A DNA stretch of 64,000 nt from an uncultured bacterium (GTDB taxonomy: Bacteria > Actinomycetota > Actinomycetes > S36-B12). Where the stretch lies: NCBI GenBank assembly GCA_963793105.1, contig CAWBZB010000004.1:156210-220209 (forward strand), in the 5' to 3' direction. This document shows, piece by piece, positions 1 to 64,000 of the stretch; positions within the stretch are counted from its first letter, which is position 1, and every line of letters begins with the position of its first letter. The position numbers and the translations under genes are program-made. The notes beneath the pieces were generated by a model. The model searched no databases and was not told where the DNA came from. It saw only the letters and a list, made by a program, of their open reading frames with translations.

Positions 1-1028
1 GGATCGAGCGATCCGGGCTCCCGGACCTCGGCACGCTGGCCGAGCAGTACGGCCATCACCTGGTGTTCTCCCGCATCATGCGCGGCGACTCACCCGGCAA
101 CCCCGGCGTGGTGGACATGGCCACGGACGACGCGCAGCCCGTCCCCGGAGACATCCTCACGGTGATCGGCGACCAGGAGACGCTCAACCGTTTCGTCGAA
201 GAGGTCGGGCACCCGTCATCGGTGGCCCTGACCCTCGACCGCTCACAGGTGGACTACCGGCGGATCGCCGTCTCCAACTCCGCCGTCGCGGGGGAACCCC
301 TCGGCGACCTGCACCTGCGACGCCGGTTCGGGGCCGTGGCGACGCGAGTCCGCCGTGGCGACGTCGACCTGCTCGCCACCGACGACCTGGTCCTGCAGGT
401 GGGCGACCGCGTGCGCGTCGTGGCGCCACGCACCCGCATGCAGGACGTGACCGAGTTCCTCGGGGACTCCGAGCGTGGCGCCTCCGCGTACTCGATCACG
501 AGCCTGGCGCTCGGCCTGGCCCTCGGCGTGCTGCTCGGCGAACTGCAGTTCCCGCTCCCGGGAGGTGGCGCCTTCGCGCTCGGCGTCGCGGGAGGTCCGC
601 TATTGGTGGGGTTGATCGTCGGACGTGCGGGCCGGACCGGACCCGTGCTGTGGACGCTCCCCCACTCCGTCGCGTCGACGTTGTCCCAGCTCGGCATGAT
701 GCTGTTCCTGGCGTACGCGGGCACCAACGCCGGGTCAGCGCTCGCAGAGGCGCTGGGCAGCCCGACCGGTCCGCGACTGCTGGCCGTCGGGGCGGTCGTG
801 ACCACCGTGACCGCGGCCACGGTCATCCTCGGCGGCCGCTTCCTCGCCGGGACCTACGGACCGCGGATGGGCGGAATCCTTGCCGGGCTGCAGACCCAGC
901 CCGCCGTCCTCGCCTACGCCAACGACTCGACGAAGGACGATCCCCGCGTCAATCTCGGCTATGCCCTCGTGTACCCCGCCGCGATGATCGTGAAGGTCGT
1001 AGTCGCCCCGCTGCTCGGCCGCTTCTAG
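1..1028 (+). CDS. aspartate:alanine exchanger (AAE, YidE/YbjL-type) family transporter, C-terminal part; 5' end lies outside the window
   Basis: ORF 63..1028 stays open in the same frame back to nt 3. It has two RCK_C/TrkA-C-like soluble segments (GDILTVIGDQETLNRF; DDLVLQVGDRVRVVAP) followed by a Gly/Ala/Leu-rich polytopic membrane half. Confidence 0.75.
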   Translation, partial: IERSGLPDLGTLAEQYGHHLVFSRIMRGDSPGNPGVVDMATDDAQPVPGDILTVIGDQETLNRFVEEVGHPSSVALTLDRSQVDYRRIAVSNSAVAGEPLGDLHLRRRFGAVATRVRRGDVDLLATDDLVLQVGDRVRVVAPRTRMQDVTEFLGDSERGASAYSITSLALGLALGVLLGELQFPLPGGGAFALGVAGGPLLVGLIVGRAGRTGPVLWTLPHSVASTLSQLGMMLFLAYAGTNAGSALAEALGSPTGPRLLAVGAVVTTVTAATVILGGRFLAGTYGPRMGGILAGLQTQPAVLAYANDSTKDDPRVNLGYALVYPAAMIVKVVVAPLLGRF

Positions 1029-1046
1029 TCGCTCGCCACTGTTCCT

Positions 1047-1146
1047 TTCGTTGAGTGGGCGCTCGAGGCCACGTTTGCACGCCGCCGGAGCGTTCACCAC
1101 CGCCCACTCAACGAACCGGAGCGTTCACCACCGCCCACTCAACAAA
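1047..1146. repeat. 31-bp tandem direct duplication plus an upstream inverted 15-mer, in a convergent intergenic region
   Basis: Copy 1, ccggagcgttcaccaccgcccactcaacgaa, at 1085-1115 is followed at once by copy 2 at 1116-1146 (30/31 identical, g->a). The 15-mer ttcgttgagtgggcg at 1047-1061 is the exact reverse complement of the 3' end of copy 1. Confidence 0.8.
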
Positions 1147-1156
1147 GGGGGGCGCG

Positions 1157-1924
1157 TCAGATCGAGAAGTCGACTGCGTCGACCTCGAGCTCCCACTCAC
1201 CGCTGGCGGTGCGCTGCGGGCCATGAACGTGGTGCTCGTGGCCGAGGACCTGCGACTCCAGCTCCTGCACCCGCAGCATCAGCGTCGACACCGCCAGGCC
1301 CATGGGATCGGGCGCCGTTGGACTGTCCTGCTTGGGCCGGGTGTCCTCGATCGGCGCGGTGCCGTGCGCGATGACCTGCCCCGGAACGCCGACCACGACC
1401 GAGTGCTCGTCGACCGACCGGACCAGAACCGCATTTGCCCCGATGCGCGAGTCGGCGCCGACCGTGACATTGCCGAGCACCTTCGCGCCCGCGCCGAGGG
1501 TGACCCGGTCCCCGATCGTGGGATGACGCTTGTGATGCTCCAGGCTCGTTCCCCCGAGCGTGACACCGTGGTAGATGGTCACGTCGGAGCCGACAATGGC
1601 CGTCTCGCCGATGACGACCCCGGCACCGTGATCGATGAACAGCCGCGGCCCGAGGCTGGCGGCGGGGTGGATCTCGATGTTCGTCCAGAACCGCGCCGCC
1701 TGCGACAGCGTCCGCGCCGGCAGGTAGGCCCCGCGCTGCCAGAGGGCGTGACTCAAGCGGTGCGACCAGACCGCGTGCACCCCGGGGTACAGCAGGGCCA
1801 CCTCGACCGTGGACCGAGCGGCGGGGTCGCGTTCGACCACCGAGGCGATGTCGCTGCGCATGGCCTCGGCTACCGTGCGCCCCCGTCGGCGAAGGCTCTC
1901 GACGAGCCCGCCGGTCCGGCTCAT
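1157..1924 (-). CDS. cysE: serine O-acetyltransferase
   Basis: ORF 1157..1924. Left-handed beta-helix hexapeptide repeats ([31 protein letters not shown]) and a typical CysE N-terminal helical region. Its ATG overlaps the cysK stop (ATGA at 1921-1924). Confidence 0.9.
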
Positions 1925-2853
1925 TCGCCCAGGCCGGCGAACAACGCCGTCGACAGATAGCGCTCGCCGAAGGAGGGAATGATCACCACGATCAGCTTTC
2001 CGGCGTTCTCCGGGCGCTGGGCGACCTCGCGTGCCGCCCAGAGTGCCGCCCCGGACGAGATGCCGACGAGAAGCCCCTCTTCGACCGCAGCGCGACGAGC
2101 CATGCTCATCGCGTTGTCGGCCTCCACGCCGATCACCTCGTCGTACACCTCGGTGTCCAGGATCGCCGGGACGAAGCCCGCGCCGATGCCCTGGATGGGG
2201 TGTGGGCCCTTCTGCCCGCCGGACAGGACGGGCGAGGCCGCGGGCTCGACGGCGATCACCTGGATCTCGGGGTTGCGCTCCTTGAGCACCTGCCCCACCC
2301 CGGTGATGGTGCCGCCGGTGCCCACGCCGGAGATGAAGATGTCGACCTTGCCGTCGGTGTCGTTCCAGACCTCCTCGGCCGTGGTCCGCCGATGGATGTC
2401 GGGGTTGGCGGCGTTCATGAACTGCTGCGGCATGAAGTAGCGGGGGTCGCTGGCCGCCAGCTCGGTCGCCTTCGCGATCGCGCCGCCCATGCCCTCCGGG
2501 CCGGGCGTGAGGATGAGCTCGGCCCCATAGCCTCGCAGCAGCATCCGGCGCTCGACGCTCATGGTCTCCGGCATCGTCAGGACGATCTTGATGCCGCGTG
2601 CGGCGCAGACCATGGCGAGGGCGATGCCCGTGTTGCCGCTGGTCGGCTCCACGACGATCGTGTCCGGCCCGATCAGTCCCGCCTCCTGCGCGGCGTCGAT
2701 CATCGCGACGCCGATGCGGTCCTTGACGGAGTGCGCCGGGTTGAAGAACTCCAGCTTCGCGGCCACCTCGGCCCCGGCGCCGTCGGTCACATTCCGGATC
2801 CGCACGAGGGGGGTGTTGCCGACCAGTTCGGTGATGTCGTTCGCGATACGCAT
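1921..2853 (-). CDS. cysK: cysteine synthase A (O-acetylserine sulfhydrylase)
   Basis: The C-terminal 310 codons of ORF 1921..3447 begin [22 protein letters not shown]-lysine motif SVKDRIG and TSGNTG loop are present. ATG at 2853 is preceded by ggaagga; the upstream 198 codons of the ORF look like out-of-frame junk. Confidence 0.92.
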
Positions 2854-2907
2854 GTGGTTGATCCTTCCACCACCCGCGTCGAGCCGCCAGAGCGGGTGCC
2901 GCGGTCC

Positions 2908-3420
2908 GTGGGGCAGACTGGCGCCGTGGATCCCCTCACCAGCCCTGAGCAGCGGGCGCTCGCCGCCGCCGACGCGACGGGCGTGGAGTACCGGGTCGTC
3001 CGGCACGGACGGGTCCGCAGCCTGGCGGAGGCCGCCGCCGCCCGGGGCGTGGAACCGCGGGACGTCATCAAGACCATCGTGGTCCGCCGTGCCGACGACG
3101 ACCACCTGCTGGTCCTCGTCCCGGGCGATCGGACGATCTCCTGGCCCAAGCTGCGGGCACTGCTCGGCGTGAGTCGGCTCTCCATGCCCGATGCCTCGAC
3201 CGCCCGTGATGTCACGGGGTACGAACGCGGCACCATCACCCCGTTCGGGACCCTCACGGCCCTCCCGGTCATCGCCGACGAGCGCGTGACCGGTCGCGAG
3301 ATCTCCCTCGGCGCCGGAGCACACGGGGTCACCGTCATCGCCGACGCGGATGCCATCGTGGTCGCGCTCGGGGCGACCGTCGCGGACGTCACCGACCCCG
3401 AGGGCTCGCCCGCTCCCTAG
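2908..3420 (+). CDS. YbaK/EbsC-type aminoacyl-tRNA deacylase (Cys-tRNA(Pro) deacylase-like)
   Basis: The last ~170 codons of ORF 2200..3420 ([35 protein letters not shown] ... [11 protein letters not shown]) are typical of the YbaK fold. Candidate GTG starts at 2908 or 2926. Divergent from cysK. Confidence 0.75.
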
Positions 3421-3465
3421 CCGCGGGCACGCGGCGTGGCCGCGCACGACCGCGCCTCGGCCGGA

Positions 3466-4110
3466 TCAGGGGCCCGACAGGCCCTCGCGGACCCACCGGC
3501 GCACGAGGTCACGGACCTCGCCCGCCGCCGGCTGGCTGGGGTCGTCGCCGCACGCCCAGCGGTACGCGGCTCGCGTGGGCCCCTCGATATCGCCGTGTCC
3601 CGCGCCGGGAACCAGGACCGACTCGACGTCACCCGTCTGCTCCGCAAGCCAGGCGGACAGGGCGCCGTTCCGGTTGCATCGGCTCGGAGGCGCGCACACG
3701 GCACGGACGGACGTGCCGGCGAGTGACGGCCAGGCCCGACGGATGAGTCGCGTGGGGCTCTCCACGCCATCGATGAGGATCACGGTCCGCACGTCGACGC
3801 CCTTCCGGGCCAGCAGCCCGGCGATCCACGCCCCGGCCGCCGCTCCGGCAGAGTGCCCGGCGACGACCAGCGGTCCGGGAGCCAGCTCCGCATACAGGGC
3901 GTCGGTCACGGTCGCGAGGTAGGCGGCGTTGTTCGTGCTGGTGGGCCACCACAGGGATCCCAGATGAGGGCGCAGGACCCTGGCGCCCCTCGCGACGCAC
4001 TCCGCCGCGAGGGAGTCCAACGCCTCGGGCGACCGGGTGAAGGCGTGCACCAGCACGACCGAGCCGATCGGCTCCGCCGAGGGATCGTCGCGGAGGACCC
4101 TCACGGGCAC
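3466..4110 (-). CDS. alpha/beta hydrolase
   Basis: ORF 3466..4110. Nucleophile elbow GHSAG and a late GHGD His motif. Sits 4 nt downstream of the diguanylate cyclase gene on the same strand. Confidence 0.7.
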   Translation of the reverse strand: MPVRVLRDDPSAEPIGSVVLVHAFTRSPEALDSLAAECVARGARVLRPHLGSLWWPTSTNNAAYLATVTDALYAELAPGPLVVAGHSAGAAAGAWIAGLLARKGVDVRTVILIDGVESPTRLIRRAWPSLAGTSVRAVCAPPSRCNRNGALSAWLAEQTGDVESVLVPGAGHGDIEGPTRAAYRWACGDDPSQPAAGEVRDLVRRWVREGLSGP

Positions 4111-4114
4111 ACGG

Positions 4115-6220
4115 TCACGCCTCGGGACCCTTCACCGCGAAGACGGCGTTCTTGCCTCGGCGCTTGGCCTCGTACATGGCGGCGTCGGCACGCGCCACGA
4201 TGCTGTCGACGTCCTCCCCGTCCTCGGCCAGGGTGACACCGATGCTGGCCGAGACGCTGACGCGGCCACCGGGCACATCCACGGGCTCGGCGATCTGGAC
4301 CCCCAGCTTGTCCGCGATGCGGATCGCGTCGTCGAGGTCCCGCACACCGTTCAGCACCACCAGCAGCTCGTCGCCGCCGAGTCGCCCCACGATGTCGCCC
4401 GCCCGCACGGCCCCCTGGAGTCGCTCGGCGATGGTGCGCAGGAGCACGTCACCGGCGTTGTGGCCATGCGAGTCGTTCACCGCCTTGAACCCGTCAAGGT
4501 CGCAGAACACCATGGCGAGCCGGTTGCCCGTGCGCACGAAGCCACTCAGCATCCGGTTGACCTGATCGAACATCTCGACCCGGTTCACCAGGCCGGTGAG
4601 CGCGTCGTGCCGGGCACGGATCTCCAGCGCGGCAAGCGCCGCGACCTCCGCGTCCACGATGCGGGTGGAGAGCATCAGCTCGGCGGAAGCGCCGGCCGAT
4701 TCGGAGATCAGGCGCCCCTCGCTGTCCACCCAGTGGTACTCGCCGTCCTTGCGTCGCAGCCGGTACCGTCGCCGCCCCAGGACCGGCCCCTCAGCAGGGA
4801 GCCAGGCGCCGGTCAGGGCCTCCACATCCTCGGGGTGGACCAGTTCGAACGGATCGGCTCCGACCAGCTCCTCAGGCGTCCAGCCGAAAGCACGCGTGAC
4901 GGACGGGGACACCCAGGCCAGGCGGCCATGGCGGACCAGGGACACGACGTCGCTCGTGGTCTCGGCCAGCAGCCGGAAACGCTCCTCCGATCGCGCCACG
5001 AGCGTGCGCGCGTCGTGGCGGTCCGTGACGTCACGCCACGAGTACGACGCGCGCTCGTCATCGATTCTGACGATCCGGATGTCGACGATGACGCGTCGTC
5101 CCTGGGAGTCGACGTAGTCGACGGTCGGCTCGTCGTTCCACACGCCCGGGGCGTCGGACTCCATGACCCTGACGGTGTCGGCGAGGTCGACCTCGCCCTC
5201 CTCATAGCTGGGGGCGATCTGCAGCATCGTCGAACCGATCAGCTCGGCCCGCGTGCGGCCCTCGAAGTCTGCAGCCGCCTGGTTGGCGTCCTCGTACAGG
5301 AAGTCGACGATCACCCCGTCATCGTCGCGGACCGCCCGGAACAGCACATGGGGGTCGACCTGGGCATCGATCACGGCGCGCAGCAGGTCGTGGGAACTCG
5401 CCAGCTCCTCCCGAGCCACGATGAGGTCATGCACGTCCCGCATCGATCCCGCAACCCCGAGGAGCGCGCCGCCGGTGTCACGCAGGACCTCGTTCGACAC
5501 CTTCATCCAGCGGTAGGAGCCGTCGCGCGCCCGGATGCGCGCGAGGTGACCACGCGTCAGGTCTGGCTCCGGGAGCGGTGCGCCCGCGTAGGCCGCCTCG
5601 CGATTGGGGATCAAGCCCATCCGCTCATCCGGATGCGCCAGCGCGATCGCCTCGGTGCCGATCAGCTCCTCGGGCGTCCATCCCAAGGACCGGGTCACCG
5701 TCGGCGCGATCCAGGTGATGCGGCGGTCCGTGCCGGCGAAGTAGACCACGTCCGACGACGTCTCCGCGAGCAGCCGGAAACGCCGCTCTGACTGCGCGAG
5801 TCGCTCCTGGGCCAGGTGGCGGTCCGTGACATCGCGCCAGGAGTAGGACACCCGCTCGCCATCGACCGGCACGATCCTGATGTCCAGCCAGGTCGGCGCC
5901 TCGCCCTGCTCCTCCCGCACTCGGGACCAGACGTCGTTCCAGATCGTGGCCGAACCGGATTCGAGGACGTGCGCGGTCTCCCGGGTATCGTCGCCGCCGA
6001 TCTCCTCTCCGGTGATCTCGCGCAACGTGGCGCCAACGACCTCGGATCTGGTCCGGCGATGGAAGTCGACAGCCGCGCGGTTGACATCCTCGAAGACGAA
6101 TTCGACGATGACGCCAGCGTCGTCGCGCACCGCCGCCAGGGTCGCGTGCGGGTCGATGAGCGCGTCGTAGACGGCGCGCGACACCCCACCCGCGCCACGC
6201 GCAGAGGACCCGTCGGCCAT
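4115..6220 (-). CDS. multi-PAS sensor diguanylate cyclase (GGDEF domain with GGDEL variant motif)
   Basis: ORF 4115..6220 (701 aa). Repeated PAS modules, then a C-terminal GGDEF domain: DLDGFKAVNDSHGHNAGD ... RAGDIVGRLGGDELLVV. An RxxD I-site lies 5 residues before the motif. Confidence 0.85.
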   Translation of the reverse strand: MADGSSARGAGGVSRAVYDALIDPHATLAAVRDDAGVIVEFVFEDVNRAAVDFHRRTRSEVVGATLREITGEEIGGDDTRETAHVLESGSATIWNDVWSRVREEQGEAPTWLDIRIVPVDGERVSYSWRDVTDRHLAQERLAQSERRFRLLAETSSDVVYFAGTDRRITWIAPTVTRSLGWTPEELIGTEAIALAHPDERMGLIPNREAAYAGAPLPEPDLTRGHLARIRARDGSYRWMKVSNEVLRDTGGALLGVAGSMRDVHDLIVAREELASSHDLLRAVIDAQVDPHVLFRAVRDDDGVIVDFLYEDANQAAADFEGRTRAELIGSTMLQIAPSYEEGEVDLADTVRVMESDAPGVWNDEPTVDYVDSQGRRVIVDIRIVRIDDERASYSWRDVTDRHDARTLVARSEERFRLLAETTSDVVSLVRHGRLAWVSPSVTRAFGWTPEELVGADPFELVHPEDVEALTGAWLPAEGPVLGRRRYRLRRKDGEYHWVDSEGRLISESAGASAELMLSTRIVDAEVAALAALEIRARHDALTGLVNRVEMFDQVNRMLSGFVRTGNRLAMVFCDLDGFKAVNDSHGHNAGDVLLRTIAERLQGAVRAGDIVGRLGGDELLVVLNGVRDLDDAIRIADKLGVQIAEPVDVPGGRVSVSASIGVTLAEDGEDVDSIVARADAAMYEAKRRGKNAVFAVKGPEA

Positions 6221-6241
6221 CGCGGTCCCCCTCTCGGCTAG

Positions 6242-6263
6242 CCCCGCGATTCACCTCGCGGGG
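6242..6263 (-). terminator. putative hairpin terminator downstream of the CDF transporter gene
   Basis: ccccgcga-ttcacc-tcgcgggg: 8-bp GC-rich stem, 27 nt past the stop at 6290. No clear U-tract. Confidence 0.35.
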
Positions 6264-6289
6264 CCTCAGGCTATCCCCGAGCGGCGGTG

Positions 6290-7261
6290 TCAGGATCGGT
6301 CCGACCCGCCGGTTGCGACATCGAACCCGCCCATCTCGTCCTCGTAGGAACGCGGGTCATCGCTGGGCTCCAGGTGCGTGTGGACGTGGCTGCCGGGCAA
6401 CGCCGTCACGACGTCCGCCTCGATCTGCTCGAGCAGGTCGTGCCCGCGGGCGACGGTCCAGGTGCCCGGGACGAGAACGTGCATCGAGACGAACCGCTCG
6501 CGGCCTGACTCGCGCGTCTGCACGGCGTGGAAGGACACCTCGCCGGCGGGGTAGTCCTCGGCGACGCGGCGCAGGGTCTCCACCAGCACGTCGACGTCCT
6601 CCTGCGGCAGCGCATGGTCCATGAGTCCGCGCGCGGAATGCCGGACCAGGACGCTGCCCGTCCACAGGATGTTGACGGCGACCGCGATCGCGACGATGGA
6701 GTCCAGGGCGAGCCACCCGGTCAGCGCGACGACCCCGACGCCCACCACGACGCCGATCGACGTCCAGACATCGGTGAGCAGATGCTTGCCGTCGGCCACC
6801 AGCGTGATGGATCGGTGCCGTCTGCCCGCGCGCACGACGAGGAAGCCCACGATCCCGTTGATCACCGTGGCCACGACGGTGATGAGCAGGCCGACGCCCA
6901 GATCCTCGAGCGGCCGTGGATTGAGCAGGCGATCGACGGCCGACACCACGATCAGGCCTGCGGCGAGCAGGATCATGAGACCCTCCGCGCCGGCTGAGAA
7001 GTACTCGACCTTTCCGTGACCGAAGTGATGCGTATCGTCCGCGGGGCGCGCGGCGATGCGGATGGCCACGAGGGCCAGCACCGCTGCCACGAGGTTGACC
7101 ACGGACTCGAGGGCATCGGACAGCAGGCCGACAGACCCGGTGAGCAGGTAGGCGGCCGACTTCAGCCCGATCGTGGCGAGCGCCGCTGCGATGGACAGCC
7201 ACGCCCACTTCGCGAGGCTCGGCGCCGGCGGCGCCGCCGGATGACCGGCATGGGCATGCAC
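6290..7261 (-). CDS. cation diffusion facilitator (CDF) family divalent-metal efflux transporter
   Basis: ORF 6290..7261. Six TM segments, [10 protein letters not shown] and [11 protein letters not shown] motifs, and a C-terminal cytoplasmic metal-binding domain. Confidence 0.88.
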
Positions 7262-7321
7262 CGTTCGATGCTAGTCCGCGGTCCAGCCCCGTTCATGTCG
7301 TCCATGCGAGAGGGTGTCGTC

Positions 7322-8821
7322 ATGACGGATCACGACCCGCACCCCTCGAGCGCGGAGCTCGCCCACGTGACCGTGACGGAGCTCACCGCCGCCTTCGACG
7401 ACAGGCGCGTCACCGCCGCCGAGGCCACGTCCACGTACCTCGACCGGATCGACGGCCTCGACAGCGCGGAGAGCACGACGGCCCTGCGTTCCGTCCTCGC
7501 GGTCGCCGGGGCCGCTCGCGCGATCGCCGAGGAACGTGACGCTGAACGGCGGGAGGGACGACCGCGGGGTGTCCTCCACGGCATCCCGGTGGTGGTCAAG
7601 GACAACATCGAGGCCGTCGGACTGCCCGCTACGGCCGGCTCCCTGGCCCTGACCGGTCGCACGGTCGTGGCCGATGCGCCTGTGGTGGCGCGTCTGCGCG
7701 AGGCGGGGGCGGTCATCCTGGGCTCGACCAACCTCTCGGAGTGGGCGAACTTCCGGTCACCGCACTCCACGAGCGGATGGTCCGCTGTCGGCGGCCTGAC
7801 GGGCAACCCGTGGGCCCTGGATCGCAGCGCCGGTGGATCCTCCTCCGGCTCCGGCGCGGCCGTGGCCGCGGGACTGGCGACCGTCGCCATCGGCACCGAG
7901 ACCAACGGTTCCATCACCTGCCCGGCGGCCCTCAACGGGGTGGTCGGACTCAAGCCGACCGTCGGATCGGTGCCGACGGTCGGCGTCGTCCCCATCAGCG
8001 CCAGCCAGGACGTGCCCGGGCCGCTCGCCCGCACGGTGCGCGATGCGGCGCTCGTGTACGAGGTCATCTCCGCGCGCACGGACTGCGTGACGGCCTGCAC
8101 TCCGGCCGCGGCCACGCCGCTGACGGTCGGCGTCGTCGAGCAGTGGCTCTCCGGCGATGCCCGTACCGACGCGCTGTTCGCCGACACCGTGGCCCTGCTC
8201 GGCGGCCTCGTGGCCGGAGTGCGGGCGGTCGACGTGCCCCCCAACGACTGGCAGGTGAACAACGATCAGGTCGCCGTCCTCGTCGGAGAGCTCCTCGACG
8301 ACATGGACGCCTACCTGTCGGCCCGCGCCGGAATCGGTCCGCGCACGCTCGCGGAGGTCGTCGCCTACAACGTGGCCCACGCCTCCGACGAGCTGGCGGC
8401 GTTCGGCCAGGAGTACTTCGTGGACGCGGTCGCGGGAGGCGGGCGGGCATCGGAGGCCTATCGCCACGCCCGTGCGCGCAACGTGGAGTGGGCACGCGAC
8501 GCGTGCCTCGGGCCGGCGTTCGGCACCGGAGTCGACGTCCTCGTGGCTCCGGCCTACCGCCCGGCCTGGAAGTCCGACCTCACCCACGGCGATCAGGTGT
8601 CCGGCGGGGGCGCCGTGTGCACTCCCCCGGCGATCCTGGGCTGGCCGATACTCACGCTGCCGATGGGCACCGTGGACGGCCTCCCCGTCGGGTTCTCCAT
8701 CGTCGGGCGCGCTCACACGGAACCGATGCTCGTGGCGGTGGGGCATGCGCTCGAGCAGGCTCTCGGCCTCGCCGGGTCGGGGGCCCTGCGGCCCGCGTGG
8801 CGCCCACCCATGCGGGGCTGA
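7322..8821 (+). CDS. amidase (amidase-signature family)
   Basis: In-frame part of ORF 7016..8821. Amidase signature GGSSSGSGAAVAAGLATVAIGTETNGSITCPA. ATG 7322 is preceded by gagaggg; alternative ATGs at 7295 and 7304. Confidence 0.88.
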   Translation: MTDHDPHPSSAELAHVTVTELTAAFDDRRVTAAEATSTYLDRIDGLDSAESTTALRSVLAVAGAARAIAEERDAERREGRPRGVLHGIPVVVKDNIEAVGLPATAGSLALTGRTVVADAPVVARLREAGAVILGSTNLSEWANFRSPHSTSGWSAVGGLTGNPWALDRSAGGSSSGSGAAVAAGLATVAIGTETNGSITCPAALNGVVGLKPTVGSVPTVGVVPISASQDVPGPLARTVRDAALVYEVISARTDCVTACTPAAATPLTVGVVEQWLSGDARTDALFADTVALLGGLVAGVRAVDVPPNDWQVNNDQVAVLVGELLDDMDAYLSARAGIGPRTLAEVVAYNVAHASDELAAFGQEYFVDAVAGGGRASEAYRHARARNVEWARDACLGPAFGTGVDVLVAPAYRPAWKSDLTHGDQVSGGGAVCTPPAILGWPILTLPMGTVDGLPVGFSIVGRAHTEPMLVAVGHALEQALGLAGSGALRPAWRPPMRG

Positions 8822-8829
8822 GACGCGAA

Positions 8830-8860
8830 CCGGCCGCGTCCCCCTGGGGAACGCGGCCGG
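8830..8860. terminator. bidirectional hairpin between convergent genes
   Basis: ccggccgcgt (8830-8839) pairs with acgcggccgg (8851-8860). The loop contains an extra cccc/gggg extension. Lies between the amidase stop (8821) and the DUF4397 stop (8873). Confidence 0.55.
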
Positions 8861-8872
8861 CTGCGTGGCTGA

Positions 8873-9597
8873 CTAGCCCTTCTTGGGCAGGTTCAGCTTC
8901 ACGTACTGCACCGCCACCTGGTAGCCGCCGGGGGCGCCCCAGGCGTACGCGATGACGTTCCAGCCCTGACGGACCTTGAGCGGGATCGGACCCAGCGCCA
9001 CGCCGGCGAGCCCGGCACCGGCAAGACCCGCGGCCACCTGGTAGGTGCCCTTCTTCAGCGTCGTCTGCACCTGCTGGCCGTTCGCCAGTCCGGGGGCGGC
9101 GACATTGCCGTTCACGAAGATGTCGACGGGCGGGGCTGCGGCCAGGTGGCGCACCGTGACGCGACCCTCCGCGTTCTTGCTCTTCTTGGGCTTGGGCAGG
9201 GAGGCAATGTTGTTCTGGAACCCCTGGATGGAGGGCGTCCCTGCGCACTCAGGTAGGCGGCCACGGTGTAGTTCTTGCCGTTCTCCACCGCCTGGGTCAG
9301 CTGGAGAACCGGGGTGCCCGTGGAGTCCGGCGCGTCCGCGGGGAAGATCTCGAGGTCGTACGTAGCACCGGGCACCCGGACCTTCTTGAGGGAACCAGGC
9401 GCGAAGTTGTCGATCAGCAGGGTGTCATTGGCGTACACATCCACCACGAGACCGGGAATCCCGTGCAGAACGCCGACCACGGCCGTCTTGGGCTTGGGGT
9501 TCTTGGCCGCAGCGGCCGGGCTGGTCGCGACCAGTCCCAGCGGCAGTGCGATGGCCGCGGAGACCGCCGCCACCCGGAGGAAACGCTTTCCGAACAT
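8873..9597 (-). pseudogene. secreted DUF4397-repeat protein, interrupted by one frameshift near 9240
   Basis: N-terminal part in ORF 9112..9633: signal peptide MFGKRFLRVAAVSAAIALPLGLVATSPAAAA, ATG 9597 after aaaggga. C-terminal part in ORF 8873..9154, whose frame reads GTPSIQGFQNNIASLPKPKK... upstream of the listed start. The two frames join at about 9234-9246. Confidence 0.7.
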
Positions 9598-9743
9598 GTG
9601 ATCCCTTTCGTCGACCGCCCGCGGGCGGCTCACCGGTCGCCGGAGGGTCCGTGCTCGATTTTCCGGCTACCGGCAAGGGTGAAGCACCGCGCAGCCGTTG
9701 GCAAGTCGAATCGAAGCGACGTCGTATGGTCGAAGCGAGGAAC

Positions 9744-10619
9744 CTAGGGACCCGCCTCGCCAGAGACGACCAGGCAGCGACCACCGCGGCCCTTCGCCGC
9801 ATGCATGGCGCGTCGTGCCCTCGCACACGCATCAGCGAATGCGGTCCCCTCCGCCCAGGATGCGACACCCATCGACATCGTCGCGGGCACCAACCCCGCG
9901 TCCGTCCGAATCGGGTGTGCGTTCACCTTGTCCGCGATGACCTCGAGCGTCGGCATCGCACTCTCCATGTCCCCGGCCATGACGACGAGGAACTGACCGC
10001 CGTCCCACCGCGCCACGGTGTCCGCGTCTGCCAGCGCGTACCGGGTCCGGCCCGCGACAGCGAACAGGAAGGTGTCCCCGATGCCACGCCCGTATGCCGC
10101 ATTCACTCCGGCAAGGTCGTCGAGGTCGATCAGGGCGACGACATGGGGGCCGGGACCCGCGCCGTCGGCGAACAATCTCGTCACCCGGGTGCGGGTGGGC
10201 AGGCCAGTGAGATCGTCGGTGTCGCTCGCCGCGTCCGTCACGGTCACGCGGGCCGGCACGGGAGAGCGCGCGGGACGCGTCGGCGTCGGCATCGGCCGGC
10301 GGACCCGCACCTGGCTCACGATGACGGCGATCGCGGCCCCGAGGATCACGCCCAGCAGTACCGCCGTTGCCTCGGCGAAGGACTGGCCGTAGGCGGCCCC
10401 AGCAGTCACGACCGCCGTGCCGACGGTGGCTGCGGCCACGATGACCGTCACGAGGACCGAGGCGAACGCTGCCGCGAACATCGGCACGGCAACCATGAAG
10501 GAGATGGCGGCGGCTGGCTGCTCGGCGTTCACGCCCACGAGGCTGAGCACCACCAGCGCGAGGAGCGGGAGCGCAAGGCCGATGATCAGGCTCGGACCGC
10601 CACTGACCTTCACCGTCAC
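9744..10619 (-). CDS. membrane-anchored protein with a degenerate GGDEF domain (motif DGGQF)
   Basis: ORF 9744..10619. About 4 N-terminal TM helices, then LIDLDDLAGVNAAYGRGIGD ... ARWDGGQFLVVM, so the GG(D/E)EF signature is not conserved. Confidence 0.75.
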   Translation of the reverse strand: MTVKVSGGPSLIIGLALPLLALVVLSLVGVNAEQPAAAISFMVAVPMFAAAFASVLVTVIVAAATVGTAVVTAGAAYGQSFAEATAVLLGVILGAAIAVIVSQVRVRRPMPTPTRPARSPVPARVTVTDAASDTDDLTGLPTRTRVTRLFADGAGPGPHVVALIDLDDLAGVNAAYGRGIGDTFLFAVAGRTRYALADADTVARWDGGQFLVVMAGDMESAMPTLEVIADKVNAHPIRTDAGLVPATMSMGVASWAEGTAFADACARARRAMHAAKGRGGRCLVVSGEAGP

Positions 10620-10691
10620 CCCCGGGCCGCCATGATCACTCGGACACCGCAGTGTGGCAGTCGGACGCGCCGCCGGCCGGCGGCGACGTCG

Positions 10692-12659
10692 TCAGGCCGG
10701 CCAGATCTTCCGTCCGCCGCCGGGGGCGACGATCGCGTCGACCGCGGCGCTCTCCGCCGGCGTGAGCAGTGGCGCTCGCCCGGCCGCGGCGTTCGCGGCC
10801 GCCTGCCGACCGTCCCGGGCGCCCGGGATGACCGTGCTCACCGCCGTGTGGCTGCGGACGAACCGGAGGGCGAACTCCGCCATCGTCTGGCCCTCGGGAA
10901 CCACGGCACGCAGGGCCTCCACGACCGCCAGGTCCGCGAGGTACTGCGTGTTCTGCTCGGGATCCTCGATCCAGGCCTTTCGGAAGTCGTCATCCGCGAA
11001 CGCCTGGTCGGGCCCGAACTTCCCGGCCAGCAGTCCCATGGCGATGGGCCCACGGACGATGACGCCGATCCCGTTGGCCTCGCAGTAGGGCAGGATCTCG
11101 GCCTCTGCCGTCCGGTTCAGGATCGAGTAGTCGGTCTGCAGCACGTCGCAGTCGCCGTCGGCGTTGAAGTACTGGAGCAGGTCCATGCGACTGGTACTGA
11201 CCCCCCAGGCACGAACCTTGCCCTGCTGCTTCAGCAGGCGGAAACCCTCGATGAACACGTCCGTGTTCGGCTCGCGGTAGTCGATATGGCACTGGATGAC
11301 GTCGAGCACGTCGGTCTGTAGGCGACGCAAGGAGCCCTCGACCCCCGCGACCAGCCGGTCGACGGAGTCGTACTGAGAATGGTCGGCGTCGCGATCGAAG
11401 TCGATCCAGCCGATCTTGCTCGCGACGATGAAGCGGTCCCGTCGTCCGGCCATCGCCTGGCCGAGCAGTTCCTCGGAGTGACCAGCGCCGTAGACGTCAG
11501 CGGTGTCGAAAAAGGTGATGCCCGCATCGAGCGCCACCTCGATGGCGTCCAGGGAGCCCTGATCCTCGACCGGTCCCCACTCACTGCCGGCCACCGCCCA
11601 CAGGCCGAGCCCGACGTCGGTCACGTCGATCCCGGAACGTGCCCCCAGCGGTCGTGTGCTCATCTCGCCGATGGCGCTCGTCATCGTCGGCTCCCTCCCG
11701 TGACACGACCACCGTACCCGCGGACGCCCGTCGATCGACGGCCGTGCCGAACTGCCCCGCCTCAGGCGAGGACCGCGATCGGCGGCGGCGGCCGACGTCG
11801 TCCCACGCGTTCCGCGCCGATGCCAGCGAACGACCACGAGGACCATGCCGGCCACCTGCCACAGTCCGGGCACCTGCGACAGCAGGACCGCACCCCACAT
11901 CGTGGCGAAGGCCGGCTCAAGGGCCATCAGCGTCCCGAACGCCGCCGCCGTGAGGCGTCGGAGCGCGACCAGCTCGAGAGCGAAGGGGATGACCGGCAGG
12001 AGGATGGCGAGGCCGATCGCCTGGAGGATGACCGCCCCCGTGATGTTGCCCCACGCCTGGGGGATGCCGACCACGCTCGAGGCGATCGCGGCCACCGGGA
12101 TCGTGACGGCCAGCGCCTGGATGCCGCTGAAGCGGTCGCCGACCGCCTGGGTGAGGAGGATGTAGGTCGCCCAACCCGCAGCCGCGACGAGCGCCAGTAG
12201 CACGCCGACCAGGTCCACCTCGCCGTGCCAGGGCTCGGTCAGGAGGAGCACCCCCGTCAACGCCAGCGCGGGCCAGAGCAGGCTGCTGCGGCTGTGCGAA
12301 CGGAAGACGGCGACGCCCAGTGGGCCGAGGAACTCGATGGCCACCAGGGTGCCCAGCGGGATGCGATCGAGGGCGAAGAGGAACGCCACCGTCATCACGC
12401 CCGTGACGATCCCGAGCAGGATCGCCACACCGAGGTCGCGACGGGAGAAGGACCTCAGGCGCGGGCGGACGATCGCCAGGAAGATGACGCCGCCCGCGGT
12501 CAGGCGCAGCCAGGCGGTCCCGCCGGGACCGACATCGTCGAACAGGCGAGTGGACAGCGCCGCGCCCAGTTGGATGGTGAGGATGGCGGCGACAGCCAGC
12601 CCCCACGCAGGCACCCGGTCGGTCACGGGGGCCGAGGCTACGCCTACGGGCGACGTCAC
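10692..12659 (-). CDS. single 655-codon ORF: EamA/DMT 10-TM transporter read in frame into an aldo/keto reductase
   Basis: Codons 1-~290 are EamA-like. A ~48-codon Arg-rich linker follows. The AKR then begins MTSAIGEMSTRPLG... at ATG 11684, preceded by gggagggag (motif GITFFDTADVYG). No in-frame stop separates the two parts. A +1 frame would stop at 11762-11764. Confidence 0.7.
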   Translation of the reverse strand: MTSPVGVASAPVTDRVPAWGLAVAAILTIQLGAALSTRLFDDVGPGGTAWLRLTAGGVIFLAIVRPRLRSFSRRDLGVAILLGIVTGVMTVAFLFALDRIPLGTLVAIEFLGPLGVAVFRSHSRSSLLWPALALTGVLLLTEPWHGEVDLVGVLLALVAAAGWATYILLTQAVGDRFSGIQALAVTIPVAAIASSVVGIPQAWGNITGAVILQAIGLAILLPVIPFALELVALRRLTAAAFGTLMALEPAFATMWGAVLLSQVPGLWQVAGMVLVVVRWHRRGTRGTTSAAAADRGPRLRRGSSARPSIDGRPRVRWSCHGREPTMTSAIGEMSTRPLGARSGIDVTDVGLGLWAVAGSEWGPVEDQGSLDAIEVALDAGITFFDTADVYGAGHSEELLGQAMAGRRDRFIVASKIGWIDFDRDADHSQYDSVDRLVAGVEGSLRRLQTDVLDVIQCHIDYREPNTDVFIEGFRLLKQQGKVRAWGVSTSRMDLLQYFNADGDCDVLQTDYSILNRTAEAEILPYCEANGIGVIVRGPIAMGLLAGKFGPDQAFADDDFRKAWIEDPEQNTQYLADLAVVEALRAVVPEGQTMAEFALRFVRSHTAVSTVIPGARDGRQAAANAAAGRAPLLTPAESAAVDAIVAPGGGRKIWPA

Positions 12660-12839
12660 TCGTCACCAGTGCTCTGCCGCCTGTCGTCGGCGCCGGACCC
12701 GTGTTCATTGGACATCCATGAGATGGACATGCGGGCGATTGGGCGCGAGCACGGCACCCGTCGGCGAGCACAGTGGAGCCAGAGAGTCGCGACGAGGGGT
12801 GCGGGCGCGGGCGTCCTCACCCGAAGGGAAGTGAGGCAG

Positions 12840-13994
12840 ATGTCAAGGGCAAGGATCGCGAAGGCCGCCGTTCTCACCGGTGCGCTGATCTTGGCGGCAA
12901 TGGGGCCGGTTGTCGCCGCAGGAGGGACGGGTGGCGGAGCGGGGCCCGGCGCTCCAGGAGCAAGTCAGATCTCCGCCGATAGTGCCCCAGCCGCCGTGAT
13001 GGGCGCCGTGGCCGGCGTCGGCGGCGGAGCGGCAGCCGGCGGCGGACCGCCTGAAGGCGTCGGGAACGGAAAGCCCGACAACCCCGGCGGCGGTGGCGGC
13101 AAGCCCGGAGGCGACGAGACCTCAGGCAACAACCTGTCGTACCCGGTCGTGTACTCCGAGACCGCCTACCTTCCGCCTGTCGTACCTGTTGCCGTGCCGC
13201 TGTTCGAGGGCGTGGTTCTTCCGGGCGCCGATGGCACCTGCTACGGCGCAGTCCAGAAGGATCCGCTGAACCGGTGGACGGCAGATACCGAACTGGTGGA
13301 GGACAACGCGGTGACGGCCATCGACTGGGGCGACAACCTCGAGTCGAAGGATTGGCGCGCGGGGTCCGTCGTCAGGGTCGAGACCGGCCTGTACGACGAC
13401 GACGGCAACGCGGGCATGGACCAGTACGCAATGTGCTACATCAGCGGATCCGGCACCACCGAGGTGTGGGGCGCCACCGTGACAGGGACCGCGGGCGCCT
13501 ACAGTGCCACGCCATACGCCAGCGTTGACGCCATGGTCTACACCGGAGCGGCACGCCTGACGATCCAGTTGATCGATCCGGCGCAGGCCGGCACGATCAC
13601 GTGGGATCCCAACACTCACCAATGGACCGGTACCGGCGCGTATGACGTCGTCTTCAACGGCGCCACGTATGAGAAGGGTGACGGCCCCGGCTACTACGGG
13701 GCTGAGCTCAACGTGCAGGGGAAGGTCGTGTACGGGTACGTGTGGCAAACACGGGGTCTGGCGGCCGGAGAGTACCGGCTGACGGTCAGCCTCGACGAGT
13801 CGAACGCCATCTTCCCCGGGACGAGTCTGACCTTCGCAGGCGCCGACATCATGGTTCCCGTCGAGGAGACCACCGACGTCACGATCGCCGAGGAAGGCGG
13901 CGGCAACACCGCCTACGTCGGCACCGACGGCTACGAGAACCTGACCTACATCGACGTCGGTCTCACGACCGGCAGCGGAGGAGGGCGCAAGTAG
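12840..13994 (+). CDS. secreted hypothetical protein with a Gly-rich N-terminal low-complexity region
   Basis: In-frame part of ORF 12225..13994. ATG 12840 follows gaagggaagtgagg. Signal-like MSRARIAKAAVLTGALILAAMGPVVAAG, then poly-Gly/Ala/Pro, then a ~290-aa Tyr/Thr/Gly-rich domain I do not recognise. Confidence 0.6.
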   Translation: MSRARIAKAAVLTGALILAAMGPVVAAGGTGGGAGPGAPGASQISADSAPAAVMGAVAGVGGGAAAGGGPPEGVGNGKPDNPGGGGGKPGGDETSGNNLSYPVVYSETAYLPPVVPVAVPLFEGVVLPGADGTCYGAVQKDPLNRWTADTELVEDNAVTAIDWGDNLESKDWRAGSVVRVETGLYDDDGNAGMDQYAMCYISGSGTTEVWGATVTGTAGAYSATPYASVDAMVYTGAARLTIQLIDPAQAGTITWDPNTHQWTGTGAYDVVFNGATYEKGDGPGYYGAELNVQGKVVYGYVWQTRGLAAGEYRLTVSLDESNAIFPGTSLTFAGADIMVPVEETTDVTIAEEGGGNTAYVGTDGYENLTYIDVGLTTGSGGGRK

Positions 13995-14024
13995 TCCAGA
14001 TCCCGGGGCAATCGGCCCCGACCT

Positions 14025-14054
14025 GGTAGGCCCGGCCCCATCGCCGGGCCTACC
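14025..14054 (+). terminator. hairpin terminator after the secreted-protein gene
   Basis: ggtaggcccggc-cccatc-gccgggcctacc: perfect 12-bp stem, 31 nt after the stop. Confidence 0.55.
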
Positions 14055-14064
14055 ACGTTGTCGG

Positions 14065-14631
14065 GTGCCGGGCGGGGCGACGCCCCCCTACGATGCGGGC
14101 GTGGAGATCGAGACGGCACGACTGCTGCTGCGTCCACCAGCACCCACCGACGCCTCAGATGCACTAGCGATGCTGCTGGACCCCGAGACCGTGCGCTGGA
14201 ACCCGGCGGCGGAGGTCGTCGACGTGGCGACCGCCGAAGACTGGTGCGCCCGCATGGCCGACTGGTCGGCGGGCGACCATGCGACCTTCCATGCCCTCGA
14301 CGCGAGCACCGGATCGTTCGTGGGCTACGTGTCGATCTTCTCGATCGACCCCGAGCATCGAACCGCGCGGGTCGGGTACCGGATCGCCCCGGCGAGCCGA
14401 GGCCACCGCTTCGGCGCCGAGGCGCTGCGCGCCGTCACTGCCTGGGCGTTCGAGTCGCTCGCGCTCGAGCGCATCCAGCTCGAGCATGCGGTCGGCAACC
14501 CGGCCTCGTGCGCAGTGGCGACGTCAGCGGGATACCGGCTGGAGGGCGTCCTTCGCTCCTCGTTCCGTGCCGAGGACGGGAGCCGGCACGACGAGCACGT
14601 CCACGGCCGACTGGCAACTGACGCAGGGTGA
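14065..14631 (+). CDS. GNAT family N-acetyltransferase (RimJ/RimL-like)
   Basis: ORF 14065..14631. IETARLLLRPPAPTDA opening typical of RimJ-like GNATs, and an RGHRFGAEALRAV acetyl-CoA loop. An alternative GTG start lies near 14101. Confidence 0.8.
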   Translation: MPGGATPPYDAGVEIETARLLLRPPAPTDASDALAMLLDPETVRWNPAAEVVDVATAEDWCARMADWSAGDHATFHALDASTGSFVGYVSIFSIDPEHRTARVGYRIAPASRGHRFGAEALRAVTAWAFESLALERIQLEHAVGNPASCAVATSAGYRLEGVLRSSFRAEDGSRHDEHVHGRLATDAG

Positions 14632-14692
14632 TTCCTGTGACCCGCGAGTCCAGGGCTGGCCGAGCCTGGCTTCACGGCCGTAGGTTCGTGCC

Positions 14693-15352
14693 ATGACGGA
14701 CCGCATCAACTCCAGGCTCTTCCACGAGTCCGAGGGCATCGAGGACTGGCGCGTGCTCTACGGCAGGGCCTTCGCGCACTATCGAACCGGATCCTTCGCC
14801 GCGGGTGTCGCACTGGTAGAAGCGATCGCCGCGCTGGCCGAAGCGGCGAACCACCATCCCGACATCGACCTGCGCTACCAGGGCGTGACGGTGTGCCTGG
14901 TGACCCACGACGTCGGCGGCCTGAGCACCCGCGATGTCGACCTGGCACGGCAGATCTCGGTCGCGGCACGCGAGCTGGGCGTTCCCGCGGACCCGACCGC
15001 CGTCCAGCAGGTCAACCTCACGATCGACGCACTGGTCCGCGCCGACGTCATGCCGTTCTGGCGCGCGGTCCTCGGCTACCGCGACGAGGGTGACGAGGAC
15101 CTCGTGGATCCGCACGGCCGTGGACCAGGCGTCTGGTTCCAGCAGATGGACGTCCCCCGTGCGGAGCGAAATCGGATCCACCTCGACGTGGCCGTGCCGC
15201 ACGAGCAGGCTCAGGCGCGCGTGGATGCCGCACTGGCCGCGGGCGGGCGCCTGGTCAGCGACGAGCACGCGCCGTCCTGGTGGGTGCTGGCCGACGCGGA
15301 GGGCAATGAGGCGTGCGTGGCCACCTGGGTGGGTCGCTGGTGGGAGGAATGA
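14693..15352 (+). CDS. pterin-4a-carbinolamine dehydratase (PCD/DCoH) domain fused to a glyoxalase/VOC-like domain
   Basis: ORF 14693..15352. The N-terminal ~100 aa carry the HHPDIDLRYQGVTVCLVTH PCD motif. The C-terminal ~110 aa (FWRAVLGY ... IHLDVAVP ... VLADAEGNEACV) look VOC-like. Confidence 0.75.
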   Translation: MTDRINSRLFHESEGIEDWRVLYGRAFAHYRTGSFAAGVALVEAIAALAEAANHHPDIDLRYQGVTVCLVTHDVGGLSTRDVDLARQISVAARELGVPADPTAVQQVNLTIDALVRADVMPFWRAVLGYRDEGDEDLVDPHGRGPGVWFQQMDVPRAERNRIHLDVAVPHEQAQARVDAALAAGGRLVSDEHAPSWWVLADAEGNEACVATWVGRWWEE

Positions 15353-15380
15353 TCCCCGCGCACCCCGTCCGGGCCGTCGC

Positions 15381-15572
15381 TCAGGCCACCCGCTCCCACA
15401 CCACGATGGTGTTGCCCTCCTGGCTGTAGACGTGCGCCATGCGGTAGCCGTTGGCATGACGGTCGTTCGCCGCTGACGCGAACTTCTTCATGTTCACCGA
15501 GCCCTCATTGACCTCGATCTCGTAGAAGGGGCCATCCTTGCTGCCACCACTGAAGCCACCGATACCGAACAC
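15381..15572 (-). CDS. small hypothetical protein (63 aa)
   Basis: Within ORF 15381..15641. GTG 15572 is preceded by agaggagacg. Sequence VFGIGGFSGGSKDGPFYEIEVNEGSVNMKKF...VVWERVA. Family not confidently recognised. Confidence 0.45.
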   Translation of the reverse strand: MFGIGGFSGGSKDGPFYEIEVNEGSVNMKKFASAANDRHANGYRMAHVYSQEGNTIVVWERVA

Positions 15573-15653
15573 GTCCGTCTCCTCTGCCCGTCTGTGAGAT
15601 TGCCGATCGACTGGGTGCAATGGTGTCCCATGACCGCGCACCGATCGATGATG

Positions 15654-16484
15654 TCAGCCGTCGCTGTCGCCGTCACCACCCCTCGGATCGCGCACCACGA
15701 GAACCGAGCAGTGCGCGTGGCGGGACACGGCGCTGGCGACTGACCCCACCCATAGGCGCGACAGCCCGGTCAGGCCGCTGGTCCCGAGCACGACCAGGTC
15801 CGGGTCCTCCCTGTCCAGGTGCTCGAAGATCGTCACGCGCGGGTTGATCGTGAGGGCGAGCGGGTCGGGCTCCACCATGACCGGCGTCACGTTCGCGCCG
15901 GCCGCCGCCAGGACGTCGACCGCCTCCGCCACGCTGGCCGCCAGGTCGTCGTGTCCCTCCACCACGCCCAGGGCCGTGATCGACACTCCGGGGAGCCAGG
16001 GCATGCTCGCGAGGAAGTCCACTGCTGCGCCAGCGTGATGCGAACCATCGACGCACAACAGGATCGAACGTGTGGGCGTCGCCCGACGCGCGATCAGCAC
16101 CGGGGAACTCGGACACTGCAGCAGCCACTCGGCGGTGCTACCGAGATGGAGCGCCTTCAGCAGACCGTGACCACGCGGGCCGACCACCACGAGGTCCGAT
16201 CCAGGCCGTTGGCCCAGGACCAGTCGTGGATCGTTCTCCGCCGTCAGATGAGTGACCGACCGGAATCCGCACGACGCCGGCGCCAGTCGAGGGTCAGGTG
16301 GATCCCACGGACGCAGCTCGGTGTAGCCGAGCGGAGAGTCGGCGGTTCGGCCCTTCGGCGTCGTGACAGTCACCACCTCCACCGCCCACTGCGGCCATGC
16401 ATGCGCACCGATCCAGCCCCAGGCCACGTCGGCGCCGGCGGACCTGTCGTCGCCGAGGGTCAGTGTCCGCGTCGCTGTGTCCAT
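15654..16484 (-). CDS. tandem-domain universal stress protein
   Basis: ORF 15654..16511. ATG 16484 (MDTATR) follows aggaggg. Two USP halves, each ending in the G-x2-G-x9-GS(V/T) motif (GPRGHGLLKALHLGSTAEW; GTSGLTGLSRLWVGSVAS). Confidence 0.8.
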   Translation of the reverse strand: MDTATRTLTLGDDRSAGADVAWGWIGAHAWPQWAVEVVTVTTPKGRTADSPLGYTELRPWDPPDPRLAPASCGFRSVTHLTAENDPRLVLGQRPGSDLVVVGPRGHGLLKALHLGSTAEWLLQCPSSPVLIARRATPTRSILLCVDGSHHAGAAVDFLASMPWLPGVSITALGVVEGHDDLAASVAEAVDVLAAAGANVTPVMVEPDPLALTINPRVTIFEHLDREDPDLVVLGTSGLTGLSRLWVGSVASAVSRHAHCSVLVVRDPRGGDGDSDG

Positions 16485-16636
16485 GAGCCCTCCTGAACGT
16501 GGGTTGGGCAACGCTGTGTTCCCTCACCATCGATCACAGGGGCTGCGCGCGGGAAGGGGCCTTCGTCCTCGGCCTGGCAACCCACCTCCAGACGTGGCTC
16601 TTCGCGACGGCTCGACAACGGGGCCGAGGTCGGCAC

Positions 16637-17560
16637 TCAGCCGGACGTGGCCAAGTCGGCGAGGAGGCCGTACGTCCCTTCGGTTCCGACTCCGGTATCG
16701 AACGGAACCGCCCACACGTCTGTGACGCCATGCGCGAAGAGCCGCTCGATCCCCGACTCCACCTGGTGCTCAGAGCCCAGGATCGCGATGTCCTCGGGGC
16801 CGGCTACCCCCTCTCGCTCGAACAGACGCTGGTAGTTGGGCAGTTGCCGGTACCGAGCAAATGTCTCCGCAGCGGCACGACGTGCCCTGTCCTGGTCGTC
16901 GTCGACAGCGACGGGCACGGCGGCGACGACACGTGGCGCAGAGCGTCCGGAGCGTGCGGCGCCCTCGGTTACCGCCGGGATGATCACGTCGCTGAGGGAT
17001 CGAGGTCCCGCCAGCCACGTGGTCACCCCCGAGCACAGCTCTCCCGCAAGACGCGACATCCCGGGACCCAGAGCACCTACGAGTGTTGGGACGGGCTGCG
17101 TGCCGGGGACCGTGATCGCGCTATCCACCCGGTAGTGCGTCCCGTGAAAGGTCGAGGACCCCCCGTCCAGGAGCTGCCCCAGAACCGTTAGGTACTCGCG
17201 CAGGTGGCCGAGCGGGTCGGAGTAGTCCAAGCCGTGCATTCCCTCGATCACCGGACGATGCGACACCCCGACGCCAAGCACCAGCCGCCCACCCGCAAGC
17301 GACTGGACCGTGGCGGCCGCCTGCGCCAGGGCCACCGGGTGGCGGGGGTAGCTCGGAACCACTCCTACCCCGAGCTCGATCGACGACGTACTGATGGCGG
17401 CGGCTGACAAGGTCGTCAGAGCATCTATGCCTCGACTGAAGTGCGTGCACCACGCGGATGCGAAGCCGGCAGCTTCCGCTTCGACGGCTTCCCCCACCAC
17501 TTCAGCCGGTGACCGGGGAATCCCGACCGCTTCCGCTCCGATGAGGATCGACAGGCGCAT
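16637..17560 (-). CDS. LLM-class (luciferase-like) flavin/F420-dependent oxidoreductase
   Basis: ORF 16637..17560. Overall luciferase-like TIM-barrel pattern (GFASAWCTHF ... GGRLVLGVGVSH). Confidence 0.75.
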   Translation of the reverse strand: MRLSILIGAEAVGIPRSPAEVVGEAVEAEAAGFASAWCTHFSRGIDALTTLSAAAISTSSIELGVGVVPSYPRHPVALAQAAATVQSLAGGRLVLGVGVSHRPVIEGMHGLDYSDPLGHLREYLTVLGQLLDGGSSTFHGTHYRVDSAITVPGTQPVPTLVGALGPGMSRLAGELCSGVTTWLAGPRSLSDVIIPAVTEGAARSGRSAPRVVAAVPVAVDDDQDRARRAAAETFARYRQLPNYQRLFEREGVAGPEDIAILGSEHQVESGIERLFAHGVTDVWAVPFDTGVGTEGTYGLLADLATSG

Positions 17561-17825
17561 CTGGTCAACGTAGCGGCCACTCGGCCGGAACGCACCGGCC
17601 TCTCGCGACCGGACACCGGAGCAGTGCCGTCCCGACGGGACAGGGCACTCAGCTGGCGCGGCGGGATTCTGTCAGCGCGCCCCACGGCGCCGACCTTCCT
17701 CTCCGTCGCCCGGCGCTCTGTCCCGCCGGGCCGAAGCCGATAGAGGATCCGACCTCGACAGGCCGAGGCAGGCGGCGAGGCCGGCGTCTAGCGTCGATGC
17801 AGGCCGACACCCCGGAGGACGCCCA

Positions 17826-18698
17826 GTGCGCGAACGTGCTGTCACCTACGCGGACGTCTTCGATCTACGCATGGCCTTTGTCGAGTCAGGCAGCGGCGAC
17901 CCGATCGTCCTCCTGCACGGCAACCCGACGTCGTCCTACCTTTGGCGGCGAGTCATCCCTCACCTCGCCCCGCTGGGTCGAGTGCTGGCGCCAGACCTGG
18001 TCGGGATGGGGCGATCGGACAAGGTCCCTTTCCCAGGGCCAGCCTCCTACCGGTTCGCTGAGCATCGCCGATACCTCGACCGGCTACTCCAGTCTCTCGG
18101 AGTCGACCAGCGCGTGATCCTTGTGGGACACGACTGGGGCGGCGCGCTTGCATTCGACTGGGCTCGCCGCCACCCCGGCGCGGTCCGCGGCATTGCTCAC
18201 ATGGAAGCGATCATCGGCCCCCGATCGTGGTCGGAGGTGTCCGACGAGTTGCGCGAGTTCCTGCACGAGCTCAGGTCACCGAAAGGCGAGGAGTTCGTTC
18301 TGCGTGACAACGCCTTCGTCGAGCGCCTGCCATCTGTGACGTTCGAACTGACGGACGCAGATCTCGCCGCCTACCGTGCCCCCTACCTCGAGCCCGGCGA
18401 GTCCCGCCGCCCCACTCTCACCTGGCCTCGGGAGCTGCCGTTTGAGGGCGAGCCGCCTGAAGTCCATGCGGAGGCGGTGGCCTGGTCAGAGTGGATGGCG
18501 ACGAGCCCGATACCCAAGCTTCTGGTGCGAGCAGAACCTGGTGCGATTGTCACCGGTTCCGTGTTGGACCGATGTCGCAGGTGGCCGAACCAGACGGAGA
18601 TTTCGGTTCGGGCACGTCACTTCGTGCCCCAGGATGCAGGCGACGATGTCGGTCGGGCCCTCGCCGCCTGGATCGCCGAGCTGCCCCCCGCGTCCTGA
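17826..18698 (+). CDS. haloalkane dehalogenase-family alpha/beta hydrolase
   Basis: ORF 17826..18698. HGNPTSSYLWRRVIPHL and GHDWGGALAF motifs are characteristic of haloalkane dehalogenases, with a late His in ARHFVPQD. Confidence 0.8.
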   Translation: MRERAVTYADVFDLRMAFVESGSGDPIVLLHGNPTSSYLWRRVIPHLAPLGRVLAPDLVGMGRSDKVPFPGPASYRFAEHRRYLDRLLQSLGVDQRVILVGHDWGGALAFDWARRHPGAVRGIAHMEAIIGPRSWSEVSDELREFLHELRSPKGEEFVLRDNAFVERLPSVTFELTDADLAAYRAPYLEPGESRRPTLTWPRELPFEGEPPEVHAEAVAWSEWMATSPIPKLLVRAEPGAIVTGSVLDRCRRWPNQTEISVRARHFVPQDAGDDVGRALAAWIAELPPAS

Positions 18699-18832
18699 GG
18701 TCGGAGGCGCCCGGGCGACATCTCCGTGTCAACCGGCACCTGCTCCGACTCTGGCCTGACCAACCGTCGCACCAAGACCGGCTTCGTCGGCAGCGGTCAG
18801 GCTGGTCCATCCACAGTCCGACGCCTCGGGGT

Positions 18833-19528
18833 TCAGTGGATGCCGCACTCCGTCTTGTCGAAGCCACTCCATCGCCCTGCCCGCGGATCCTCTCCAGGCG
18901 CAACAGGACGCGTACACGGGCGACAGCCGACCGAGGGATACCCCTGAGCCATCAGCGCGCAGACGTCAACCGCGTTCTCGGCGGTGAAGATCGCCAAGTC
19001 GGCGTCCGACCAGTCGAGCAGAGGGGAGATCTTGACGACATTTCTTGTGGAGTCGAAGGCGATTTGGCGGGCATCGTGACGCGTGTCAGAGGACCCTCGC
19101 CGGAGTCCCGTGAGCCAGGCCTCCGATCCGGCGAGCACATCTTCGAGTGGCTGGACCTTGCGAAGTGAACAGCACAGGTCCGGGTCGCGGTTCCACAGGT
19201 CGGGTCCGAACCGCTCGTTCTGCTCCTCGACCGACAACGGACTCGAGACCGTGACAACGGTCAGTCCCGTCCTGCGACGGACCCGCTCGAGGGTGTCCAT
19301 GGTCTCCGGGAAGTGGTACCCCGTGTCGACGAAGACCACCGGAATGCCGGGTGCAATGGTCGCAATCAGCGTCGAAAGTGAGGTGTTCGCCATCGACTGG
19401 GTCGCAATGATGCGGTCGCCGAACTGCTCAGCCGCCCATCTGACGAGGTCGGCGGCCTCGGCGCCACGCAAGTCCGCCTCACCGCGCTCGGCGATAGCCC
19501 GAAGGGTCTCGGGCGAACGTCGCTGCAT
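18833..19528 (-). CDS. cysH: adenylyl-/phosphoadenylyl-sulfate reductase (thioredoxin-dependent), producing sulfite
   Basis: ORF 18833..19600. Motifs VDTGYHFPET and the C-terminal ECGIH, plus a CC...CxxC Fe-S pattern (DLCCSLRK; VGCRPCT) suggesting the APS-reductase type. I prefer ATG 19528 (MQRRSPE), which avoids overlap with the upstream gene. Confidence 0.85.
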   Translation of the reverse strand: MQRRSPETLRAIAERGEADLRGAEAADLVRWAAEQFGDRIIATQSMANTSLSTLIATIAPGIPVVFVDTGYHFPETMDTLERVRRRTGLTVVTVSSPLSVEEQNERFGPDLWNRDPDLCCSLRKVQPLEDVLAGSEAWLTGLRRGSSDTRHDARQIAFDSTRNVVKISPLLDWSDADLAIFTAENAVDVCALMAQGYPSVGCRPCTRPVAPGEDPRAGRWSGFDKTECGIH

Positions 19529-19548
19529 CGACCGAAGGGTTGTGTTCG

Positions 19549-21227
19549 TCACGACGATCCCGGCGTTCGCAGAGCCTTCAGGGTGCTCCAGGCCCGACAC
19601 GCAAGCTGCAGATTGAAGTTCACGTCGGGATCGCCGATGGGCAGTCCGGACACGTCGCGGATCCGCTGGAGACGGTACTTCAAGGTGCTGCGATGGATGA
19701 GGAGCGCCTCCGCGGTCGCGTCATACCTCCCCCCGCATTCCAGGTAGCGGTACAACGTCAGCACGAGTTCGGAGTGGCGGCGCTCGTCATACTCGATCAG
19801 GGGGCCGAGCCACTGCGTCACGAACTTCTCGATCTCACGGGAGTCCTCGGCAGATGCGAGAAGCCGGTACACGCCCAGGTCGTCGAACGAGACCACATGG
19901 TGGGCTCCGATCCTGCCGTTGAGCAGGTTCAGGGCCAGCACGGCCTCGCGATGCGAAGTCGGGAAGTCCTCGGGGCCGTGGGTGAGTCCGCCCACGCCGA
20001 TACGGCAGTTGCCGCCCGCGAGCTCGCGGACGACGGTTTCCTGCACGTCCTCCCAGCCGACGTCGCGGTCCGTGAGGAGGACGACGGTGCCGGCGCGCGC
20101 GACCAGCAGCGACCCGAGACCGAAATCCCTGGCCGCGCGCCTGACAGCAGTGAAGAACTGGTCCTCGTCGCGCGTGCGGCCGCGCCCCTCGAAGACGACG
20201 ACGCGATGCGGAAGGTTCAGGTCGTGCTGGAACGCCTCTCCTCGCTGGACGGCGGACTCCCCGCCCGTGCCGGATAGCAGGTCCTCGACGAGATCACGCC
20301 GGACCCGGACTTCGGTGTCGGCGACCGTGCGCTGTCGCGCAAGTTCCATCGAGAGAATGGTGGCCCCGTACTCGAGAGCCGCGAGGTCCTCGTTGCGCGC
20401 CGCCCGCTCGGGGTCGATCAGGGCGATGACGCCCACAGAGTCCGGCCGAGGTGACGCGGCACGCATGACACGTCCGGACTCCCACGTCGACTGTCCCTCA
20501 CGCAGGAGACGCCTGAGCAACTGCTCTCGCCGGGCCGGCGGGTCCTTGGAGAACGTCGGGGGATCACCGGGGCCAGCCCACGCCCGCAGGTTCCCGTAGC
20601 GGTCCTCGATGATCACGGGTAGCCCCGTGACCTCGTGCACGGCGTTGGCGATCCCTTCCATCCCCTCACCCGACGCGGCAGCCCGGGTGAGTCGATCGTG
20701 GATCTCGATTCGCTGGGCTAGGGCGCTGACGGTCGCCTCGAGCTGGGAATTGACCGAGGCGAGCACGGCCGCCGCGTTGCGCTCGATCTGGTGAAGTCGG
20801 CTGTTGCGGATGGCGGTGCCGATCTGCTGGGCGAGGACGCGGAGCAGGAAATGCCCGTCGTTATCGATTCCACGACCCGCGGCCACGACCATGTGCCCCA
20901 GCGAGGTCGAGATGCCGCCGAGGGAGTATGCCCAGGCCCATTGCGACCCAGGGATCGCGACGGCTCCCCCATCCGTCGGCAGATCCAGAATCGCAGGCGG
21001 CGCGGCGATGTCATCGTCACCAGGAGTCCACACGGTGGTCTCCCCGTCATGGGTGAAGACGCCGACCAGCCGGCAGGCCGCGAAGAGGGGGCTGCGCTGG
21101 CCCCGAGCCGGATGATCTGCTTCTCGTCCGAGCTCTCCGTCATCAGCATTGACAGGACGAGCAGCGCGTTGAGCCGCGAGAGCTGACCACGCATCTCGAC
21201 GTCGGTCGCGGCATCCACCGCTGTCAT
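19549..21227 (-). pseudogene. PucR-family transcriptional regulator (GAF-like N-terminus, PucR C-terminal HTH), frameshifted in a G5/C5 run at 21087-21091
   Basis: The C-terminal 494 codons are ORF 19549..21033, with HTH LLIHRSTLKYRLQRIRDVSGL. The true N-terminus MTAVDAATDVEMRGQLSRLNALLVLSMLMTESSDEKQIIRLGASAAPS lies in ORF 20718..21470. Frames join as ...AAP/LFAACRLVGVFTHDGETTVWTPG. Its ATG 21227 overlaps the MEDS stop (ATGA). Confidence 0.8.
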
Positions 21228-21847
21228 GCCGGTTCGGGCACCCGGTTGGCCAGGAACTCGTGCGGCTCGAGGTAGTACGGGTTGTCCAGCAGCGTGCCGC
21301 ACAGCAGGATCTTGGGATGCGTTCTGAGCAAATCGACGACTACTCGACCGTCGAACTGGTCCAGGTCGTATAGACAGACGATTACCTGCGGGTACAGGGG
21401 CAGGAAGGTGTTGAGCTCGGCCTCGTACTCGACGAGATCCTCGACACCCGGCAGCTGCCTGAGCGCCCACGTCATCTCGCCTACGCTGCGCGCGAACTCA
21501 TACCTGCTCTCCTTCATCGAGCCGCCGACGGCTCCATCCCAGAAATCGAGCATCGCCGGCTTGGAGAAGCTGCCGTCCCTGAGGTACGTGTCTTTCGAGC
21601 ACAAGACAGCCAGCTGGTCGTCCGCGTCCGCCGTGACCGGAGCGACTTCGGCCCCGAGCCGGGATCGCAACTCCTCCGGATCTGCCTGATCGAGGACGGC
21701 AATGCACTTGTCACCGCGATCCAGGCCCGCCTGCAGGTACGGGACGAGGATTTCGTCGCGACCAGCCGAGGTCCGGTAAAAGGCGCAGACATGGTCGCCG
21801 ACCGAGACACTCATGCCTGGTGGACCGAAGGACACTGAGTTCTCCAC
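21224..21847 (-). CDS. MEDS-domain (DcmR-type sensory domain) protein
   Basis: ORF 21224..21847. GTG 21847 lies 8 nt after aaggagg. GDHVCAFY...YLQAGLDRGDKCI...VCLYDL pattern typical of MEDS domains. Confidence 0.7.
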   Translation of the reverse strand: MENSVSFGPPGMSVSVGDHVCAFYRTSAGRDEILVPYLQAGLDRGDKCIAVLDQADPEELRSRLGAEVAPVTADADDQLAVLCSKDTYLRDGSFSKPAMLDFWDGAVGGSMKESRYEFARSVGEMTWALRQLPGVEDLVEYEAELNTFLPLYPQVIVCLYDLDQFDGRVVVDLLRTHPKILLCGTLLDNPYYLEPHEFLANRVPEPA

Positions 21848-21936
21848 GAGGTTCGCCTCCTTGCGTGATGTCTGCCGAGCCTAGCTCCGATCAGACCATT
21901 CACATAGCCCTGCTAAGACGATTAGAAGGCATAGCT

Positions 21937-21953
21937 TCGTCCCACAGGGACGA
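21937..21953. promoter_or_regulatory. palindrome GTCCC-ACA-GGGAC upstream of the MEDS-PucR-cysH genes; operator candidate, or alternatively the terminator of the aldehyde dehydrogenase gene
   Basis: tcgtccc-aca-gggacga at 21937-21953. The core matches GTCCY-N3-RGGAC, which is seen twice at 30679-30707. Lies ~90 nt upstream of the MEDS start and 7 nt past the stop at 21960. Confidence 0.4.
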
Positions 21954-21959
21954 GGTTTG

Positions 21960-23391
21960 CTACTTGCCGTAGCGCGCCCAGTGCGCGGAGAAGATCTCGT
22001 CGGGATCCGCCGGACTCGGAGCGATGGTCCGCGAGACCCACGTCAGATTGACGAAGTGCCGAGCGTTCACGTTCTCCGTGGTGATGTTCCCGCCCCAGGT
22101 GCCGCAGCTCAGACTCAGGGTGAACGGGAGGCCGTTTCGCGCACTGCCGGCCCCCTCGTTGAGATTCTGGTTGACCATGACCCTGGCCGTGCGCGTGCCG
22201 AAGGCGAGGGCGTCAACGTGCTCGTCCGAGGCGGTGTGGATCCCGCAGGTATGCCCGAGGCCCTGATAGGCGGTGATGGCGTTCACCAGCCCGACCGCTT
22301 CATCGATGTCGAGCCGTAGCGGTACACCGCCAGGACGACCGAGAGCTTCTCGCCGGAGAATGGGTGAGCCGGGCCGGCACCATCCTCCTCCACCATGAGG
22401 AAGGTTGCGCCATCGGGAAGGGTGATGGCAGCCAGATCGGCGATGTGCTGGGCTGACTTGGCGATGACGTCAAGGGTCGGGATGTGCCCGCCATCGGGCC
22501 ACATCGCGGCCTGGAGCCGGGTCTTCTCGTCGGGCGTGCAGAGGTAGCCTCCCGCCGCCTGCAGGCGAGCCAGCAGGTCTTCGTAGACGGCGTCGGCAAC
22601 GATCAGAGAGTTGTCGGCAAGGCAGCTCGTCGCCAGGTCGAACGTCTTTCCCGCGGCGATCGTGGCTGCCGCGTCCGCTAGATCTGCGGTCTCGTCGACC
22701 ACATGCACCGAGTTCCCCACCCCGACGCCGTAGGCGGGAGTCCCGGAACTGTAGGCGGCCTTCACCATGGCGGCGCCGCCCGTGGCCACGATGAGATCGG
22801 CCTGGCGCATCAACTCCCGGGTCTTGTCGATCGACGGGGAGACGAGGCCCTGGATCAGGTCTTCGGGCGCACCGACCTGCGCGCAGGCGGCGCGCATGTA
22901 CTCGACGGAGAGCTCGCTGGTGCGCCTCGTGCGGGGATGGGGGGCGACGACGATGGCGTTGCGTCCCTTCAGCGCCATGAGCGCTTTCATGGGGGGGGTG
23001 GCATCCGGACCGGTCGTCGGGATGAGGGCCGCGACGACACCGACTGGCTTGGCGATCTTCACGAGGCCGCGCTCGGGATCCTCCTCGACGACGCCCACGG
23101 TGCGGATACTGCGCATGTCGGCCAGCAGCCCGGTCACGCGCCGGTGGATCTTCGTCACCTTGTCGTCGTACGTTCCGAAGCCGCCCTCGTCCACGGCGAG
23201 TCGAGCGAGCGTCTCGGGGTGATCGCCACCCACTATCGCCCACCCGACCGCGGTCACCAGTGCGTCGATCCGCTCCTGGTCCCAGTCGCTGATCGCCTCC
23301 GAGCCGCGCGGGCTCGAGCCACCACGGCGGCGATCTCATCGGCAACGGTCATTTCGGTTGCGGGCGCGGGAGAAGTCTCGGTGCTCGTCAT
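21960..23391 (-). pseudogene. CoA-acylating aldehyde dehydrogenase (EutE/PduP/SucD/SauS-like), two frameshifts
   Basis: Three fragments. ORF 23254..23463 holds the N-terminus MTSTETSPAPATEMTVADEIAAVVARARAA. ORF 22283..23257 holds the core with catalytic Cys in FDLATSCLADNSLIV. ORF 21960..22286 holds the C-terminus NAITAYQGLGHTCGIHT. Junctions read at ~23298-23304 (..ARAA/EAISDWDQERIDALVTAVGW) and ~22311-22316 (..VYRYG/LDIDEAVGLVNAI). Confidence 0.8.
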
Positions 23392-23511
23392 AGCGGACAG
23401 GCTGGGCCCTGATGCCCCGCCACGGCACCGGCCCAATTGGGCGAAGGTCAGCCGGTATCTCACCCTCCGGGGACATGTGCATCCTGCGGGACAGAAGCAA
23501 TCGTTCGACGC

Positions 23512-25091
23512 ATGACCACGACAGGAATGAACGTACGCAACGACGCCGTGAGCAACGCGGAGTGGCGGAGCCTGATCGACCGATTCGAATCGGGAGAACT
23601 CCAGGGCCCGATCCTCAACATCGACGAGGACTCGGACGTCGAGTACGACGCCATCTTCGTCGGCGGTGGAGCCGGTGGAAGATTTGGTTCCGCCTATCTC
23701 AGGGCGCGGGGCGGCCGGCAGCTACCGTCGACCGCTGGCCCTTCCTGGGCGGCTCGTGTCCGCATCAGGCCTGCGTCCCCCACCACCTGTTCTCGGAATC
23801 GGCGCGCGAACTGGACCTCGCGCGCATCCTGTCGGGCCGGCTGTGGTTCCCGGAGTTCGACGAATCGCGTGCGTCGATTCTCGACCTGGTCGAGCTGTTC
23901 AAGTCCGGCCGGAATAGCGCGCATGCCTTCATGAACTACCAGAGCAAGGAACAGCTGGGGATGGAGTACATCCTCAATGCCTCTGCCACGGTCATCGATG
24001 CCCACACCGTCGAGGTGGCCGGGCGCCGGTTCACCGCGAAGAACCTCGTGCTGGGCACTGGCGCGAGCACGGTGCCGCTCGACGTCCCGGGGATCGACCT
24101 CCCGGGAGTATTCGACTACGCGACCCTCATCGAGGATCTCGACTACGACCCGAAGTCGTGCGTGATCATCGGCGGGTCGAAGGTCGCGATCGAGTACGGC
24201 TCCTTCTTCCAGGCAGCCGGCTGCCAGACCACGATCCTCACGCGCAGCCCGCTGATGACGACGAAGAGCCTGCATCATGTGGACGAGGACGTACGGCAGT
24301 ACGTGGTGAGGGGAATGCGCGATCGGGGCATGTCGATCCTGGAGGGCGCCCATCCGATCGCCGTCGTCGGCACCAACCGGGCCACCGGCGTGACCGTGCG
24401 GCTTGCCGACGGGTCCACCGTGGATCTGCCGTGCGACATGGTCTTCATTGGTACGGGCGAGAGGGCGAACTCCGACCACTATGTCGATGTGCTCGGGGTC
24501 GCCGTCGATGATCGCGGGTCCATCGTCGTCGACGATCACATGCGCACGTCCGTCCCGAACGTCTATGCCGTGGGTGACCTCATCGGCCCCCCGATGGAGA
24601 TGTTCAAGGCTCGTAAGTGCGGGATGACGGCGGCTCGGAACATCATGGGCGAGGACTATTCGTTCGATTTCACCGAGTACCCGGATTTCCTGCATTCGAC
24701 CTACGAGGTCACGTGGGTCGGCTTGTCGGAGGCCGAGGCCCGGGCAACGTTCGAAGACGTCATCGTGATCCAGATGCCGCCACCCGGCGTTCCCCACGGA
24801 GACATCCCGCTGCCGTGCGCCGAGGGCACGATGCTCCTCGCGTTCACTCACCCGGAGAAGACCGGGTTCCAGAAGGCGATCTTCGACGCCAAGAGCCGCA
24901 AGCTGGTCGGAATTCACCATGTCGGCTTCGGGGCCAAGGACTCGTTCCAGTATCTGGACTTCCTCATCCACCGAACTGAGGGACTCACCATCGACGAACT
25001 GGCGGAGATGAACGAACTCTTCCTCAACTCGGGCCACTTCATCCAGTTGTCCCGGCTTCGCGCCGGCGCCATGGAGCTCAGCTCGCTGTAG
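23512..25091 (+). pseudogene. xecC: 2-oxopropyl-CoM reductase (carboxylating), 2-KPCC homologue; one frameshift at ~23721-23726
   Basis: N-terminus in ORF 23437..23934: MTTTGMNVRNDAVSNAEW...YDAIFVGGGAGGRFGSAYLRARGGRQL. The rest is in ORF 23412..25091: TVDRWPFLGGSCPHQACVPHHLF ... VPNVYAVGDLIGPPMEMFKARK ... ELFLNSGHFIQLSRLRAG. It is near-collinear with my recollection of Xanthobacter 2-KPCC, including CxxxxC and the Phe...His replacement of the DSOR His-Glu dyad. Confidence 0.85.
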
Positions 25092-26602
25092 CCCCATCGG
25101 TTGCCAGGGACCGGGCCACGTCAAGGAGCGATGCTCTCGAAGCGTTGTTGGCTGCTCGGCGCTCGACGCGCCAGGCGTCCTCGACCGCAACGAGGGCGCG
25201 AAGAGAGGCGATCTCGTCGCGCACCGCCTGTGGGGCGCATCCGCCAGCCTCGCGTCGAGACGCCACGAGCGTGGCGGGGTCGAGAACGGCTGCCACATCG
25301 AAGGTCGAGCCGGGGTCCGGCATGGCAGAGCCAGTGACGATCCGGGCGGCATCGTCGAGCGATGCCGCCGTGATCCCGCTCGCGTCCTCGAGTGAACGCG
25401 CGACGGCACGCCCCACCACGCGGTAGGCGGTCCGGTAGTCCAGGCCGACACGGAGGACCAGTTCGTCCGCCAGATCGGTGGCGGCGATCTGCTCGTCCTG
25501 AGCGGAACGGGACAGTGCTGAGGTGTCGATGGCGATCGTGCGGATCACTGCCGTCGCCAGTTCGACGATGCGACGTGACAGCACCAGGGACGACGAAACC
25601 TCGCCATACGTGTGCAGCCAGTTGTCCGTCTGCGCCGAGGGTGTCCTTGCAGTGGCCATGAGACCGGTGAGACGCCCGATCAGAGTGCTTGCGCCCGAGC
25701 GGATCACGGCCAGCGCGTACGGGTTGCGCTTCTGCGGCATGAGGACGGACGCCCGGCAGAGGGAGGCGTCCAGGGTGACGAAGCCGAAGGCAGGGCTCGC
25801 GAAGATCTGGAGGTCCTCGGCCAGCCGGTCCGCCGTCAGGGCGGCCTGAACGGCCGCGGCGACCACGTCGATCAGCCCGTCCAGATTCCACATTGTGTCG
25901 CGGGTGTTGCGCCCGACCGCAGCGAAGCCGAGGAGCTCGGCCAGGCCGTCGCGGTCCAGCCCGAGGCGCGTGCCGCCCACGCCCCCCGAGCCGGCGGGCG
26001 AGATGTTCGACCGACGAGTAGCACTGGCGCAGGCGGGGCAGGTCGCGGCCCGCCTCCTCGGCGAACGAGGCGATGTAGTGCCCGAAGGTGGAGGGCTGCG
26101 CCGGCTGCAGGTAGGTCATGTCCGCCCAGAGCGCATCGGCGGTCTCGTCGGCGCAGTCGGCCAGCGCCTGCGTGAAGTCCGAGGTGGCCTGCGCCAAGTC
26201 GAGGATCAACTCCCGGGTGGCGATTCGGAAGGCGATGCGGCCGGCCTCACGCCGAGTCCGACCGAGGTGGACCCAGCCGGCCAGGTCGCCGACTCGCCTG
26301 GTGAGCTCCTTCTCTCGGCTGTTGTAGGCGTCACCGAGCATGACGTCATAGGGGAACTCCTCGACCGGGACAGCGCCGAGCTCGAGAAGGGCAGCGAGAA
26401 GCGTCGGGGCGCGCTCAGCCGGCAGCAGCTCCTGTCGGGCGAGCGTGATGACATGTGCGAGGTCGGCGAGCGTGAGGCCGTCGTGCAGCAGCGGGGCGTC
26501 GCTGAGCTCAAGGGCGTATCCGGCGGCCACCATCTCCGGCGCCGGCCCCGACGAGATCCTGCCGTCGGTACCCAGGTAGCCCTCGGGCGTTGGCGCGCTC
26601 AC
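25078..26602 (-). pseudogene. aspartase/fumarase-superfamily lyase (argininosuccinate-lyase-like), CoM-biosynthesis type; one frameshift at ~26007-26012
   Basis: GTG 26602 follows aaggaggtg and overlaps the upstream stop (GTGA). The N-terminal half reads in the frame of ORF 25121..27460 (VSAPTPEGYLGT...TYLQPAQPSTFGHY...QCYSSV). The C-terminal half is ORF 25078..25980 (NISPAGSGGVGGTRLGLDR...SVLMPQKRNPYAL). Confidence 0.8.
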
Positions 26603-27578
26603 AAGCCACCTCCTTGTGCGAACAGCGTAGGGGCCCCGCCAGTGACGAGGAAGACTGTCGGCCCGCGCTGAGCTCCCGTCCGGGCCTGCGCCAGCAAGGC
26701 TGCCATGGCCTTGGCCCCGAACACGGGGTCGAGGATGACCGCCTCCCTGCCGGCGACGAGATCCGCAGCAGAACGGCCCTCGTCCGAGGCGATGCCGTAC
26801 CCGGGACCGATCCAGCCGTCGACCACCTCCACCGCGGTCCGCGGCGGGGCCTGGATCCCGAGCAGGGCAGCCGTCCCTGAGGCGAGGTCGTAGACCCGGG
26901 TGCGGCACTCCGCGACGGGTCGGCTCACGGTGACGCCGACGACACGGGACAGCATGTCGGCGCCCACGGCCGCGACGAGCCCTGCCTGCGTGCCGCAGGA
27001 CCCGGTTCCGAGCCATACCGTGGGTTTCTCGATCCGCCACCTCGCGACACTGGGCGTCCAGCTCCGTGGCGGCGGCAAAGTAGCCGAGGCTGCCGCGGGC
27101 GGTCGCCCCCCCTCGGGGGAGCACGAGGGGGCGTCGACCCTGCGCACGAAGGCGATCAGCGGTCTCCTCGATCAGCTGGTCGACCGACGCACGGTCCTTC
27201 GTTCCGGTCCACCTGATGCGGGCGGCGGTCCACTCGTGCAGTAGCAGGTTGCCGCGCGCCGCCTCGGGTGCGCTCCCGTACAAGCAGAGCTCCCGACTCC
27301 AGGCCGCATCGGCGGGCCGCCAGCGCCGCGAGCAGGGCCCAGTTCGACTGCGGCCCCGAGCCCGTGACGAGGACATCGCAGCCGTCCTCCATCGCCGCGC
27401 CGAGCAGGAACTCCAATGCTCGGACCTTGTTGCCGCCGAGACCCACGGCGGTGAGGTCATCGCGCTTGAGCCAGATCGGGATCCCGGCGGCCGCCGAGAG
27501 CCGGGGCGCCTCCTGCAGAGGCGTCGGGAACAGGCCCAACGTCACCCGCGGGATCCGATCCAGGACGCCGTCAGGCAT
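26599..27578 (-). pseudogene. PLP-dependent enzyme of the ACC-deaminase/D-cysteine-desulfhydrase family; two frameshifts
   Basis: Fragment 1 (frame of ORF 27156..27980): MPDGVLDRIPRVTLGLFPTPLQ...WLKRDDLTAVGLGGNKVRALEFLL, with the PLP Lys. Fragment 2 (frame of ORF 25121..27460): ELCLYGSAPEAARGNLLLHEW...GGATARGSLGYFAAATELDAQ. Fragment 3 (ORF 26599..27147): IEKPTVWLGTGSCGTQAGL...VFLVTGGAPTLF. Junctions at ~27292-27294 (extra g in a G-run) and ~27040-27050. Confidence 0.8.
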
Positions 27579-28912
27579 GGTCGGGATCGAGAACGCTGTC
27601 AATGAAACGAGAAATAGATCCCAAGGCGTTCCGCGGATCCAGCAGCCTGTCGATCTCCTCGTCGTCGAGGTCCGCCAGGCGAGCGTCTGCGCGAAGTGCG
27701 GAACGAAGGTCGACGTCAGCCTCGCGACCGGCGAGCGCTGCCTCGTACACGATGCGGTGCGCGGTGTGTTTCCCCACTCGATCGGCCAGTGCGCGCATGA
27801 CCGGCTCGGACATGACGTAGCCGCGTTGGGCTTCGAGGTTGCGGCGCATCCGCTCCGCGTCGACCTCGAGGCCGTCGAGGATCCTGACCGCGGCCGCGAC
27901 GCTGACGCCTGCGTAGAGGCATGCCTCGGGAAGCAGGACCCACTCGGACTTCCAGGATCGCCCGTCGCGCTCGTGGCCATGGATCATCGCCTGTGTGGCG
28001 AGATCAGCATCGGCGCGAACGAAACGCGCCAGGCTGCCGACATGCTCGGACAGCTCGGGATTGCGCTTGTGGGGCATCGTGATGCTGCCCACCGTGCCTG
28101 GAGTCAGCGGCTCGCGCAGCTCCCCGATCTCGGACCGCTGGAGCTCGTAGACCTCGTCTCCGATCTTGGCGACCGTGGCCGTGATCATCGCGAGCAGGCT
28201 GACGAACTCGGCGAGGCCGTCACGTGCGGTGAGCCACGGGATCAGCGGACGCCCAGGCCGAAGCCGCCGCGCGAACGAGGCGAGCATGGGTTCGGCTCGA
28301 TCACCCCAGAACTCCATGGATCCCAGCCCGCCGCCCAGTTCGACGAGCTCACGCCGCGGACGGCCCTGCTCCAGCCGTTCGAGGTGCCGGTCGATCTCAG
28401 CGGTCCAGACGGCCGTCTTGAAGCCGAACGTGATGGGCAGGCCGGGCTGACCGTGCGTGCGTCCACACATGATGGTGTCGCGGTGCACCCGCGTGAGGTC
28501 CGCGGCCGCGGCCCGCGCCCGGCGAAGGTCTCGTTGATGATGTCGCGACCCTGCGCATGGCCAGCGCGGACCAGGTGTCGGTGAGGTCCTGAACTGTGGC
28601 ACCGTAGTGACCCACTCGCGGGCCTCCTCCGGAGTCGCGCTCGAACAGCCGGATGAGCCCGAGGGTCGAGTGTCCGGTCATGCGGGTCAGCTCGCCGACC
28701 TCGTTCGGGTCCGGCTGCCAGGCCTGGATCGTGCTCCGGATGGCCCCAGCGGCCGGGGCGGGAACGAGCCCAACCTCAGCCTGCGCCTCGGCGAGTGTCG
28801 CAAGGGATCCGAGCCAGGCGCTCAGTCGACCCTCGTCGGTGAACATCGCGTGGATCTCCGGCGTGGACCAGAGATGGCCGTAGATGGCGGAGTCGACGAG
28901 GTGGGCGCTCAT
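27571..28912 (-). pseudogene. second aspartase/fumarase-superfamily lyase (adenylosuccinate-lyase/carboxymuconate-cycloisomerase-like); at least one frameshift at ~28523-28550
   Basis: N-terminus MSAHLVDSAIYGHLWSTPEIHAMF...GATVQDLTDTWSALAMRRV is in ORF 28397..29119. The rest is in ORF 27571..28602: RARAAAADLTRVHRDTIMCGRTHGQPGLPITFGFK ... GSITMPHKRNPELSE. ATG 28912 overlaps the upstream stop (ATGA). Confidence 0.8.
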
Positions 28913-29837
28913 CTGCGGGCAGCGGTCCCGATGCCCGCAGGTTCCACGACGGGCCCGACCCCCGTCAGCAGCCGGAGGGCCAACCTGACCTCGTCGAGGG
29001 TCGACCCCCACGGAACGACGGCACTGTCTCCGTCGCGCTCGACGCCACGTTCGAGCAGGCAGCACTTGGTCAGCACCAGCGTGCCATGCTCGATCTCCGC
29101 TGCTCGGCGGTTCGGGCACAGGTCCACCTGAGGCGGCTGGTCGCCGTAGAAGTGTCGGTGGAACTGCAACGCAGCGCTCGCACCCGATCAGCGTCCAGTC
29201 CTCGCGGCGCTCAGGTCGGGTGTCGAGGAAGGAGACCTCGCCGGGCAGACCACGCCTGAGCCGCGGCAGGGAAGCAGGTAGCCCGCGGCAGGGTGGTCCC
29301 GTGCCATGAGACGTATGTCCACGGCGTCGAGCACGAGATCTATCGGCGGCAGCTCGTCATCGAATTCGAGGGCCTGCCTTGCCATCTCAAGCAGCTTGGC
29401 CGGTTCCGGCGGGACCACCTCGGTGACGACGATGCGCACGGGCAACGGCCGCCAGATGACGTTGACGTGCTCGTACCTGCCTTTGACCGCATACGCATCG
29501 ACATCGTCACGGCCGAGCGCCCGGCCGCGGCCGCCAGGGCGGTTGCGTTGCCGACGTCGGTGCTCGCGTCCTCGATCCATGCCGTGCGATCCGGTGCCGC
29601 GAGAACACGTGCCTCCGTGACCGGCGAGAAGAGCGGCTCGAAGGACTCCTTGAGCACTGCCACGAGGGCGTGGTCGTCGCCGTTGGCGAGGAGCAGCCAC
29701 TCAGTGCGCCGGTAGACCTCGCGGCCGATCAGGTACTCAAGGATCGCCGACTCGTCAGCCAAGGGGATCTCGACCTCCTGCATCGACAGGCCGCGGTAGG
29801 GGCGAGTGATGCTGTTGGGAGGCGGGGTCGGGATCAC
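28909..29837 (-). pseudogene. unrecognised Cys-rich protein embedded in the CoM biosynthesis operon; about three frame disruptions including an in-frame TGA at 29188-29190
   Basis: Fragments are ORF 29340..29837 (GTG start, MIPTPPPN...EYLIGREVYRRTEWLLLANGDDHALVAV...), ORF 29188..29700 (...VDAYAVKGRYEHVNVIWRPLPVRIVVTEVVPPEPAKLLEMARQALEFDDELPPIDLVLDAV...) and ORF 28909..29169 (FHRHFYGDQPPQVDLCPNRRAAEIEHGTLVLTKCCLLERG...). A high-GC3 alternative frame, LPGEVSFLDTRPERREDWTLIGCERC, bridges the last two. The stop overlaps the next ATG (ATGA). Confidence 0.55.
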
Positions 29838-29850
29838 TCGTCAGATCCTG

Positions 29851-30627
29851 TCACGTGAGGGTGGCGAGTCGGGCCACGGAGGCCGTGTCGGCACGCAGGC
29901 CCAGGCGCAGCGTCTCGAGGGGCAGCACCTCGTCCGGAGGGATGTTCCCGAGATTCACCTCGGGCCCGATCGTGCGCACGAACCAGGCCTGCTGGGCCTT
30001 GTGGGGCGCCTCGAAGATGATGCGATCGACAGGAATCCGACTGGTGAGCGTGTCGATGAGCGTGTCACGTACCGCTCCGTCCCCGAGGTAGATGCCGACG
30101 TTGCCGCTCTCGCGGCCCTCGGCGATCACCCACTGAGCACCCGCCTGCAGATCGGACTCCATCTCGGCGAGCCACTCCGCGGGAACCACAGGAGTGGCGG
30201 CATCCTTCGAGCCCACTTCAGCGGCGACCACGAAGTCCTCGCTGAGCGTGCGGATCAGCTCCTCCTTGCGGGCGGCATCAAGGGCGCCGAGACCGTTGGA
30301 CACCTCCACGGCGGTGATGCCACTGGCCAGGGCCCAGTCGCGCAGCTCCCCGATCCGGCCCTGCGCCGCCGCGATCTCGAGCAGGGTGCCCCCGAGGCTC
30401 ACCAGCACGCCGGCCTCGCGATACGCCGTCACGCGTTCGAACAGGCGAGGATCGACATAGCCGATACCCCACCCGATCTTGACGATGTCGATGAGCCCCG
30501 CCGTGCTCTCAAGGTGGTCCCGCGTGGAAGCCAACCCCAGGCCCTTGTCCAGCACATGCGTGAGTCCCCTGGTCCGGGGCTTGGACTGGCGGGGTGGCAG
30601 CTCGAAGGTACGTCGGTGGGCCCACAT
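29851..30627 (-). CDS. comA: phosphosulfolactate synthase (ComA family; PEP + sulfite), first step of CoM biosynthesis
   Basis: ORF 29851..30627, intact. ATG follows aaggaga. THVLDKGLG...IDIVKIGWGIGYV...VSLGGTLLE...VEVSNG pattern of the ComA (PF02679) family. Confidence 0.85.
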   Translation of the reverse strand: MWAHRRTFELPPRQSKPRTRGLTHVLDKGLGLASTRDHLESTAGLIDIVKIGWGIGYVDPRLFERVTAYREAGVLVSLGGTLLEIAAAQGRIGELRDWALASGITAVEVSNGLGALDAARKEELIRTLSEDFVVAAEVGSKDAATPVVPAEWLAEMESDLQAGAQWVIAEGRESGNVGIYLGDGAVRDTLIDTLTSRIPVDRIIFEAPHKAQQAWFVRTIGPEVNLGNIPPDEVLPLETLRLGLRADTASVARLATLT

Positions 30628-30678
30628 GGTCTCCTTGCGCTGACGGCGGATCGTGCGAGGACGACGCTAGGGCGGGTT

Positions 30679-30707
30679 GTCCTGTGAGGACTCCGTCCTC
30701 TGAGGAC
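30679..30707. promoter_or_regulatory. two tandem perfect palindromes GTCCT-N3-AGGAC (putative operators) in the divergent comA / reductase-operon promoter
   Basis: gtcctgtgaggac at 30679-30691 and gtcctctgaggac at 30695-30707, with a 16-bp repeat period. They sit in the 163-bp divergent intergenic region 30628-30790. Confidence 0.55.
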
Positions 30708-30790
30708 TGACAATGGACCTTACTTAGCACCTTCAGGTCATGTGGCTGGCGCGGCTCCGCGCCTAGGTTCCCCGATGACAAGGAGGAACA

Positions 30791-32128
30791 GTGGCGGACA
30801 GGCTGGTCGTGGTGGGTGGTGGCGCGGCCGGTATGTCCGCGGCGTCGGCGGCCCGCCGAACGGATCCCGCCCGTGAGATCACGGTTCTGGAGTCCGGACC
30901 CTTCCCGTCCTACGGGGTCTGCGGCATCCCCTACTACATCAGCGGGGTCGTTCCCGATCCGATGGCGCTGGTCTCGCATCCCGCCGAGGAGTTCCGGGAC
31001 CGCCGGCGCATCGACCTGAGACTGGAGACGTCGATCGCGTCCATCGACCTCACAGGGCAGGTGGTGACCACCGCGGCTGGGGAGCCGCTCGGATTCGACA
31101 CCCTGGTCCTCGCGCTCGGAGCCCGACCGATCGTGCCGCCCATCCCCCGGGTCGATCATCCGCGGGTCGTGACCATCAGACGCCTGGACGATGCGATCGC
31201 GCTGCGGGGAATCCTGGGAGACGTGCGTCGTGCGGTCGTGATCGGAGCTGGCTACGTGGGGCTCGAGATGGCCGAGTCGCTCTGCGCGGCCGGCATACAG
31301 GTGACCGTGGCCGATCGCCTGCCCCGGGTCATGTCGACCCTTGACGTCGAGGTCGCCGAGATCGTCGAAGAAGAGGTGCGTCGGCACGCCGAACTGATGC
31401 TTTCCAGTTCCCTGATTGCTGTTCACGACCGTGGCGAGGGTCTGACCGTCGAGTTCGCGGATCGATCCGTCGACGCCGACCTCGTCGTCCTCGCACTCGG
31501 TGTACAGCCGCAGACCGACCTCGTCCGCGGGCAGGTGGAGATGACACCCGCCGGAGCGATCCTCGTGAATCGGACGATGAGCACCTCCGTGCCTGGAGTC
31601 TTCGCCGCTGGCGACTGTGTCGCGCTCGAGCACCGGGTCCTGAGGGCACCGGCGTACGTTCCTCTCGGTCCGGCGGCGAACAAGACGGGCCGGGTGGCGG
31701 GCACGGTTGCCGCCGGTGGCTCGGCGACGTTCGGCGGAATCGTGGGCACCGCGGTCGCGAAGGTGTTCGACCTCACGGTCGCGCACACGGGGCTGACGCT
31801 CGCCGATGCGCGCGCGGCCGGCCTGTCGGCCATGGCGACGGACGTGACGGCCAAGTCGCGAGCCAAGTACTACCCGGGGACCGAGCCCGTCCGGGTGCGA
31901 CTTGTGCACACGGAGGCCGGGCGGGTCCTCGGTGCGCAGATGGTCGGCCGCGATGGAGTCGCCCAGCGGATCGACGTGATCGCAACGGCCCTGCACGGCG
32001 AGATGACCATCGATGACATCGCTGCGCTGGATCTCGCCTACGCCCCCCCGTTCTCCCCCGTGTACGACCCCATCACCCAGGCCGCGTCCGCCGCTCAGTG
32101 GGCCATGGCCAAGGCCGGAGCCACATGA
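30791..32128 (+). CDS. CoA-disulfide-reductase/NADH-oxidase-family flavoprotein with a single redox Cys
   Basis: ORF 30791..32128. GTG follows aaggagga. VVVGGGAAG FAD motif, SYGVCGIPYY active-site Cys motif (CoADR/Npx type), second Rossmann VVIGAGYVGLE. Confidence 0.8.
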   Translation: MADRLVVVGGGAAGMSAASAARRTDPAREITVLESGPFPSYGVCGIPYYISGVVPDPMALVSHPAEEFRDRRRIDLRLETSIASIDLTGQVVTTAAGEPLGFDTLVLALGARPIVPPIPRVDHPRVVTIRRLDDAIALRGILGDVRRAVVIGAGYVGLEMAESLCAAGIQVTVADRLPRVMSTLDVEVAEIVEEEVRRHAELMLSSSLIAVHDRGEGLTVEFADRSVDADLVVLALGVQPQTDLVRGQVEMTPAGAILVNRTMSTSVPGVFAAGDCVALEHRVLRAPAYVPLGPAANKTGRVAGTVAAGGSATFGGIVGTAVAKVFDLTVAHTGLTLADARAAGLSAMATDVTAKSRAKYYPGTEPVRVRLVHTEAGRVLGAQMVGRDGVAQRIDVIATALHGEMTIDDIAALDLAYAPPFSPVYDPITQAASAAQWAMAKAGAT

Positions 32129-32847
32129 ACCGAGTTGCGATCGTCACGGGCGCCGGCAGCGGCATCGGCCGCGCGAGCAGCCTGCGACTGCAGAAAGACG
32201 GCATGACCGTGATCTCCCTCGACATCGACGTCGACGCTGCCGCGGAGGTGTCGCCTCACGCCTTGGCGCTGGACGTCTCCGATGCCGCACAGGTGGCCGA
32301 CGTCATGGCCGAGGTCCTCCACCGGTGGCCGCGCATCGATGTCCTCGTGAACAACGCGGGGATCACCGGGTCCGCGCAGGCGACAACGGCGCACGTCACG
32401 CCGATTGAGGAGTTCGACCGGGTCATGGCGGTGAACGTCCGCGGACCGTTCCTCTGCTCTCGTGCGGTGCTGGCGTCGATGATCGACGCGGGTGGCGGCC
32501 ACATCATCACGATTGCCTCGGCCGCGGGGATCGTCGCCTTCCCGGGTCGCTGCGCCTACACGACGTCCAAGGGCGCAGCCGTGCAGCTCGCGCGGTCGAT
32601 CGCCGTGGACTACGGCCGTATGGGCATCCGCTCCAACGCGATCTGCCCGGGGATGGTCGAGACCCCGATGACGCAGTGGCGTCTCGACCAGCCGGATCTG
32701 CGCGATCGCACCGAGAGCCAGATCCCCATGGGCCGGGTCGCCAGCCCCGACGAGATCGCCGACGTCGTCTCCGTCCTTGCATCAGGCCGAATGGGGTACG
32801 CCAACGGCGCCGCCCTGGTCATTGACGGCGGCTGGACCGCCTGGTGA
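32125..32847 (+). CDS. short-chain dehydrogenase/reductase, 2-hydroxypropyl-CoM dehydrogenase-like
   Basis: In ORF 32098..32847. ATG 32125 overlaps the upstream stop (ATGA). Begins MNRVAIVTGAGSGIG. NNAG motif and catalytic YTTSK. Confidence 0.75.
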   Translation: MNRVAIVTGAGSGIGRASSLRLQKDGMTVISLDIDVDAAAEVSPHALALDVSDAAQVADVMAEVLHRWPRIDVLVNNAGITGSAQATTAHVTPIEEFDRVMAVNVRGPFLCSRAVLASMIDAGGGHIITIASAAGIVAFPGRCAYTTSKGAAVQLARSIAVDYGRMGIRSNAICPGMVETPMTQWRLDQPDLRDRTESQIPMGRVASPDEIADVVSVLASGRMGYANGAALVIDGGWTAW

Positions 32848-32873
32848 CCACCACTCCAACGAAGGGAACCCCC

Positions 32874-33647
32874 ATGGCAGGCAGGCTCGAAGGCAAAGTC
32901 GCAATGATCACTGGAGCAGGATCCGGGATCGGCCGCGCGACCGCGGAACTCTTCGCACAGGAGGGAGCAGCCGTCGGGGTGCTCGACATCCGCGCCGACG
33001 CTGCCGGTGAGGTCGCCGCCGCAATCAGCGCCGCGGGCGGGCGGGCGATCGGCCTCGGGGCCGACGTGACCAAGGACGACCAGGTGCGGGCCGCTGGGAA
33101 CGAGGTGATCGCGACGTTCGGGGACATCTCCGTGCTGTACAACAACGCGGGGATCGGCAGCACCGGGGCAGTCGACGTCGCCGAGGAGGAGGACTGGGAT
33201 CGCTGCTTCGACATCAATGTCAAGGGCACCTTCCTGTGCTCCCGGGCGGTCGTGCCATCGATGCTGGCCGCCGGCGGAGGCTCGATCATCAACCAGGGCT
33301 CGGTGGCCGCCCTGGTGGGCGTCGCGAACTTCGCCGCGTACTGCGCCGCCAAGGGCGCCGTGGTTGCGCTCACCCGCTCGATGTCCGTCGACCTCGCCCC
33401 TCGTGGCATTCGCGTCAACGCGATCGCTCCGGGAACCGTCTACACGCCGCTGATGGAGCCGATGCTCACCGCTCGAGGCGGCGGCGACCTCGAGAAGGGT
33501 TTGGCGATGACCGTCGCCAAGTACCCGATCGGCCGACTCGGAAACCCTGAGGACATCGCGGCGGCGGCGCTCTTCCTGGCCAGCGACGAGGCAGCATTCG
33601 TGACCGGAGCGGTCCTCACGGCCGACGGCGGCATGACGACTCAGTAG
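32874..33647 (+). CDS. second short-chain dehydrogenase/reductase, 2-hydroxypropyl-CoM dehydrogenase-like paralogue
   Basis: In ORF 32844..33647. ATG 32874 follows aaggga and gives MAGRLEGKVAMITGAGSGIG. The alternative GTG 32844 overlaps the upstream stop. NNAG motif and catalytic YCAAK. Confidence 0.75.
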   Translation: MAGRLEGKVAMITGAGSGIGRATAELFAQEGAAVGVLDIRADAAGEVAAAISAAGGRAIGLGADVTKDDQVRAAGNEVIATFGDISVLYNNAGIGSTGAVDVAEEEDWDRCFDINVKGTFLCSRAVVPSMLAAGGGSIINQGSVAALVGVANFAAYCAAKGAVVALTRSMSVDLAPRGIRVNAIAPGTVYTPLMEPMLTARGGGDLEKGLAMTVAKYPIGRLGNPEDIAAAALFLASDEAAFVTGAVLTADGGMTTQ

Positions 33648-33657
33648 GGAGTACCCC

Positions 33658-34569
33658 ATGTTCCTCGACCCCGACAAGCGCGTCGACCTCGCGGCGGCGG
33701 CCGGCCATGTCCGCGACGGTGCCATCGTCGCCCTCGGCGGAGGACTCTCCGCCAGGCTGCCGATGGCCCTCGTGCGCGAGATGATCCGTCAAGGCCGACG
33801 CGACCTCCACGTCGTCGGCTCCGCCCACGGCATCGACGTCGACATGCTCATCGGTGCGGGCGCGATCGCGATCTGCGAGGAGAGCTACGTAGGCTTCGAG
33901 CAGGACTTCGGACTGGCGCCCGCGTACCGGCGGGCGGCGAGTGCCGGCACGATCACGCTCCGGGAGAGCTGCTGCGTCACAATCCTCACCCAGCTGAGGG
34001 CCGCGGAGATGGGCCTGCCGTTCCTCCCGGTGAGAGGCATCATGGGCACGGACATGAGGCGCCTTCACCCTGAATACGCACAGACCACCTGTCCCTTCAC
34101 CGGGGAGGTCCTCGTCGCTGTACCACCGCTGGCTCCCGACGTCGCACTCCTGCACGCGCCGATGGGCGACATGCACGGCAACCTGCACCTCGAGCAGCCC
34201 TACGTGCTCGACGAGAGGTTCGCGGGCGCGTCCCGGGCCGTGGTGGCCACAGTCGACCGGATCGTGTCCGCGGACACGCTGGCCGAGGCCGGGGTCACCA
34301 TCCCGGGCTACCTGGTCCAGGCGGTCGCGGAGGTTCCGTACGGGGCCCATCCGGCATCCTGCTATCCCGGCTATGCCTACGATCGCGAGCATGTGGGGGC
34401 GTACGTGGCAGCCGCCAGCAGCGACGAGTCGATCGGCGAGTACCTGCGCGAGTGGGTACTCCTGCCTGATGGCGAGGTCGGATACCGGGCGAAGGTCGGC
34501 GAGGCGAGTCTCGCCCGCATCGCCGGCTGGTCGGAGTCCATCAACGCATGGAAGGGGCTCTTCGCATGA
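33658..34569 (+). CDS. CoA-transferase subunit A (glutaconate-CoA-transferase GctA-like)
   Basis: ORF 33658..34569. ATG follows agggag. DGAIVALGGGLSARLPMALVREMIRQG...HVVGSAHG pattern of family I CoA-transferase alpha subunits. Confidence 0.75.
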   Translation: MFLDPDKRVDLAAAAGHVRDGAIVALGGGLSARLPMALVREMIRQGRRDLHVVGSAHGIDVDMLIGAGAIAICEESYVGFEQDFGLAPAYRRAASAGTITLRESCCVTILTQLRAAEMGLPFLPVRGIMGTDMRRLHPEYAQTTCPFTGEVLVAVPPLAPDVALLHAPMGDMHGNLHLEQPYVLDERFAGASRAVVATVDRIVSADTLAEAGVTIPGYLVQAVAEVPYGAHPASCYPGYAYDREHVGAYVAAASSDESIGEYLREWVLLPDGEVGYRAKVGEASLARIAGWSESINAWKGLFA

Positions 34570-35396
34570 CGTACACGCTGGACGAGTGGTTCGTCGTCGC
34601 GCTCTCGCGCACGATCCGCGACAGGGAGTCGGTCTTCCATGGGTTCGGCAGTCCGTGCGCCCAAGTGGCGATGCACGTGGCGAAGCGGACGCACGCTCGG
34701 GACATGCTGCTCATCGAGGGAGCGATGTACGCCCTCAACCCGGATCCCCCGTTCATCCCTCCAACGGGGAACGATGCGAGCCTGAAGCGGGGCGCTGCCT
34801 ACAGCATGCGTTTCGAGGAGTTCTTCGATGCCGCCATCCGAGGGGACATCGACCGGATGTTCCTGTCCGGCGGCCAGATCGACGCCTACGGCAACACCAA
34901 CGTGACAGTCATCGGGCCGCTCGAGCGCCCCAAGGTCAAGCTCGGTGGCGGAGGCGGCGGATGCAACATCTCGGCGACCATCCGCCGACTCACGTTGTGG
35001 ACCACCCGGCACCGGTCGGGTCGCACCCTGGTGGATGCCTGCGACTTCATCACAGACATCGGGCACCGGACGCCGGCCGGAACACGAGCCGAGCTCGGCT
35101 ATACCGGCGGCGGACCGCAGTGGCTGGTCACAGAGCTCGGCGTGTTCGACTACGACGCCGATGGTCGCGCGCGCCTGCTGCAGGTGTTCCCCGACGTGAC
35201 CGTCGACCTGATCAGGTCCGTGACGGGCTTCGACTTCACCGTGGTGGGGGATCTCCGCACGGTGCCGCCGCCTAGCGATGCCGAGCTTGCCGTGGTCCGC
35301 AGCATCGATCCACTCGGCGTGCGCCGGGGCGAGTTCGACGCGGGCGAGCTGGCCCGCACGTTCGAGCATGCGCACGGGGCCACCTGCGGCTGCTGA
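34566..35396 (+). CDS. CoA-transferase subunit B (GctB-like)
   Basis: In ORF 34548..35396. ATG 34566 overlaps the subunit A stop (ATGA). Begins MTYTLDEWFVVALSR. FLSGGQIDAYGNTN motif typical of beta subunits. Confidence 0.75.
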   Translation: MTYTLDEWFVVALSRTIRDRESVFHGFGSPCAQVAMHVAKRTHARDMLLIEGAMYALNPDPPFIPPTGNDASLKRGAAYSMRFEEFFDAAIRGDIDRMFLSGGQIDAYGNTNVTVIGPLERPKVKLGGGGGGCNISATIRRLTLWTTRHRSGRTLVDACDFITDIGHRTPAGTRAELGYTGGGPQWLVTELGVFDYDADGRARLLQVFPDVTVDLIRSVTGFDFTVVGDLRTVPPPSDAELAVVRSIDPLGVRRGEFDAGELARTFEHAHGATCGC

Positions 35397-35397
35397 G

Positions 35398-37479
35398 ATG
35401 AGCAGCCAGCGCTCGCTTCGCGCGATCTTCGAGCCACGCCGGGTGGCTGTCGTCGGGGCGTCGGAGCGGGCAGGCAGCCCCGGTGCCGTGATCTGGGGCA
35501 ACCTCGCACAGTTCCCGGGCGAGGTGGTGCCCGTCAGCCGCACGTCACAGACCGTCGACGGCCGACTCGCGTACGCGTCCCTGCGGGCAGTACCCGGCAC
35601 GATCGACCTCGCCGTGGTCGCGGTGCCCGCTGCGGCGGCGCTGCAGGTGGTGGAGGACGCCGTGGCCGCCGGAGTGCGAGCCATCGTGCTCGTGAGCGCC
35701 GGCTTTGCAGAGGCGGGCCCGGCCGGCGTCATCCTGCAGGACGAGATCGTTCGCACGGCGCGCGCGGGTGGCGTCCTCCTGGTCGGTCCCAACTGCCTGG
35801 GCGTGCAGAACTGCGACGTGCCGCTGAACGCCTCGCTCGCCTCTGGCATGACCGGTGGCCGCGGTGGCATCAGCCTCATCACGCAGTCCGGCTCCTACGC
35901 GATGGCCGTTCATGCGATGTCCTCGGAAGAGGGTCTGGGTTTCGCCATCGCCTACTCGTCGGGCAACCGGGCCGATATCGACGATGCGGAGGTCCTCGAC
36001 TACCTGCGGGAACACGACCGCACCGATGTGGTCTGCGTGTTCACGGAGTCGTTGGGAGATGGACGCGCCTTCCTCGATGCCGCCCGTCGGACGACGTGCG
36101 CGAAGCCCGTCATCGTCGCTGCGGTCGGGAGGTCCGAAGCTGGGGCGCGCGCTGCCGCGTCGCACACCGCCGCCCTGGCCGCGGACCGGCGCGCGTGGAA
36201 CGACCTCCTTCGCGGCGCGGGTATCACCGTCGCGAGTTCGGGGATCGAGATGCTCGATGCGGCGCGAGTGCTTCAGGACCAGGCGCCGCCAACTGGGCGC
36301 CGGGCCGCGATCATCACCAACTCCGGCGGCACGGGAACGGAACTGGCCGATCTCCTGGCGGACGAGGGAGTGGTCCTCCCGGAGTTGTCCGTGGGCCTGC
36401 GGGCCAGACTCGCCGAACTGCTGCCGGACTATGCGAGTACCTCGAACCCAGTGGACATCACTCCTGTCTGGTCGCGCTTCGCTGAGATCTATCCGGCCGT
36501 GCTCGATGTTCTCGCGAGGTCCGGCGAGGTGGATCTCGTGGTGCCGGTTCTCCTGCACCGATCCGCGGAGGATGCTGGCGTCGCGGAAGGAATCGTGCGC
36601 ACGTTCGAGTCACTGCGCAGGGATGGCGTTTCGGTACCGGTGTACGTGTGCTGGGTCGCCCGGCGATCAGCGTGGGGCATTGCCGCTTCAATGCAGCGCG
36701 CCGGAATCCCCTGCCTGGAGTGGCCGCCGCGCGCCGCCCGGGCGATCGGGCATGCGGTCCGCTACGGGGACTTCCGGCGCAGGACGCAGAGTGAGCCGCC
36801 CGAGCGGGCAGCCGTCCCCCAGCGCTCCCTGCCGCAATCCGTCGGAGTCGACGCGGAGTCGACCTACACGTTCCTGACCGAGAACGGGATTCCGATCGTC
36901 GAGACGATCTTCGTCGCGGATTCGGCTGCGGCGGTGGCTGCCGCGCGACGTGTCGGCTACCCGGTGGCTCTCAAGGTCGATCATCCGGATCTCTCGCACA
37001 AGAGCGATGTCGGCGGCGTTCGCCTCGACCTCGCGAACGACGCTGCGGTCAGCGACGCGGCGTCGGCGCTCCTCGCCGTCGCGCCCGCTACCCGACTCGT
37101 GGTGCAGCCCATGTCGACTGGGGTGGAGGTGGTGATCGGGGGCATTCGCGAGCCGACCTTCGGGCCGGTCGTCGTGTTCGGGCTCGGCGGTGTGCTGGTG
37201 GAGCTCATCGCCGATGTCCGCTTCGCCGCCGCTCCGCTCACGACGTCTGAGTCCGCGAGTCTGGTGAGGGCGCCGAGGGGCGCCGCGATCCTCGCAGGAG
37301 TACGTGGGAGATCGCCCACAGACCTGGGGGCCCTGGCCGCGACGGCGCGCGCGGTGGGTGACCTCATGGCCGCGTACCCGGAGCTGCTTGAGTTGGACCT
37401 CAATCCCGTCCTCGCCGGGCAGGAAACATGCACTGCCGTGGACTTCCGGGCGGTCGTAGTCCGCGCGAACCAAGCCTGA
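35398..37479 (+). CDS. ADP-forming acyl-CoA synthetase (acetate--CoA ligase family, fused alpha/beta)
   Basis: In ORF 35278..37479. ATG 35398 lies 1 nt after the upstream stop. CoA-binding N-terminus (RVAVVGASERAGSPG), succinyl-CoA-synthetase-like ligase domain and C-terminal ATP-grasp (GYPVALKV...SDVGGVRL). Confidence 0.8.
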   Translation: MSSQRSLRAIFEPRRVAVVGASERAGSPGAVIWGNLAQFPGEVVPVSRTSQTVDGRLAYASLRAVPGTIDLAVVAVPAAAALQVVEDAVAAGVRAIVLVSAGFAEAGPAGVILQDEIVRTARAGGVLLVGPNCLGVQNCDVPLNASLASGMTGGRGGISLITQSGSYAMAVHAMSSEEGLGFAIAYSSGNRADIDDAEVLDYLREHDRTDVVCVFTESLGDGRAFLDAARRTTCAKPVIVAAVGRSEAGARAAASHTAALAADRRAWNDLLRGAGITVASSGIEMLDAARVLQDQAPPTGRRAAIITNSGGTGTELADLLADEGVVLPELSVGLRARLAELLPDYASTSNPVDITPVWSRFAEIYPAVLDVLARSGEVDLVVPVLLHRSAEDAGVAEGIVRTFESLRRDGVSVPVYVCWVARRSAWGIAASMQRAGIPCLEWPPRAARAIGHAVRYGDFRRRTQSEPPERAAVPQRSLPQSVGVDAESTYTFLTENGIPIVETIFVADSAAAVAAARRVGYPVALKVDHPDLSHKSDVGGVRLDLANDAAVSDAASALLAVAPATRLVVQPMSTGVEVVIGGIREPTFGPVVVFGLGGVLVELIADVRFAAAPLTTSESASLVRAPRGAAILAGVRGRSPTDLGALAATARAVGDLMAAYPELLELDLNPVLAGQETCTAVDFRAVVVRANQA

Positions 37480-37633
37480 CCTCGTCCGCTGCTGTCAGCG
37501 AAACCACACATTTTCACCCTGCCGGGTCGGGGCTTGTCGCCACTTCTGGCCTTCGAGGGCGAGGCAGCCACGCCCGGACTGCACATACGTTTCTTGGACC
37601 ACGTTCCCGGAGTGGATCCCCTAAGGAGTCTCT

Positions 37634-38737
37634 ATGAAGGTTGGATCGAGCGACATCCTGCTGCCCACCACGATGGTCGGCAACTACCCGAACCCACGGT
37701 GGTACGACGGCCACGCGTTCGCCACGTACCCCAAGGGCGAGTTCGTCTACGACGCCATCAGTCGCGAGGCATACGAGGATGCCGTGGGCGCAATCGTCCA
37801 CGATCAGGAGTCGGCCGGACTCGACATCATCAGCGACGGCAAGGTCTACGGGGGCGACTCGCCGTACGGCCAGATCCTCTACCACTACATCGAGCGGATG
37901 TCCGGCTACAAAGCGTCGGGGCCCCCCATCGGGCTGCCCATCTACTCGACCCTGTACAGCCCGACGGCCGTGGGAGAGGTACGCCGCGAGCACCCGTTCC
38001 ATGGCGCCGCGCTGCGCGCGATGAAGAAGGCCACCAAGAAGCCGGTCAAGGTCTCCTACACCGGCATGCAGGTGCTGGCGGCCGCCAGCACGAACCAGTA
38101 CTACCCCGAGGTTCGCGACCTCGCGATCGCGATCGCGAAGGCCTTCAATGAGGACTTCAAGGAACTCGCCGACAACGGCTGCGACATCATTCAGATCGAC
38201 GAGTTCGTGTGGCCGTACGGAATGGGCGATTGGGAGATCGAGGTGTTCAACACCGCAGTCGAGGGTGTGGGATGTCAGATCTGGACCCATACCTGCTGGG
38301 GCAACTACTCCGGCACGCCAGGCTACTTCCCCGACGACGAGGAGACCGAGTTCGGCGCTTGGGTCCTCGACAAGCGGCCTGAGGACGCTCCCGCCCCCGA
38401 GCGGGCACTGGCCATCTTCCCGCACGTGAAGAACGCCAACATGACCGCACTCAATTACGAGGTGGGCCGGACCGGCGAGGATGACCTGAAGCCTCTCGTC
38501 GACAACAACTGGGACAAGGACTTCGTGGCGGGCATCATCGATGTCAAGAGCACGATCACGGAGACGGCGGACGAGGTTGCCGACCGCATCCGGATGGTCC
38601 TGAAGTACGTTCCCGCAGAGCGACTCGGTCTCAGCACGGACTGCGGTCTCATCAACCTGCCGCGCATGGTGGGCTACGGAAAGCTCCGCGCACTTGCGGA
38701 CGGTGCGGCGATCGTGCGCAAGGAACTGAACGCCTAG
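37634..38737 (+). CDS. etnE: epoxyalkane:coenzyme M transferase (MetE-C-terminal-domain zinc alkyltransferase)
   Basis: ORF 37634..38737 (367 aa). ATG follows taaggag. MetE-like barrel with Zn-ligand motifs H-x-C (IWTHTCWGN) and C (LSTDCGL). Size and N-terminus (MKVGSSDILLPTTMVGNYPNPRW) fit EaCoMT, and the context holds CoM genes. Confidence 0.8.
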   Translation: MKVGSSDILLPTTMVGNYPNPRWYDGHAFATYPKGEFVYDAISREAYEDAVGAIVHDQESAGLDIISDGKVYGGDSPYGQILYHYIERMSGYKASGPPIGLPIYSTLYSPTAVGEVRREHPFHGAALRAMKKATKKPVKVSYTGMQVLAAASTNQYYPEVRDLAIAIAKAFNEDFKELADNGCDIIQIDEFVWPYGMGDWEIEVFNTAVEGVGCQIWTHTCWGNYSGTPGYFPDDEETEFGAWVLDKRPEDAPAPERALAIFPHVKNANMTALNYEVGRTGEDDLKPLVDNNWDKDFVAGIIDVKSTITETADEVADRIRMVLKYVPAERLGLSTDCGLINLPRMVGYGKLRALADGAAIVRKELNA

Positions 38738-38757
38738 TCGCAACGGCATCACCGTTT

Positions 38758-38799
38758 CGGCTGCGGCCCGAGGGACGTGTTCCCCTCGGGCCGCAGCCG
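38758..38799 (+). terminator. hairpin terminator after etnE
   Basis: cggctgcggcccgaggg (38758-38774), loop acgtgttc, ccctcgggccgcagccg (38783-38799). Perfect 17-bp stem followed by ttcctctttgc. Confidence 0.65.
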
Positions 38800-38993
38800 T
38801 TCCTCTTTGCATCGTGTCCGACATGCCCGAGGAAGCGGCCCGCAGCAGAGCGGCCTGGGGGCAGGCAGGCGACATGACCCACGGGGGTGGACGTGGTCCA
38901 CTCAATTCGGGCGGTACCTCAGCCATCCGCGGTCATAGGTCACGATCCAGCGAGGCACAGATCACCCCCGCTCCGAAGGTCGCTAGTGACATT

Positions 38994-39030
38994 CGACTGG
39001 GCTCCACCCCCGCGGGGTGGAGCCCAGTCG
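38994..39030 (-). terminator. hairpin terminator after nrdJ
   Basis: cgactgggctccacccc / ggggtggagcccagtcg: perfect 17-bp stem with a 3-nt loop, 46 nt past the nrdJ stop at 39076. Confidence 0.55.
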
Positions 39031-39075
39031 GCGAATGCAGCGTGCCTTTCCTACGTGATCGCGTACATGTCTACA

Positions 39076-41934
39076 TCAGCTGCAGCCGGACGTGCTCCCG
39101 CAGCCTTCGCACACGTAGCAGGAGCCGGCCGGGCGCATCTTGATCCCGCAGGTCATGCACAGCGGGGCATCGGACGCCGTACCGGTGATCTCCTCGAGCA
39201 GTTCGGCGCTGGAGTGCGCGTGGCTGACGTGCTTGGCAGGTGCCTTCGGGGGCTCCGGAGTCGCCTCCGCCGCAGCCTCATCGCCGGCGTCTCCGATGAC
39301 CACGTCCAGATCCGCCGACGCGGCCGGCACCGGTCCGCCATAGGACGCCGCGACCGTCGCCGCACGCTCGTCGGCGGTGAAGATCCCCAGCGCCTCACGC
39401 TTCTCGTACGGCAGGTAGTCCAGCGCCAGGCGGCGGAAGATGTAGTCCATGATCGACTGCGAGATCCGGATGTCCGGGTCGTCGGTCATGCCTGCCGGCT
39501 CGAACCGCATGTTCACGAACTTGCTGACGAACGCCTCCAGCGGCACGCCGTACTGCAGCGCGATACTGATGGCGATCGAGAACGCGTCCATCACGCCGGC
39601 CAGGGTCGAGCCCTGCTTGCCCAGCTTGAGGAACACCTCACCGAGCCCGTTGTCGGGGTAGGACCCGGCCGTCATGTAGCCCTCGGCACCCGCGACGGAG
39701 AAGCTCGTCGTGACGCTCGGCCGGCTCTTCGGCAGTCTCCTGCGCACCGGCTGTGCGGCCAGTGCCGCCGAGACGGCCTCGGCGGTCGCGTCGACGATCT
39801 CGTCGACCTTCTTCGCCTTCGCATCGCTGAGCGGCTGACCCACCTTGCAGTTGTCGCGGTAGATCGCCAGGGCCTTGATGCCCATCTTCCAGCCCTGGAA
39901 GTAGATCTCCTCGACCTCCTCGACGGTCGCCGACTCCGGCATGTTGACCGTCTTGGAGATCGCGCCGGAGATGAACGGCTGGACGGCCGCCATCATCCGG
40001 ACATGGCCCATCGGGGTGATCGAGCGCGTCCCCATGGCCGTGTCGAAGATCTCGTAGTGCTCGGTCCGCAGACCGGGCGCGTCCACGACGTGCCCGTGCT
40101 CGCCGATGTACTCGACGATCGCCTCGACGGTCTCCTCGGTGTAGCCCAGGCGGCGCAGCGCCCGCGGGATCGTCTGGTTGACGATCTGCATCGAGCCGCC
40201 GCCGACCAGCTTCTTGAACTTCACCAGGGAGAAGTCCGGCTCGATTCCCGTGGTGTCGCAGTCCATCATGAAGCCGATGGTGCCCGTGGGCGCCAAGACG
40301 GAGGCCTGCGCGTTGCGCCAGCCGTTCGCGTCGCCGATCCGCAGGCATTCCTCCCAGACCTTGTTGGCGACCTTCTGCACATCGCCATCCAGGCTGGACA
40401 TCGTGCGGACGTTGTCATTCGCGGCGGCGTGCTTGCGCATCACGCGCTTGTGGGCGTCGATGTTGCGGGCGTAGCCCTCGTACGGGCCCACGATGCCGGC
40501 CAGCTCGGCACTGCGCTTGTACGCGGTGCCGGTCATCAGGCTGGTGATGGACGCCGCGAACGACCGTCCGGCATCGGAGTCGTAGGGAAGGCCGGTCGCC
40601 ATGAGCAGGGCACCGAGATTGGCGTAGCCGATGCCCAGCTGCCGGTAGCGGCGGGTGGTGTCGCCGATCGGGGCCGTCGGGAAGTCCGCGAAGCAGATCG
40701 AGATGTCCATCGCCGTGATCACGAACTCGACGGCGCGGGCGAAGCGCTCCGCATCGAACGTGTCGTCGTCCTTCAGGAAGGTCAGCAGGTTCAGGCTGGC
40801 CAGGTTGCAGGACGAGTTGTCCAGGCTCATGTACTCCGAGCACGGGTTGGACGCGTTGATGCGCCCGGTCTCGGGGTTGGTGTGCCAGTCGTTGATGGTG
40901 TCGTCGTACTGGATGCCCGGATCGGCGCAGGCCCAGGCGGCCTCGGACATCGTGCGGAAGAGCGCCTTGGCATCGATCGTCTCGACGACCGAACCGTCGA
41001 TCCTGGCCGTGAGGCCGAACGGCTCGTTGTTCTCCACCGCGTGCATGAACAGGTCTGAGACCCGCACGGAGTTGTTCGCGTTCTGGTACTGAACCGAGGT
41101 GATGTCCTTGCCGCCGAGGTCCATGTCGTAGCCGGCGTCACGCAGGACGCGGATCTTGTCCTCCTCGCGCACCTTGGTCTCGATGAACTCCTCGATGTCG
41201 GGGTGGTCGACGTCGAGGACGACCATCTTCGCCGCGCGCCGCGTGGCGCCACCGGACTTGATGGTGCCGGCCGAGGCGTCGGCTCCCCGCATGAAGGAGA
41301 CCGGTCCCGAGGCCGTGCCGCCGGACGACTTGAGGAGCTCCTTGCTCGAACGGATGCGCGAGAGGTTCAGGCCGGCACCGGAGCCGCCCTTGAAGATCAG
41401 GCCCTCCTCCTTGTACCAGTTCAGGATCGAGTCCATCGTGTCGTCGACGGACAGGATGAAGCAGGCGCTCACCTGCTGCGGCGAGACCGTGCCCACGTTG
41501 AACCACACCGGCGAGTTGAAGCTGAACACCTGGTGCAGCAGCATGTGGGTCAGCTCGTGCTCGAAGACGATCGCGTCGTCCTCGGTCGCGAAGTAGCCGT
41601 TCTCTCGCCCGGCCTTCACGTAGGTGAGCACCACCCGGTCGATGAGCTGGCGCAGGCTCCACTCGCGCTCCTCGCTGCCCACCGCGCCGCGGAAGTACTT
41701 CGTCGTGACGATGGTGGAGGCGTTGACGCTCCAGAAGTCCGGGAACTCGACGCCGCGCTGCTCGAAGACGATCTCGCCGCTCTTCCAGTTGGTCTGGACG
41801 ACGTCGCGTCGCTCCCACGTCACCGCGTCATAGGGGTGCACCCCCTCGGTGGTGTAGAGCCGCTCGATGGTCAGACCCGGGTTCTGCAGCGTGTTGTGCA
41901 CGAAGACCTCGGTGTCATTGCTGGTAATGGTCAT
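39076..41934 (-). CDS. nrdJ: adenosylcobalamin-dependent (class II) ribonucleotide reductase
   Basis: ORF 39076..41934 (952 aa). Characteristic N-terminus (RLYTTEGVHPYD...TWERRD), the SNPCSEY active-site region, and a C-terminal Cys-rich tail CMTCGIKMRPAGSCYVCEGCGSTSGCS. Immediately downstream of nrdR. Confidence 0.92.
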   Translation of the reverse strand: MTITSNDTEVFVHNTLQNPGLTIERLYTTEGVHPYDAVTWERRDVVQTNWKSGEIVFEQRGVEFPDFWSVNASTIVTTKYFRGAVGSEEREWSLRQLIDRVVLTYVKAGRENGYFATEDDAIVFEHELTHMLLHQVFSFNSPVWFNVGTVSPQQVSACFILSVDDTMDSILNWYKEEGLIFKGGSGAGLNLSRIRSSKELLKSSGGTASGPVSFMRGADASAGTIKSGGATRRAAKMVVLDVDHPDIEEFIETKVREEDKIRVLRDAGYDMDLGGKDITSVQYQNANNSVRVSDLFMHAVENNEPFGLTARIDGSVVETIDAKALFRTMSEAAWACADPGIQYDDTINDWHTNPETGRINASNPCSEYMSLDNSSCNLASLNLLTFLKDDDTFDAERFARAVEFVITAMDISICFADFPTAPIGDTTRRYRQLGIGYANLGALLMATGLPYDSDAGRSFAASITSLMTGTAYKRSAELAGIVGPYEGYARNIDAHKRVMRKHAAANDNVRTMSSLDGDVQKVANKVWEECLRIGDANGWRNAQASVLAPTGTIGFMMDCDTTGIEPDFSLVKFKKLVGGGSMQIVNQTIPRALRRLGYTEETVEAIVEYIGEHGHVVDAPGLRTEHYEIFDTAMGTRSITPMGHVRMMAAVQPFISGAISKTVNMPESATVEEVEEIYFQGWKMGIKALAIYRDNCKVGQPLSDAKAKKVDEIVDATAEAVSAALAAQPVRRRLPKSRPSVTTSFSVAGAEGYMTAGSYPDNGLGEVFLKLGKQGSTLAGVMDAFSIAISIALQYGVPLEAFVSKFVNMRFEPAGMTDDPDIRISQSIMDYIFRRLALDYLPYEKREALGIFTADERAATVAASYGGPVPAASADLDVVIGDAGDEAAAEATPEPPKAPAKHVSHAHSSAELLEEITGTASDAPLCMTCGIKMRPAGSCYVCEGCGSTSGCS

Positions 41935-41962
41935 GCGTGGAGCCTTTCTTCCTCGCGAGCGG

Positions 41963-42490
41963 TCACTGGTTTTGGGAAGTCGTGGTGGTGCGGGGTGCAG
42001 TGGTGCTGGGTGCCGTGGTCATCGCGGGCTCCTCGCCCACGGGATCGCCCTCGGCACGCAGGAGGGCGATCTCGGCCTCGAAGTCGTCGAGGGTGTCGAA
42101 CGATCGGTAGACGGACGCGAAGCGCAGGTACGCGACCTCGTCGAGCTCGCGCAGGGGGCCGAGGATCGCCAGGCCGACCTCCATCGCGGGGATCTCCGCG
42201 CTGCCGGTGGCCCGGAGGATGTCCTCGACCTGCTGGGCGAGCCGCGCGAGATCGTCCTCGCTCACCGGACGCCCTTGACAGGCCTTGCGCACCCCACTGA
42301 CGACCTTCGCGCGGCTGAACGGCTCGGTGGTGCCCGAACGCTTGGCCACGAACAGCATGGCTGTCTCCGCCGTGGTGAAGCGCCGGCCGCACTCCGCGCA
42401 CTCGCGACGGCGTCGAATGGCCAGACCGTCGTCGATGACCCGGGAGTCCACCACGCGGGAGTCGTCGGCCTTGCAGAACGGGCAGCGCAT
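41963..42490 (-). CDS. nrdR: transcriptional repressor NrdR
   Basis: ORF 41963..42490. Zn-ribbon MRCPFCK...[10 protein letters not shown] followed by an ATP-cone. Confidence 0.95.
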
Positions 42491-42600
42491 CTGGTGTACC
42501 CCCTTCCTCTCTCGTTAACTCTCGTCACATCGGTAACGCGACTTCGGCCCTGGCTGGGGATTCTCTGGGGATTCCCTGTGGAGGACCTGTTGATGACTAA

Positions 42601-42648
42601 CCACAACCTGTGGATGAATCACATGGTTGTGACTACTACATCTAGGGG
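42601..42648 (-). promoter_or_regulatory. candidate tandem NrdR boxes upstream of nrdR-nrdJ
   Basis: Sense-strand 16-mers ccCCTAgATgTAGtag (42633-42648) and the box at 42601-16 around the palindrome ccaca-acc-tgtgg partly match acaCwAtATaTwGtgt. Their centres are 32 bp apart, the usual tandem spacing. A third palindrome, tcaca-tggt-tgtga, lies at 42619-42632. Confidence 0.45.
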
Positions 42649-42721
42649 TAGCAACGTAGCGGTTCAACAACCCCTTGGCAAGGGATATTTCCCGGCGAGT
42701 CGGGACCGAATCCGGCGCCGC

Positions 42722-43855
42722 TCAGCCCGCAGTCGTCAGCGTGGGGGTCGGCGAGGGCGTCCGTGTGGGCGTCGGCGCGGCTGACGGGGTAGGACCCGGG
42801 ACGCCTGACGTCGGACCCGAGGTGACGGACGGCGTGGGCATGGGGGACGTGGGCATCGGGGTCGCGGACGGGGTCGGCACCGGACGCGCCCTGCCCAGCT
42901 TGTCGAGGGCGGCCACGACGGTCTTCGCCCTCAGCCGGTAGCCGTACGAGCCGTAGTGAATACCGTCGAACCGACCGGCATTCGCGCCGCGCGCGACCCG
43001 CCGCCACGGCAGCACGGTCACGTTCGCGTGCTTCGCGGCCACCTGGCGGATCATCCCGTTGAACCACAGGGCGCGGGATCGCGAGTACGAGCTGTAGTCG
43101 ACATCGAGGTCCACCCACAGCACCTGTCGCTTCGGACCGATGACGTCCAGCAGGAGGTGCACCCGCCTCAGCGTCGTCGCAGGCGTCTCCCACGAGACGT
43201 CGTTGGTGCCCAGGGCCACGACGACGTACGCAGGCAGCTGCCCCAGGGACTTGGCTCGCCGGACCTGGGCGATCCCCCAGTCCAGGCGCTTGGAGCCCCA
43301 GCAGCGGAAGGTGGGCGTCCAGCCGCTGGCTCGCATGGACCTGGCGGTGAATCGGCGCGAGTCCCTCGTCAGCGAGTCCCCGACCACCAGCACCCGGCGA
43401 CCCCCACCCGGCGACCCGGTACTGGTCTCCCCCGGCCACACGGGCGCAGGGCAGGCGTCCCACGGCGGGTTCTTCGGCCATCGACGGTCCACCCGGTCCG
43501 CGGGAGGCCGAGCCGGCACCGAGCTGGCGGGCGTCGGACTGGGTGGGGTCGTCGGCAACGGTTCGTCGGAGGGCGGGACCGAGGTCGAGGTGGTGGGCGA
43601 AGGCAGGGGCGGCAGGGGCAACGACGGCGATGACTCCGCGTCGCTGAGCTCGGGCGTACCCCCACTCGCCGTCGTGGCGGTGATCGACGGTTCCGGCGAG
43701 GCGGTGGAATGCGGCCCCACGGTCGCGATCAGGATCACGCCCAGAACCGGAACGACGCCCCAGCGCAGCCACGTGGGAATCGGCGAACGTCGAGGCACGG
43801 ACCCAGTATGCGTTCCCGCGGTCCGCCGTCCAGTCCACGGGTCAGGAACCGGCAC
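42722..43855 (-). CDS. membrane-anchored SGNH/GDSL-family hydrolase with Pro/Ser/Thr-rich linkers
   Basis: ORF 42722..43855. N-terminal TM helix, PST-rich linker, GDS block VLVVGDSLT, GTND block, and a C-terminal PT-rich tail. Confidence 0.75.
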   Translation of the reverse strand: MPVPDPWTGRRTAGTHTGSVPRRSPIPTWLRWGVVPVLGVILIATVGPHSTASPEPSITATTASGGTPELSDAESSPSLPLPPLPSPTTSTSVPPSDEPLPTTPPSPTPASSVPARPPADRVDRRWPKNPPWDACPAPVWPGETSTGSPGGGRRVLVVGDSLTRDSRRFTARSMRASGWTPTFRCWGSKRLDWGIAQVRRAKSLGQLPAYVVVALGTNDVSWETPATTLRRVHLLLDVIGPKRQVLWVDLDVDYSSYSRSRALWFNGMIRQVAAKHANVTVLPWRRVARGANAGRFDGIHYGSYGYRLRAKTVVAALDKLGRARPVPTPSATPMPTSPMPTPSVTSGPTSGVPGPTPSAAPTPTRTPSPTPTLTTAG

Positions 43856-44300
43856 CGCTCATGACCGGCACGATGATCGACTGGCCGGCCACCACTGTCG
43901 CGTCGCCAATGCCGTTCAGCTCCCGGATCGCCGTGAGCGTCTCCCGCGGATCGGCCTGCGGAGCCACTGCCTTGGCGATCTGCCAGAGGTTCTCCCCCGG
44001 TTGCACGACCACGACACCGGTCGCGCGACCCTGCTCCGCCAGCGAGGTGCCTGCGTCGGCACTCAGCCGGCCCGAGAAGAGGACCACCAGGAGGAGGAAC
44101 GCGGTGCTCAGCGCGGCCACGGCCAGACGTCCCCGCCTGGTCAGGTGCACTGCGTCACGACGACGGGCGACCGGACGGGCGCCGGGGCGCGTGGACCCCG
44201 TGGACCGCGCGGGCACTCGGCGCGCCCCGCGGGGAGCGGACCGGGCGGTCACCGGCCGTCGGGTGACATGAGCGGCGGGGAAGGGAGCCGCGATAGCCAT
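43842..44300 (-). CDS. LysM-domain protein, divergent from lexA
   Basis: In ORF 43842..44414. ATG 44300 (MAIAAPF). One TM helix, then a LysM domain (VVVQPGENLWQIAKAV...LNGIGDATVVAGQSIIVP). SOS boxes lie in its promoter. Confidence 0.75.
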   Translation of the reverse strand: MAIAAPFPAAHVTRRPVTARSAPRGARRVPARSTGSTRPGARPVARRRDAVHLTRRGRLAVAALSTAFLLLVVLFSGRLSADAGTSLAEQGRATGVVVVQPGENLWQIAKAVAPQADPRETLTAIRELNGIGDATVVAGQSIIVPVMSGAGS

Positions 44301-44344
44301 GATCGTGCCTTTCTGTCGGAGCCATCCCCACCGTGGCGGGGAAA

Positions 44345-44376
44345 TCGAACGTGTGTTCGATCGAACATCTGTACGA
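44345..44376. promoter_or_regulatory. two abutting LexA (SOS) boxes
   Basis: TCGAACgtgtGTTCGA at 44345-44360 is a perfect match to actinobacterial TCGAAC-N4-GTTCGA. It is followed directly by TCGAACatctGTACGA at 44361-44376. Confidence 0.85.
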
Positions 44377-44414
44377 TGTATAGCACTGCCACGGCGACAC
44401 GTCCAGCACGACAT

Positions 44415-44430
44415 TCGAACATATGTTTGA
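44415..44430. promoter_or_regulatory. third LexA (SOS) box, proximal to lexA
   Basis: TCGAACatatGTTTGA has one mismatch to the consensus and lies 110 nt upstream of the lexA GTG. Confidence 0.75.
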
Positions 44431-44539
44431 AATTGTGAGGCGATATCGCTACCGTGACGACACGAACACTCGCACCGGGGTCTGACACTCGGGCGGGACC
44501 GGGGCCGGCAGGCGGCCCCGCAGACGAGGGGATGGACAC

Positions 44540-45248
44540 GTGGTCGCTCGAGTCACCGAACTGCCCGATGGGCCGGCCGATGAGACCGGACTGACCCCGC
44601 GACAGCGGGCCATCCTGGCCGTCATCCGAGACACGGTCGAGACTCGTGGCTACCCTCCCAGCGTCCGGGAGATCGGGGAAGGCGTCGGTCTTACCTCCCC
44701 GAGCAGCGTGGCGCATCAGCTCGGCACCCTGGAGCGCATGGGGTATCTGCGGCGCGACCCGAATCGCCCACGCGCCCTCGTCGTGGCCGACGCACCCGCT
44801 GTCCCCGTCGAGCCCACTCAGGCCCAGGGCCTCCACGTCGTCGACGGCCCGGACAGCGCGGTCCACCGACCGGAGACTGCGTACGTGCCGGTGGTGGGCC
44901 GGATCGCCGCCGGCGGTCCGATCCTCGCGGAGCAGGAGGTGGAGGCGGTGTTTCCCACTCCCCCGCGATCTCGTCGGCGAGGGCGACCTGTTCATGCTCA
45001 AGGTGGTCGGCGACTCGATGATCGACGCCGCGATCTGCGACGGCGACTGGGTGGTCGTCCGGCAGCAGAACACCGCCGAGAACGGCGACATCGTGGCCGC
45101 CCTGCTGGACGACGAGGCGACGGTCAAGACCTTCAAGCGTCGGGACGGCCACGTGTGGCTCATGCCGCACAACCCGGCCTACGCACCGATCCTGGGCGAC
45201 CACGCCACCGTCATGGGCAAGGTCGTCACCGTCCTGCGACGCGTCTGA
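44540..45248 (+). pseudogene. lexA: LexA repressor, reading frame broken by an extra T in a TTT run at 44951-44953 (or an assembly indel)
   Basis: N-terminal wHTH and cleavage site ([21 protein letters not shown]) are in ORF 44540..45586. The C-terminal peptidase domain ([22 protein letters not shown]...TVKTFKR...) is in ORF 44646..45248. Removing one t restores ...[12 protein letters not shown]. Confidence 0.85.
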
Positions 45249-45301
45249 CGCCCCGCCCGCGCCTCAGCGCGGATGCGGGAACGATGAGGGACCATGGGGG
45301 C

Positions 45302-46191
45302 ATGCGTTCGGCGTTCCTCCTCCTTGCGGTCGTGATCGGCCTGTCCGGGTGCGCCACCGTGGCTCAGGGCGCCGCAGCCCCGTCAGCCGCCGACAGCTCT
45401 TCGACGCCGTCGGCCCCCTCCGCGCCATCGTCGGCAGGTCCCTCGCCCGCAGCCCCCACGTCGTCGACCCACACCTGCGCCCGACGCAGCCCGCCGAGCC
45501 CACGGCCTCGCCGGCTCCCGTATCGACCCCCGCCCCGACCCCCACCCCGACCAGCGATCCCGCTCCCCCCGGGTCCTTCGTCCTGAGCGACTCCATCGGC
45601 CTGTCGGTCGCCCCGCTGCTGTCGCGCTTCGGGTACCCGGTCACCGGACGAGTCGGCCAGTCCGCCCACGCCGCCTTCCTCGAGCAGCACCTCAGCAGTG
45701 CCGCGGCTCAGTCGGCCCCCGGCTGGGTCATCGTCCTGGGCACCAACAATCGCGGCGACGAGAGCGACGTCGCTCGGGTGGCGGAGTGGATCGACGTGAT
45801 CGCCGGACTGCGCACCCCCGGCGCCAAGCAGCAGGTGTTCTGGGTCACTCCGCACCGACCGGAGGCGTACACCGGCAGCCTGTCCCGCTGGAGCCTGGCG
45901 GCCCTCAACGACGAACTCGAACGGCTGGCCGGCGAGCGTCGCTGGCTGCACGTCCTTGACTTCGACGCCGAGGCGGCCGCCCACCCGGAGTGGTTCACGC
46001 AGGATGGCGGCCGGCTCCACCCGGATCGTTCCGGGCAGGCGGCGCTCGCCGCACTGATCGCCGGGGGTGACGCGCGGCCCGCCGCCCGTCCGGCGCCCGT
46101 CACCGCGCTGGAGTGGCCGACCCCCACCCCGTCGCCGTCCCCGACGCCGGAGAGCACCGAGTACGAGGTCTTCGACAACGACGCAGAGTAG
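45302..46191 (+). pseudogene. SGNH-like lipoprotein; frameshift inside the Pro/Ser/Thr-rich linker (~45430-45490)
   Basis: Lipoprotein signal [17 protein letters not shown] is in the frame of ORF 44540..45586. The body ([11 protein letters not shown]...VIVLGTNN...DGGRLHPD) is in ORF 45349..46191, which lacks any signal peptide. Confidence 0.6.
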
Positions 46192-46232
46192 GTCCGGTCG
46201 CGTGCCGCGTACCGTCGAAATACCGTAGGTCC

Positions 46233-47057
46233 ATGGCATCCATACCCTCACTCACCCTCAACGACGGTCAGGCGATTCCGCAGATCGGCTTCGGCGTCTG
46301 GCAGGTTCCGGACGACGTGGTGACCGAGGCCACCCTCACCGCCTTCGAGTGCGGATACCGCCACGTCGACACCGCCGCTCTGTACTACAACGAAGGGGGC
46401 GTGGGCCGAGCCATCGCCGCCAGCGGCCTGCCGCGCGAGGACGTCTTCGTCACCACCAAGGTGTGGAACACCGACCACGGCTATGACGCCACCCAGCGGG
46501 CAATGGACAAGAGCCTGGGCCTCCTCGGCCTGGATCACGTGGACCTCTACCTCATCCACTGGCCCTCCCCCGCCACCGGCGACTACGTCGAGACCTGGCG
46601 ATCGGTCCTGGACCTGCAGCAGCAGGGTCTGACCACGTCTGTCGGCGTCTCCAACTTCCAGGTGGCGCACATGCAGCGGATCATCGACGAGTTCGGCGTC
46701 GTGCCCGCGGTGGACCAGGTCGAGTTGCACCCGTGGCTGCCGCAGTCGCAGGTCCGCACCTTCAACGCCGACCACGGCATCGTGACCGAGGCGTGGAGTC
46801 CGCTGGCCTCGGGAGAGCTCCTCGACGACGCGACCCTGGCGGGGATCGGCGCCAAGCACGGCAAGAGCGCGGCCCAGGTGATGATCCGCTGGCACCTCCA
46901 GCTCGGGAACGTCGTGCTGCCGAAGTCGGTGACCCCAGCCCGGATCGCCGAGAACGTGGATGTCTTGGACTTCGAGCTCGACCCCGAGGACCTGGCGGCC
47001 ATCGGGGGGCTCGAGACGGGCCACCGCACCGGACCGAACCCCGACGAGTTCATGTAG
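46233..47057 (+). CDS. aldo/keto reductase (2,5-diketo-D-gluconate-reductase-like)
   Basis: In ORF 46113..47057. ATG 46233 gives MASIPSLTLNDGQAIPQIGFGVW. Motifs HVDTAALYYNE, LIHWP and VLPKS. Confidence 0.88.
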   Translation: MASIPSLTLNDGQAIPQIGFGVWQVPDDVVTEATLTAFECGYRHVDTAALYYNEGGVGRAIAASGLPREDVFVTTKVWNTDHGYDATQRAMDKSLGLLGLDHVDLYLIHWPSPATGDYVETWRSVLDLQQQGLTTSVGVSNFQVAHMQRIIDEFGVVPAVDQVELHPWLPQSQVRTFNADHGIVTEAWSPLASGELLDDATLAGIGAKHGKSAAQVMIRWHLQLGNVVLPKSVTPARIAENVDVLDFELDPEDLAAIGGLETGHRTGPNPDEFM

Positions 47058-47060
47058 GGG

Positions 47061-49067
47061 CTAGTCGGTGAACCCGTCGCGCAGGCGCTCGAGGGAGCCG
47101 ATGACGGTGGCGCGGTCGGTGGTGTACCAGAAGGGCGGCAGGCTGTCCCTCAGGGCTCGTGAGTAGCCCGCCGTCGCGAGCCGGGAGTCCAGGACGGCCA
47201 CGACTCCGCGATCCTCGGTCCCGCGAATGAGCCGCCCGGCGCCCTGGGCAAGCAGCAGCCCCGCCCTCGGCACCGAGACCGCGCGGAATCCCGAGCCACC
47301 CTCGTCGTCGACCGCCTTCTGGCGGGCGGCGACCAGCGGATCGTCGGGGCGCGGGAACGGAATCCGATCGATCACCACGAGGATGCATGACTCACCCGGG
47401 ACGTCGACCCCCTGCCACAGCGAGACGGTCCCGAGCAGCGTGCTCGCCGGCTCGCCCGCGAACCGCTCGACGAGGCCGCCCACAGCATCTCCGCGACGCT
47501 GGATCAGCAGCGGCAGGTCTGGCCGCTCGCCCAGACGCACTCTGAGGTACTCGGCGGCCCGCTCGACGCCGCGCCAGCTGCTGAACAGCGCCAGGGTGCG
47601 TCCCCCGGCCGCCTCGATCAGGTCGGCGAGCTCGTCGAGTGCCTCCATCGCCACCCCGTCGCGCCCCGGCGCAGGGATGTCCTTCGCGACGTAGAGGATC
47701 CCCTGGCGAGCATGGTCGAACGGGGATCCGACATCGACGGTCTGCGCCTCGTCGTTGTCGAGCCCCAGCGCCGCCAGCAGTGCATCGAATCCGCCTCCAA
47801 CGGTCAGCGTCGCGCTCGTCATCGCGACCGGGCCACGGTCGAACAGTGCGGTGCGCAGCAGGGCCGACACCGAGAGCGGCGCGATCTTCAGCATCGGGGA
47901 TCTCGCCGCGGACTCCCCCGGATCCAGCCAGACCACGTCCTGTGCCCCCATGGCGAGCAGGGCACCCGCCACGTCGTGCACCTCCTCGAGCGCTCCCCGG
48001 GCCTGCTGGCGCGCCGCGAGCGCGTCCTGGTCCTTGGTGTCCTTGACCGCGTTGACCTCGGCGATGGCCTGGTGGAACGCATCCCGCGTCAGGGTGAGCG
48101 CCAGCAGGAGGGGGCGACCGAAGTCCGTGAGCCGCGTGGGACCCTTGGCAGCCGCGGCGTCCGCACGCAGCGCCGTGTCGAGTCCCTCGACCGCACGCTC
48201 GAGGTTCTCCAGCGTCTCCGGGTCCACGAGCCGGCGCGCGCGGCCCATGGCCTTCTCCGCCATGCTCACCGTGAGCTCGCTCGTGATCGCCTGAGTCGCC
48301 CGATCGACCAGCTCGTGACCCTCGTCGATGATCACGGCGTCGTGCTCCGGAAGGACCGGGATGCCCTCGATCGCGTCGATCGCCAGCATCGCGTGGTTGG
48401 TCACGACGAGGTCGGCCTCCTGAGCCTGCCAGCGACGCTTGACCGTGAAGCACTCCTCGCCATAGGCGCACCTGCTCTCGCCGACGCATTCGCGCCTGCC
48501 GACGGAGAAGGCCCGCCACACCCGGGCATCGACATCGTCGGGATACTCGTCGCGATCACCCGTCTTCGTGGACTCCGCCCACGCGCGCACCGCCACCGAC
48601 TGCTGTCCCAGGGCGCTCTTCGGGGCATCGAAGAGCGCCTCCGACTCGTCCTCGGGCACGGAGCCGTGGAGCTTCTGCAGGCACACGTAGTTGTTGCGCC
48701 CCTTCAGAACGGCGAACCTCAGCGGTCGGCCGACGATCGGCTCCAGCGCCTCGGACACGCGGGGCAGGTCCCGGTCCACGAGCTGCTTCTGAAGTGCGAT
48801 CGTCGCGGTCGCGACCACCACCGGGCCGCCCTCGGGCGCCAGGGCGTGCAGGGCCGCGGGCACCAGGTACCCGACGGACTTCCCGGTGCCCGTCCCCGCT
48901 TGCACGATCGCGTGCCGATCGCCACTCAAGGCACGGGAGACCGTCTGCGCCATGAGGAGCTGGCCCTCGCGGTCCTGGCCGCCGATCGACTCGACGACCG
49001 CCATGAGCGCCTGGGCAAGGTCGGTCGGCTCCTGCTCCTCAGGCATCGACGGCGGCCGCGAGCTCAT
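47061..49067 (-). CDS. dinG: DinG-family (Rad3-related) ATP-dependent DNA helicase
   Basis: ORF 47061..49067. Walker A QAGTGTGKS and DEGHEL box. The Cys cluster (CLQ...C...C...C) region is consistent with an Fe-S helicase. Confidence 0.85.
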   Translation of the reverse strand: MSSRPPSMPEEQEPTDLAQALMAVVESIGGQDREGQLLMAQTVSRALSGDRHAIVQAGTGTGKSVGYLVPAALHALAPEGGPVVVATATIALQKQLVDRDLPRVSEALEPIVGRPLRFAVLKGRNNYVCLQKLHGSVPEDESEALFDAPKSALGQQSVAVRAWAESTKTGDRDEYPDDVDARVWRAFSVGRRECVGESRCAYGEECFTVKRRWQAQEADLVVTNHAMLAIDAIEGIPVLPEHDAVIIDEGHELVDRATQAITSELTVSMAEKAMGRARRLVDPETLENLERAVEGLDTALRADAAAAKGPTRLTDFGRPLLLALTLTRDAFHQAIAEVNAVKDTKDQDALAARQQARGALEEVHDVAGALLAMGAQDVVWLDPGESAARSPMLKIAPLSVSALLRTALFDRGPVAMTSATLTVGGGFDALLAALGLDNDEAQTVDVGSPFDHARQGILYVAKDIPAPGRDGVAMEALDELADLIEAAGGRTLALFSSWRGVERAAEYLRVRLGERPDLPLLIQRRGDAVGGLVERFAGEPASTLLGTVSLWQGVDVPGESCILVVIDRIPFPRPDDPLVAARQKAVDDEGGSGFRAVSVPRAGLLLAQGAGRLIRGTEDRGVVAVLDSRLATAGYSRALRDSLPPFWYTTDRATVIGSLERLRDGFTD

Positions 49068-50505
49068 TGGCGAGGGCCTCCGGGACCCGGGCTCGTAGCC
49101 GGGTTCCGGTATCGCCGTGCGCCTCGCTCACGACCTCGCCCTGGCGGTGCGCCCGGCTCACGAGATCCCCCCGCGAGTACGGGACGAGCAGGTCGACGTC
49201 GACCAGCCCGGACGGCAGGTCCGCTTCGATGGCCTGGAGCAGCTCGTCGAACCCGGCTCCGGTGCGGGCCGAGACCACGACGGAGTGCGGCTCTCGTCGC
49301 AGGAGCGCGGCCACCGCCTCGGTGTCGGCCACATCCGACTTGTTCACCACGATGAGTTCGGGCACGTTGCCTGCCCCGATCTCGTCGAGGACCTCCCGCA
49401 CGGCGGCCACCTGCTCCTCCGGCGCATCGTCTGATCCGTCCACGACGTGGAGGATCAGGTCAGCGTCGACGACCTCCTCCAGCGTGGAGCGAAAGGCCTC
49501 GACCAGCTGGTGCGGCAGGTGCCTCACGAAGCCGACCGTGTCGGCGATCGTGTACTCACGCCCGCTCGGCGTCCGGGTCTTGCGCACCGTGGGATCGAGC
49601 GTGGCGAACAGCGAGTCCTCGACCAGGACCCCTGCGCCGGTGATCCGGTTCAGCAGGCTGGACTTGCCGGCGTTCGTGTAGCCCGCGATGGCCACTGCCG
49701 GAACCCCCGCCCGATGCCGGGCAGACCGTTGCGTCGAGCGCGACTTCTCCATCTCCTTCAGCTGCTTGCGGAGCTTGGACATCTGGGAGCGGATGCGTCG
49801 ACGATCGGTCTCGATCTTGGTCTCGCCGGGCCCACGCGTGCCCACGCCGCCGGTGGCACCGCCGGCACGCCCGCCGGCCTGCCGGGAGAGGGACTCGCCC
49901 CAGCCGCGCAGTCTCGGCAGCAGGTACTGCATCTGCGCCAGGCTGACCTGCGCCTTGCCCTCGCGGCTGCGGGCGTGCTGAGCGAAGATGTCGAGGATCA
50001 GCCACGTGCGGTCGACGACCTTGACCTTGACGATGTCCTCGAGCTGCCTGAGCTGCCCGGGCGTCAGTTCGCCGTCGCAGATCACGGTGTCGGCGCCGGT
50101 CTCCACCACGATGGAGCGCAGCTCGCGCGCCTTGCCCGAGCCCAGGTAGGTCGCCGGATCAGGGGTGTCGCGGCGCTGGATGACGCCTTCGAGCACGACG
50201 GAGCCGGCGGTCTCCGCCAGCAGGGCCAGTTCGGCGAGGCTGCGCTCGGCGTCGCGCACCGAGCCCTCGGTCCACACCCCGGCGAGGACGACGCGCTCGA
50301 GGCGCACCTGCCGGTACTCGACCTCGGTGACGTCCTCAAGCTCCGTCGACAGTCCGCCGACCCTGCGCAGGGCCTGCCGTTCCTCCAGCTCATAGCCGCC
50401 GGTGCCGGACTCGTGTCGACCGTCGCGGTCACTGGTCGCCGGTGGCGGGTCGACGGACCGGTCCAGGGGCCGGTCCAGGGGCTGATCCATGGGGTCGTCT
50501 CGCAT
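49039..50505 (-). CDS. hflX: GTPase HflX
   Basis: ORF 49039..50505. HflX N-domain (GKARELRSIV...DGELTPGQLRQLE) and G-domain GYTNAGKSSL, DTVGF, NKSD. Confidence 0.92.
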   Translation of the reverse strand: MRDDPMDQPLDRPLDRSVDPPPATSDRDGRHESGTGGYELEERQALRRVGGLSTELEDVTEVEYRQVRLERVVLAGVWTEGSVRDAERSLAELALLAETAGSVVLEGVIQRRDTPDPATYLGSGKARELRSIVVETGADTVICDGELTPGQLRQLEDIVKVKVVDRTWLILDIFAQHARSREGKAQVSLAQMQYLLPRLRGWGESLSRQAGGRAGGATGGVGTRGPGETKIETDRRRIRSQMSKLRKQLKEMEKSRSTQRSARHRAGVPAVAIAGYTNAGKSSLLNRITGAGVLVEDSLFATLDPTVRKTRTPSGREYTIADTVGFVRHLPHQLVEAFRSTLEEVVDADLILHVVDGSDDAPEEQVAAVREVLDEIGAGNVPELIVVNKSDVADTEAVAALLRREPHSVVVSARTGAGFDELLQAIEADLPSGLVDVDLLVPYSRGDLVSRAHRQGEVVSEAHGDTGTRLRARVPEALANELAAAVDA

Positions 50506-50719
50506 GAGGAGACCAGCGTGTCATGCCAGGGACGGCACACCAAACGGTGGTCCACACCCCGCAGAGGGCCCGCGTGGCGCGGCCCTTCGCGATAGGGACC
50601 GCCGCGGCAGTTGTCGCGGGATGCCACCTGCGGCGCCGTGGGAGTGGCAGCATGGCGCTGCCGGCCGACATCGCCGAGGACACGGCACCGACGCCGCAGA
50701 GCACTAGGAGGCAGCCCGC

Positions 50720-52384
50720 GTGCTTGACATCGACATCGCCCAGGCCGCGACCATGGACCCGATCGTCCTGGTTGCGGAGCGACTGGGCATCCCCGAGGCC
50801 CATGTCGAGCAGTACGGCCGCTACAAGGCGAAGGTGTCGTTGGACTACCTGTCCACCCTGCCCAGCAATCCCGATGCCCGTCTCATCCTGGTCACCGCCA
50901 TCAGCCCGACCCCTCCCGGCGAGGGCAAGACCACCACCAGCGTCGGCCTCGCAGACGCCCTGCAGTCCCTCGGCGCACGCACGATGGCCTGCCTGCGCGA
51001 GCCCTCACTCGGACCGGTCTTCGGGATGAAGGGCGGTGCCGCCGGTGGTGGGTATGCGCAGATCGTCCCGATGGAGGACATCAACCTCCACTTCACCGGG
51101 GACTTCAGCGCCATCGGGCTGGCGAACAACCTGCTGGCCGCGCTGATCGACAACCACATCCACCACGGGAACGCCCTCGACATCGACGTGCGGCGCATCA
51201 CCTGGAAGCGCGCCGTCGACATGAACGACCGCGCGCTGCGCGACATCGTCGTGTCCCTCGGCGGCCCCGGCAACGGCTACCCCCGGGAGGACGGCTTCGA
51301 CATCGTGGTCGCCTCCGAGGTCATGGCCATCTTCTGCCTTGCCACGTCGGTCGAGGACCTCAGGGACCGGCTCGGACGCATCGTCGTCGCACACACGAGG
51401 GACCGCCGACCCGTGCGTGCTAGCGACCTGAACGCGCAGGGCGCCATGGCGGTGCTGCTCAAGGACGCCTTCGCCCCCAACCTTGTCCAGACCCTCGAGC
51501 ACACTCCAGCGTTCGTCCACGGCGGACCGTTCGCGAACATCGCCCATGGCTGCAACTCGGTCGTCGCCACGACATCGGCCATGAAGCTGGCGGACTACGT
51601 CGTGACCGAGGCCGGCTTCGGCGCGGACCTCGGGGCCGAGAAGTTCGTCGACATCATGTGCCGATCGTCGGGGCTGCGGCCGTCCGCGGTCGTCCTGGTC
51701 GCCACCGTGCGCGCACTCAAGTACCACGGGGGCTGCGATCTCGCCGCGATCGCCGACGAGAACCTCGATGCGCTCGCGGCGGGCATGGCGAACCTCGAGC
51801 GGCACGTCGCCAACATCAGGGATGTGTACGGCATGCCCTGCATCGTCGCCGTCAACAGATTCGACAGCGACCTGCCCGCGGAGCTCGACCTCCTGCAGGC
51901 TCGCGTCCGCGCACTGGGCGTCGAGATCGTCCTCGCCTCCCACTGGGCCGACGGCAGCACGGGCGCGGTCGACCTGGCCCGCTCGGTGATCGCCGCATGC
52001 GACCAGCCGTCGACGATGACCTACGTCTACGAGGACGAGGCCTCGCTGTGGGACAAGGCGTGTGCCGTCGCGACCCGCGTCTACGGGGCGAGCGAGGTCA
52101 CTGCGGACTCCAAGATCCGGACCCAGATCAAGGACCTGGACGCTCAGGGCTACGGGCACTTCCCCGTCTGCATCGCCAAGACGCAGTTCTCGTTCTCCAC
52201 AGACGCGCGGCTCCGCGGGGCACCGACCGGTCACAGCGTGAACATCCGCGAGGTGCGCCTGGCCGCGGGCGCGGGATTCATCGTGCTGGTGTGCGGGGAC
52301 ATCATGACGATGCCGGGGCTGCCGAGGGTCCCGTCCAGCGATCGCATCGACGTGGTGGACGGCACGGTCGTGGGACTGTTCTGA
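50720..52384 (+). CDS. fhs: formate--tetrahydrofolate ligase
   Basis: ORF 50720..52384. GTG follows aggagg. [16 protein letters not shown]-loop; collinear with Fhs throughout. Confidence 0.95.
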
Positions 52385-52411
52385 TGGAGTCGTGCACATG
52401 ACGGGCCCGAC

Positions 52412-53227
52412 ATGGGCGTGACCACGAGCCGGCGCGGCATCGTCCGGGTCGTCGACGGCGAGCCGATCCCGACCACCGACCTCGTCGCAGTCGAGTCCCC
52501 GCTCACGATCGTCCTGGACGGCCGAGTGCTCGTGACCACCATGCGCACCCCGGGGCACGACCTGGAACTGGTCGCGGGCTGGCTCGTGAACGAGTCCGGC
52601 GTCCGGCATCCCTCGGACGTCGCCGCCATGGGAGCCTTCGCCACCCAGTCCGGCGACGAGGTCGACACCGTGCGCATCACCCTCGACCCCGGTGTCACTG
52701 CGCCCCGCGCACGGGCCTTCGTGACCACCAGTGCGTGCGGCGTGTGCAGCGCCGACGTCCTCGCCGCCTTCAGCGGGCCCGACGCGCCACTGCACACGGC
52801 CGAGTGGCGCCTCCCCTCGGACGACATCCCGTCGCTGGTCGACGTCATGCGCTCAGGGCAGCGGATGTTCGACCAGACCGGGGCCCTCCACGCGGCGGCG
52901 CTCGTCTCGCCGGAACTCGAGCTCCTCTGGGTCCGGGAGGACGTCGGACGGCACAACGCCGTGGACAAGGCCATCGGCAAGGCGTTCTTCGAGGACCTGC
53001 TCCCCCTGACCGATCACGTGCTCGTCGTCAGCGGACGCGTCTCCTACGAGATCGTGCACAAGGCCCTGACCGCCGGCATCGGTGCGGTCGTCGCGGTGTC
53101 CGGGCCCACCAGCCTGGCCGTCGACCTCGCGCGTGCCCACGGTCTCGTGGTGGCCGGCTTCGCCCGGGGGGACCGCATCAACGTGTACGCCGGGGCCGAG
53201 CGGCTGGCGACAGGAGTGCGGGCATGA
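52412..53227 (+). CDS. fdhD: formate dehydrogenase accessory sulfurtransferase FdhD
   Basis: ORF 52412..53227. SACGVCS and GRHNAVDKAIG motifs. Confidence 0.9.
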   Translation: MGVTTSRRGIVRVVDGEPIPTTDLVAVESPLTIVLDGRVLVTTMRTPGHDLELVAGWLVNESGVRHPSDVAAMGAFATQSGDEVDTVRITLDPGVTAPRARAFVTTSACGVCSADVLAAFSGPDAPLHTAEWRLPSDDIPSLVDVMRSGQRMFDQTGALHAAALVSPELELLWVREDVGRHNAVDKAIGKAFFEDLLPLTDHVLVVSGRVSYEIVHKALTAGIGAVVAVSGPTSLAVDLARAHGLVVAGFARGDRINVYAGAERLATGVRA

Positions 53228-53673
53228 CACCCGGCGACCGGTGGTCAGCCGACCGTGCGCGCGAGGTCCTCGGCCGCATCGACGATCCGGGCCCGGTGCT
53301 GCTCGCCCTGCAGGCCCTCCAGGAGGAGTTCGGGTACGTGCCTGCCGAGTCCGTGCCCCTGGTGGCCGAGGTGTTCAACGTCAGCCGCGCAGACGTGTAC
53401 GGGGTCCTGACCTTCTACCGCGACCTGCGGCAGGCGCCCCCTCCCGCATTGCGGATCGAGGTATGCATGGGCGAGGCCTGCCAGTCCGTCGGCTCCCGCG
53501 TTCTGCGCCGCTCGGCCGATTCCGTGGCGGGCGACCAGGGAGAGGTGCGTGACGTGTTCTGCCTGGGCAACTGCGCGCTGGGACCCGCAGCGACGGTGAA
53601 CGGCCGACTGATGGGCCGGGTCACCGGCGAGGCGCTGCTCCGCGCCGCGACCGGCGAGGGGGAACGCTCGTGA
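53224..53673 (+). CDS. fdsG: NAD-dependent formate dehydrogenase gamma subunit (NuoE-like 2Fe-2S)
   Basis: In ORF 52735..53673. ATG 53224 overlaps the fdhD stop (ATGA). CMGEAC...CLGNC cysteine pattern. Confidence 0.8.
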   Translation: MTPGDRWSADRAREVLGRIDDPGPVLLALQALQEEFGYVPAESVPLVAEVFNVSRADVYGVLTFYRDLRQAPPPALRIEVCMGEACQSVGSRVLRRSADSVAGDQGEVRDVFCLGNCALGPAATVNGRLMGRVTGEALLRAATGEGERS

Positions 53674-55211
53674 CGACCGTCTTCGTCCCTGCCGACAGCG
53701 CCGCTCGCTCGGTCGGCTCGGACGAGGTCGCCGTCGCCCTCGGCGCCCTGCTGCCCGAGGCGCACGTGGTCCGGCCCGGCTCACGCGGGCTGCTCTGGCT
53801 CGAGCCCCTGGTCGAGGTGGCCACCCCGGCAGGGCGCATCGGCTACGGACCGGTGACTCCCGCGGATGCCGCTTCGGTCGCCGAGGCGATCGCGGGCGAC
53901 GGCACCCATCCGCTGCGGCTCGGGGTGGTCGAGGACCTGCCCTGGCTGGCCTCCCAGGATCGCCTCACCTTCGCCCGCGTCGGCGTGATCGACCCGCTCG
54001 ACGAGGACGCGTTCCGTGCGCACGGAGGGCTGGTCGGACTGGCGGCCGCCATCGAGATGGGGCCGGATGCGTGCATCGAGGCGATCCGGGCGTCCGGACT
54101 GCGCGGGAGGGGAGGGGCCGGGTTCCCGGCCGGCATCAAGTGGCGCACCGTCGCCCAGGCCGACGCCGACCAGAAGTACGTCTGCATCAATGCGGACGAG
54201 GGTGACAGCGGCACCTTCGCCGACCGGATGCTGATGGAGGGGGATCCGCTGACGCTGATCGAGGGGGCCGTGATCGCCGGCCTCAGCGTCGGCGCCACGA
54301 CGGGGATCGTGTACATCCGGTCGGAGTACCCGGACGCCATCCGGGTGATGCGGTCCGCCATCGATGTCGCACGAAGGGGCGGCTGGCTCGGTGCGGACGT
54401 CCTCGGGTGCGGGCAGGCATTCGACCTCGACGTCCGAGTCGGCGCCGGCTCCTACGTCTGCGGCGAGGAGACGGCCATGCTCGAGAGCATCGAGGGCCGG
54501 CGCGGCATGGTGCGGGCCAAGCCACCCCTCCCGGCCGTCGAGGGCCTGTTCGGCAAGCCCACCCTTATCGGCAATGTCCTGTCCATCGCCGCCGTCCCCT
54601 TCATCACCGCGGAGGGCGCCGAGGCCTACGCCCGGTTCGGCACCGGGCGTTCGAGGGGCACGCAGGTCTTCCAGCTCGCCGGCAACGTCCGGCAGGGAGG
54701 CATCGTCGAGACCGGGTTCGGGATCACGCTCCGAGAGCTGATCGACGGGTACGGCGGCGGAACGCGCAGCGGCCGGCCCCTCCGGGCGGTGCAGGTGGGC
54801 GGGCCGCTCGGGGCCTACCTCTCGGAGCCCGAGCTCGACGTGCCCATGGACTACGAGGCCCTGGCGGCAGCGGGCGGGATGCTGGGGCACGGCGGCGTGG
54901 TCGTCTTCGACGACACCGTCGACCTGGCGCAGCAGGCCCGGTTCGCGATGGAGTTCTGCGCCGAGGAGTCGTGCGGCAAGTGCACCCCCTGCCGGATCGG
55001 GAGCGTGCGCGGCGTCGAGGTCATCGACCGGATCATCGCGGGGGACGAACCGGAGGCGAACCGTGCCCTCCTCATCGATCTCTGCGAGGTGATGACCGAC
55101 GGGTCGCTCTGCGCGATGGGCGGCCTCACCCCGATGCCGGTCCTGAGCGCCCTGCGGGGATTCGGCGAGGATTTCGACACCGACGATCGGAGCCACGATG
55201 ACCATCGCTGA
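53670..55211 (+). CDS. fdsB: NAD-dependent formate dehydrogenase beta subunit (NuoF-like, FMN/NAD/4Fe-4S)
   Basis: ORF 53670..55211. GTGA overlap with fdsG. GRGGAGFPAGIKW and ESCGKCTPCR motifs. Confidence 0.85.
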   Translation: MTTVFVPADSAARSVGSDEVAVALGALLPEAHVVRPGSRGLLWLEPLVEVATPAGRIGYGPVTPADAASVAEAIAGDGTHPLRLGVVEDLPWLASQDRLTFARVGVIDPLDEDAFRAHGGLVGLAAAIEMGPDACIEAIRASGLRGRGGAGFPAGIKWRTVAQADADQKYVCINADEGDSGTFADRMLMEGDPLTLIEGAVIAGLSVGATTGIVYIRSEYPDAIRVMRSAIDVARRGGWLGADVLGCGQAFDLDVRVGAGSYVCGEETAMLESIEGRRGMVRAKPPLPAVEGLFGKPTLIGNVLSIAAVPFITAEGAEAYARFGTGRSRGTQVFQLAGNVRQGGIVETGFGITLRELIDGYGGGTRSGRPLRAVQVGGPLGAYLSEPELDVPMDYEALAAAGGMLGHGGVVVFDDTVDLAQQARFAMEFCAEESCGKCTPCRIGSVRGVEVIDRIIAGDEPEANRALLIDLCEVMTDGSLCAMGGLTPMPVLSALRGFGEDFDTDDRSHDDHR

Positions 55212-57981
55212 CGAGATCGACTACGGGACCCCGGCCCGCCATTCCGCGCACGATGTCGCGGTCACCGTGGACGGCATCCCCGTCACGGTCCCCACCGGGA
55301 CGTCGGTCCTGCGCGCGGCCGCCCAGGCGGGCGTGATGGTGCCGAAGCTGTGCGCGACGGACTCGCTCGAGGCGTTCGGCTCGTGCCGCATGTGCGTCGT
55401 CGACATCGACGGCCGCAAGGGCACCCCCGCGTCGTGCACCACCCCGTGCGAGGACGGGATGGTGGTCCATACGCAGACGCCGCACGTCGCGAAGATCCGC
55501 CGTGGCGTGATGGAGCTCTACATCTCCGACCACCCGCTCGACTGCCTCACCTGCCCTGCCAACGGGGACTGCGAGCTGCAGGACATGGCCGGCGTCGTCG
55601 GCCTGCGCGAGGTCCGCTACGGATTCGACGGCGAGAACCACCTGGCGGCCCCGACCGACTCCAGCAATCCGTACTTCTCGTTCGACGCGAGCAAGTGCAT
55701 CGCGTGCAGCAGGTGCGTGCGTGCCTGCGGCGAGGTGCAGGGCACCTTCGCCCTGACCATCTCCGGCCGCGGATTCGACTCCAAGGTCAGCGCCGGGGCG
55801 GACCAGCCCTTCATCGACAGCGAGTGCGTGTCCTGTGGCGCGTGCGTCCAGGCCTGCCCCACCGCGACGCTGGAGGAGAAGAGCGTCATCGAGCTCGGCC
55901 TCCCCACTCGCACCGTGAAGACCACCTGCGCGTACTGCGGCGTCGGCTGCTCCTTCGATGCCGAGCTCCGCGGCGACGAACTGGTCCGGATGGTCCCCTC
56001 GAAGGAGGGCGGGGCCAACGCGGGCCACTCGTGCGTCAAGGGCCGGTTCGCCTGGGGATACGCGACGCACCCCGACCGGATCGTGGCTCCCCTGGTCCGC
56101 GACCGCATCGACGAGCCCTGGCGCGAGACGACGTGGGAGGAGGCGATCACCTTCGCCGCATCCCGCCTGCGGCAGATCCAGGACGAGCACGGCGTCGACT
56201 CCATCGGCGGCATCACCTCCTCCCGATGCACGAACGAGGAGGTCTACGTCGTCCAGAAGATGATCCGCGCGGCCTTCGGCAACAACAACGTCGACACGTG
56301 CGCGCGCGTGTGCCACTCCCCCACCGGCTATGGCCTCAAGCAGACGTTCGGCACGTCGGCCGGCACGCAGGACTTCGCGTCCGTGGCGGACTCGGACCTC
56401 GTCGTCGTCATCGGCGCGAACCCCACCGATGCGCACCCGGTGTTCGCCTCGCGCCTGAAGAGGCGCCTGCGCCAGGGCGCGGGCCTCATCGTGATCGACC
56501 CGCGTCGGATCGACCTCGTGCGATCCCCCCACGTCGAGGCCGCCCACCATCTCCAGCTGCTGCCCGGGACGAACGTCGCGGTCGTCAACGCGATGAGCCA
56601 CGTCATCGTCGTCGAGGATCTGGTCGACCGCGAGTTCGTCGCCGATCGTTGCGACCCCCAGGCCTACGCTGCGTGGGAGGAATTCATCCGGCTGCCCGAG
56701 AACAGCCCCGAGCATCTGGCTGATCAGGTGGGCGTGCCGGCCGAGCAGATCCGAGCAGCGGCTCGCGCGTATGCCGCCGCAGGAAACGCGGCGATCTACT
56801 ACGGACTCGGAGTGACCGAGCACAGCCAGGGATCGACCATGGTGATGGCCATCGCCAACCTCGCGATGGCGACCGGCAACATCGGCCGGCGCGGCGTCGG
56901 CGTGAATCCGCTCCGGGGCCAGAACAATGTGCAGGGCTCATGCGACATGGGCTCCTTCCCGCACGAGTTCCCGGGCTACCGGCACGTGTCCGACGATGCG
57001 GTCCGCCAGCTCTTCGAGGGTGCCTGGAACGTCGGCCTGCGCGCCGAGCCCGGGCTGCGGATCCCGAACATGCTCGACGAGGCCACCGTCGGCGCCTTCC
57101 GGGCGATCTTCATCCAGGGAGAGGACCTCGCCCAGTCCGATCCCAACACCAGCCACGTCAAGGCGGCGCTGGGAGCCATGGACCTGGTCATCGTCCAGGA
57201 CCTCTTCCTCAACGAGACTGCGGCGTTCGCCCACGTCTTCCTGCCGGGGACCTCCTTCCTGGAGAAGGACGGCACGTTCACCAACGCCGAGCGCCGGATC
57301 AACCGCGTACGACCCGTGATGCCCAGCAGCACCGGCAAGTCGGAGTGGGAGGTGGCGTGCGACCTGGCGACGGCGATGGGCTACCCGATGCACTACGAAA
57401 CGGCCGCCGACATCATGGACGAGATCGCCACACTGACCCCCACCTTCGCCGGCGTGTCTTTCGCGCTGCTGGACCGGGTCGGCAGCGTGCAGTGGCCGTG
57501 CAACGAGGCAGCGCCCGAGGGCACCCCGACGATGCACCAGGAGCGGTTCGTGCGGGGCCTCGGCAACTTCGTCACCACGCCCTACGTGCCCACCGACGAG
57601 CGGACGACCCGCAAGTACCCGCTGCTGCTGACCACCGGACGGATCCTGAGCCAGTACAACGTCGGCGCCCAGACGCGACGCACGGCGAACGTGACCTGGC
57701 ATCCCGAGGACGTCCTCGACATCCACGAGGCCGACGCGGAGGTCCGCGGCATCGCCGACGGCACCTGGGTCCAGATCAGCAGTCGCGCCGGCGTCACGTC
57801 CATGCGGGCGCGCATCAGCGACGAGGTGCCACCAGGCGTGGTCTACACGACCTTCCACCATCCCGTGAGCGGTGCGAATGTCGTGACGACCGACAACTCG
57901 GACTGGGCGACCAACTGCCCTGAGTACAAGGTGACCGCGGTCGAGATTCGGCCCGACTCCCTGGCCGGAGCGCGGGCGTGA
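55198..57981 (+). CDS. fdsA: formate dehydrogenase alpha subunit (molybdopterin; N-terminal 2Fe-2S/4Fe-4S domains), Cys type
   Basis: ORF 55198..57981 (927 aa), no internal stop. Ferredoxin-like Cys clusters, CAYCGVGC, active-site region TCARVCHSPT. Confidence 0.9.
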   Translation: MTIADEIDYGTPARHSAHDVAVTVDGIPVTVPTGTSVLRAAAQAGVMVPKLCATDSLEAFGSCRMCVVDIDGRKGTPASCTTPCEDGMVVHTQTPHVAKIRRGVMELYISDHPLDCLTCPANGDCELQDMAGVVGLREVRYGFDGENHLAAPTDSSNPYFSFDASKCIACSRCVRACGEVQGTFALTISGRGFDSKVSAGADQPFIDSECVSCGACVQACPTATLEEKSVIELGLPTRTVKTTCAYCGVGCSFDAELRGDELVRMVPSKEGGANAGHSCVKGRFAWGYATHPDRIVAPLVRDRIDEPWRETTWEEAITFAASRLRQIQDEHGVDSIGGITSSRCTNEEVYVVQKMIRAAFGNNNVDTCARVCHSPTGYGLKQTFGTSAGTQDFASVADSDLVVVIGANPTDAHPVFASRLKRRLRQGAGLIVIDPRRIDLVRSPHVEAAHHLQLLPGTNVAVVNAMSHVIVVEDLVDREFVADRCDPQAYAAWEEFIRLPENSPEHLADQVGVPAEQIRAAARAYAAAGNAAIYYGLGVTEHSQGSTMVMAIANLAMATGNIGRRGVGVNPLRGQNNVQGSCDMGSFPHEFPGYRHVSDDAVRQLFEGAWNVGLRAEPGLRIPNMLDEATVGAFRAIFIQGEDLAQSDPNTSHVKAALGAMDLVIVQDLFLNETAAFAHVFLPGTSFLEKDGTFTNAERRINRVRPVMPSSTGKSEWEVACDLATAMGYPMHYETAADIMDEIATLTPTFAGVSFALLDRVGSVQWPCNEAAPEGTPTMHQERFVRGLGNFVTTPYVPTDERTTRKYPLLLTTGRILSQYNVGAQTRRTANVTWHPEDVLDIHEADAEVRGIADGTWVQISSRAGVTSMRARISDEVPPGVVYTTFHHPVSGANVVTTDNSDWATNCPEYKVTAVEIRPDSLAGARA

Positions 57982-58214
57982 CCGAGGGCGTCGACTACGG
58001 GCGCAAGCTCGTTCGAATGGCGAACCAGATCTCGGCGAGTGTCCCCGATCCGGGGAGGGCGGCCGAGCAGACGGCCAACCACCTCCGGATGTTCTGGTCC
58101 CCCGCCATGGTCGATGACCTCGCCGCCGCCGCAGAACGGGACCCGGGGCGTCCGGCGCCGGCGGTGCTGGCTGCGCTGTCCGCGCTGAGGCCCGCGAGCG
58201 CGGGACAGCCCTAG
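57978..58214 (+). CDS. fdsD: formate dehydrogenase delta subunit (FdsD)
   Basis: ORF 57978..58214. GTGA overlap with fdsA. LVRMANQI...HLRMFWSPAM pattern. Confidence 0.75.
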   Translation: MTEGVDYGRKLVRMANQISASVPDPGRAAEQTANHLRMFWSPAMVDDLAAAAERDPGRPAPAVLAALSALRPASAGQP

Positions 58215-59062
58215 CCCGGGAGCAGCAGCGTCCCGCGCGCCACGAGCTCGGCAGGACCCGTGAGAAGCATCGAGCCGGTGGCGGTCTCGGTGACGTGCAG
58301 GGTGCCGCCCGGCACGTCCACCTGCCAGGTGGTCTCGCCGACGACTTCGGGACCCCGACGTCGCGCAGCCCACGCGACCGCGCATGCGCCCGTCCCACAG
58401 GAGAGCGTCTCGCCGACGCCACGTTCGTGCACGCGCATCGCGACGTGCTCGGGACCCCGCTCCACGACGAACTCGACGTTCACTCCGTCCGGAAACACGT
58501 CGCCGGGCGAGACCACGGGCGCCGACGCCAGATCCCCGGCCTCGGCCAGGTCGTCGATGAAGACGACGGCGTGCGGGTTGGGGACGAGGACGCCGGTCGC
58601 CGGCCAGGCGCGGTCCCCGACGCGCACCTGAGGCAGGGCGCGTGCGCGAGTCGTCGTCGCCGAGCCCATGTCGATCGTGACCGTCCGGTCCGGGTTGATC
58701 GTGGTGCTGCGCAGGCCGCCACGGGTGGCGATGGTCACGTCGTTCTCGGTCACCAGCCCGGTCGCATCGAGGTAGCGCACGAAGACGCGCGCGCCGTTCC
58801 CGCACATCTCGGCCAATGATCCGTCGGCGTTCCGGTAGTCCATGAAGTACTCGGCCACGGCGGCGAAGTCCGCGAACTCCGGTACGTGCTCGGTGCGGAC
58901 CACGCGCAGCACTCCGTTGGCGCCGATGCCCCGATGCCGATCGCAGACCCATCGAACCTGATCCGACGTGAGCTCGAGCCGACCGTCCACATCGGGGATG
59001 ATGACGAAGTCGTTGCCGGTGCCGTGGCCCTTGACGAAGGGCACCTCGTTCAGTCGGGCCAT
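58211..59062 (-). CDS. dapF: diaminopimelate epimerase
   Basis: ORF 58211..59062. GHGTGNDFV motif and the two catalytic Cys motifs, CGNGARV and SCGTGACA. Confidence 0.93.
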   Translation of the reverse strand: MARLNEVPFVKGHGTGNDFVIIPDVDGRLELTSDQVRWVCDRHRGIGANGVLRVVRTEHVPEFADFAAVAEYFMDYRNADGSLAEMCGNGARVFVRYLDATGLVTENDVTIATRGGLRSTTINPDRTVTIDMGSATTTRARALPQVRVGDRAWPATGVLVPNPHAVVFIDDLAEAGDLASAPVVSPGDVFPDGVNVEFVVERGPEHVAMRVHERGVGETLSCGTGACAVAWAARRRGPEVVGETTWQVDVPGGTLHVTETATGSMLLTGPAELVARGTLLLPG

Positions 59063-59077
59063 GCCGTGAGCGTAGCG

Positions 59078-60206
59078 TCAGCCGGTCCTCGCGCCCGCAT
59101 GCGCGTAGGCGGCATCCACGACATCCAGCACGTGCGGCCAGGCGTCCTTGGGCGGGCACGATCGATTGTGCTCCGTGATCGCGGCCAGGAGGTCTCGTTC
59201 CTTCGCGAGGCGCACGAGGGCCTGAGCAAGACCCGCGTCGTCGTGGGCCAGGAGCCCCTGCTCTCCGTCATGGATGAACTGGGTCGTGCCCGTCTGCGAG
59301 CGCGCCACCACGGGGAGTCCGGCGGCACGGGCCTCGAGTGCCGCCAGCCCGAAGGACTCCTTCACCGACGGCTGCAGGTACACGTCGGAATCGGCGAAGA
59401 CATCGAGGATGCCGGCGCGGTCGAGCCGGCCCGTGAACCGGATCCGTTCCGCGAGACCGTGCTCCCGCGCGAACTTCTCCGCGCGCGCCCGCTCAGGTCC
59501 GTCGCCGACGATCGTCGCCTCGAGACTGACCGATCCGGCCAGCCGTCCGGACGCCTCCCCGAGGATCCGCACGAGCGGCAGGGTCCGCTTGCGCGGAGCC
59601 ATGCGCATGACTGTCACCACGCGCAGCCTCGTCGGGTCGGACTCCCGATGGACGATCTGCCACTGCTCGGGGTCGATCCCGTTCGGCACGACGAGAACCG
59701 TCCCCGCTCGTGGAACGGCCCTCTGGATCCGCTCGGCCGCCACCTCGCTGACCGCGCTGACCGTCACGCCCCAGCCCGCCCACCTCAGGACGGCGTCCGA
59801 CAGCCCGAACCCCGGCCTGGCCAGCGGGCCCCACACGCTGTGGACCGTGACAAGCGTGGGGAGGCGGCGGCGGGTCGCCGCCCGGATCGCTCCCCAGGCG
59901 AACGGGGACACGACGCCGGCATGCACATGGACCACGTCGACCGGGTGGCGGTCGAGCAGGGCGCCCACTTCACGGGCCGTGCGCGGATGCACCGGCAGTT
60001 CGAATGGCAGGTGGGCCGCGACCCGGTGGACCGGCAGTCCGTCCACGACATCATCGCCGGCGAAGACCTCCGCATGGCCCGGGGTGGCCGTGATGACGCG
60101 CACCTCGTCTCCGCGGGCGGACTGCCGCCCGGCCAAGCGCGCGCACCTGCGTCTCGATCCCGCCGGTCCGTGGCGCATAGCAGTCGCTCACGTGCGCGAT
60201 CCTCAT
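59078..60206 (-). pseudogene. GT4-family glycosyltransferase; frameshift at ~60133-60140 (or an assembly indel)
   Basis: N-terminus MRIAHVSDCYAPRTGGIETQVRAL is in ORF 60051..60338. The rest (LAGRQSARGDEVRVITATPG ... SVKESFGLAALEARAAGLPVV) is in ORF 59078..60178. Confidence 0.75.
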
Positions 60207-60227
60207 GTAGACGGACCGTACGCCACA

Positions 60228-61034
60228 ATGGCTGCCATGAGTCCCGCGACCCAAACGCTCGTCTTCATCCACGCCCACCCGGACGACGAGGCCCTCCTCA
60301 CGGCCGGCACGATGGCAAGGGCCGCGGCCGAGGGGCATCGGGTCGTCCTGGTGGTCGCGACCGATGGCGCGGCGGGCCTCACCTCCGACGCGTTCGAGGA
60401 GTCCCTCGGCGATACCCGACTGGCGGAGCTGGCCGTGTCAGCGGCCGCGCTCGGCGTCGCCCGCACCGTGAACCTGGGGTATCCGGACTCGGGACTGCAC
60501 GGCGAGAATGCCGACGGCTTCGCGCACGCGGACACCGCGGTCGTCGCCCGACGGATCGCGGACATCTGCGATGAGGAGTCGGCCGACGTCCTGGTGGGCT
60601 ACGACTCGTCCGGCGGGTACGGACACCCTGATCACCTGCAGGTCCACCGATCCGTGCGCGCCGCCAGGAACCTGTGCGCCCGACGGCCCAACCTCTTCGA
60701 GGCCACCCTCCCGCGTGAACCGATCGTCCGGGCGGCCCGACTCGCGTCGAGCATGCACCTGACGCCAGAGGAGTTCGCGCCCGACGAGTTCGACTCGGCG
60801 TGGACGCCCCGGGCGCAGATCAGCCACCGCGTGAACGTCCGCAAGCACCTGCCGGCCAAGGACGCTGCGCTGCGGGCGCACGCGTCCCAGGCAGCGGCCG
60901 ACGGAACGACGCGCACCCTCGCCGTGCTGACCCGGCTGCCGCGGGCGGCGCAGGCGCTCATCCTGGGAACCGAGTACTACGTGGTCGTGCCCGCTCGCCA
61001 GACGTCGAGAACCTCGTCCACGACGCAGTCGTAG
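60228..61034 (+). CDS. PIG-L/LmbE-family N-acetylglucosaminyl deacetylase
   Basis: In ORF 59274..61034. ATG 60228 gives MAAMSPATQTLVFIHAHPDDEAL. HPDH motif present. The 3' end overlaps the miaA 3' end by 58 nt. Confidence 0.8.
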   Translation: MAAMSPATQTLVFIHAHPDDEALLTAGTMARAAAEGHRVVLVVATDGAAGLTSDAFEESLGDTRLAELAVSAAALGVARTVNLGYPDSGLHGENADGFAHADTAVVARRIADICDEESADVLVGYDSSGGYGHPDHLQVHRSVRAARNLCARRPNLFEATLPREPIVRAARLASSMHLTPEEFAPDEFDSAWTPRAQISHRVNVRKHLPAKDAALRAHASQAAADGTTRTLAVLTRLPRAAQALILGTEYYVVVPARQTSRTSSTTQS

Positions 61035-61885
61035 CGCACCCACGTGATGCGGGGATCCCGTCGGAACCAGCGCTGCTGCCGGCGCGCGAACCGGCGCGTG
61101 GCGTCGATGGTGTCCTGACGAGCCTGCTGCTCGGTGATTCCCCCGGCGAGCAGGTCGAGCACCTGCCGGTAGCCCAGGGCCCGGGACGCCGTCGGAGCCC
61201 CGGTGAGCCCCCCGTCCGCGAGCTGCCGCACCTCCTCGACCAGGCCCTCGGCCCACATCCGTTCCACCCGCTCGGCGATGCGGGCGTCCAGCTCTTCCCG
61301 AGGCAGGTCGAGTCCGACGCGTACCGCCCGATACACCTGCGTCGGCTCGGGCAGCCGGGCGACGAAGGGCGCCCCGGTGATCTCGATGACCTCCAGGGCC
61401 CGCACGATGCGCCGGCCGTTCGAGGGCAGGATCGCGGACGCCGCAGCCGGGTCCATCCGTGCCAGTCGCGCATGCAGCGGGGCAGGGCCGGCATCAGCCA
61501 GTTCGGACTCGAGGCGGGCGCGCACGGCGGGGTCGGTTCCTGGGAACCGCAGGTCGTCCAGTACCGCCGAGACGTACAGACCACTCCCGCCGACGACGAT
61601 GGGCACCCCGCCGCGTTCGAGGATCTCGTCGATCGCGGTGCGTGCCTCGGCCTGGAACTCCGCAACCGTGGCGACGTGCCCGGGATCCCAGATGTCGATC
61701 ATGTGGTGCCGGACCCCGCCTTTCTCAGCCAGGGTCGGCGTCGCCGTGCCGACGTCCATTCCGCGATAGACCTGCATGGAGTCGGTCGAGACGATCTCGG
61801 CGCCGGGTCCGATGCGCTGGGCCACGCGAACGGCCAGCGCCGACTTCCCCGAGGCCGTCGGGCCGACGATCGCGAGGACGGTCAC
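60977..61885 (-). CDS. miaA: tRNA dimethylallyltransferase
   Basis: ORF 60977..61885. GPTASGKS P-loop; collinear with MiaA. Confidence 0.93.
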
Positions 61886-63345
61886 GCTCGGACGGACGGC
61901 ATGCCCAGCGGGACCCCGACCGGTGCCGCCGCGCGGGCCCGCTCACTCGCGTCGCCGGCCGTGGTGCGCCGGACGGCGAGCACGCGGTCCGCGACGAGGT
62001 GATGGGGGGCCGCATACGTCACTTCGGCGGTGACCATGTCGCCCGGGCGCGGGACGCCGACGGACGGATCGACGGCGACGTGCACCAGACGGTTGTCGGG
62101 CGCCCGTCCGGACAGTCGCTCGGTCTGCTCGTCCTTGCGGCCCTCGCCCTCCGCGACCAGGACCTCCAGGACCCGACCCTCCATCCTCCGGTTCTCCTGC
62201 CAGGCGATGTCATTGACACGCTCGACCAGCCGCTCGTAGCGCTCCTGCACGATGGCCTTGGGCACCTGGTCGTCCATCTCCGCGGCGGGTGTGCCGGGGC
62301 GCTTGGAGTACTGGAAGGTGAACGCGTTGGCGAACCGTGCCTCGCGCACGACGTGGAGAGTCTGCTCGAAGTCCTCCTCGGTCTCGCCCGGGAAGCCCAC
62401 GATGATGTCCGTGGTGATTGCGGCGTCCGGCATGGCGGACCGGACGTCGTCGATGATGCGCAGATACCGCTCCTGACGGTAGGACCGGCGCATGCGCTGC
62501 AGCACGGTGTCCGACCCCGACTGCAGCGGCATGTGCAGCTGAGGCATGACATTCGGGGTCTCGGCCATGGCCGAGATGACGTCGTGGGTGAAGTCGCGCG
62601 GGTGCGGGCTGGTGAATCGCACCCGTTCCAGGCCGTCGACGTCCCCGCAGGCGCGCAGCAGCTTGGAGAACGCCTCGCGGTCGCCGAACTCCGATCCGTA
62701 GGCGTTCACGTTCTGCCCGAGCAGCGTGATCTCCAGGACGCCCTCGTGCACCAGTGCCCGGATCTCCCCGAGGATCTCGCCGGGGCGACGGTCCTTCTCC
62801 TTGCCGCGCAGGGCCGGCACGATGCAGAAGGTGCAGGTGTTGTTGCACCCGACGCTCACCGACACCCATGCCGAGTAGGCGCTGTCGCGCTTGGTCGGCA
62901 GCGTCGACGGGAAGACGTCAAGCGCCTCCTTGATCTCGACCTGGGCCTCCTCGGCGATGCGCGCCCTCTCGAGCAGCACCGGCAGCGAGCCGATGTTGTG
63001 CGTTCCGAAGACGACATCCACCCACGGGGCCTTCGCCAGGATCTCGCCCTGGTCCTTCTGGGCGAGGCAGCCGCCGACCGCGATCTGCATGCCGGGGTGA
63101 CCGGCCTTGACCGGGACCAGGTGGCTCAGGTTGCCGTAGAGGCGGTTGTCAGCGTTCTCCCGGACGGCGCAGGTGTTGAACACCACGACGTCGGCCTCGT
63201 CCCCGTCCCGCACTGCGACATAGCCGGCGTCCTCCAGCAGGCCGCTCAGTCGCTCGGAGTCGTGGACGTTCATCTGGCAGCCGTAGGTGCGCACCTGGTA
63301 GGTGCGCGGGTGTGCCGACAGGTCGAACGCAGTGTGGGTGCTCAT
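61882..63345 (-). CDS. miaB: tRNA-i6A37 methylthiotransferase
   Basis: ORF 61882..63345. UPF0004 N-domain, radical-SAM [11 protein letters not shown] motif, and a TRAM C-terminus. Confidence 0.93.
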
Positions 63346-63442
63346 CGCCGCTGATTCTAGGAGGACGGGAGCACGAGCCCCCGCCAGCGGTCGACGTGCC
63401 CGGTCTCACTCCGCGCTCGGCCTCGAATGAACCCGACGCGAT

Positions 63443-63655
63443 CTACGCCGGATCGATGGCGTTGGAGACCGAAGTGGCGGTGTCGTCGAAAAGACCCTGG
63501 GTACTCAGGCCCAGGAAGGTCACGGCCACGATGATCACTGCGGCGATGAGGCCGATGATGAGCGCGTACTCAGTAGAAGTAGCGCCGCGGGCCTCCGCCC
63601 ACGACCGCGTCGAACGCACCTGCTGCGACAGTCGAACGAATGCATGCCGGTTCAC
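63443..63655 (-). CDS. flp: Flp-family type IVb (Tad) pilin
   Basis: ORF 63443..63655. GTG follows gaggaggaagg. Flp motif RGATSTEYALIIGLIAAVIIVAV. Confidence 0.8.
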   Translation of the reverse strand: MNRHAFVRLSQQVRSTRSWAEARGATSTEYALIIGLIAAVIIVAVTFLGLSTQGLFDDTATSVSNAIDPA

Positions 63656-63864
63656 GAGTCGGCACCTTCCTCCTCGGTGACTTTGGCATGACTGTGCAGC
63701 ACGTACCTCTCGATTCCCTCACGCCGCCACGCCGCTTGCTCGGCCGGTCGTTGCTCATTGGCCACTCCGGTGGAAAGGTGGGGCCATCGCGCAAGCGAGG
63801 CCGGATCGGCCTCCACGGGCGACGAGGCCATCAGCACGGCCGCCGATGGCATCTGCGCCGGCAC
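63652..63864 (-). CDS. hypothetical ORF translationally coupled to flp
   Basis: ORF 63652..63864. Its stop overlaps the flp GTG (GTGA). Third-position GC is fairly high. No recognisable family. Confidence 0.25.
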   Translation of the reverse strand: MPAQMPSAAVLMASSPVEADPASLARWPHLSTGVANEQRPAEQAAWRREGIERYVLHSHAKVTEEEGADS

Positions 63865-63889
63865 CGGGATTCACGTGCGAGGACGAGGG

Positions 63890-64000
63890 CGTGAGCCGCC
63901 AGGGGGCGGCCCTCACCTTCCAGACCCTCAGCTACCTGGGCAAGTTCGACCGGAGCTTCGCCTGGGCCGACGAGTCGTGGATCGAGGAGCTCGTCGGGGA
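63890..64000 (+). CDS. 5' end of an unidentified CDS running off the window
   Basis: GTG 63890 opens VSRQGAALTFQTLSYLGKFDRSFAWADESWIEELVG, with very high third-position GC and no stop before the window end. Not on the ORF track because it is truncated. Confidence 0.3.

What the first reader, a model, noticed from the sequence alone, without database searches (positions are those of the whole stretch)
28909..29837. Unrecognised Cys-rich ORF inside the CoM biosynthesis operon, with an in-frame TGA explained by two compensating indels
- Between comA and the second lyase lies a ~309-codon reading frame that I cannot assign to any family. Its parts read EYLIGREVYRRTEWLLLANGDDHALVAV..., ...RYEHVNVIWRPLPVRIVVTEVVPPEPAKLLEMARQ..., then a Cys-rich C-terminus LPCRGSG..C, GCERC, CPN and KCC.
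- It is translationally coupled at its 3' end (ATGA) and starts 13 nt after comA, so it belongs to the operon.
- ORFs 29188..29700 and 28909..29169 are in the same frame, separated by TGA 29188-29190.
- The ~80 nt around that TGA code far more plausibly in another frame (LPGEVSFLDTRPERREDWTLIGCERC, high GC3).
- This suggests a +1/-1 pair of indels rather than a simple nonsense codon.
- A conserved extra gene in a CoM operon is a candidate for an uncharacterised step or a maturation factor.
Basis: partly seen in the sequence, partly recalled or inferred. Interest (0 to 1): 0.65.

Follow-up and report, generated by a model that had tools for sequence, protein, structure and literature searches.

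The report
xcbA CoM gene with assembly frameshifts
The "unassignable" Cys-rich reading frame is xcbA, the already characterised iron-sulfur enzyme for the last step of bacterial coenzyme M synthesis, and its in-frame stop and frame changes are almost certainly single-base assembly errors, so the finding is ordinary.

Summary
It is not unassignable. Its pieces match consecutive parts of Pfam DUF7714. The repaired protein matches NCBIfam NF052538 "XcbA family" over its full length (388 bits, cutoff 150). It is 45.7% identical (E 7e-82) to Xaut_5051, the X. autotrophicus Py2 XcbA shown in 2022 to be a [2Fe-2S] protein that reduces sulfoethanethioaldehyde to CoM.

The pair of compensating indels around TGA 29188-29190 is confirmed: one base missing at 29249/29250 and one extra at 29172.

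All three indels are private to this assembly. An independent contig that differs in xcbA by only 2 substitutions lacks them and carries a different private indel. Neighbouring xcb genes and the housekeeping gene lexA carry similar single-base indels. The corrected gene has dN/dS 0.07.

The frameshifts are therefore best explained as consensus errors, not biology. The corrected product has 309 aa and five family-invariant Cys.

Verdict: a known gene and a sequence artefact, of low interest.

The parts
28909..29837 (-). xcbA (DUF7714 / XcbA family) as it stands in the window: 929 nt in four frame segments. After correcting three single-base indels it is 930 nt and encodes 309 aa.
   Evidence: Pfam pieces. 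NCBIfam NF052538, 388 bits, and Pfam 274 bits on the repaired protein. Corrected translation aligns without gaps at 92-93% identity to intact 309-aa proteins.
29516..29518 (-). Frameshift 1: one C missing (GGGCGCCTCGG read as GGGCGCTCGG), codon 107/108.
   Evidence: Four-way alignment: the gap is in the window only; L007, L003 and L004 all have the base. Mapped.
29249..29250 (-). Frameshift 2: one A missing between these two bases (GTG GAT CTG read as GTGG-TCTG), codon 197. Upstream member of the compensating pair.
   Evidence: Private to the window.
29172..29172 (-). Frameshift 3: one extra G (CGC TCG TTG read as CGCTGCGTTG), codon 223. Downstream member of the compensating pair; it creates the spurious 'GCERC'.
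   Evidence: Private to the window.
29188..29190 (-). In-frame TGA, seen only because the 78 nt between frameshifts 2 and 3 are read out of frame. It is not a codon of the true frame.
29059..29268 (-). Cys-rich part holding the five family-invariant cysteines: C191 (29268-29266), C220 (29182-29180), C241 (29118-29116), C259 (29064-29062) and C260 (29061-29059). These are candidate [2Fe-2S] ligands and/or redox thiols.
   Evidence: Invariant in 32 full-length sequences of 27-75% identity. Conserved in Xaut_5051 and Xaut_5070. Coordinates.
29851..30627 (-). comA / xcbB (phosphosulfolactate synthase). An extra T at 30606 shifts the first 7 codons; the true start is probably GTG 30625.
   Evidence: Pfam ComA 5e-79. 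Indel.
27571..28912 (-). xcbD-like adenylosuccinate-lyase-family gene, overlapping xcbA by ATGA. It carries several window-private indels (28635, 28609, 28546, 28536, 28262, 28249).
26599..27578 (-). xcbE-like PLP enzyme (D-cysteine desulfhydrase / ACC deaminase family). It lies in three frames because of extra bases at 27294 and 27036.
25078..26602 (-). xcbC-like argininosuccinate-lyase-family gene, split by an extra A at 26007.

Best explanation
The region encodes XcbA, the fifth enzyme of the bacterial coenzyme M pathway.

The pathway, as published for X. autotrophicus Py2:
- XcbB/ComA adds sulfite to PEP.
- XcbC eliminates phosphate to give sulfoacrylate.
- XcbD adds cysteine.
- The PLP enzyme XcbE releases sulfoethanethioaldehyde.
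- XcbA, a [2Fe-2S] protein, reduces that thioaldehyde to CoM.

The window gene is an actinobacterial orthologue in the conserved order comA-xcbA-xcbD-xcbE-xcbC, next to the epoxyalkane:CoM transferase cluster that consumes CoM.

The in-frame TGA and the three frame changes come from single-base insertion/deletion errors in the assembled consensus of this contig. The real gene is an intact 930-nt ORF encoding 309 aa.

Shown here: family membership, orthology to the characterised protein, operon linkage, and that the indels are private to this assembly.

Taken from the literature: the [2Fe-2S] cluster and the catalytic step.

Inferred: the five invariant cysteines (C191, C220, C241, C259, C260) provide the cluster ligands, and the CC pair may supply a redox-active thiol.
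For: Identity:
- The three raw ORF pieces hit PF24830 at profile positions 1-93, 94-183 and 207-277.
- The repaired protein hits NCBIfam NF052538.2 'CoM_XcbA_fam' with E 1.9e-116, 388 bits against a cutoff of 150, covering profile 4-290 of 293. It hits PF24830 at 1-277 of 280.
- Xaut_5051 on pXAUT01 starts MNKPEKIEPKPIA, exactly what the published xcbA-F primer encodes, and has 9 Cys as the paper states. The corrected window protein is 45.7% identical to it over 289 aa, E 7e-82.

Context:
- The gene order is the same in M. chubuense NBB4 and in intact metagenomic relatives of 88-90% identity.
- In 80 genome loci, XcbD is adjacent in 70/74, comA is in the locus in 65/75, and all four other xcb genes are present in 40/49.

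Artefact:
- L007, an independent assembly, differs from the window in xcbA by 2 substitutions and 4 indels. The 3 window indels are absent from L007, L003 and L004. L007 has its own private indel at 29696.
- Thirteen window-private indel events occur across the 5.6-kb operon and none is shared with L007.
- lexA, a housekeeping gene 15 kb away, is split the same way.
- A short-read Logan contig encoding the identical 445-aa neighbouring oxidoreductase has intact genes: ComA 257 aa, DUF7714 309 aa and ADSL 448 aa.
- Corrected xcbA has dN/dS 0.069 against L003, like its intact neighbours at 0.02-0.19. There are no nonsense substitutions.
Against: - The frame anomalies are concentrated at about 19.6-29.8 kb rather than spread evenly over the 64 kb. 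A local biological cause cannot be excluded without the reads.
- L007 is itself a noisy assembly and diverges from the window upstream of about 25 kb, so it is not a perfect reference.
- The exact corrected 309-aa sequence, in four variants, is not in the 15-billion-protein collection. No independent record of precisely this intact protein was found.
- The [2Fe-2S] cluster and the activity have only been shown for the Xanthobacter protein, at 46% identity.
Confidence: 0.88

Rival explanations
1. The frameshifts are real. In this strain the CoM biosynthesis operon (xcbA, D, E, C) and adjacent genes are decaying into pseudogenes, while the CoM-consuming epoxyalkane pathway genes remain intact. 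This would imply CoM auxotrophy, cross-feeding or loss of the pathway.
For: - Indels cluster at 19.6-29.8 kb and affect seven consecutive genes, whereas 30.8-42.5 kb has none against L003.
- One of the three xcbA copies in X. autotrophicus pXAUT01 is also split in two frames in the deposited sequence, so disrupted copies exist in finished records.
Against: - No indel is shared with the near-identical L007, which has different private indels.
- The ratio of 3 indels to 2 substitutions in xcbA does not fit natural decay.
- There are no nonsense substitutions or larger deletions.
- dN/dS is 0.07.
- lexA also carries a frameshift.
- A relative with the identical neighbouring protein has intact genes.
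Confidence: 0.07
2. The gene is expressed through recoding: programmed ribosomal frameshifting and/or TGA read-through (Sec or Trp).
For: Only the bare observation of an in-frame TGA and frame changes in a conserved gene.
Against: - Intact homologues at 88-93% identity have no frameshift or TGA at these positions.
- The sites are not conserved even in L007.
- Three separate shifts plus similar ones in neighbouring genes have no precedent as programmed events.
- No slippery motif is evident at the sites.
Confidence: 0.01
3. The ORF is a new, uncharacterised accessory or maturation factor of the CoM pathway, distinct from any known enzyme.
For: - Many database copies are still named 'hypothetical protein' or DUF7714.
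- No solved structure resembles it.
Against: - It scores 388 bits against the curated XcbA model.
- It is orthologous to the biochemically characterised Xaut_5051.
Confidence: 0.02

Closest known systems
XcbA of Xanthobacter autotrophicus Py2 (Xaut_5051 / XAUT_RS25610; Wu et al. 2022, PMC9457059)
   Same: - Same family (NF052538, PF24830); 45.7% identity over 289 aa.
- Same five invariant Cys in the motifs PCR(G/S)G, GCERS, CP and KCC.
- Also encoded directly beside comA/xcbB with xcbC, D and E.
   Different: - The gene order differs: comA-xcbA-xcbD-xcbE-xcbC here, xcbA-B-C-D-E in Py2.
- The actinobacterial protein lacks the roughly 20-residue N-terminal extension and 4 of the 9 Cys.
- The locus here is chromosomal rather than on a megaplasmid.
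- The activity of this orthologue is untested.
Actinobacterial 'hypothetical protein' between comA and the ADSL-family gene in the ethene/vinyl chloride clusters of Mycolicibacterium chubuense NBB4 (WP_006247532.1) and Nocardioides sp. JS614
   Same: 57-60% identity and identical operon position and order, with the same flanking oxidoreductase, SDR and CoA-transferase genes.
   Different: - Those copies are intact ORFs on plasmids of cultured alkene oxidisers.
- The window copy carries three single-base indels and sits among housekeeping genes.
Pfam DUF7714 (PF24830)
   Same: The whole corrected protein is one DUF7714 domain, covering 1-277 of 280 profile positions.
   Different: Pfam still lists the family as of unknown function, while NCBIfam and the 2022 paper give it one.
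Sulfoacetaldehyde dehydrogenase proposed as the functional analogue in Methylohalobius crimeensis (PMC11507031)
   Same: Proposed to fill the last reductive step of CoM synthesis in a bacterial CoM/epoxyethane cluster.
   Different: That paper reports no significant sequence similarity to XcbA. It is an analogue, not a homologue.

Membership tests
XcbA family (NCBIfam NF052538 / Pfam PF24830 DUF7714) | Full-length match to the curated family profile above its cutoff | tested here: met
   388.4 bits against a cutoff of 150, profile 4-290 of 293. PF24830 274 bits against 25. The raw pieces hit consecutive profile segments.
XcbA family (NCBIfam NF052538 / Pfam PF24830 DUF7714) | Homology to the experimentally characterised XcbA of X. 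autotrophicus Py2 | tested here: met
   Xaut_5051 was identified by the primer-encoded N-terminus MNKPEKIEPKPIA and its 9 Cys. BLASTP gives 45.7% identity over 289 aa, E 7e-82.
XcbA family (NCBIfam NF052538 / Pfam PF24830 DUF7714) | Encoded in a CoM biosynthesis cluster with comA/xcbB, xcbC, xcbD and xcbE | tested here: met
   Window order is comA-xcbA-xcbD-xcbE-xcbC. The same order occurs in L001 and L003-L006 and in most of 80 genome loci.
XcbA family (NCBIfam NF052538 / Pfam PF24830 DUF7714) | Conserved cysteines of the family (five invariant positions) | tested here: met
   C191, C220, C241, C259 and C260 are all present in the corrected protein and invariant in 32 diverse sequences.
XcbA family (NCBIfam NF052538 / Pfam PF24830 DUF7714) | Redox-active [2Fe-2S] cluster | not testable with these tools
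   Shown only for the Xanthobacter protein by UV-vis, EPR and voltammetry (PMC9457059).
XcbA family (NCBIfam NF052538 / Pfam PF24830 DUF7714) | Catalyses reduction of sulfoethanethioaldehyde to CoM | not testable with these tools
   Literature only.
XcbA family (NCBIfam NF052538 / Pfam PF24830 DUF7714) | Uninterrupted ORF of about 300 aa | tested here: not met
   As given, the window sequence has three frameshifts and an apparent in-frame TGA. All three are private to this assembly, and correcting them restores a 309-aa ORF.
Genuine pseudogene | Disruptions reproducible in independent sequence of the same lineage | tested here: not met
   L007 has 2 substitutions in 930 nt and lacks all three indels.
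Genuine pseudogene | Relaxed selection: raised dN/dS, nonsense substitutions, larger deletions | tested here: not met
   dN/dS is 0.069 against L003, the same range as intact neighbours. The only disruptions are 1-2-nt indels.
Genuine pseudogene | Read-level support for the indels | not testable with these tools
   No reads are available.

The most novel reading that the evidence does not exclude
The single-base indels are real. This chromosomal copy of the CoM biosynthesis operon (xcbA, D, E, C, plus the adjacent carboxylase-like, aldehyde dehydrogenase and regulator genes) would then be freshly inactivated, while the epoxyalkane:CoM transferase side stays intact. That would make this actinobacterium dependent on externally supplied CoM, or in the act of losing the pathway.

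A weaker and separate point concerns the XcbA family as a whole. A confident AlphaFold model (pLDDT 93) has no detectable fold relative in the PDB, so it may be a new Fe-S reductase fold.
Probability: 0.06. Interest if true: 0.3.

Novelty: already known. Interest (0 to 1): 0.08.

Why it matters
It matters little for biology.
- The gene is the known last enzyme of the bacterial CoM pathway, and its disruption is best explained by assembly error.
- The practical lesson is about annotation. In this contig at least eight genes between 21 and 30.6 kb, plus lexA, are broken by 1-2-nt consensus errors. ORF-based annotation would wrongly call the CoM operon pseudogenised, and a reader would invent spurious Cys motifs.
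- Many database copies of XcbA are still labelled 'hypothetical' or DUF7714, so the link to the 2022 biochemistry is easy to miss.
- The five invariant cysteines and the absence of any PDB fold relative are useful pointers for anyone studying how XcbA works.

Tried and rejected
- Megablast of the region against PLSDB plasmids found no near-identical record.
Exact look-ups of four variants (M or V start, R211 or H211) were all absent from the collection. The closest listed cluster member is 93% identical.
- DNA of the short-read Logan contig with intact genes was not retrievable.
- The first genome-contig scan, with a very diverse alignment, failed for lack of a conserved stretch. It worked with a closer set. 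The window's own genome did not appear among the best 80 loci.
- A profile search of PDB sequences gave nothing below E 0.6. Foldseek against the PDB gave no match at E <= 1e-3, and the best TM normalised to the query was 0.23. No fold assignment was therefore possible. Model coordinates are not exposed, so Cys-Cys distances could not be measured.
- Selenocysteine or read-through, and programmed frameshifting, were considered and rejected because the sites are absent from all relatives.
- A simple GC3 frame plot was too coarse. It was replaced by a codon-position HMM, which still cannot by itself distinguish gene boundaries from frameshifts.

Full report
**Observation.** The - strand of 28909..29837 carries a coding region directly after comA.
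- comA is ORF 29851..30627 (Pfam ComA, 5e-79).
- The start GTG at 29837 lies 13 nt after the comA stop.
- The terminal TGA (28911-28909) overlaps the ATG (28912-28910) of the next gene as ATGA. The same 13-nt gap and 4-nt overlap occur in an intact relative (L003).
- ORFs 29188..29700 and 28909..29169 share a frame and are separated by TGA 29188-29190.

- The span is 929 nt, which is not a multiple of three.
- The N-terminal third (ORF 29340..29837) is in a different frame from the middle part.

**What it is.** Each of the three raw ORF pieces hits Pfam PF24830 (DUF7714) at consecutive profile positions: 1-93, 94-183 and 207-277. Positions 184-206 lie in the third frame.
- A repaired translation matches PF24830 over positions 1-277 of 280 (1.5e-81).
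- It also matches the curated NCBIfam model NF052538.2 'CoM_XcbA_fam' with 388 bits against a cutoff of 150, over 4-290 of 293 positions.

Wu et al. 2022 (PMC9457059) worked out the bacterial CoM pathway in X. autotrophicus Py2.
- XcbB/ComA forms phosphosulfolactate.
- XcbC forms sulfoacrylate.
- XcbD adds cysteine.
- XcbE, a PLP enzyme, releases sulfoethanethioaldehyde.
- XcbA then reduces this to CoM. They describe XcbA as a protein 'not homologous to any known protein', with nine Cys and a redox-active [2Fe-2S] cluster.

I identified that protein on pXAUT01 as Xaut_5051. It starts MNKPEKIEPKPIA, exactly what the published forward primer encodes. It has nine Cys and sits directly upstream of a phosphosulfolactate synthase gene. 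The corrected window protein is 45.7% identical to it over 289 aa (E 7e-82). The ORF is therefore xcbA, a known and characterised step, not an unassigned family.

**The frameshifts.** tblastn with proteins from the syntenic M. chubuense NBB4 cluster showed frame changes in xcbA, in the PLP enzyme (two), in the ASL-like lyase and in the carboxylase-like oxidoreductase. The genes on the other side (oxidoreductase, two SDRs, two CoA-transferase subunits, CoA ligase) are single HSPs.

Close metagenomic relatives (XcbA 88-90% identical, 309 aa) carry the whole cluster intact. Nucleotide alignment to L003 (83.8% identity over 19.9 kb) places three indels in xcbA:
- a missing base at about 29517;
- a missing base at 29249/29250;
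- an extra base at 29172.

Further 1-2-nt indels lie in xcbD, xcbE, xcbC, the carboxylase-like gene, the aldehyde dehydrogenase and the regulator. None lies in coding sequence between 30.8 and 38.8 kb.

The decisive comparison is with L007, an independent ENA contig found through the identical 445-aa oxidoreductase.
- It is 98-100% identical to the window over 25.5-34 kb.
- Within xcbA the two differ by 2 substitutions and 4 indels. The three window indels are absent from L007, L003 and L004. L007 has its own private deletion at 29696.
- Across the operon, 13 indel events are private to the window and about 5 are private to L007. None is shared.

Three further results point the same way.
- A short-read Logan contig with the identical oxidoreductase has intact ComA (257 aa), DUF7714 (309 aa) and ADSL-like (448 aa) genes.
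- Outside the cluster, lexA is split at about 44958. Its DNA-binding domain is in one frame and its S24 peptidase domain is in another.
- Corrected xcbA has dN/dS 0.069 against L003, within the range of its intact neighbours.

Private, non-reproducible single-base indels outnumber substitutions, and there are no nonsense substitutions. A housekeeping gene is also hit. This is the signature of consensus errors in an assembly, not of gene decay or recoding.

One caveat remains. The anomalies are concentrated at about 19.6-29.8 kb, and I could not inspect reads.

**The corrected gene.** Restoring a C at 29516-29518 and an A at 29249/29250, and removing the G at 29172, gives a 930-nt ORF of 309 aa. 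It aligns without gaps at 92-93% identity to intact proteins.
- Five Cys remain: C191, C220, C241, C259 and C260.
- All five are invariant in 32 full-length sequences of 27-75% identity, together with G120, P143, P144, L149, P190, L205, D206, G219, P242 and W277. H124 is about 94% conserved.
- They are also conserved in both intact Xanthobacter paralogues.
- I infer that four of them ligate the [2Fe-2S] cluster and that the CC pair may contribute a redox thiol. This is untested.

**Distribution and linkage.**
- More than 2299 proteins in the 90%-clustered collection match the family.
- So do 468 clusters at 50% identity.
- At least 498 species-representative genomes encode a relative, mostly Actinomycetota.
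- In the best 80 loci, xcbD follows immediately in 70/74.
- comA is in the locus in 65/75 and directly upstream in 58.
- All four other xcb genes lie within 7 kb in 40/49.

The linkage is what defines the known family.

**Structure.** An AlphaFold2 model of the 92%-identical P0001 is confident (pLDDT 93.2, pTM 0.89). Neither a sequence profile search of the PDB (best E 0.6) nor Foldseek (no hit at E <= 1e-3, best query-normalised TM 0.23) finds a solved relative. This agrees with the paper's statement that XcbA resembles no known protein. It is a feature of the family, not of this window.

**Verdict.** The compensating pair is real in the sequence, but a third shift was missed and two Cys are artefacts. 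This is an already known gene disrupted by assembly errors, and its interest is low.

Noticed in passing
window 44608-45245 (+): lexA is split by a frameshift near 44958. The LexA DNA-binding domain (PF01726, 1.9e-21) is in one frame and Peptidase_S24 (PF00717, 1.5e-28) is in the next. A broken housekeeping gene points to consensus errors in this contig.
   Followed up: partly
window 30600-30627 (-): comA carries an extra T at 30606 within its first 7 codons. The extra base is absent from L007, L003 and L004. An upstream ATG (30627) masks the shift; the true start is probably GTG 30625 (VGPPTYLELPP...).
   Followed up: yes
window 21084-28635: Single-base indels relative to intact relatives also break other genes: xcbD (28635, 28609, 28546, 28536, 28262, 28249), xcbE (27294, 27036), xcbC (26007), the 2-KPCC-like oxidoreductase (23723), the aldehyde dehydrogenase (23300, 22312) and the PucR/GGDEF_2-HTH regulator (21084). 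No coding indels occur at 30.8-38.8 kb.
   Followed up: partly
window 18949-19601 (-); L003 19734-20411; L004 14620-15420: A PAPS reductase (CysH-like) gene sits next to the CoM/epoxyalkane cluster here and in the related contigs. It could supply the sulfite that ComA consumes.
   Followed up: no
window 1-64000: The cluster comprises EaCoMT 37631-38737, CoA ligase, CoA transferases, SDRs and xcb genes. It is chromosomal, flanked by housekeeping genes: cysE/cysK, nrdJ/nrdR, lexA, hflX, fhs, a formate dehydrogenase and miaA/miaB. I recognised no alkene monooxygenase genes in the HMM frame translations of the stretches outside about 19-35 kb, which were not searched against protein families, or among the genes identified inside it.
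   Followed up: partly
L002 ~6930-7850, L088 21385-22326 and 43893-44819 (pXAUT01): X. autotrophicus Py2 pXAUT01 has three xcbA paralogues. Xaut_5051 is the one cloned in the 2022 paper. Xaut_5070 is the second. The third, directly upstream of xcbB Xaut_4872, is unannotated and split into two frames in the deposited sequence.
   Followed up: partly
L008-L087 (genome contigs): XcbA relatives occur in at least 498 species-representative genomes. Most are Actinomycetota, including Nanopelagicales-labelled MAGs, Acidimicrobiia, Pseudonocardia, Kribbella, Nocardioides and Kineosporia. In the best 80 loci the order is usually comA-xcbA-xcbD-xcbE-xcbC, and an EaCoMT-like gene lies within 7 kb in 26 of the 49 loci with full flanks. 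CoM metabolism looks far more widespread than in the few cultured alkene oxidisers.
   Followed up: partly
window 20798-25500 vs L007 3-4700: Identity between the window and L007 drops from about 99% (25.5-34 kb) to 75-92% upstream of about 25 kb. This could be a recombination breakpoint between strains or a chimeric join in one of the assemblies. xcbD (27.6-28.9 kb) also has a local cluster of 66 substitutions.
   Followed up: no
window 8829-9635 (-): Two DUF4397-domain halves lie in different frames and abut at about 9239. This is either one gene split by another frameshift or two adjacent small genes.
   Followed up: partly
L001 9900-10281 (M. chubuense NBB4 pMYCCH.01): In RefSeq the ADSL-family gene after xcbA is annotated as only 329 aa, with a 380-nt gap, and comA as 229 aa. 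Relatives have 448 aa and 257 aa. These may be start-site or frameshift problems in that record too.
   Followed up: no

Follow-up and report, generated by a model that had tools for sequence, protein, structure and literature searches.

Paired inverted repeats as candidate operators of an EtnR1/EtnR2-type epoxide-responsive activator in an island of an uncultured actinomycete

Two palindromes in the divergent comA/oxidoreductase region

Which regulator acts on the short region between the divergent coenzyme M (CoM) synthesis and epoxide catabolism genes of this island, and through which bases? The window analyzed here is the whole stretch of DNA presented above, 64,000 nucleotides in length. 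In the initial annotation two perfect 5-3-5 palindromes with centres 16 bp apart had been noticed in this region and read as part of a small operator regulon of the nearby PucR-family protein. Both palindromes were found inside the 163-bp gap: site 1, GTCCTGTGAGGAC, at 30679–30691 (centre 30685), and site 2, GTCCTCTGAGGAC, at 30695–30707 (centre 30701), and the distance of 16 bp is correct. The related sequence reported some 90 nt before the MEDS-PucR-cysH genes is also there: GTCCCACAGGGAC at 21939–21951, 92 nt ahead of the MEDS gene's GTG. A lone AGGAC half-site is likewise present, but four bases away from the coordinates first given for it, at 30658–30662 of the plus strand and not at ~30654–30658. 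It falls at about +1 of the predicted comA promoter (P_comA) and has no partner 32 bp away; a comparable GGAC was detected only in the relative L008, and a function of this half-site is unsupported.

The gap is bounded by comA (29851–30627, minus strand; Pfam ComA) and by a gene for a FAD/pyridine-nucleotide-disulfide oxidoreductase (30791–32128, plus strand; assigned by Pfam) that heads the catabolic operon. The same operon contains genes for two SDRs, a two-subunit CoA-transferase and an ADP-forming acyl-CoA synthetase, together with etnE (37634–38737, plus strand), whose product is 84% identical to EtnE of Nocardioides JS614. Besides comA, the island encodes homologues of DUF7714, lyase and PLP-enzyme proteins belonging to CoM biosynthesis. 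The 163-bp region corresponds to Petn from plasmid pMYCCH.02 of Mycolicibacterium chubuense NBB4 and to the equivalent region of pNOCA01 from JS614. In both of these plasmids a phosphosulfolactate synthase gene diverges from a gene for a FAD-dependent oxidoreductase across 164–167 bp (167 bp in NBB4 and 164 bp in JS614).

On the minus strand, about 9 kb away, lie homologues of the two regulatory genes known from NBB4. The first, an etnR2 homologue (21224–21847; Pfam MEDS, E 1.6e-43), encodes a MEDS-only sensor protein with 47% identity to NBB4 EtnR2. It is followed by an etnR1 homologue of the PucR/CdaR type (19549–21206; Pfam GGDEF_2 and HTH_30 at 19549–21033; 47% identity to NBB4 EtnR1), which is the candidate DNA binder, and then by cysH. 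No second MEDS/EtnR1 pair was found in the genome. The etnR1 homologue gave tblastn matches in two frames: the homology changes frame near 21084–21090, beside runs of G4 and C5, and the reading frame is split as assembled. The same kind of split affects most of the minus-strand genes from 19.5 to 29.8 kb, and the plus-strand operon is intact. If the frameshift in etnR1 were real, the operator sites would be relics.

A search by tblastn with EtnA, EtnB and a partial EtnC of JS614 revealed no etnABCD monooxygenase in the 3.16-Mb genome. The island is an epoxide-only one, and linkage to etnABCD marks the known alkene-oxidizing hosts, not the regulator itself.

How unusual are the palindromes? The strict pattern GTCCT-N3-AGGAC matched twice in the 64-kb window, with 0.11 matches expected, and only one of 100 shuffles reached two; the relaxed pattern GTCCY-N3-RGGAC matched five times, with 0.81 expected, and none of 100 shuffles reached five. 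In the whole genome the strict pattern occurs eight times per 3.16 Mb, which is ordinary for a 5-N3-5 palindrome of the same composition, and the relaxed pattern 35 times, in the majority of cases in coding frames with high GC3. Relaxed matches are too common in coding DNA to define a regulon, and a single palindrome is not diagnostic. What is special is that one intergenic region contains two perfect copies separated by 3 bp. By a rough estimate, the chance that any two of the eight strict sites fall within 30 bp of each other is ~5e-4.

Tandem palindromes can also fold as a nested DNA hairpin (-8.8 kcal/mol, z = -2.5), as would be expected of any such pair, and this raises the question of whether they are chance matches or a DNA or RNA structure (cruciform, terminator or riboswitch) that has no protein partner. 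We consider this extremely improbable. Neither a terminator nor an Rfam family was found in the 163-bp gap region, and the terminator or riboswitch reading was dropped on these grounds. Lying between divergent promoters, the region is probably not transcribed. Its relatives keep the half-sites and their spacing and not the ability to fold, and the statistics (the window shuffles, as well as the etnR2 test and the paired scan described below) speak against chance.

A conserved element and its partner at 32 bp

For phylogenetic footprinting we used 80 comA loci from genome collections together with those of NBB4 (two plasmids) and JS614; overall, about 100 comA/etnR2 loci were compared. A conserved element was revealed before comA in 77 out of 84 loci across Actinomycetota. 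In a non-redundant weight matrix (38 clusters, with near-duplicates down-weighted) it has the form T-GTCC-Y-N4-GG-R-C-N-A-R, that is, an inverted repeat of the 4-N5-4 type whose left half GTCC (positions 1–4) is strong and whose right half is GGRC (positions 10–13). The centres of the half-sites are 9 bp apart, i.e., about one helical turn. In every lineage the comA strand carries a TANNNT hexamer at a distance of 24–25 nt from the element, which is retained before comA even if the divergent gene is absent. In the comA-only group a second palindrome overlies the -10 box.

Footprinting distinguished the two palindromes of the window. Site 2 holds the canonical register of the element conserved in these 77 loci. 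In contrast, site 1 is conserved nowhere; it has no counterpart in any relative, including the closest ones, L008 and L009 (68% ComA identity). No close relatives carrying the island were found: in the same genus, comA occurs in one of 22 other listed genomes, with 46% identity, and the best ComA identity found anywhere is 64–69%.

Other promoter classes were considered for the conserved positions as well. An ECF-type promoter was dropped since these positions contain no GGAAC/CGTT, and a sigma-54-type promoter since they contain no GG-N10-GC; sigma-54 is not known from Actinomycetota.

The position of a second site became apparent from the core scores averaged over the 30 oxidoreductase-type loci. 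The mean score was +10.6 at offset 0, +5.35 at exactly +32 and about -15 elsewhere, and no offset other than 0 and +32 exceeded -7.9. A peak at +32 was also found in the comA-only group (+0.4 versus a median of -15.8) and in the etnR2 promoters (+1.1 versus a median of -15.9), and thus in three independent promoter classes. In the 30 loci the second site reads (c)ttc-GCCC-N5-GGRC-ATGG. We rejected CTTCGCC and CATGG as separate boxes or as a -35 element, since they are the flank and the right edge of this second operator. At a distance of 37–38 nt after it, most of the 30 loci contain TAGCGT, TACCGT or TAGGTT, and L008–L010 contain xAnnnT variants. In the Actinomycetospora loci the hexamer stands 7 nt ahead of the start codon, which points to a leaderless transcript. 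Thus, the adjacency of the two palindromes in the window is real, but the 16-bp tandem is not the conserved unit, which consists of GTCC-N5-GGRC pairs 32 bp apart.

Site 2 has its partner in the window at 30727–30739, exactly +32 from it, with the sequence GCACCTTCAGGTC and ATGT directly after it. This partner is weak (4.1 bits) and aligns with the conserved GCCC-N5-GGRC-ATGG element of the 30 loci. To describe promoter geometry, we took an xAnnnT hexamer as the -10 box, assigned by pattern and conserved spacing, and placed the start 7 nt beyond it. The putative -10 boxes are TAGCGT at 30664–30669 (minus strand) for P_comA and TAGGTT at 30764–30769 (plus strand) for the promoter of the oxidoreductase/etnE operon. 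With these assignments, site 2 is the canonical predicted operator: it would be the proximal site (~-44) of P_comA and the distal one (~-75) of the oxidoreductase promoter, whose own proximal site (~-43) would be the weak partner.

Could the GTCC element and the A-rich box that follows it instead represent the -35 and -10 elements of a core promoter with a 9-bp spacer? A spacer of this length is incompatible with recognition of the sigma-70 type, and no sigma-70 consensus was found in the 163-bp gap region of the window. Precisely this assignment was made for Petn of NBB4 by Moratti et al. (2024), who defined no operator and took TTGTCT for a -35 box and AATAAT, separated from it by 9 bp, for a -10 box; truncations removing both abolish activity (PMC11197473). 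The NBB4 segment in question, TTGTCT-cacgcggcc-TAATAAT, aligns with the conserved element. As reported, Petn keeps 80% of its activity after truncation by 60 bp and loses the response after truncation by 80 bp (PMC11197473). The former leaves the aligned element whole and the latter removes its GTCT half-site; bases 61–80 hold the motif. Against a core promoter, the element is an inverted repeat paired at exactly 32 bp, and it persists before comA in loci where the divergent gene is lacking. Furthermore, an xAnnnT hexamer is located 36–38 nt past the proximal site, 7 nt ahead of the start codon in leaderless loci, and the NBB4 intergenic region yielded no RNA-seq reads (PMC8784404). Taken together, we regard the core-promoter assignment as very improbable. 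It should be noted that Petn of NBB4 is the only one of these promoters tested experimentally, and that its distal site, GTCT..GGCC, is the most degenerate.

EtnR1 as the candidate DNA-binding protein

Activation of Petn in NBB4 requires both EtnR2, a MEDS protein, and EtnR1, a protein of the CdaR/PucR type, and occurs in response to ethylene oxide (PMC11197473). The etnR1/R2 genes of this strain are induced about 8-fold by ethene, and EtnR1 shifts the NBB4 promoter fragment (PMC8784404). We consider it likely that the palindromes described here are operator sites of an epoxide-responsive activator of this EtnR1/EtnR2 kind, with the contacts of EtnR1 being predicted ones. The basis of this interpretation is conservation, geometry and co-occurrence, along with the published NBB4 genetics and gel shift.

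A matrix derived from the comA sites, with the window excluded, reached 12 bits or more in 12 of the 30 regions examined upstream of etnR2, as compared with 0.39 in dinucleotide shuffles (maximum 3 in 200). The etnR2 homologues were located on the comA contig in all 30 genomes tested, mostly 5–30 kb apart from comA, and etnR1 homologues were found near comA in all 12 comA-only genomes tested. The family to which the window belongs also includes comA genes of ~50% identity (L121–L134) with a different, AT-rich and motif-less upstream region, which we used as a negative control. Any etnR2 was lacking in 17 of the 18 motif-less comA genomes of this family, and both motif-bearing ones have etnR2 adjoining comA. 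The recognition helix of EtnR1, HRSTLKYRLQRIR, belongs to a segment L-x-V-HRSTLKYRLQRIRE that is at least 90% conserved among 19 orthologues from distant lineages and is different in both PucR-type paralogues that this genome encodes.

These data bear directly on the suggestion that the repeats are operators of a regulator other than EtnR1, either an unlinked global factor or a repressor acting alongside the EtnR system. Room for such a factor is left by the fact that the contact of EtnR1 with these bases is inferred only, by the location of site 1 where repressors usually bind, and by the second palindrome over the -10 box in the comA-only group. However, the motif and etnR2/etnR1 strictly co-occur and are absent together, the sites precede etnR2 itself, the recognition helix is nearly invariant, and the NBB4 fragment is shifted by EtnR1 (PMC8784404). 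In addition, Pfam revealed no other DNA-binding domain among the island ORFs scanned. A different regulator is therefore unlikely in our opinion, and the earlier proposal of the PucR-family neighbour as the binder is upheld by co-occurrence, position, the sites before etnR2 that suggest autoregulation, and the NBB4 gel shift; on sequence grounds, EtnR1 is the candidate.

The system described here is a further case of the known EtnR1/EtnR2-Petn kind; what is new is the operator model, along with the reassignment of the Petn sequences previously taken for -35 and -10 boxes. It shares with NBB4 the MEDS-only EtnR2 and CdaR/PucR-type EtnR1 gene pair (47% identity each), the divergent comA/FAD-oxidoreductase control region (163 bp versus 167 bp) and the downstream SDR, CoA-transferase, acyl-CoA synthetase and etnE genes. 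Unlike in NBB4, where the regulatory pair lies inside the catabolic operon, etnR2-etnR1 is located here 9 kb off, on the other strand and together with cysH. This genome also differs in having no etnABCD monooxygenase and in containing an additional perfect predicted operator, site 1, and our reading of the element as an operator differs from its published reading as -35 and -10 boxes.

Among better-studied PucR-type proteins, GabR of Corynebacterium glutamicum provides the closest parallel in layout. It uses two inverted repeats at -87 to -23, and its binding is much better when both are present (PMC7652997). Like EtnR1, GabR is a PucR-family activator of a catabolic operon with two repeats in a divergent gap (here at ~-82 to -37). 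Its repeats, however, are 21 bp in length and unrelated in sequence, and it has no GGDEF-like domain and does not depend on a MEDS partner. PutR/PrcR and AdeR of Bacillus subtilis, as well as MabR of M. tuberculosis, bind inverted repeats of 17–24 bp by a C-terminal PucR helix-turn-helix, and MabR assembles into dimers and tetramers, which fits palindromic DNA (PMC7652997, PMC13599513, PMC11617747). These regulators differ from EtnR1/EtnR2 in having other half-sites and being single-component, and no paired 32-bp layout has been described for them. With DcmR of Methylobacterium DM4, the archetype of the MEDS domain, the common feature is a MEDS sensory domain tied to the control of a pathway for small C1/C2 electrophiles. 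DcmR nevertheless has its own helix-turn-helix and is a repressor, whereas EtnR2, devoid of a DNA-binding domain, activates transcription jointly with EtnR1.

The predicted pair lies upstream of the -35 region and overlaps it, as in PucR-family operators, with the positions counted from the putative -10 boxes. The GTCC-N5-GGRC repeat did not resemble the published PucR-family boxes with which we compared it (PucR WWWCNTTGGTTAA, IppR, GabR and PutR), and this specificity appears to be particular to the EtnR1 clade.

The predicted regulon and the extra site

The operator regulon suggested initially was supported in outline, and the predicted regulon is larger than first seen, comprising about eight promoters with a common geometry: P_LLM, P_hydrolase, P_etnR2, P_aldDH and P_2KPCC (sharing one pair), P_comA and P_oxidoreductase (sharing one pair) and P_etnE. 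In all of them the proximal site is centred at -42 to -44 and the distal site at -74 to -76, and the predicted -10 box follows the proximal site by 36–38 nt. The predicted starts in the two shared divergent regions are separated by 119–120 bp, and a site proximal to one promoter is at the same time the distal site of the opposite one. The partner sites are in several cases weak (1.8–5.3 bits).

The etnR2-etnR1-cysH promoter contains a predicted distal operator, GTCCCTGTGGGAC on the gene strand, at 21939–21951 (centre ~-74) and a proximal one, GTCTTAGCAGGGC on the gene strand, at 21907–21919 (centre ~-42), with a putative -10 box, TAGGCT, at 21878–21883. The etnR2 promoters of NBB4 and JS614 also have two sites each, 32 bp apart. 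The divergent genes for an aldehyde dehydrogenase and a 2-KPCC-like enzyme share GGCCCAATTGGGC at 23430–23442 and ACCCTCCGGGGAC at 23462–23474, and both of their transcripts are predicted to be leaderless. The luciferase-like monooxygenase gene (minus strand) is preceded by a distal site at 17629–17641, a proximal site at 17597–17609 and a -10 box, TACGTT, at 17567–17572, which would make its transcript leaderless at ATG 17560. For the alpha/beta-hydrolase gene (plus strand) we found a distal site, GTCCCGCCGGGCC, at 17720–17732, a weak proximal site, ACCTCGACAGGCC, at 17752–17764 and a -10 box, TAGCGT, at 17789–17794. Finally, etnE has a pair of its own on the plus strand, ACCCTGCCGGGTC at 37516–37528 and GGCCTTCGAGGGC at 37548–37560, with a -10 box, TACGTT, at 37586–37591; upstream of etnE in JS614 the corresponding sequences are GTCCTGACAGGAC and GTCCGCCCTGGGA.

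When the genome was scanned for core matches paired at a distance of 32 bp, the top three non-coding pairs were those at 21907, 30695 and 17597, and the etnR2 promoter pair (21907/21939) was the best-scoring 32-bp pair in the whole genome. Five of the 12 best non-coding pairs in the 3.16-Mb genome belong to the island. Only this paired scan proved specific. Genome-wide single-site searches, either with the pattern of the initial annotation or with an 18-nt weight matrix, were discarded as a means of finding the regulon, because most of their matches fall in coding DNA. It should be added that the information content of the motif is low for a genome of 70% GC, and equal-scoring matches to the single-site matrix lie mostly inside genes.

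The following mechanism can be proposed. EtnR2, consisting of MEDS only, would sense the epoxide and signal to EtnR1, which carries the C-terminal helix-turn-helix. Each GTCC-N5-GGRC inverted repeat would be bound by an EtnR1 dimer, and two repeats 32 bp apart, that is, three helical turns and on the same face of the DNA, would be occupied jointly by a higher oligomer. The proximal repeat near -43 would abut a weak -35 region and recruit RNA polymerase, as in activation of the class II type. A single pair may serve both promoters of the comA/oxidoreductase region, with site 2 and the site at 30727–30739 exchanging their roles. The same module before etnR2-etnR1-cysH would result in positive autoregulation, and its presence before the aldehyde dehydrogenase/2-KPCC, etnE, luciferase-like monooxygenase and alpha/beta-hydrolase genes would bring these under the same control.

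Such an operator model would be of use beyond this locus. EtnR1/EtnR2-Petn is the only described whole-cell biosensor for epoxides and ethylene, and it controls the genes for degradation of vinyl chloride and ethene. Knowledge of the half-sites, the 32-bp pairing, the positions near -43 and -75 and the relocated -10 box would permit rational tuning of the biosensor. It would also explain the co-regulation of coenzyme M synthesis with epoxide catabolism and supply a sequence signature for regulon prediction in uncultured Actinomycetota. In the present genome, the predicted regulon gains the luciferase-like monooxygenase, the alpha/beta hydrolase, the aldehyde dehydrogenase and the 2-KPCC-like enzyme. 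For the wider field the advance is incremental, a well-behaved case of a PucR-family activator.

Site 1 does not fit the paired layout. It occupies -34 to -22 of P_comA, i.e., the -35/spacer region within the 25-nt interval between site 2 and the comA -10 box; its centre is at ~-28 of P_comA and ~-91 of the oxidoreductase promoter, and no partner is found at +/-32 bp. With respect to site 2 it is displaced by 1.5 turns and is thus half a turn out of phase. At the same time, site 1 has the highest core score in the genome (core PWM 15.3 bits; per-position chance below 1e-5), which suggests that it should be bound too. Judging by the loci compared, it appears to be an extra copy found only in this genome, and it is probably also bound. 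With low confidence, we propose that it damps comA transcription at high levels of the regulator, or else raises occupancy and so offsets the weakness of the proximal site (4.1 bits).

On balance, we lean towards a combined picture in which the operator of EtnR1 consists of GTCC-N5-GGRC pairs at a spacing of 32 bp, the elements of Petn published as -35 and -10 boxes correspond to the distal operator, with the real -10 box ~70 bp downstream, and a shared pair drives mirror-image divergent promoters with starts ~119–120 bp apart. In this picture the regulon would include up to eight promoters, and the module would be conserved in many Actinomycetota, both cultured and uncultured, among them genomes that, like the present one, lack an alkene monooxygenase. 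The out-of-phase site 1 would then turn the activator into a brake on CoM synthesis.

A less favoured possibility, which we nevertheless take seriously, is that only the 32-bp pair works and site 1 is a neutral local duplication, a gene-conversion product or an assembly artefact of site 2. Its absence from every relative agrees with this, as does the identity of the two 14-mers GTCCTNTGAGGACT except at the N position; moreover, a tract of probable consensus errors (19549–29837) lies close by. Since the spacing of site 2 from both -10 boxes is the canonical one, there was no net insertion of 16 bp, and the origin of site 1 by a simple 16-bp tandem duplication was rejected. A functional site 1 is favoured by its core score, as a regulator that binds site 2 should bind site 1 as well. 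It is also favoured by the existence of extra adjacent sites elsewhere, namely in L096, in L105 and before etnE in JS614, where they are 17 bp apart.

Gene content and reading frames of the coenzyme M island

The coenzyme M island of the 3.16-Mb genome is epoxide-only, because etnE is present (window 37634-38737) while tblastn with the proteins of Nocardioides JS614 as queries (EtnC partial) revealed no homologues of EtnA, EtnB or EtnC in the whole genome. EtnE is 84% identical to its JS614 counterpart, versus 40-74% for the products of the neighbouring genes, which hints at an origin of etnE that would be separate from that of its neighbours and more recent.

When aligned to the JS614 proteins, most minus-strand genes at window 19549-29837 were each distributed over two to three frames; the genes split in this way are etnR1 (PucR/CdaR-type), the aldehyde dehydrogenase gene, both lyase genes, the PLP enzyme gene and the DUF7714/xcbA-like gene. 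G4 and C5 runs adjoin the etnR1 frame break. All seven genes of the plus-strand operon (window 30791-38737) gave an unbroken alignment.

It should be mentioned that the aldehyde dehydrogenase and 2-KPCC-like genes (both at window 23392-23511) and the luciferase-like monooxygenase gene (17558-17572) appear to be leaderless, as predicted from their ATG codons, located 7-8 nt past the end of the inferred -10 boxes.

Other inverted repeats near comA and etnE

In the loci lacking an oxidoreductase gene divergent from comA (comA-only group, L029-L079), we found a perfect palindrome with 8-bp arms, CTATGGTG-N6-CACCATAG, located about 10-35 nt 5' of the comA start. It covers part of the inferred comA -10 box (TATGGT), is present in dozens of genomes of uncultured Actinomycetes and Streptosporangiaceae, and may be a second operator, possibly that of a repressor, or a leader hairpin.

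In the closest relatives (L008 and L009), the interval that separates the operator from the comA -10 box contains GAGAAT-N8-ATTCTC at the position of site 1 (window 30679-30691); therefore, the same promoter spacer holds a different inverted repeat.

Perfect GTCCTGACAGGAC, followed 17 bp on by GTCCGCCCTGGGA, was revealed in the JS614 locus (L006, 15128-15157), at the end of the acyl-CoA synthetase gene and upstream of etnE. This tandem closely resembles window sites 1 and 2 (the latter at 30695-30707) but belongs to a different promoter.

A different comA class and regulator paralogues

Loci L121-L134, from the window's own family, carry a separate class of comA genes (ComA about 50% identical). 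Upstream of these genes the GTCC motif, the proposed EtnR1 operator, is absent and a conserved AT-rich block, tcctatactacg...ttcactttacgaca, is found. The gene etnR2 (MEDS-only protein) was not found in 17 of the 18 genomes with comA of this motif-less class. The regulation of this comA class must differ, and its role possibly differs as well.

Within the comA-only group, genomes G015-G022, G025 and G026 contain two or three pairs of etnR1 and etnR2 paralogues arranged in tandem within about 20 kb of comA, often with an EtnE-like MetE-family gene before etnR2.
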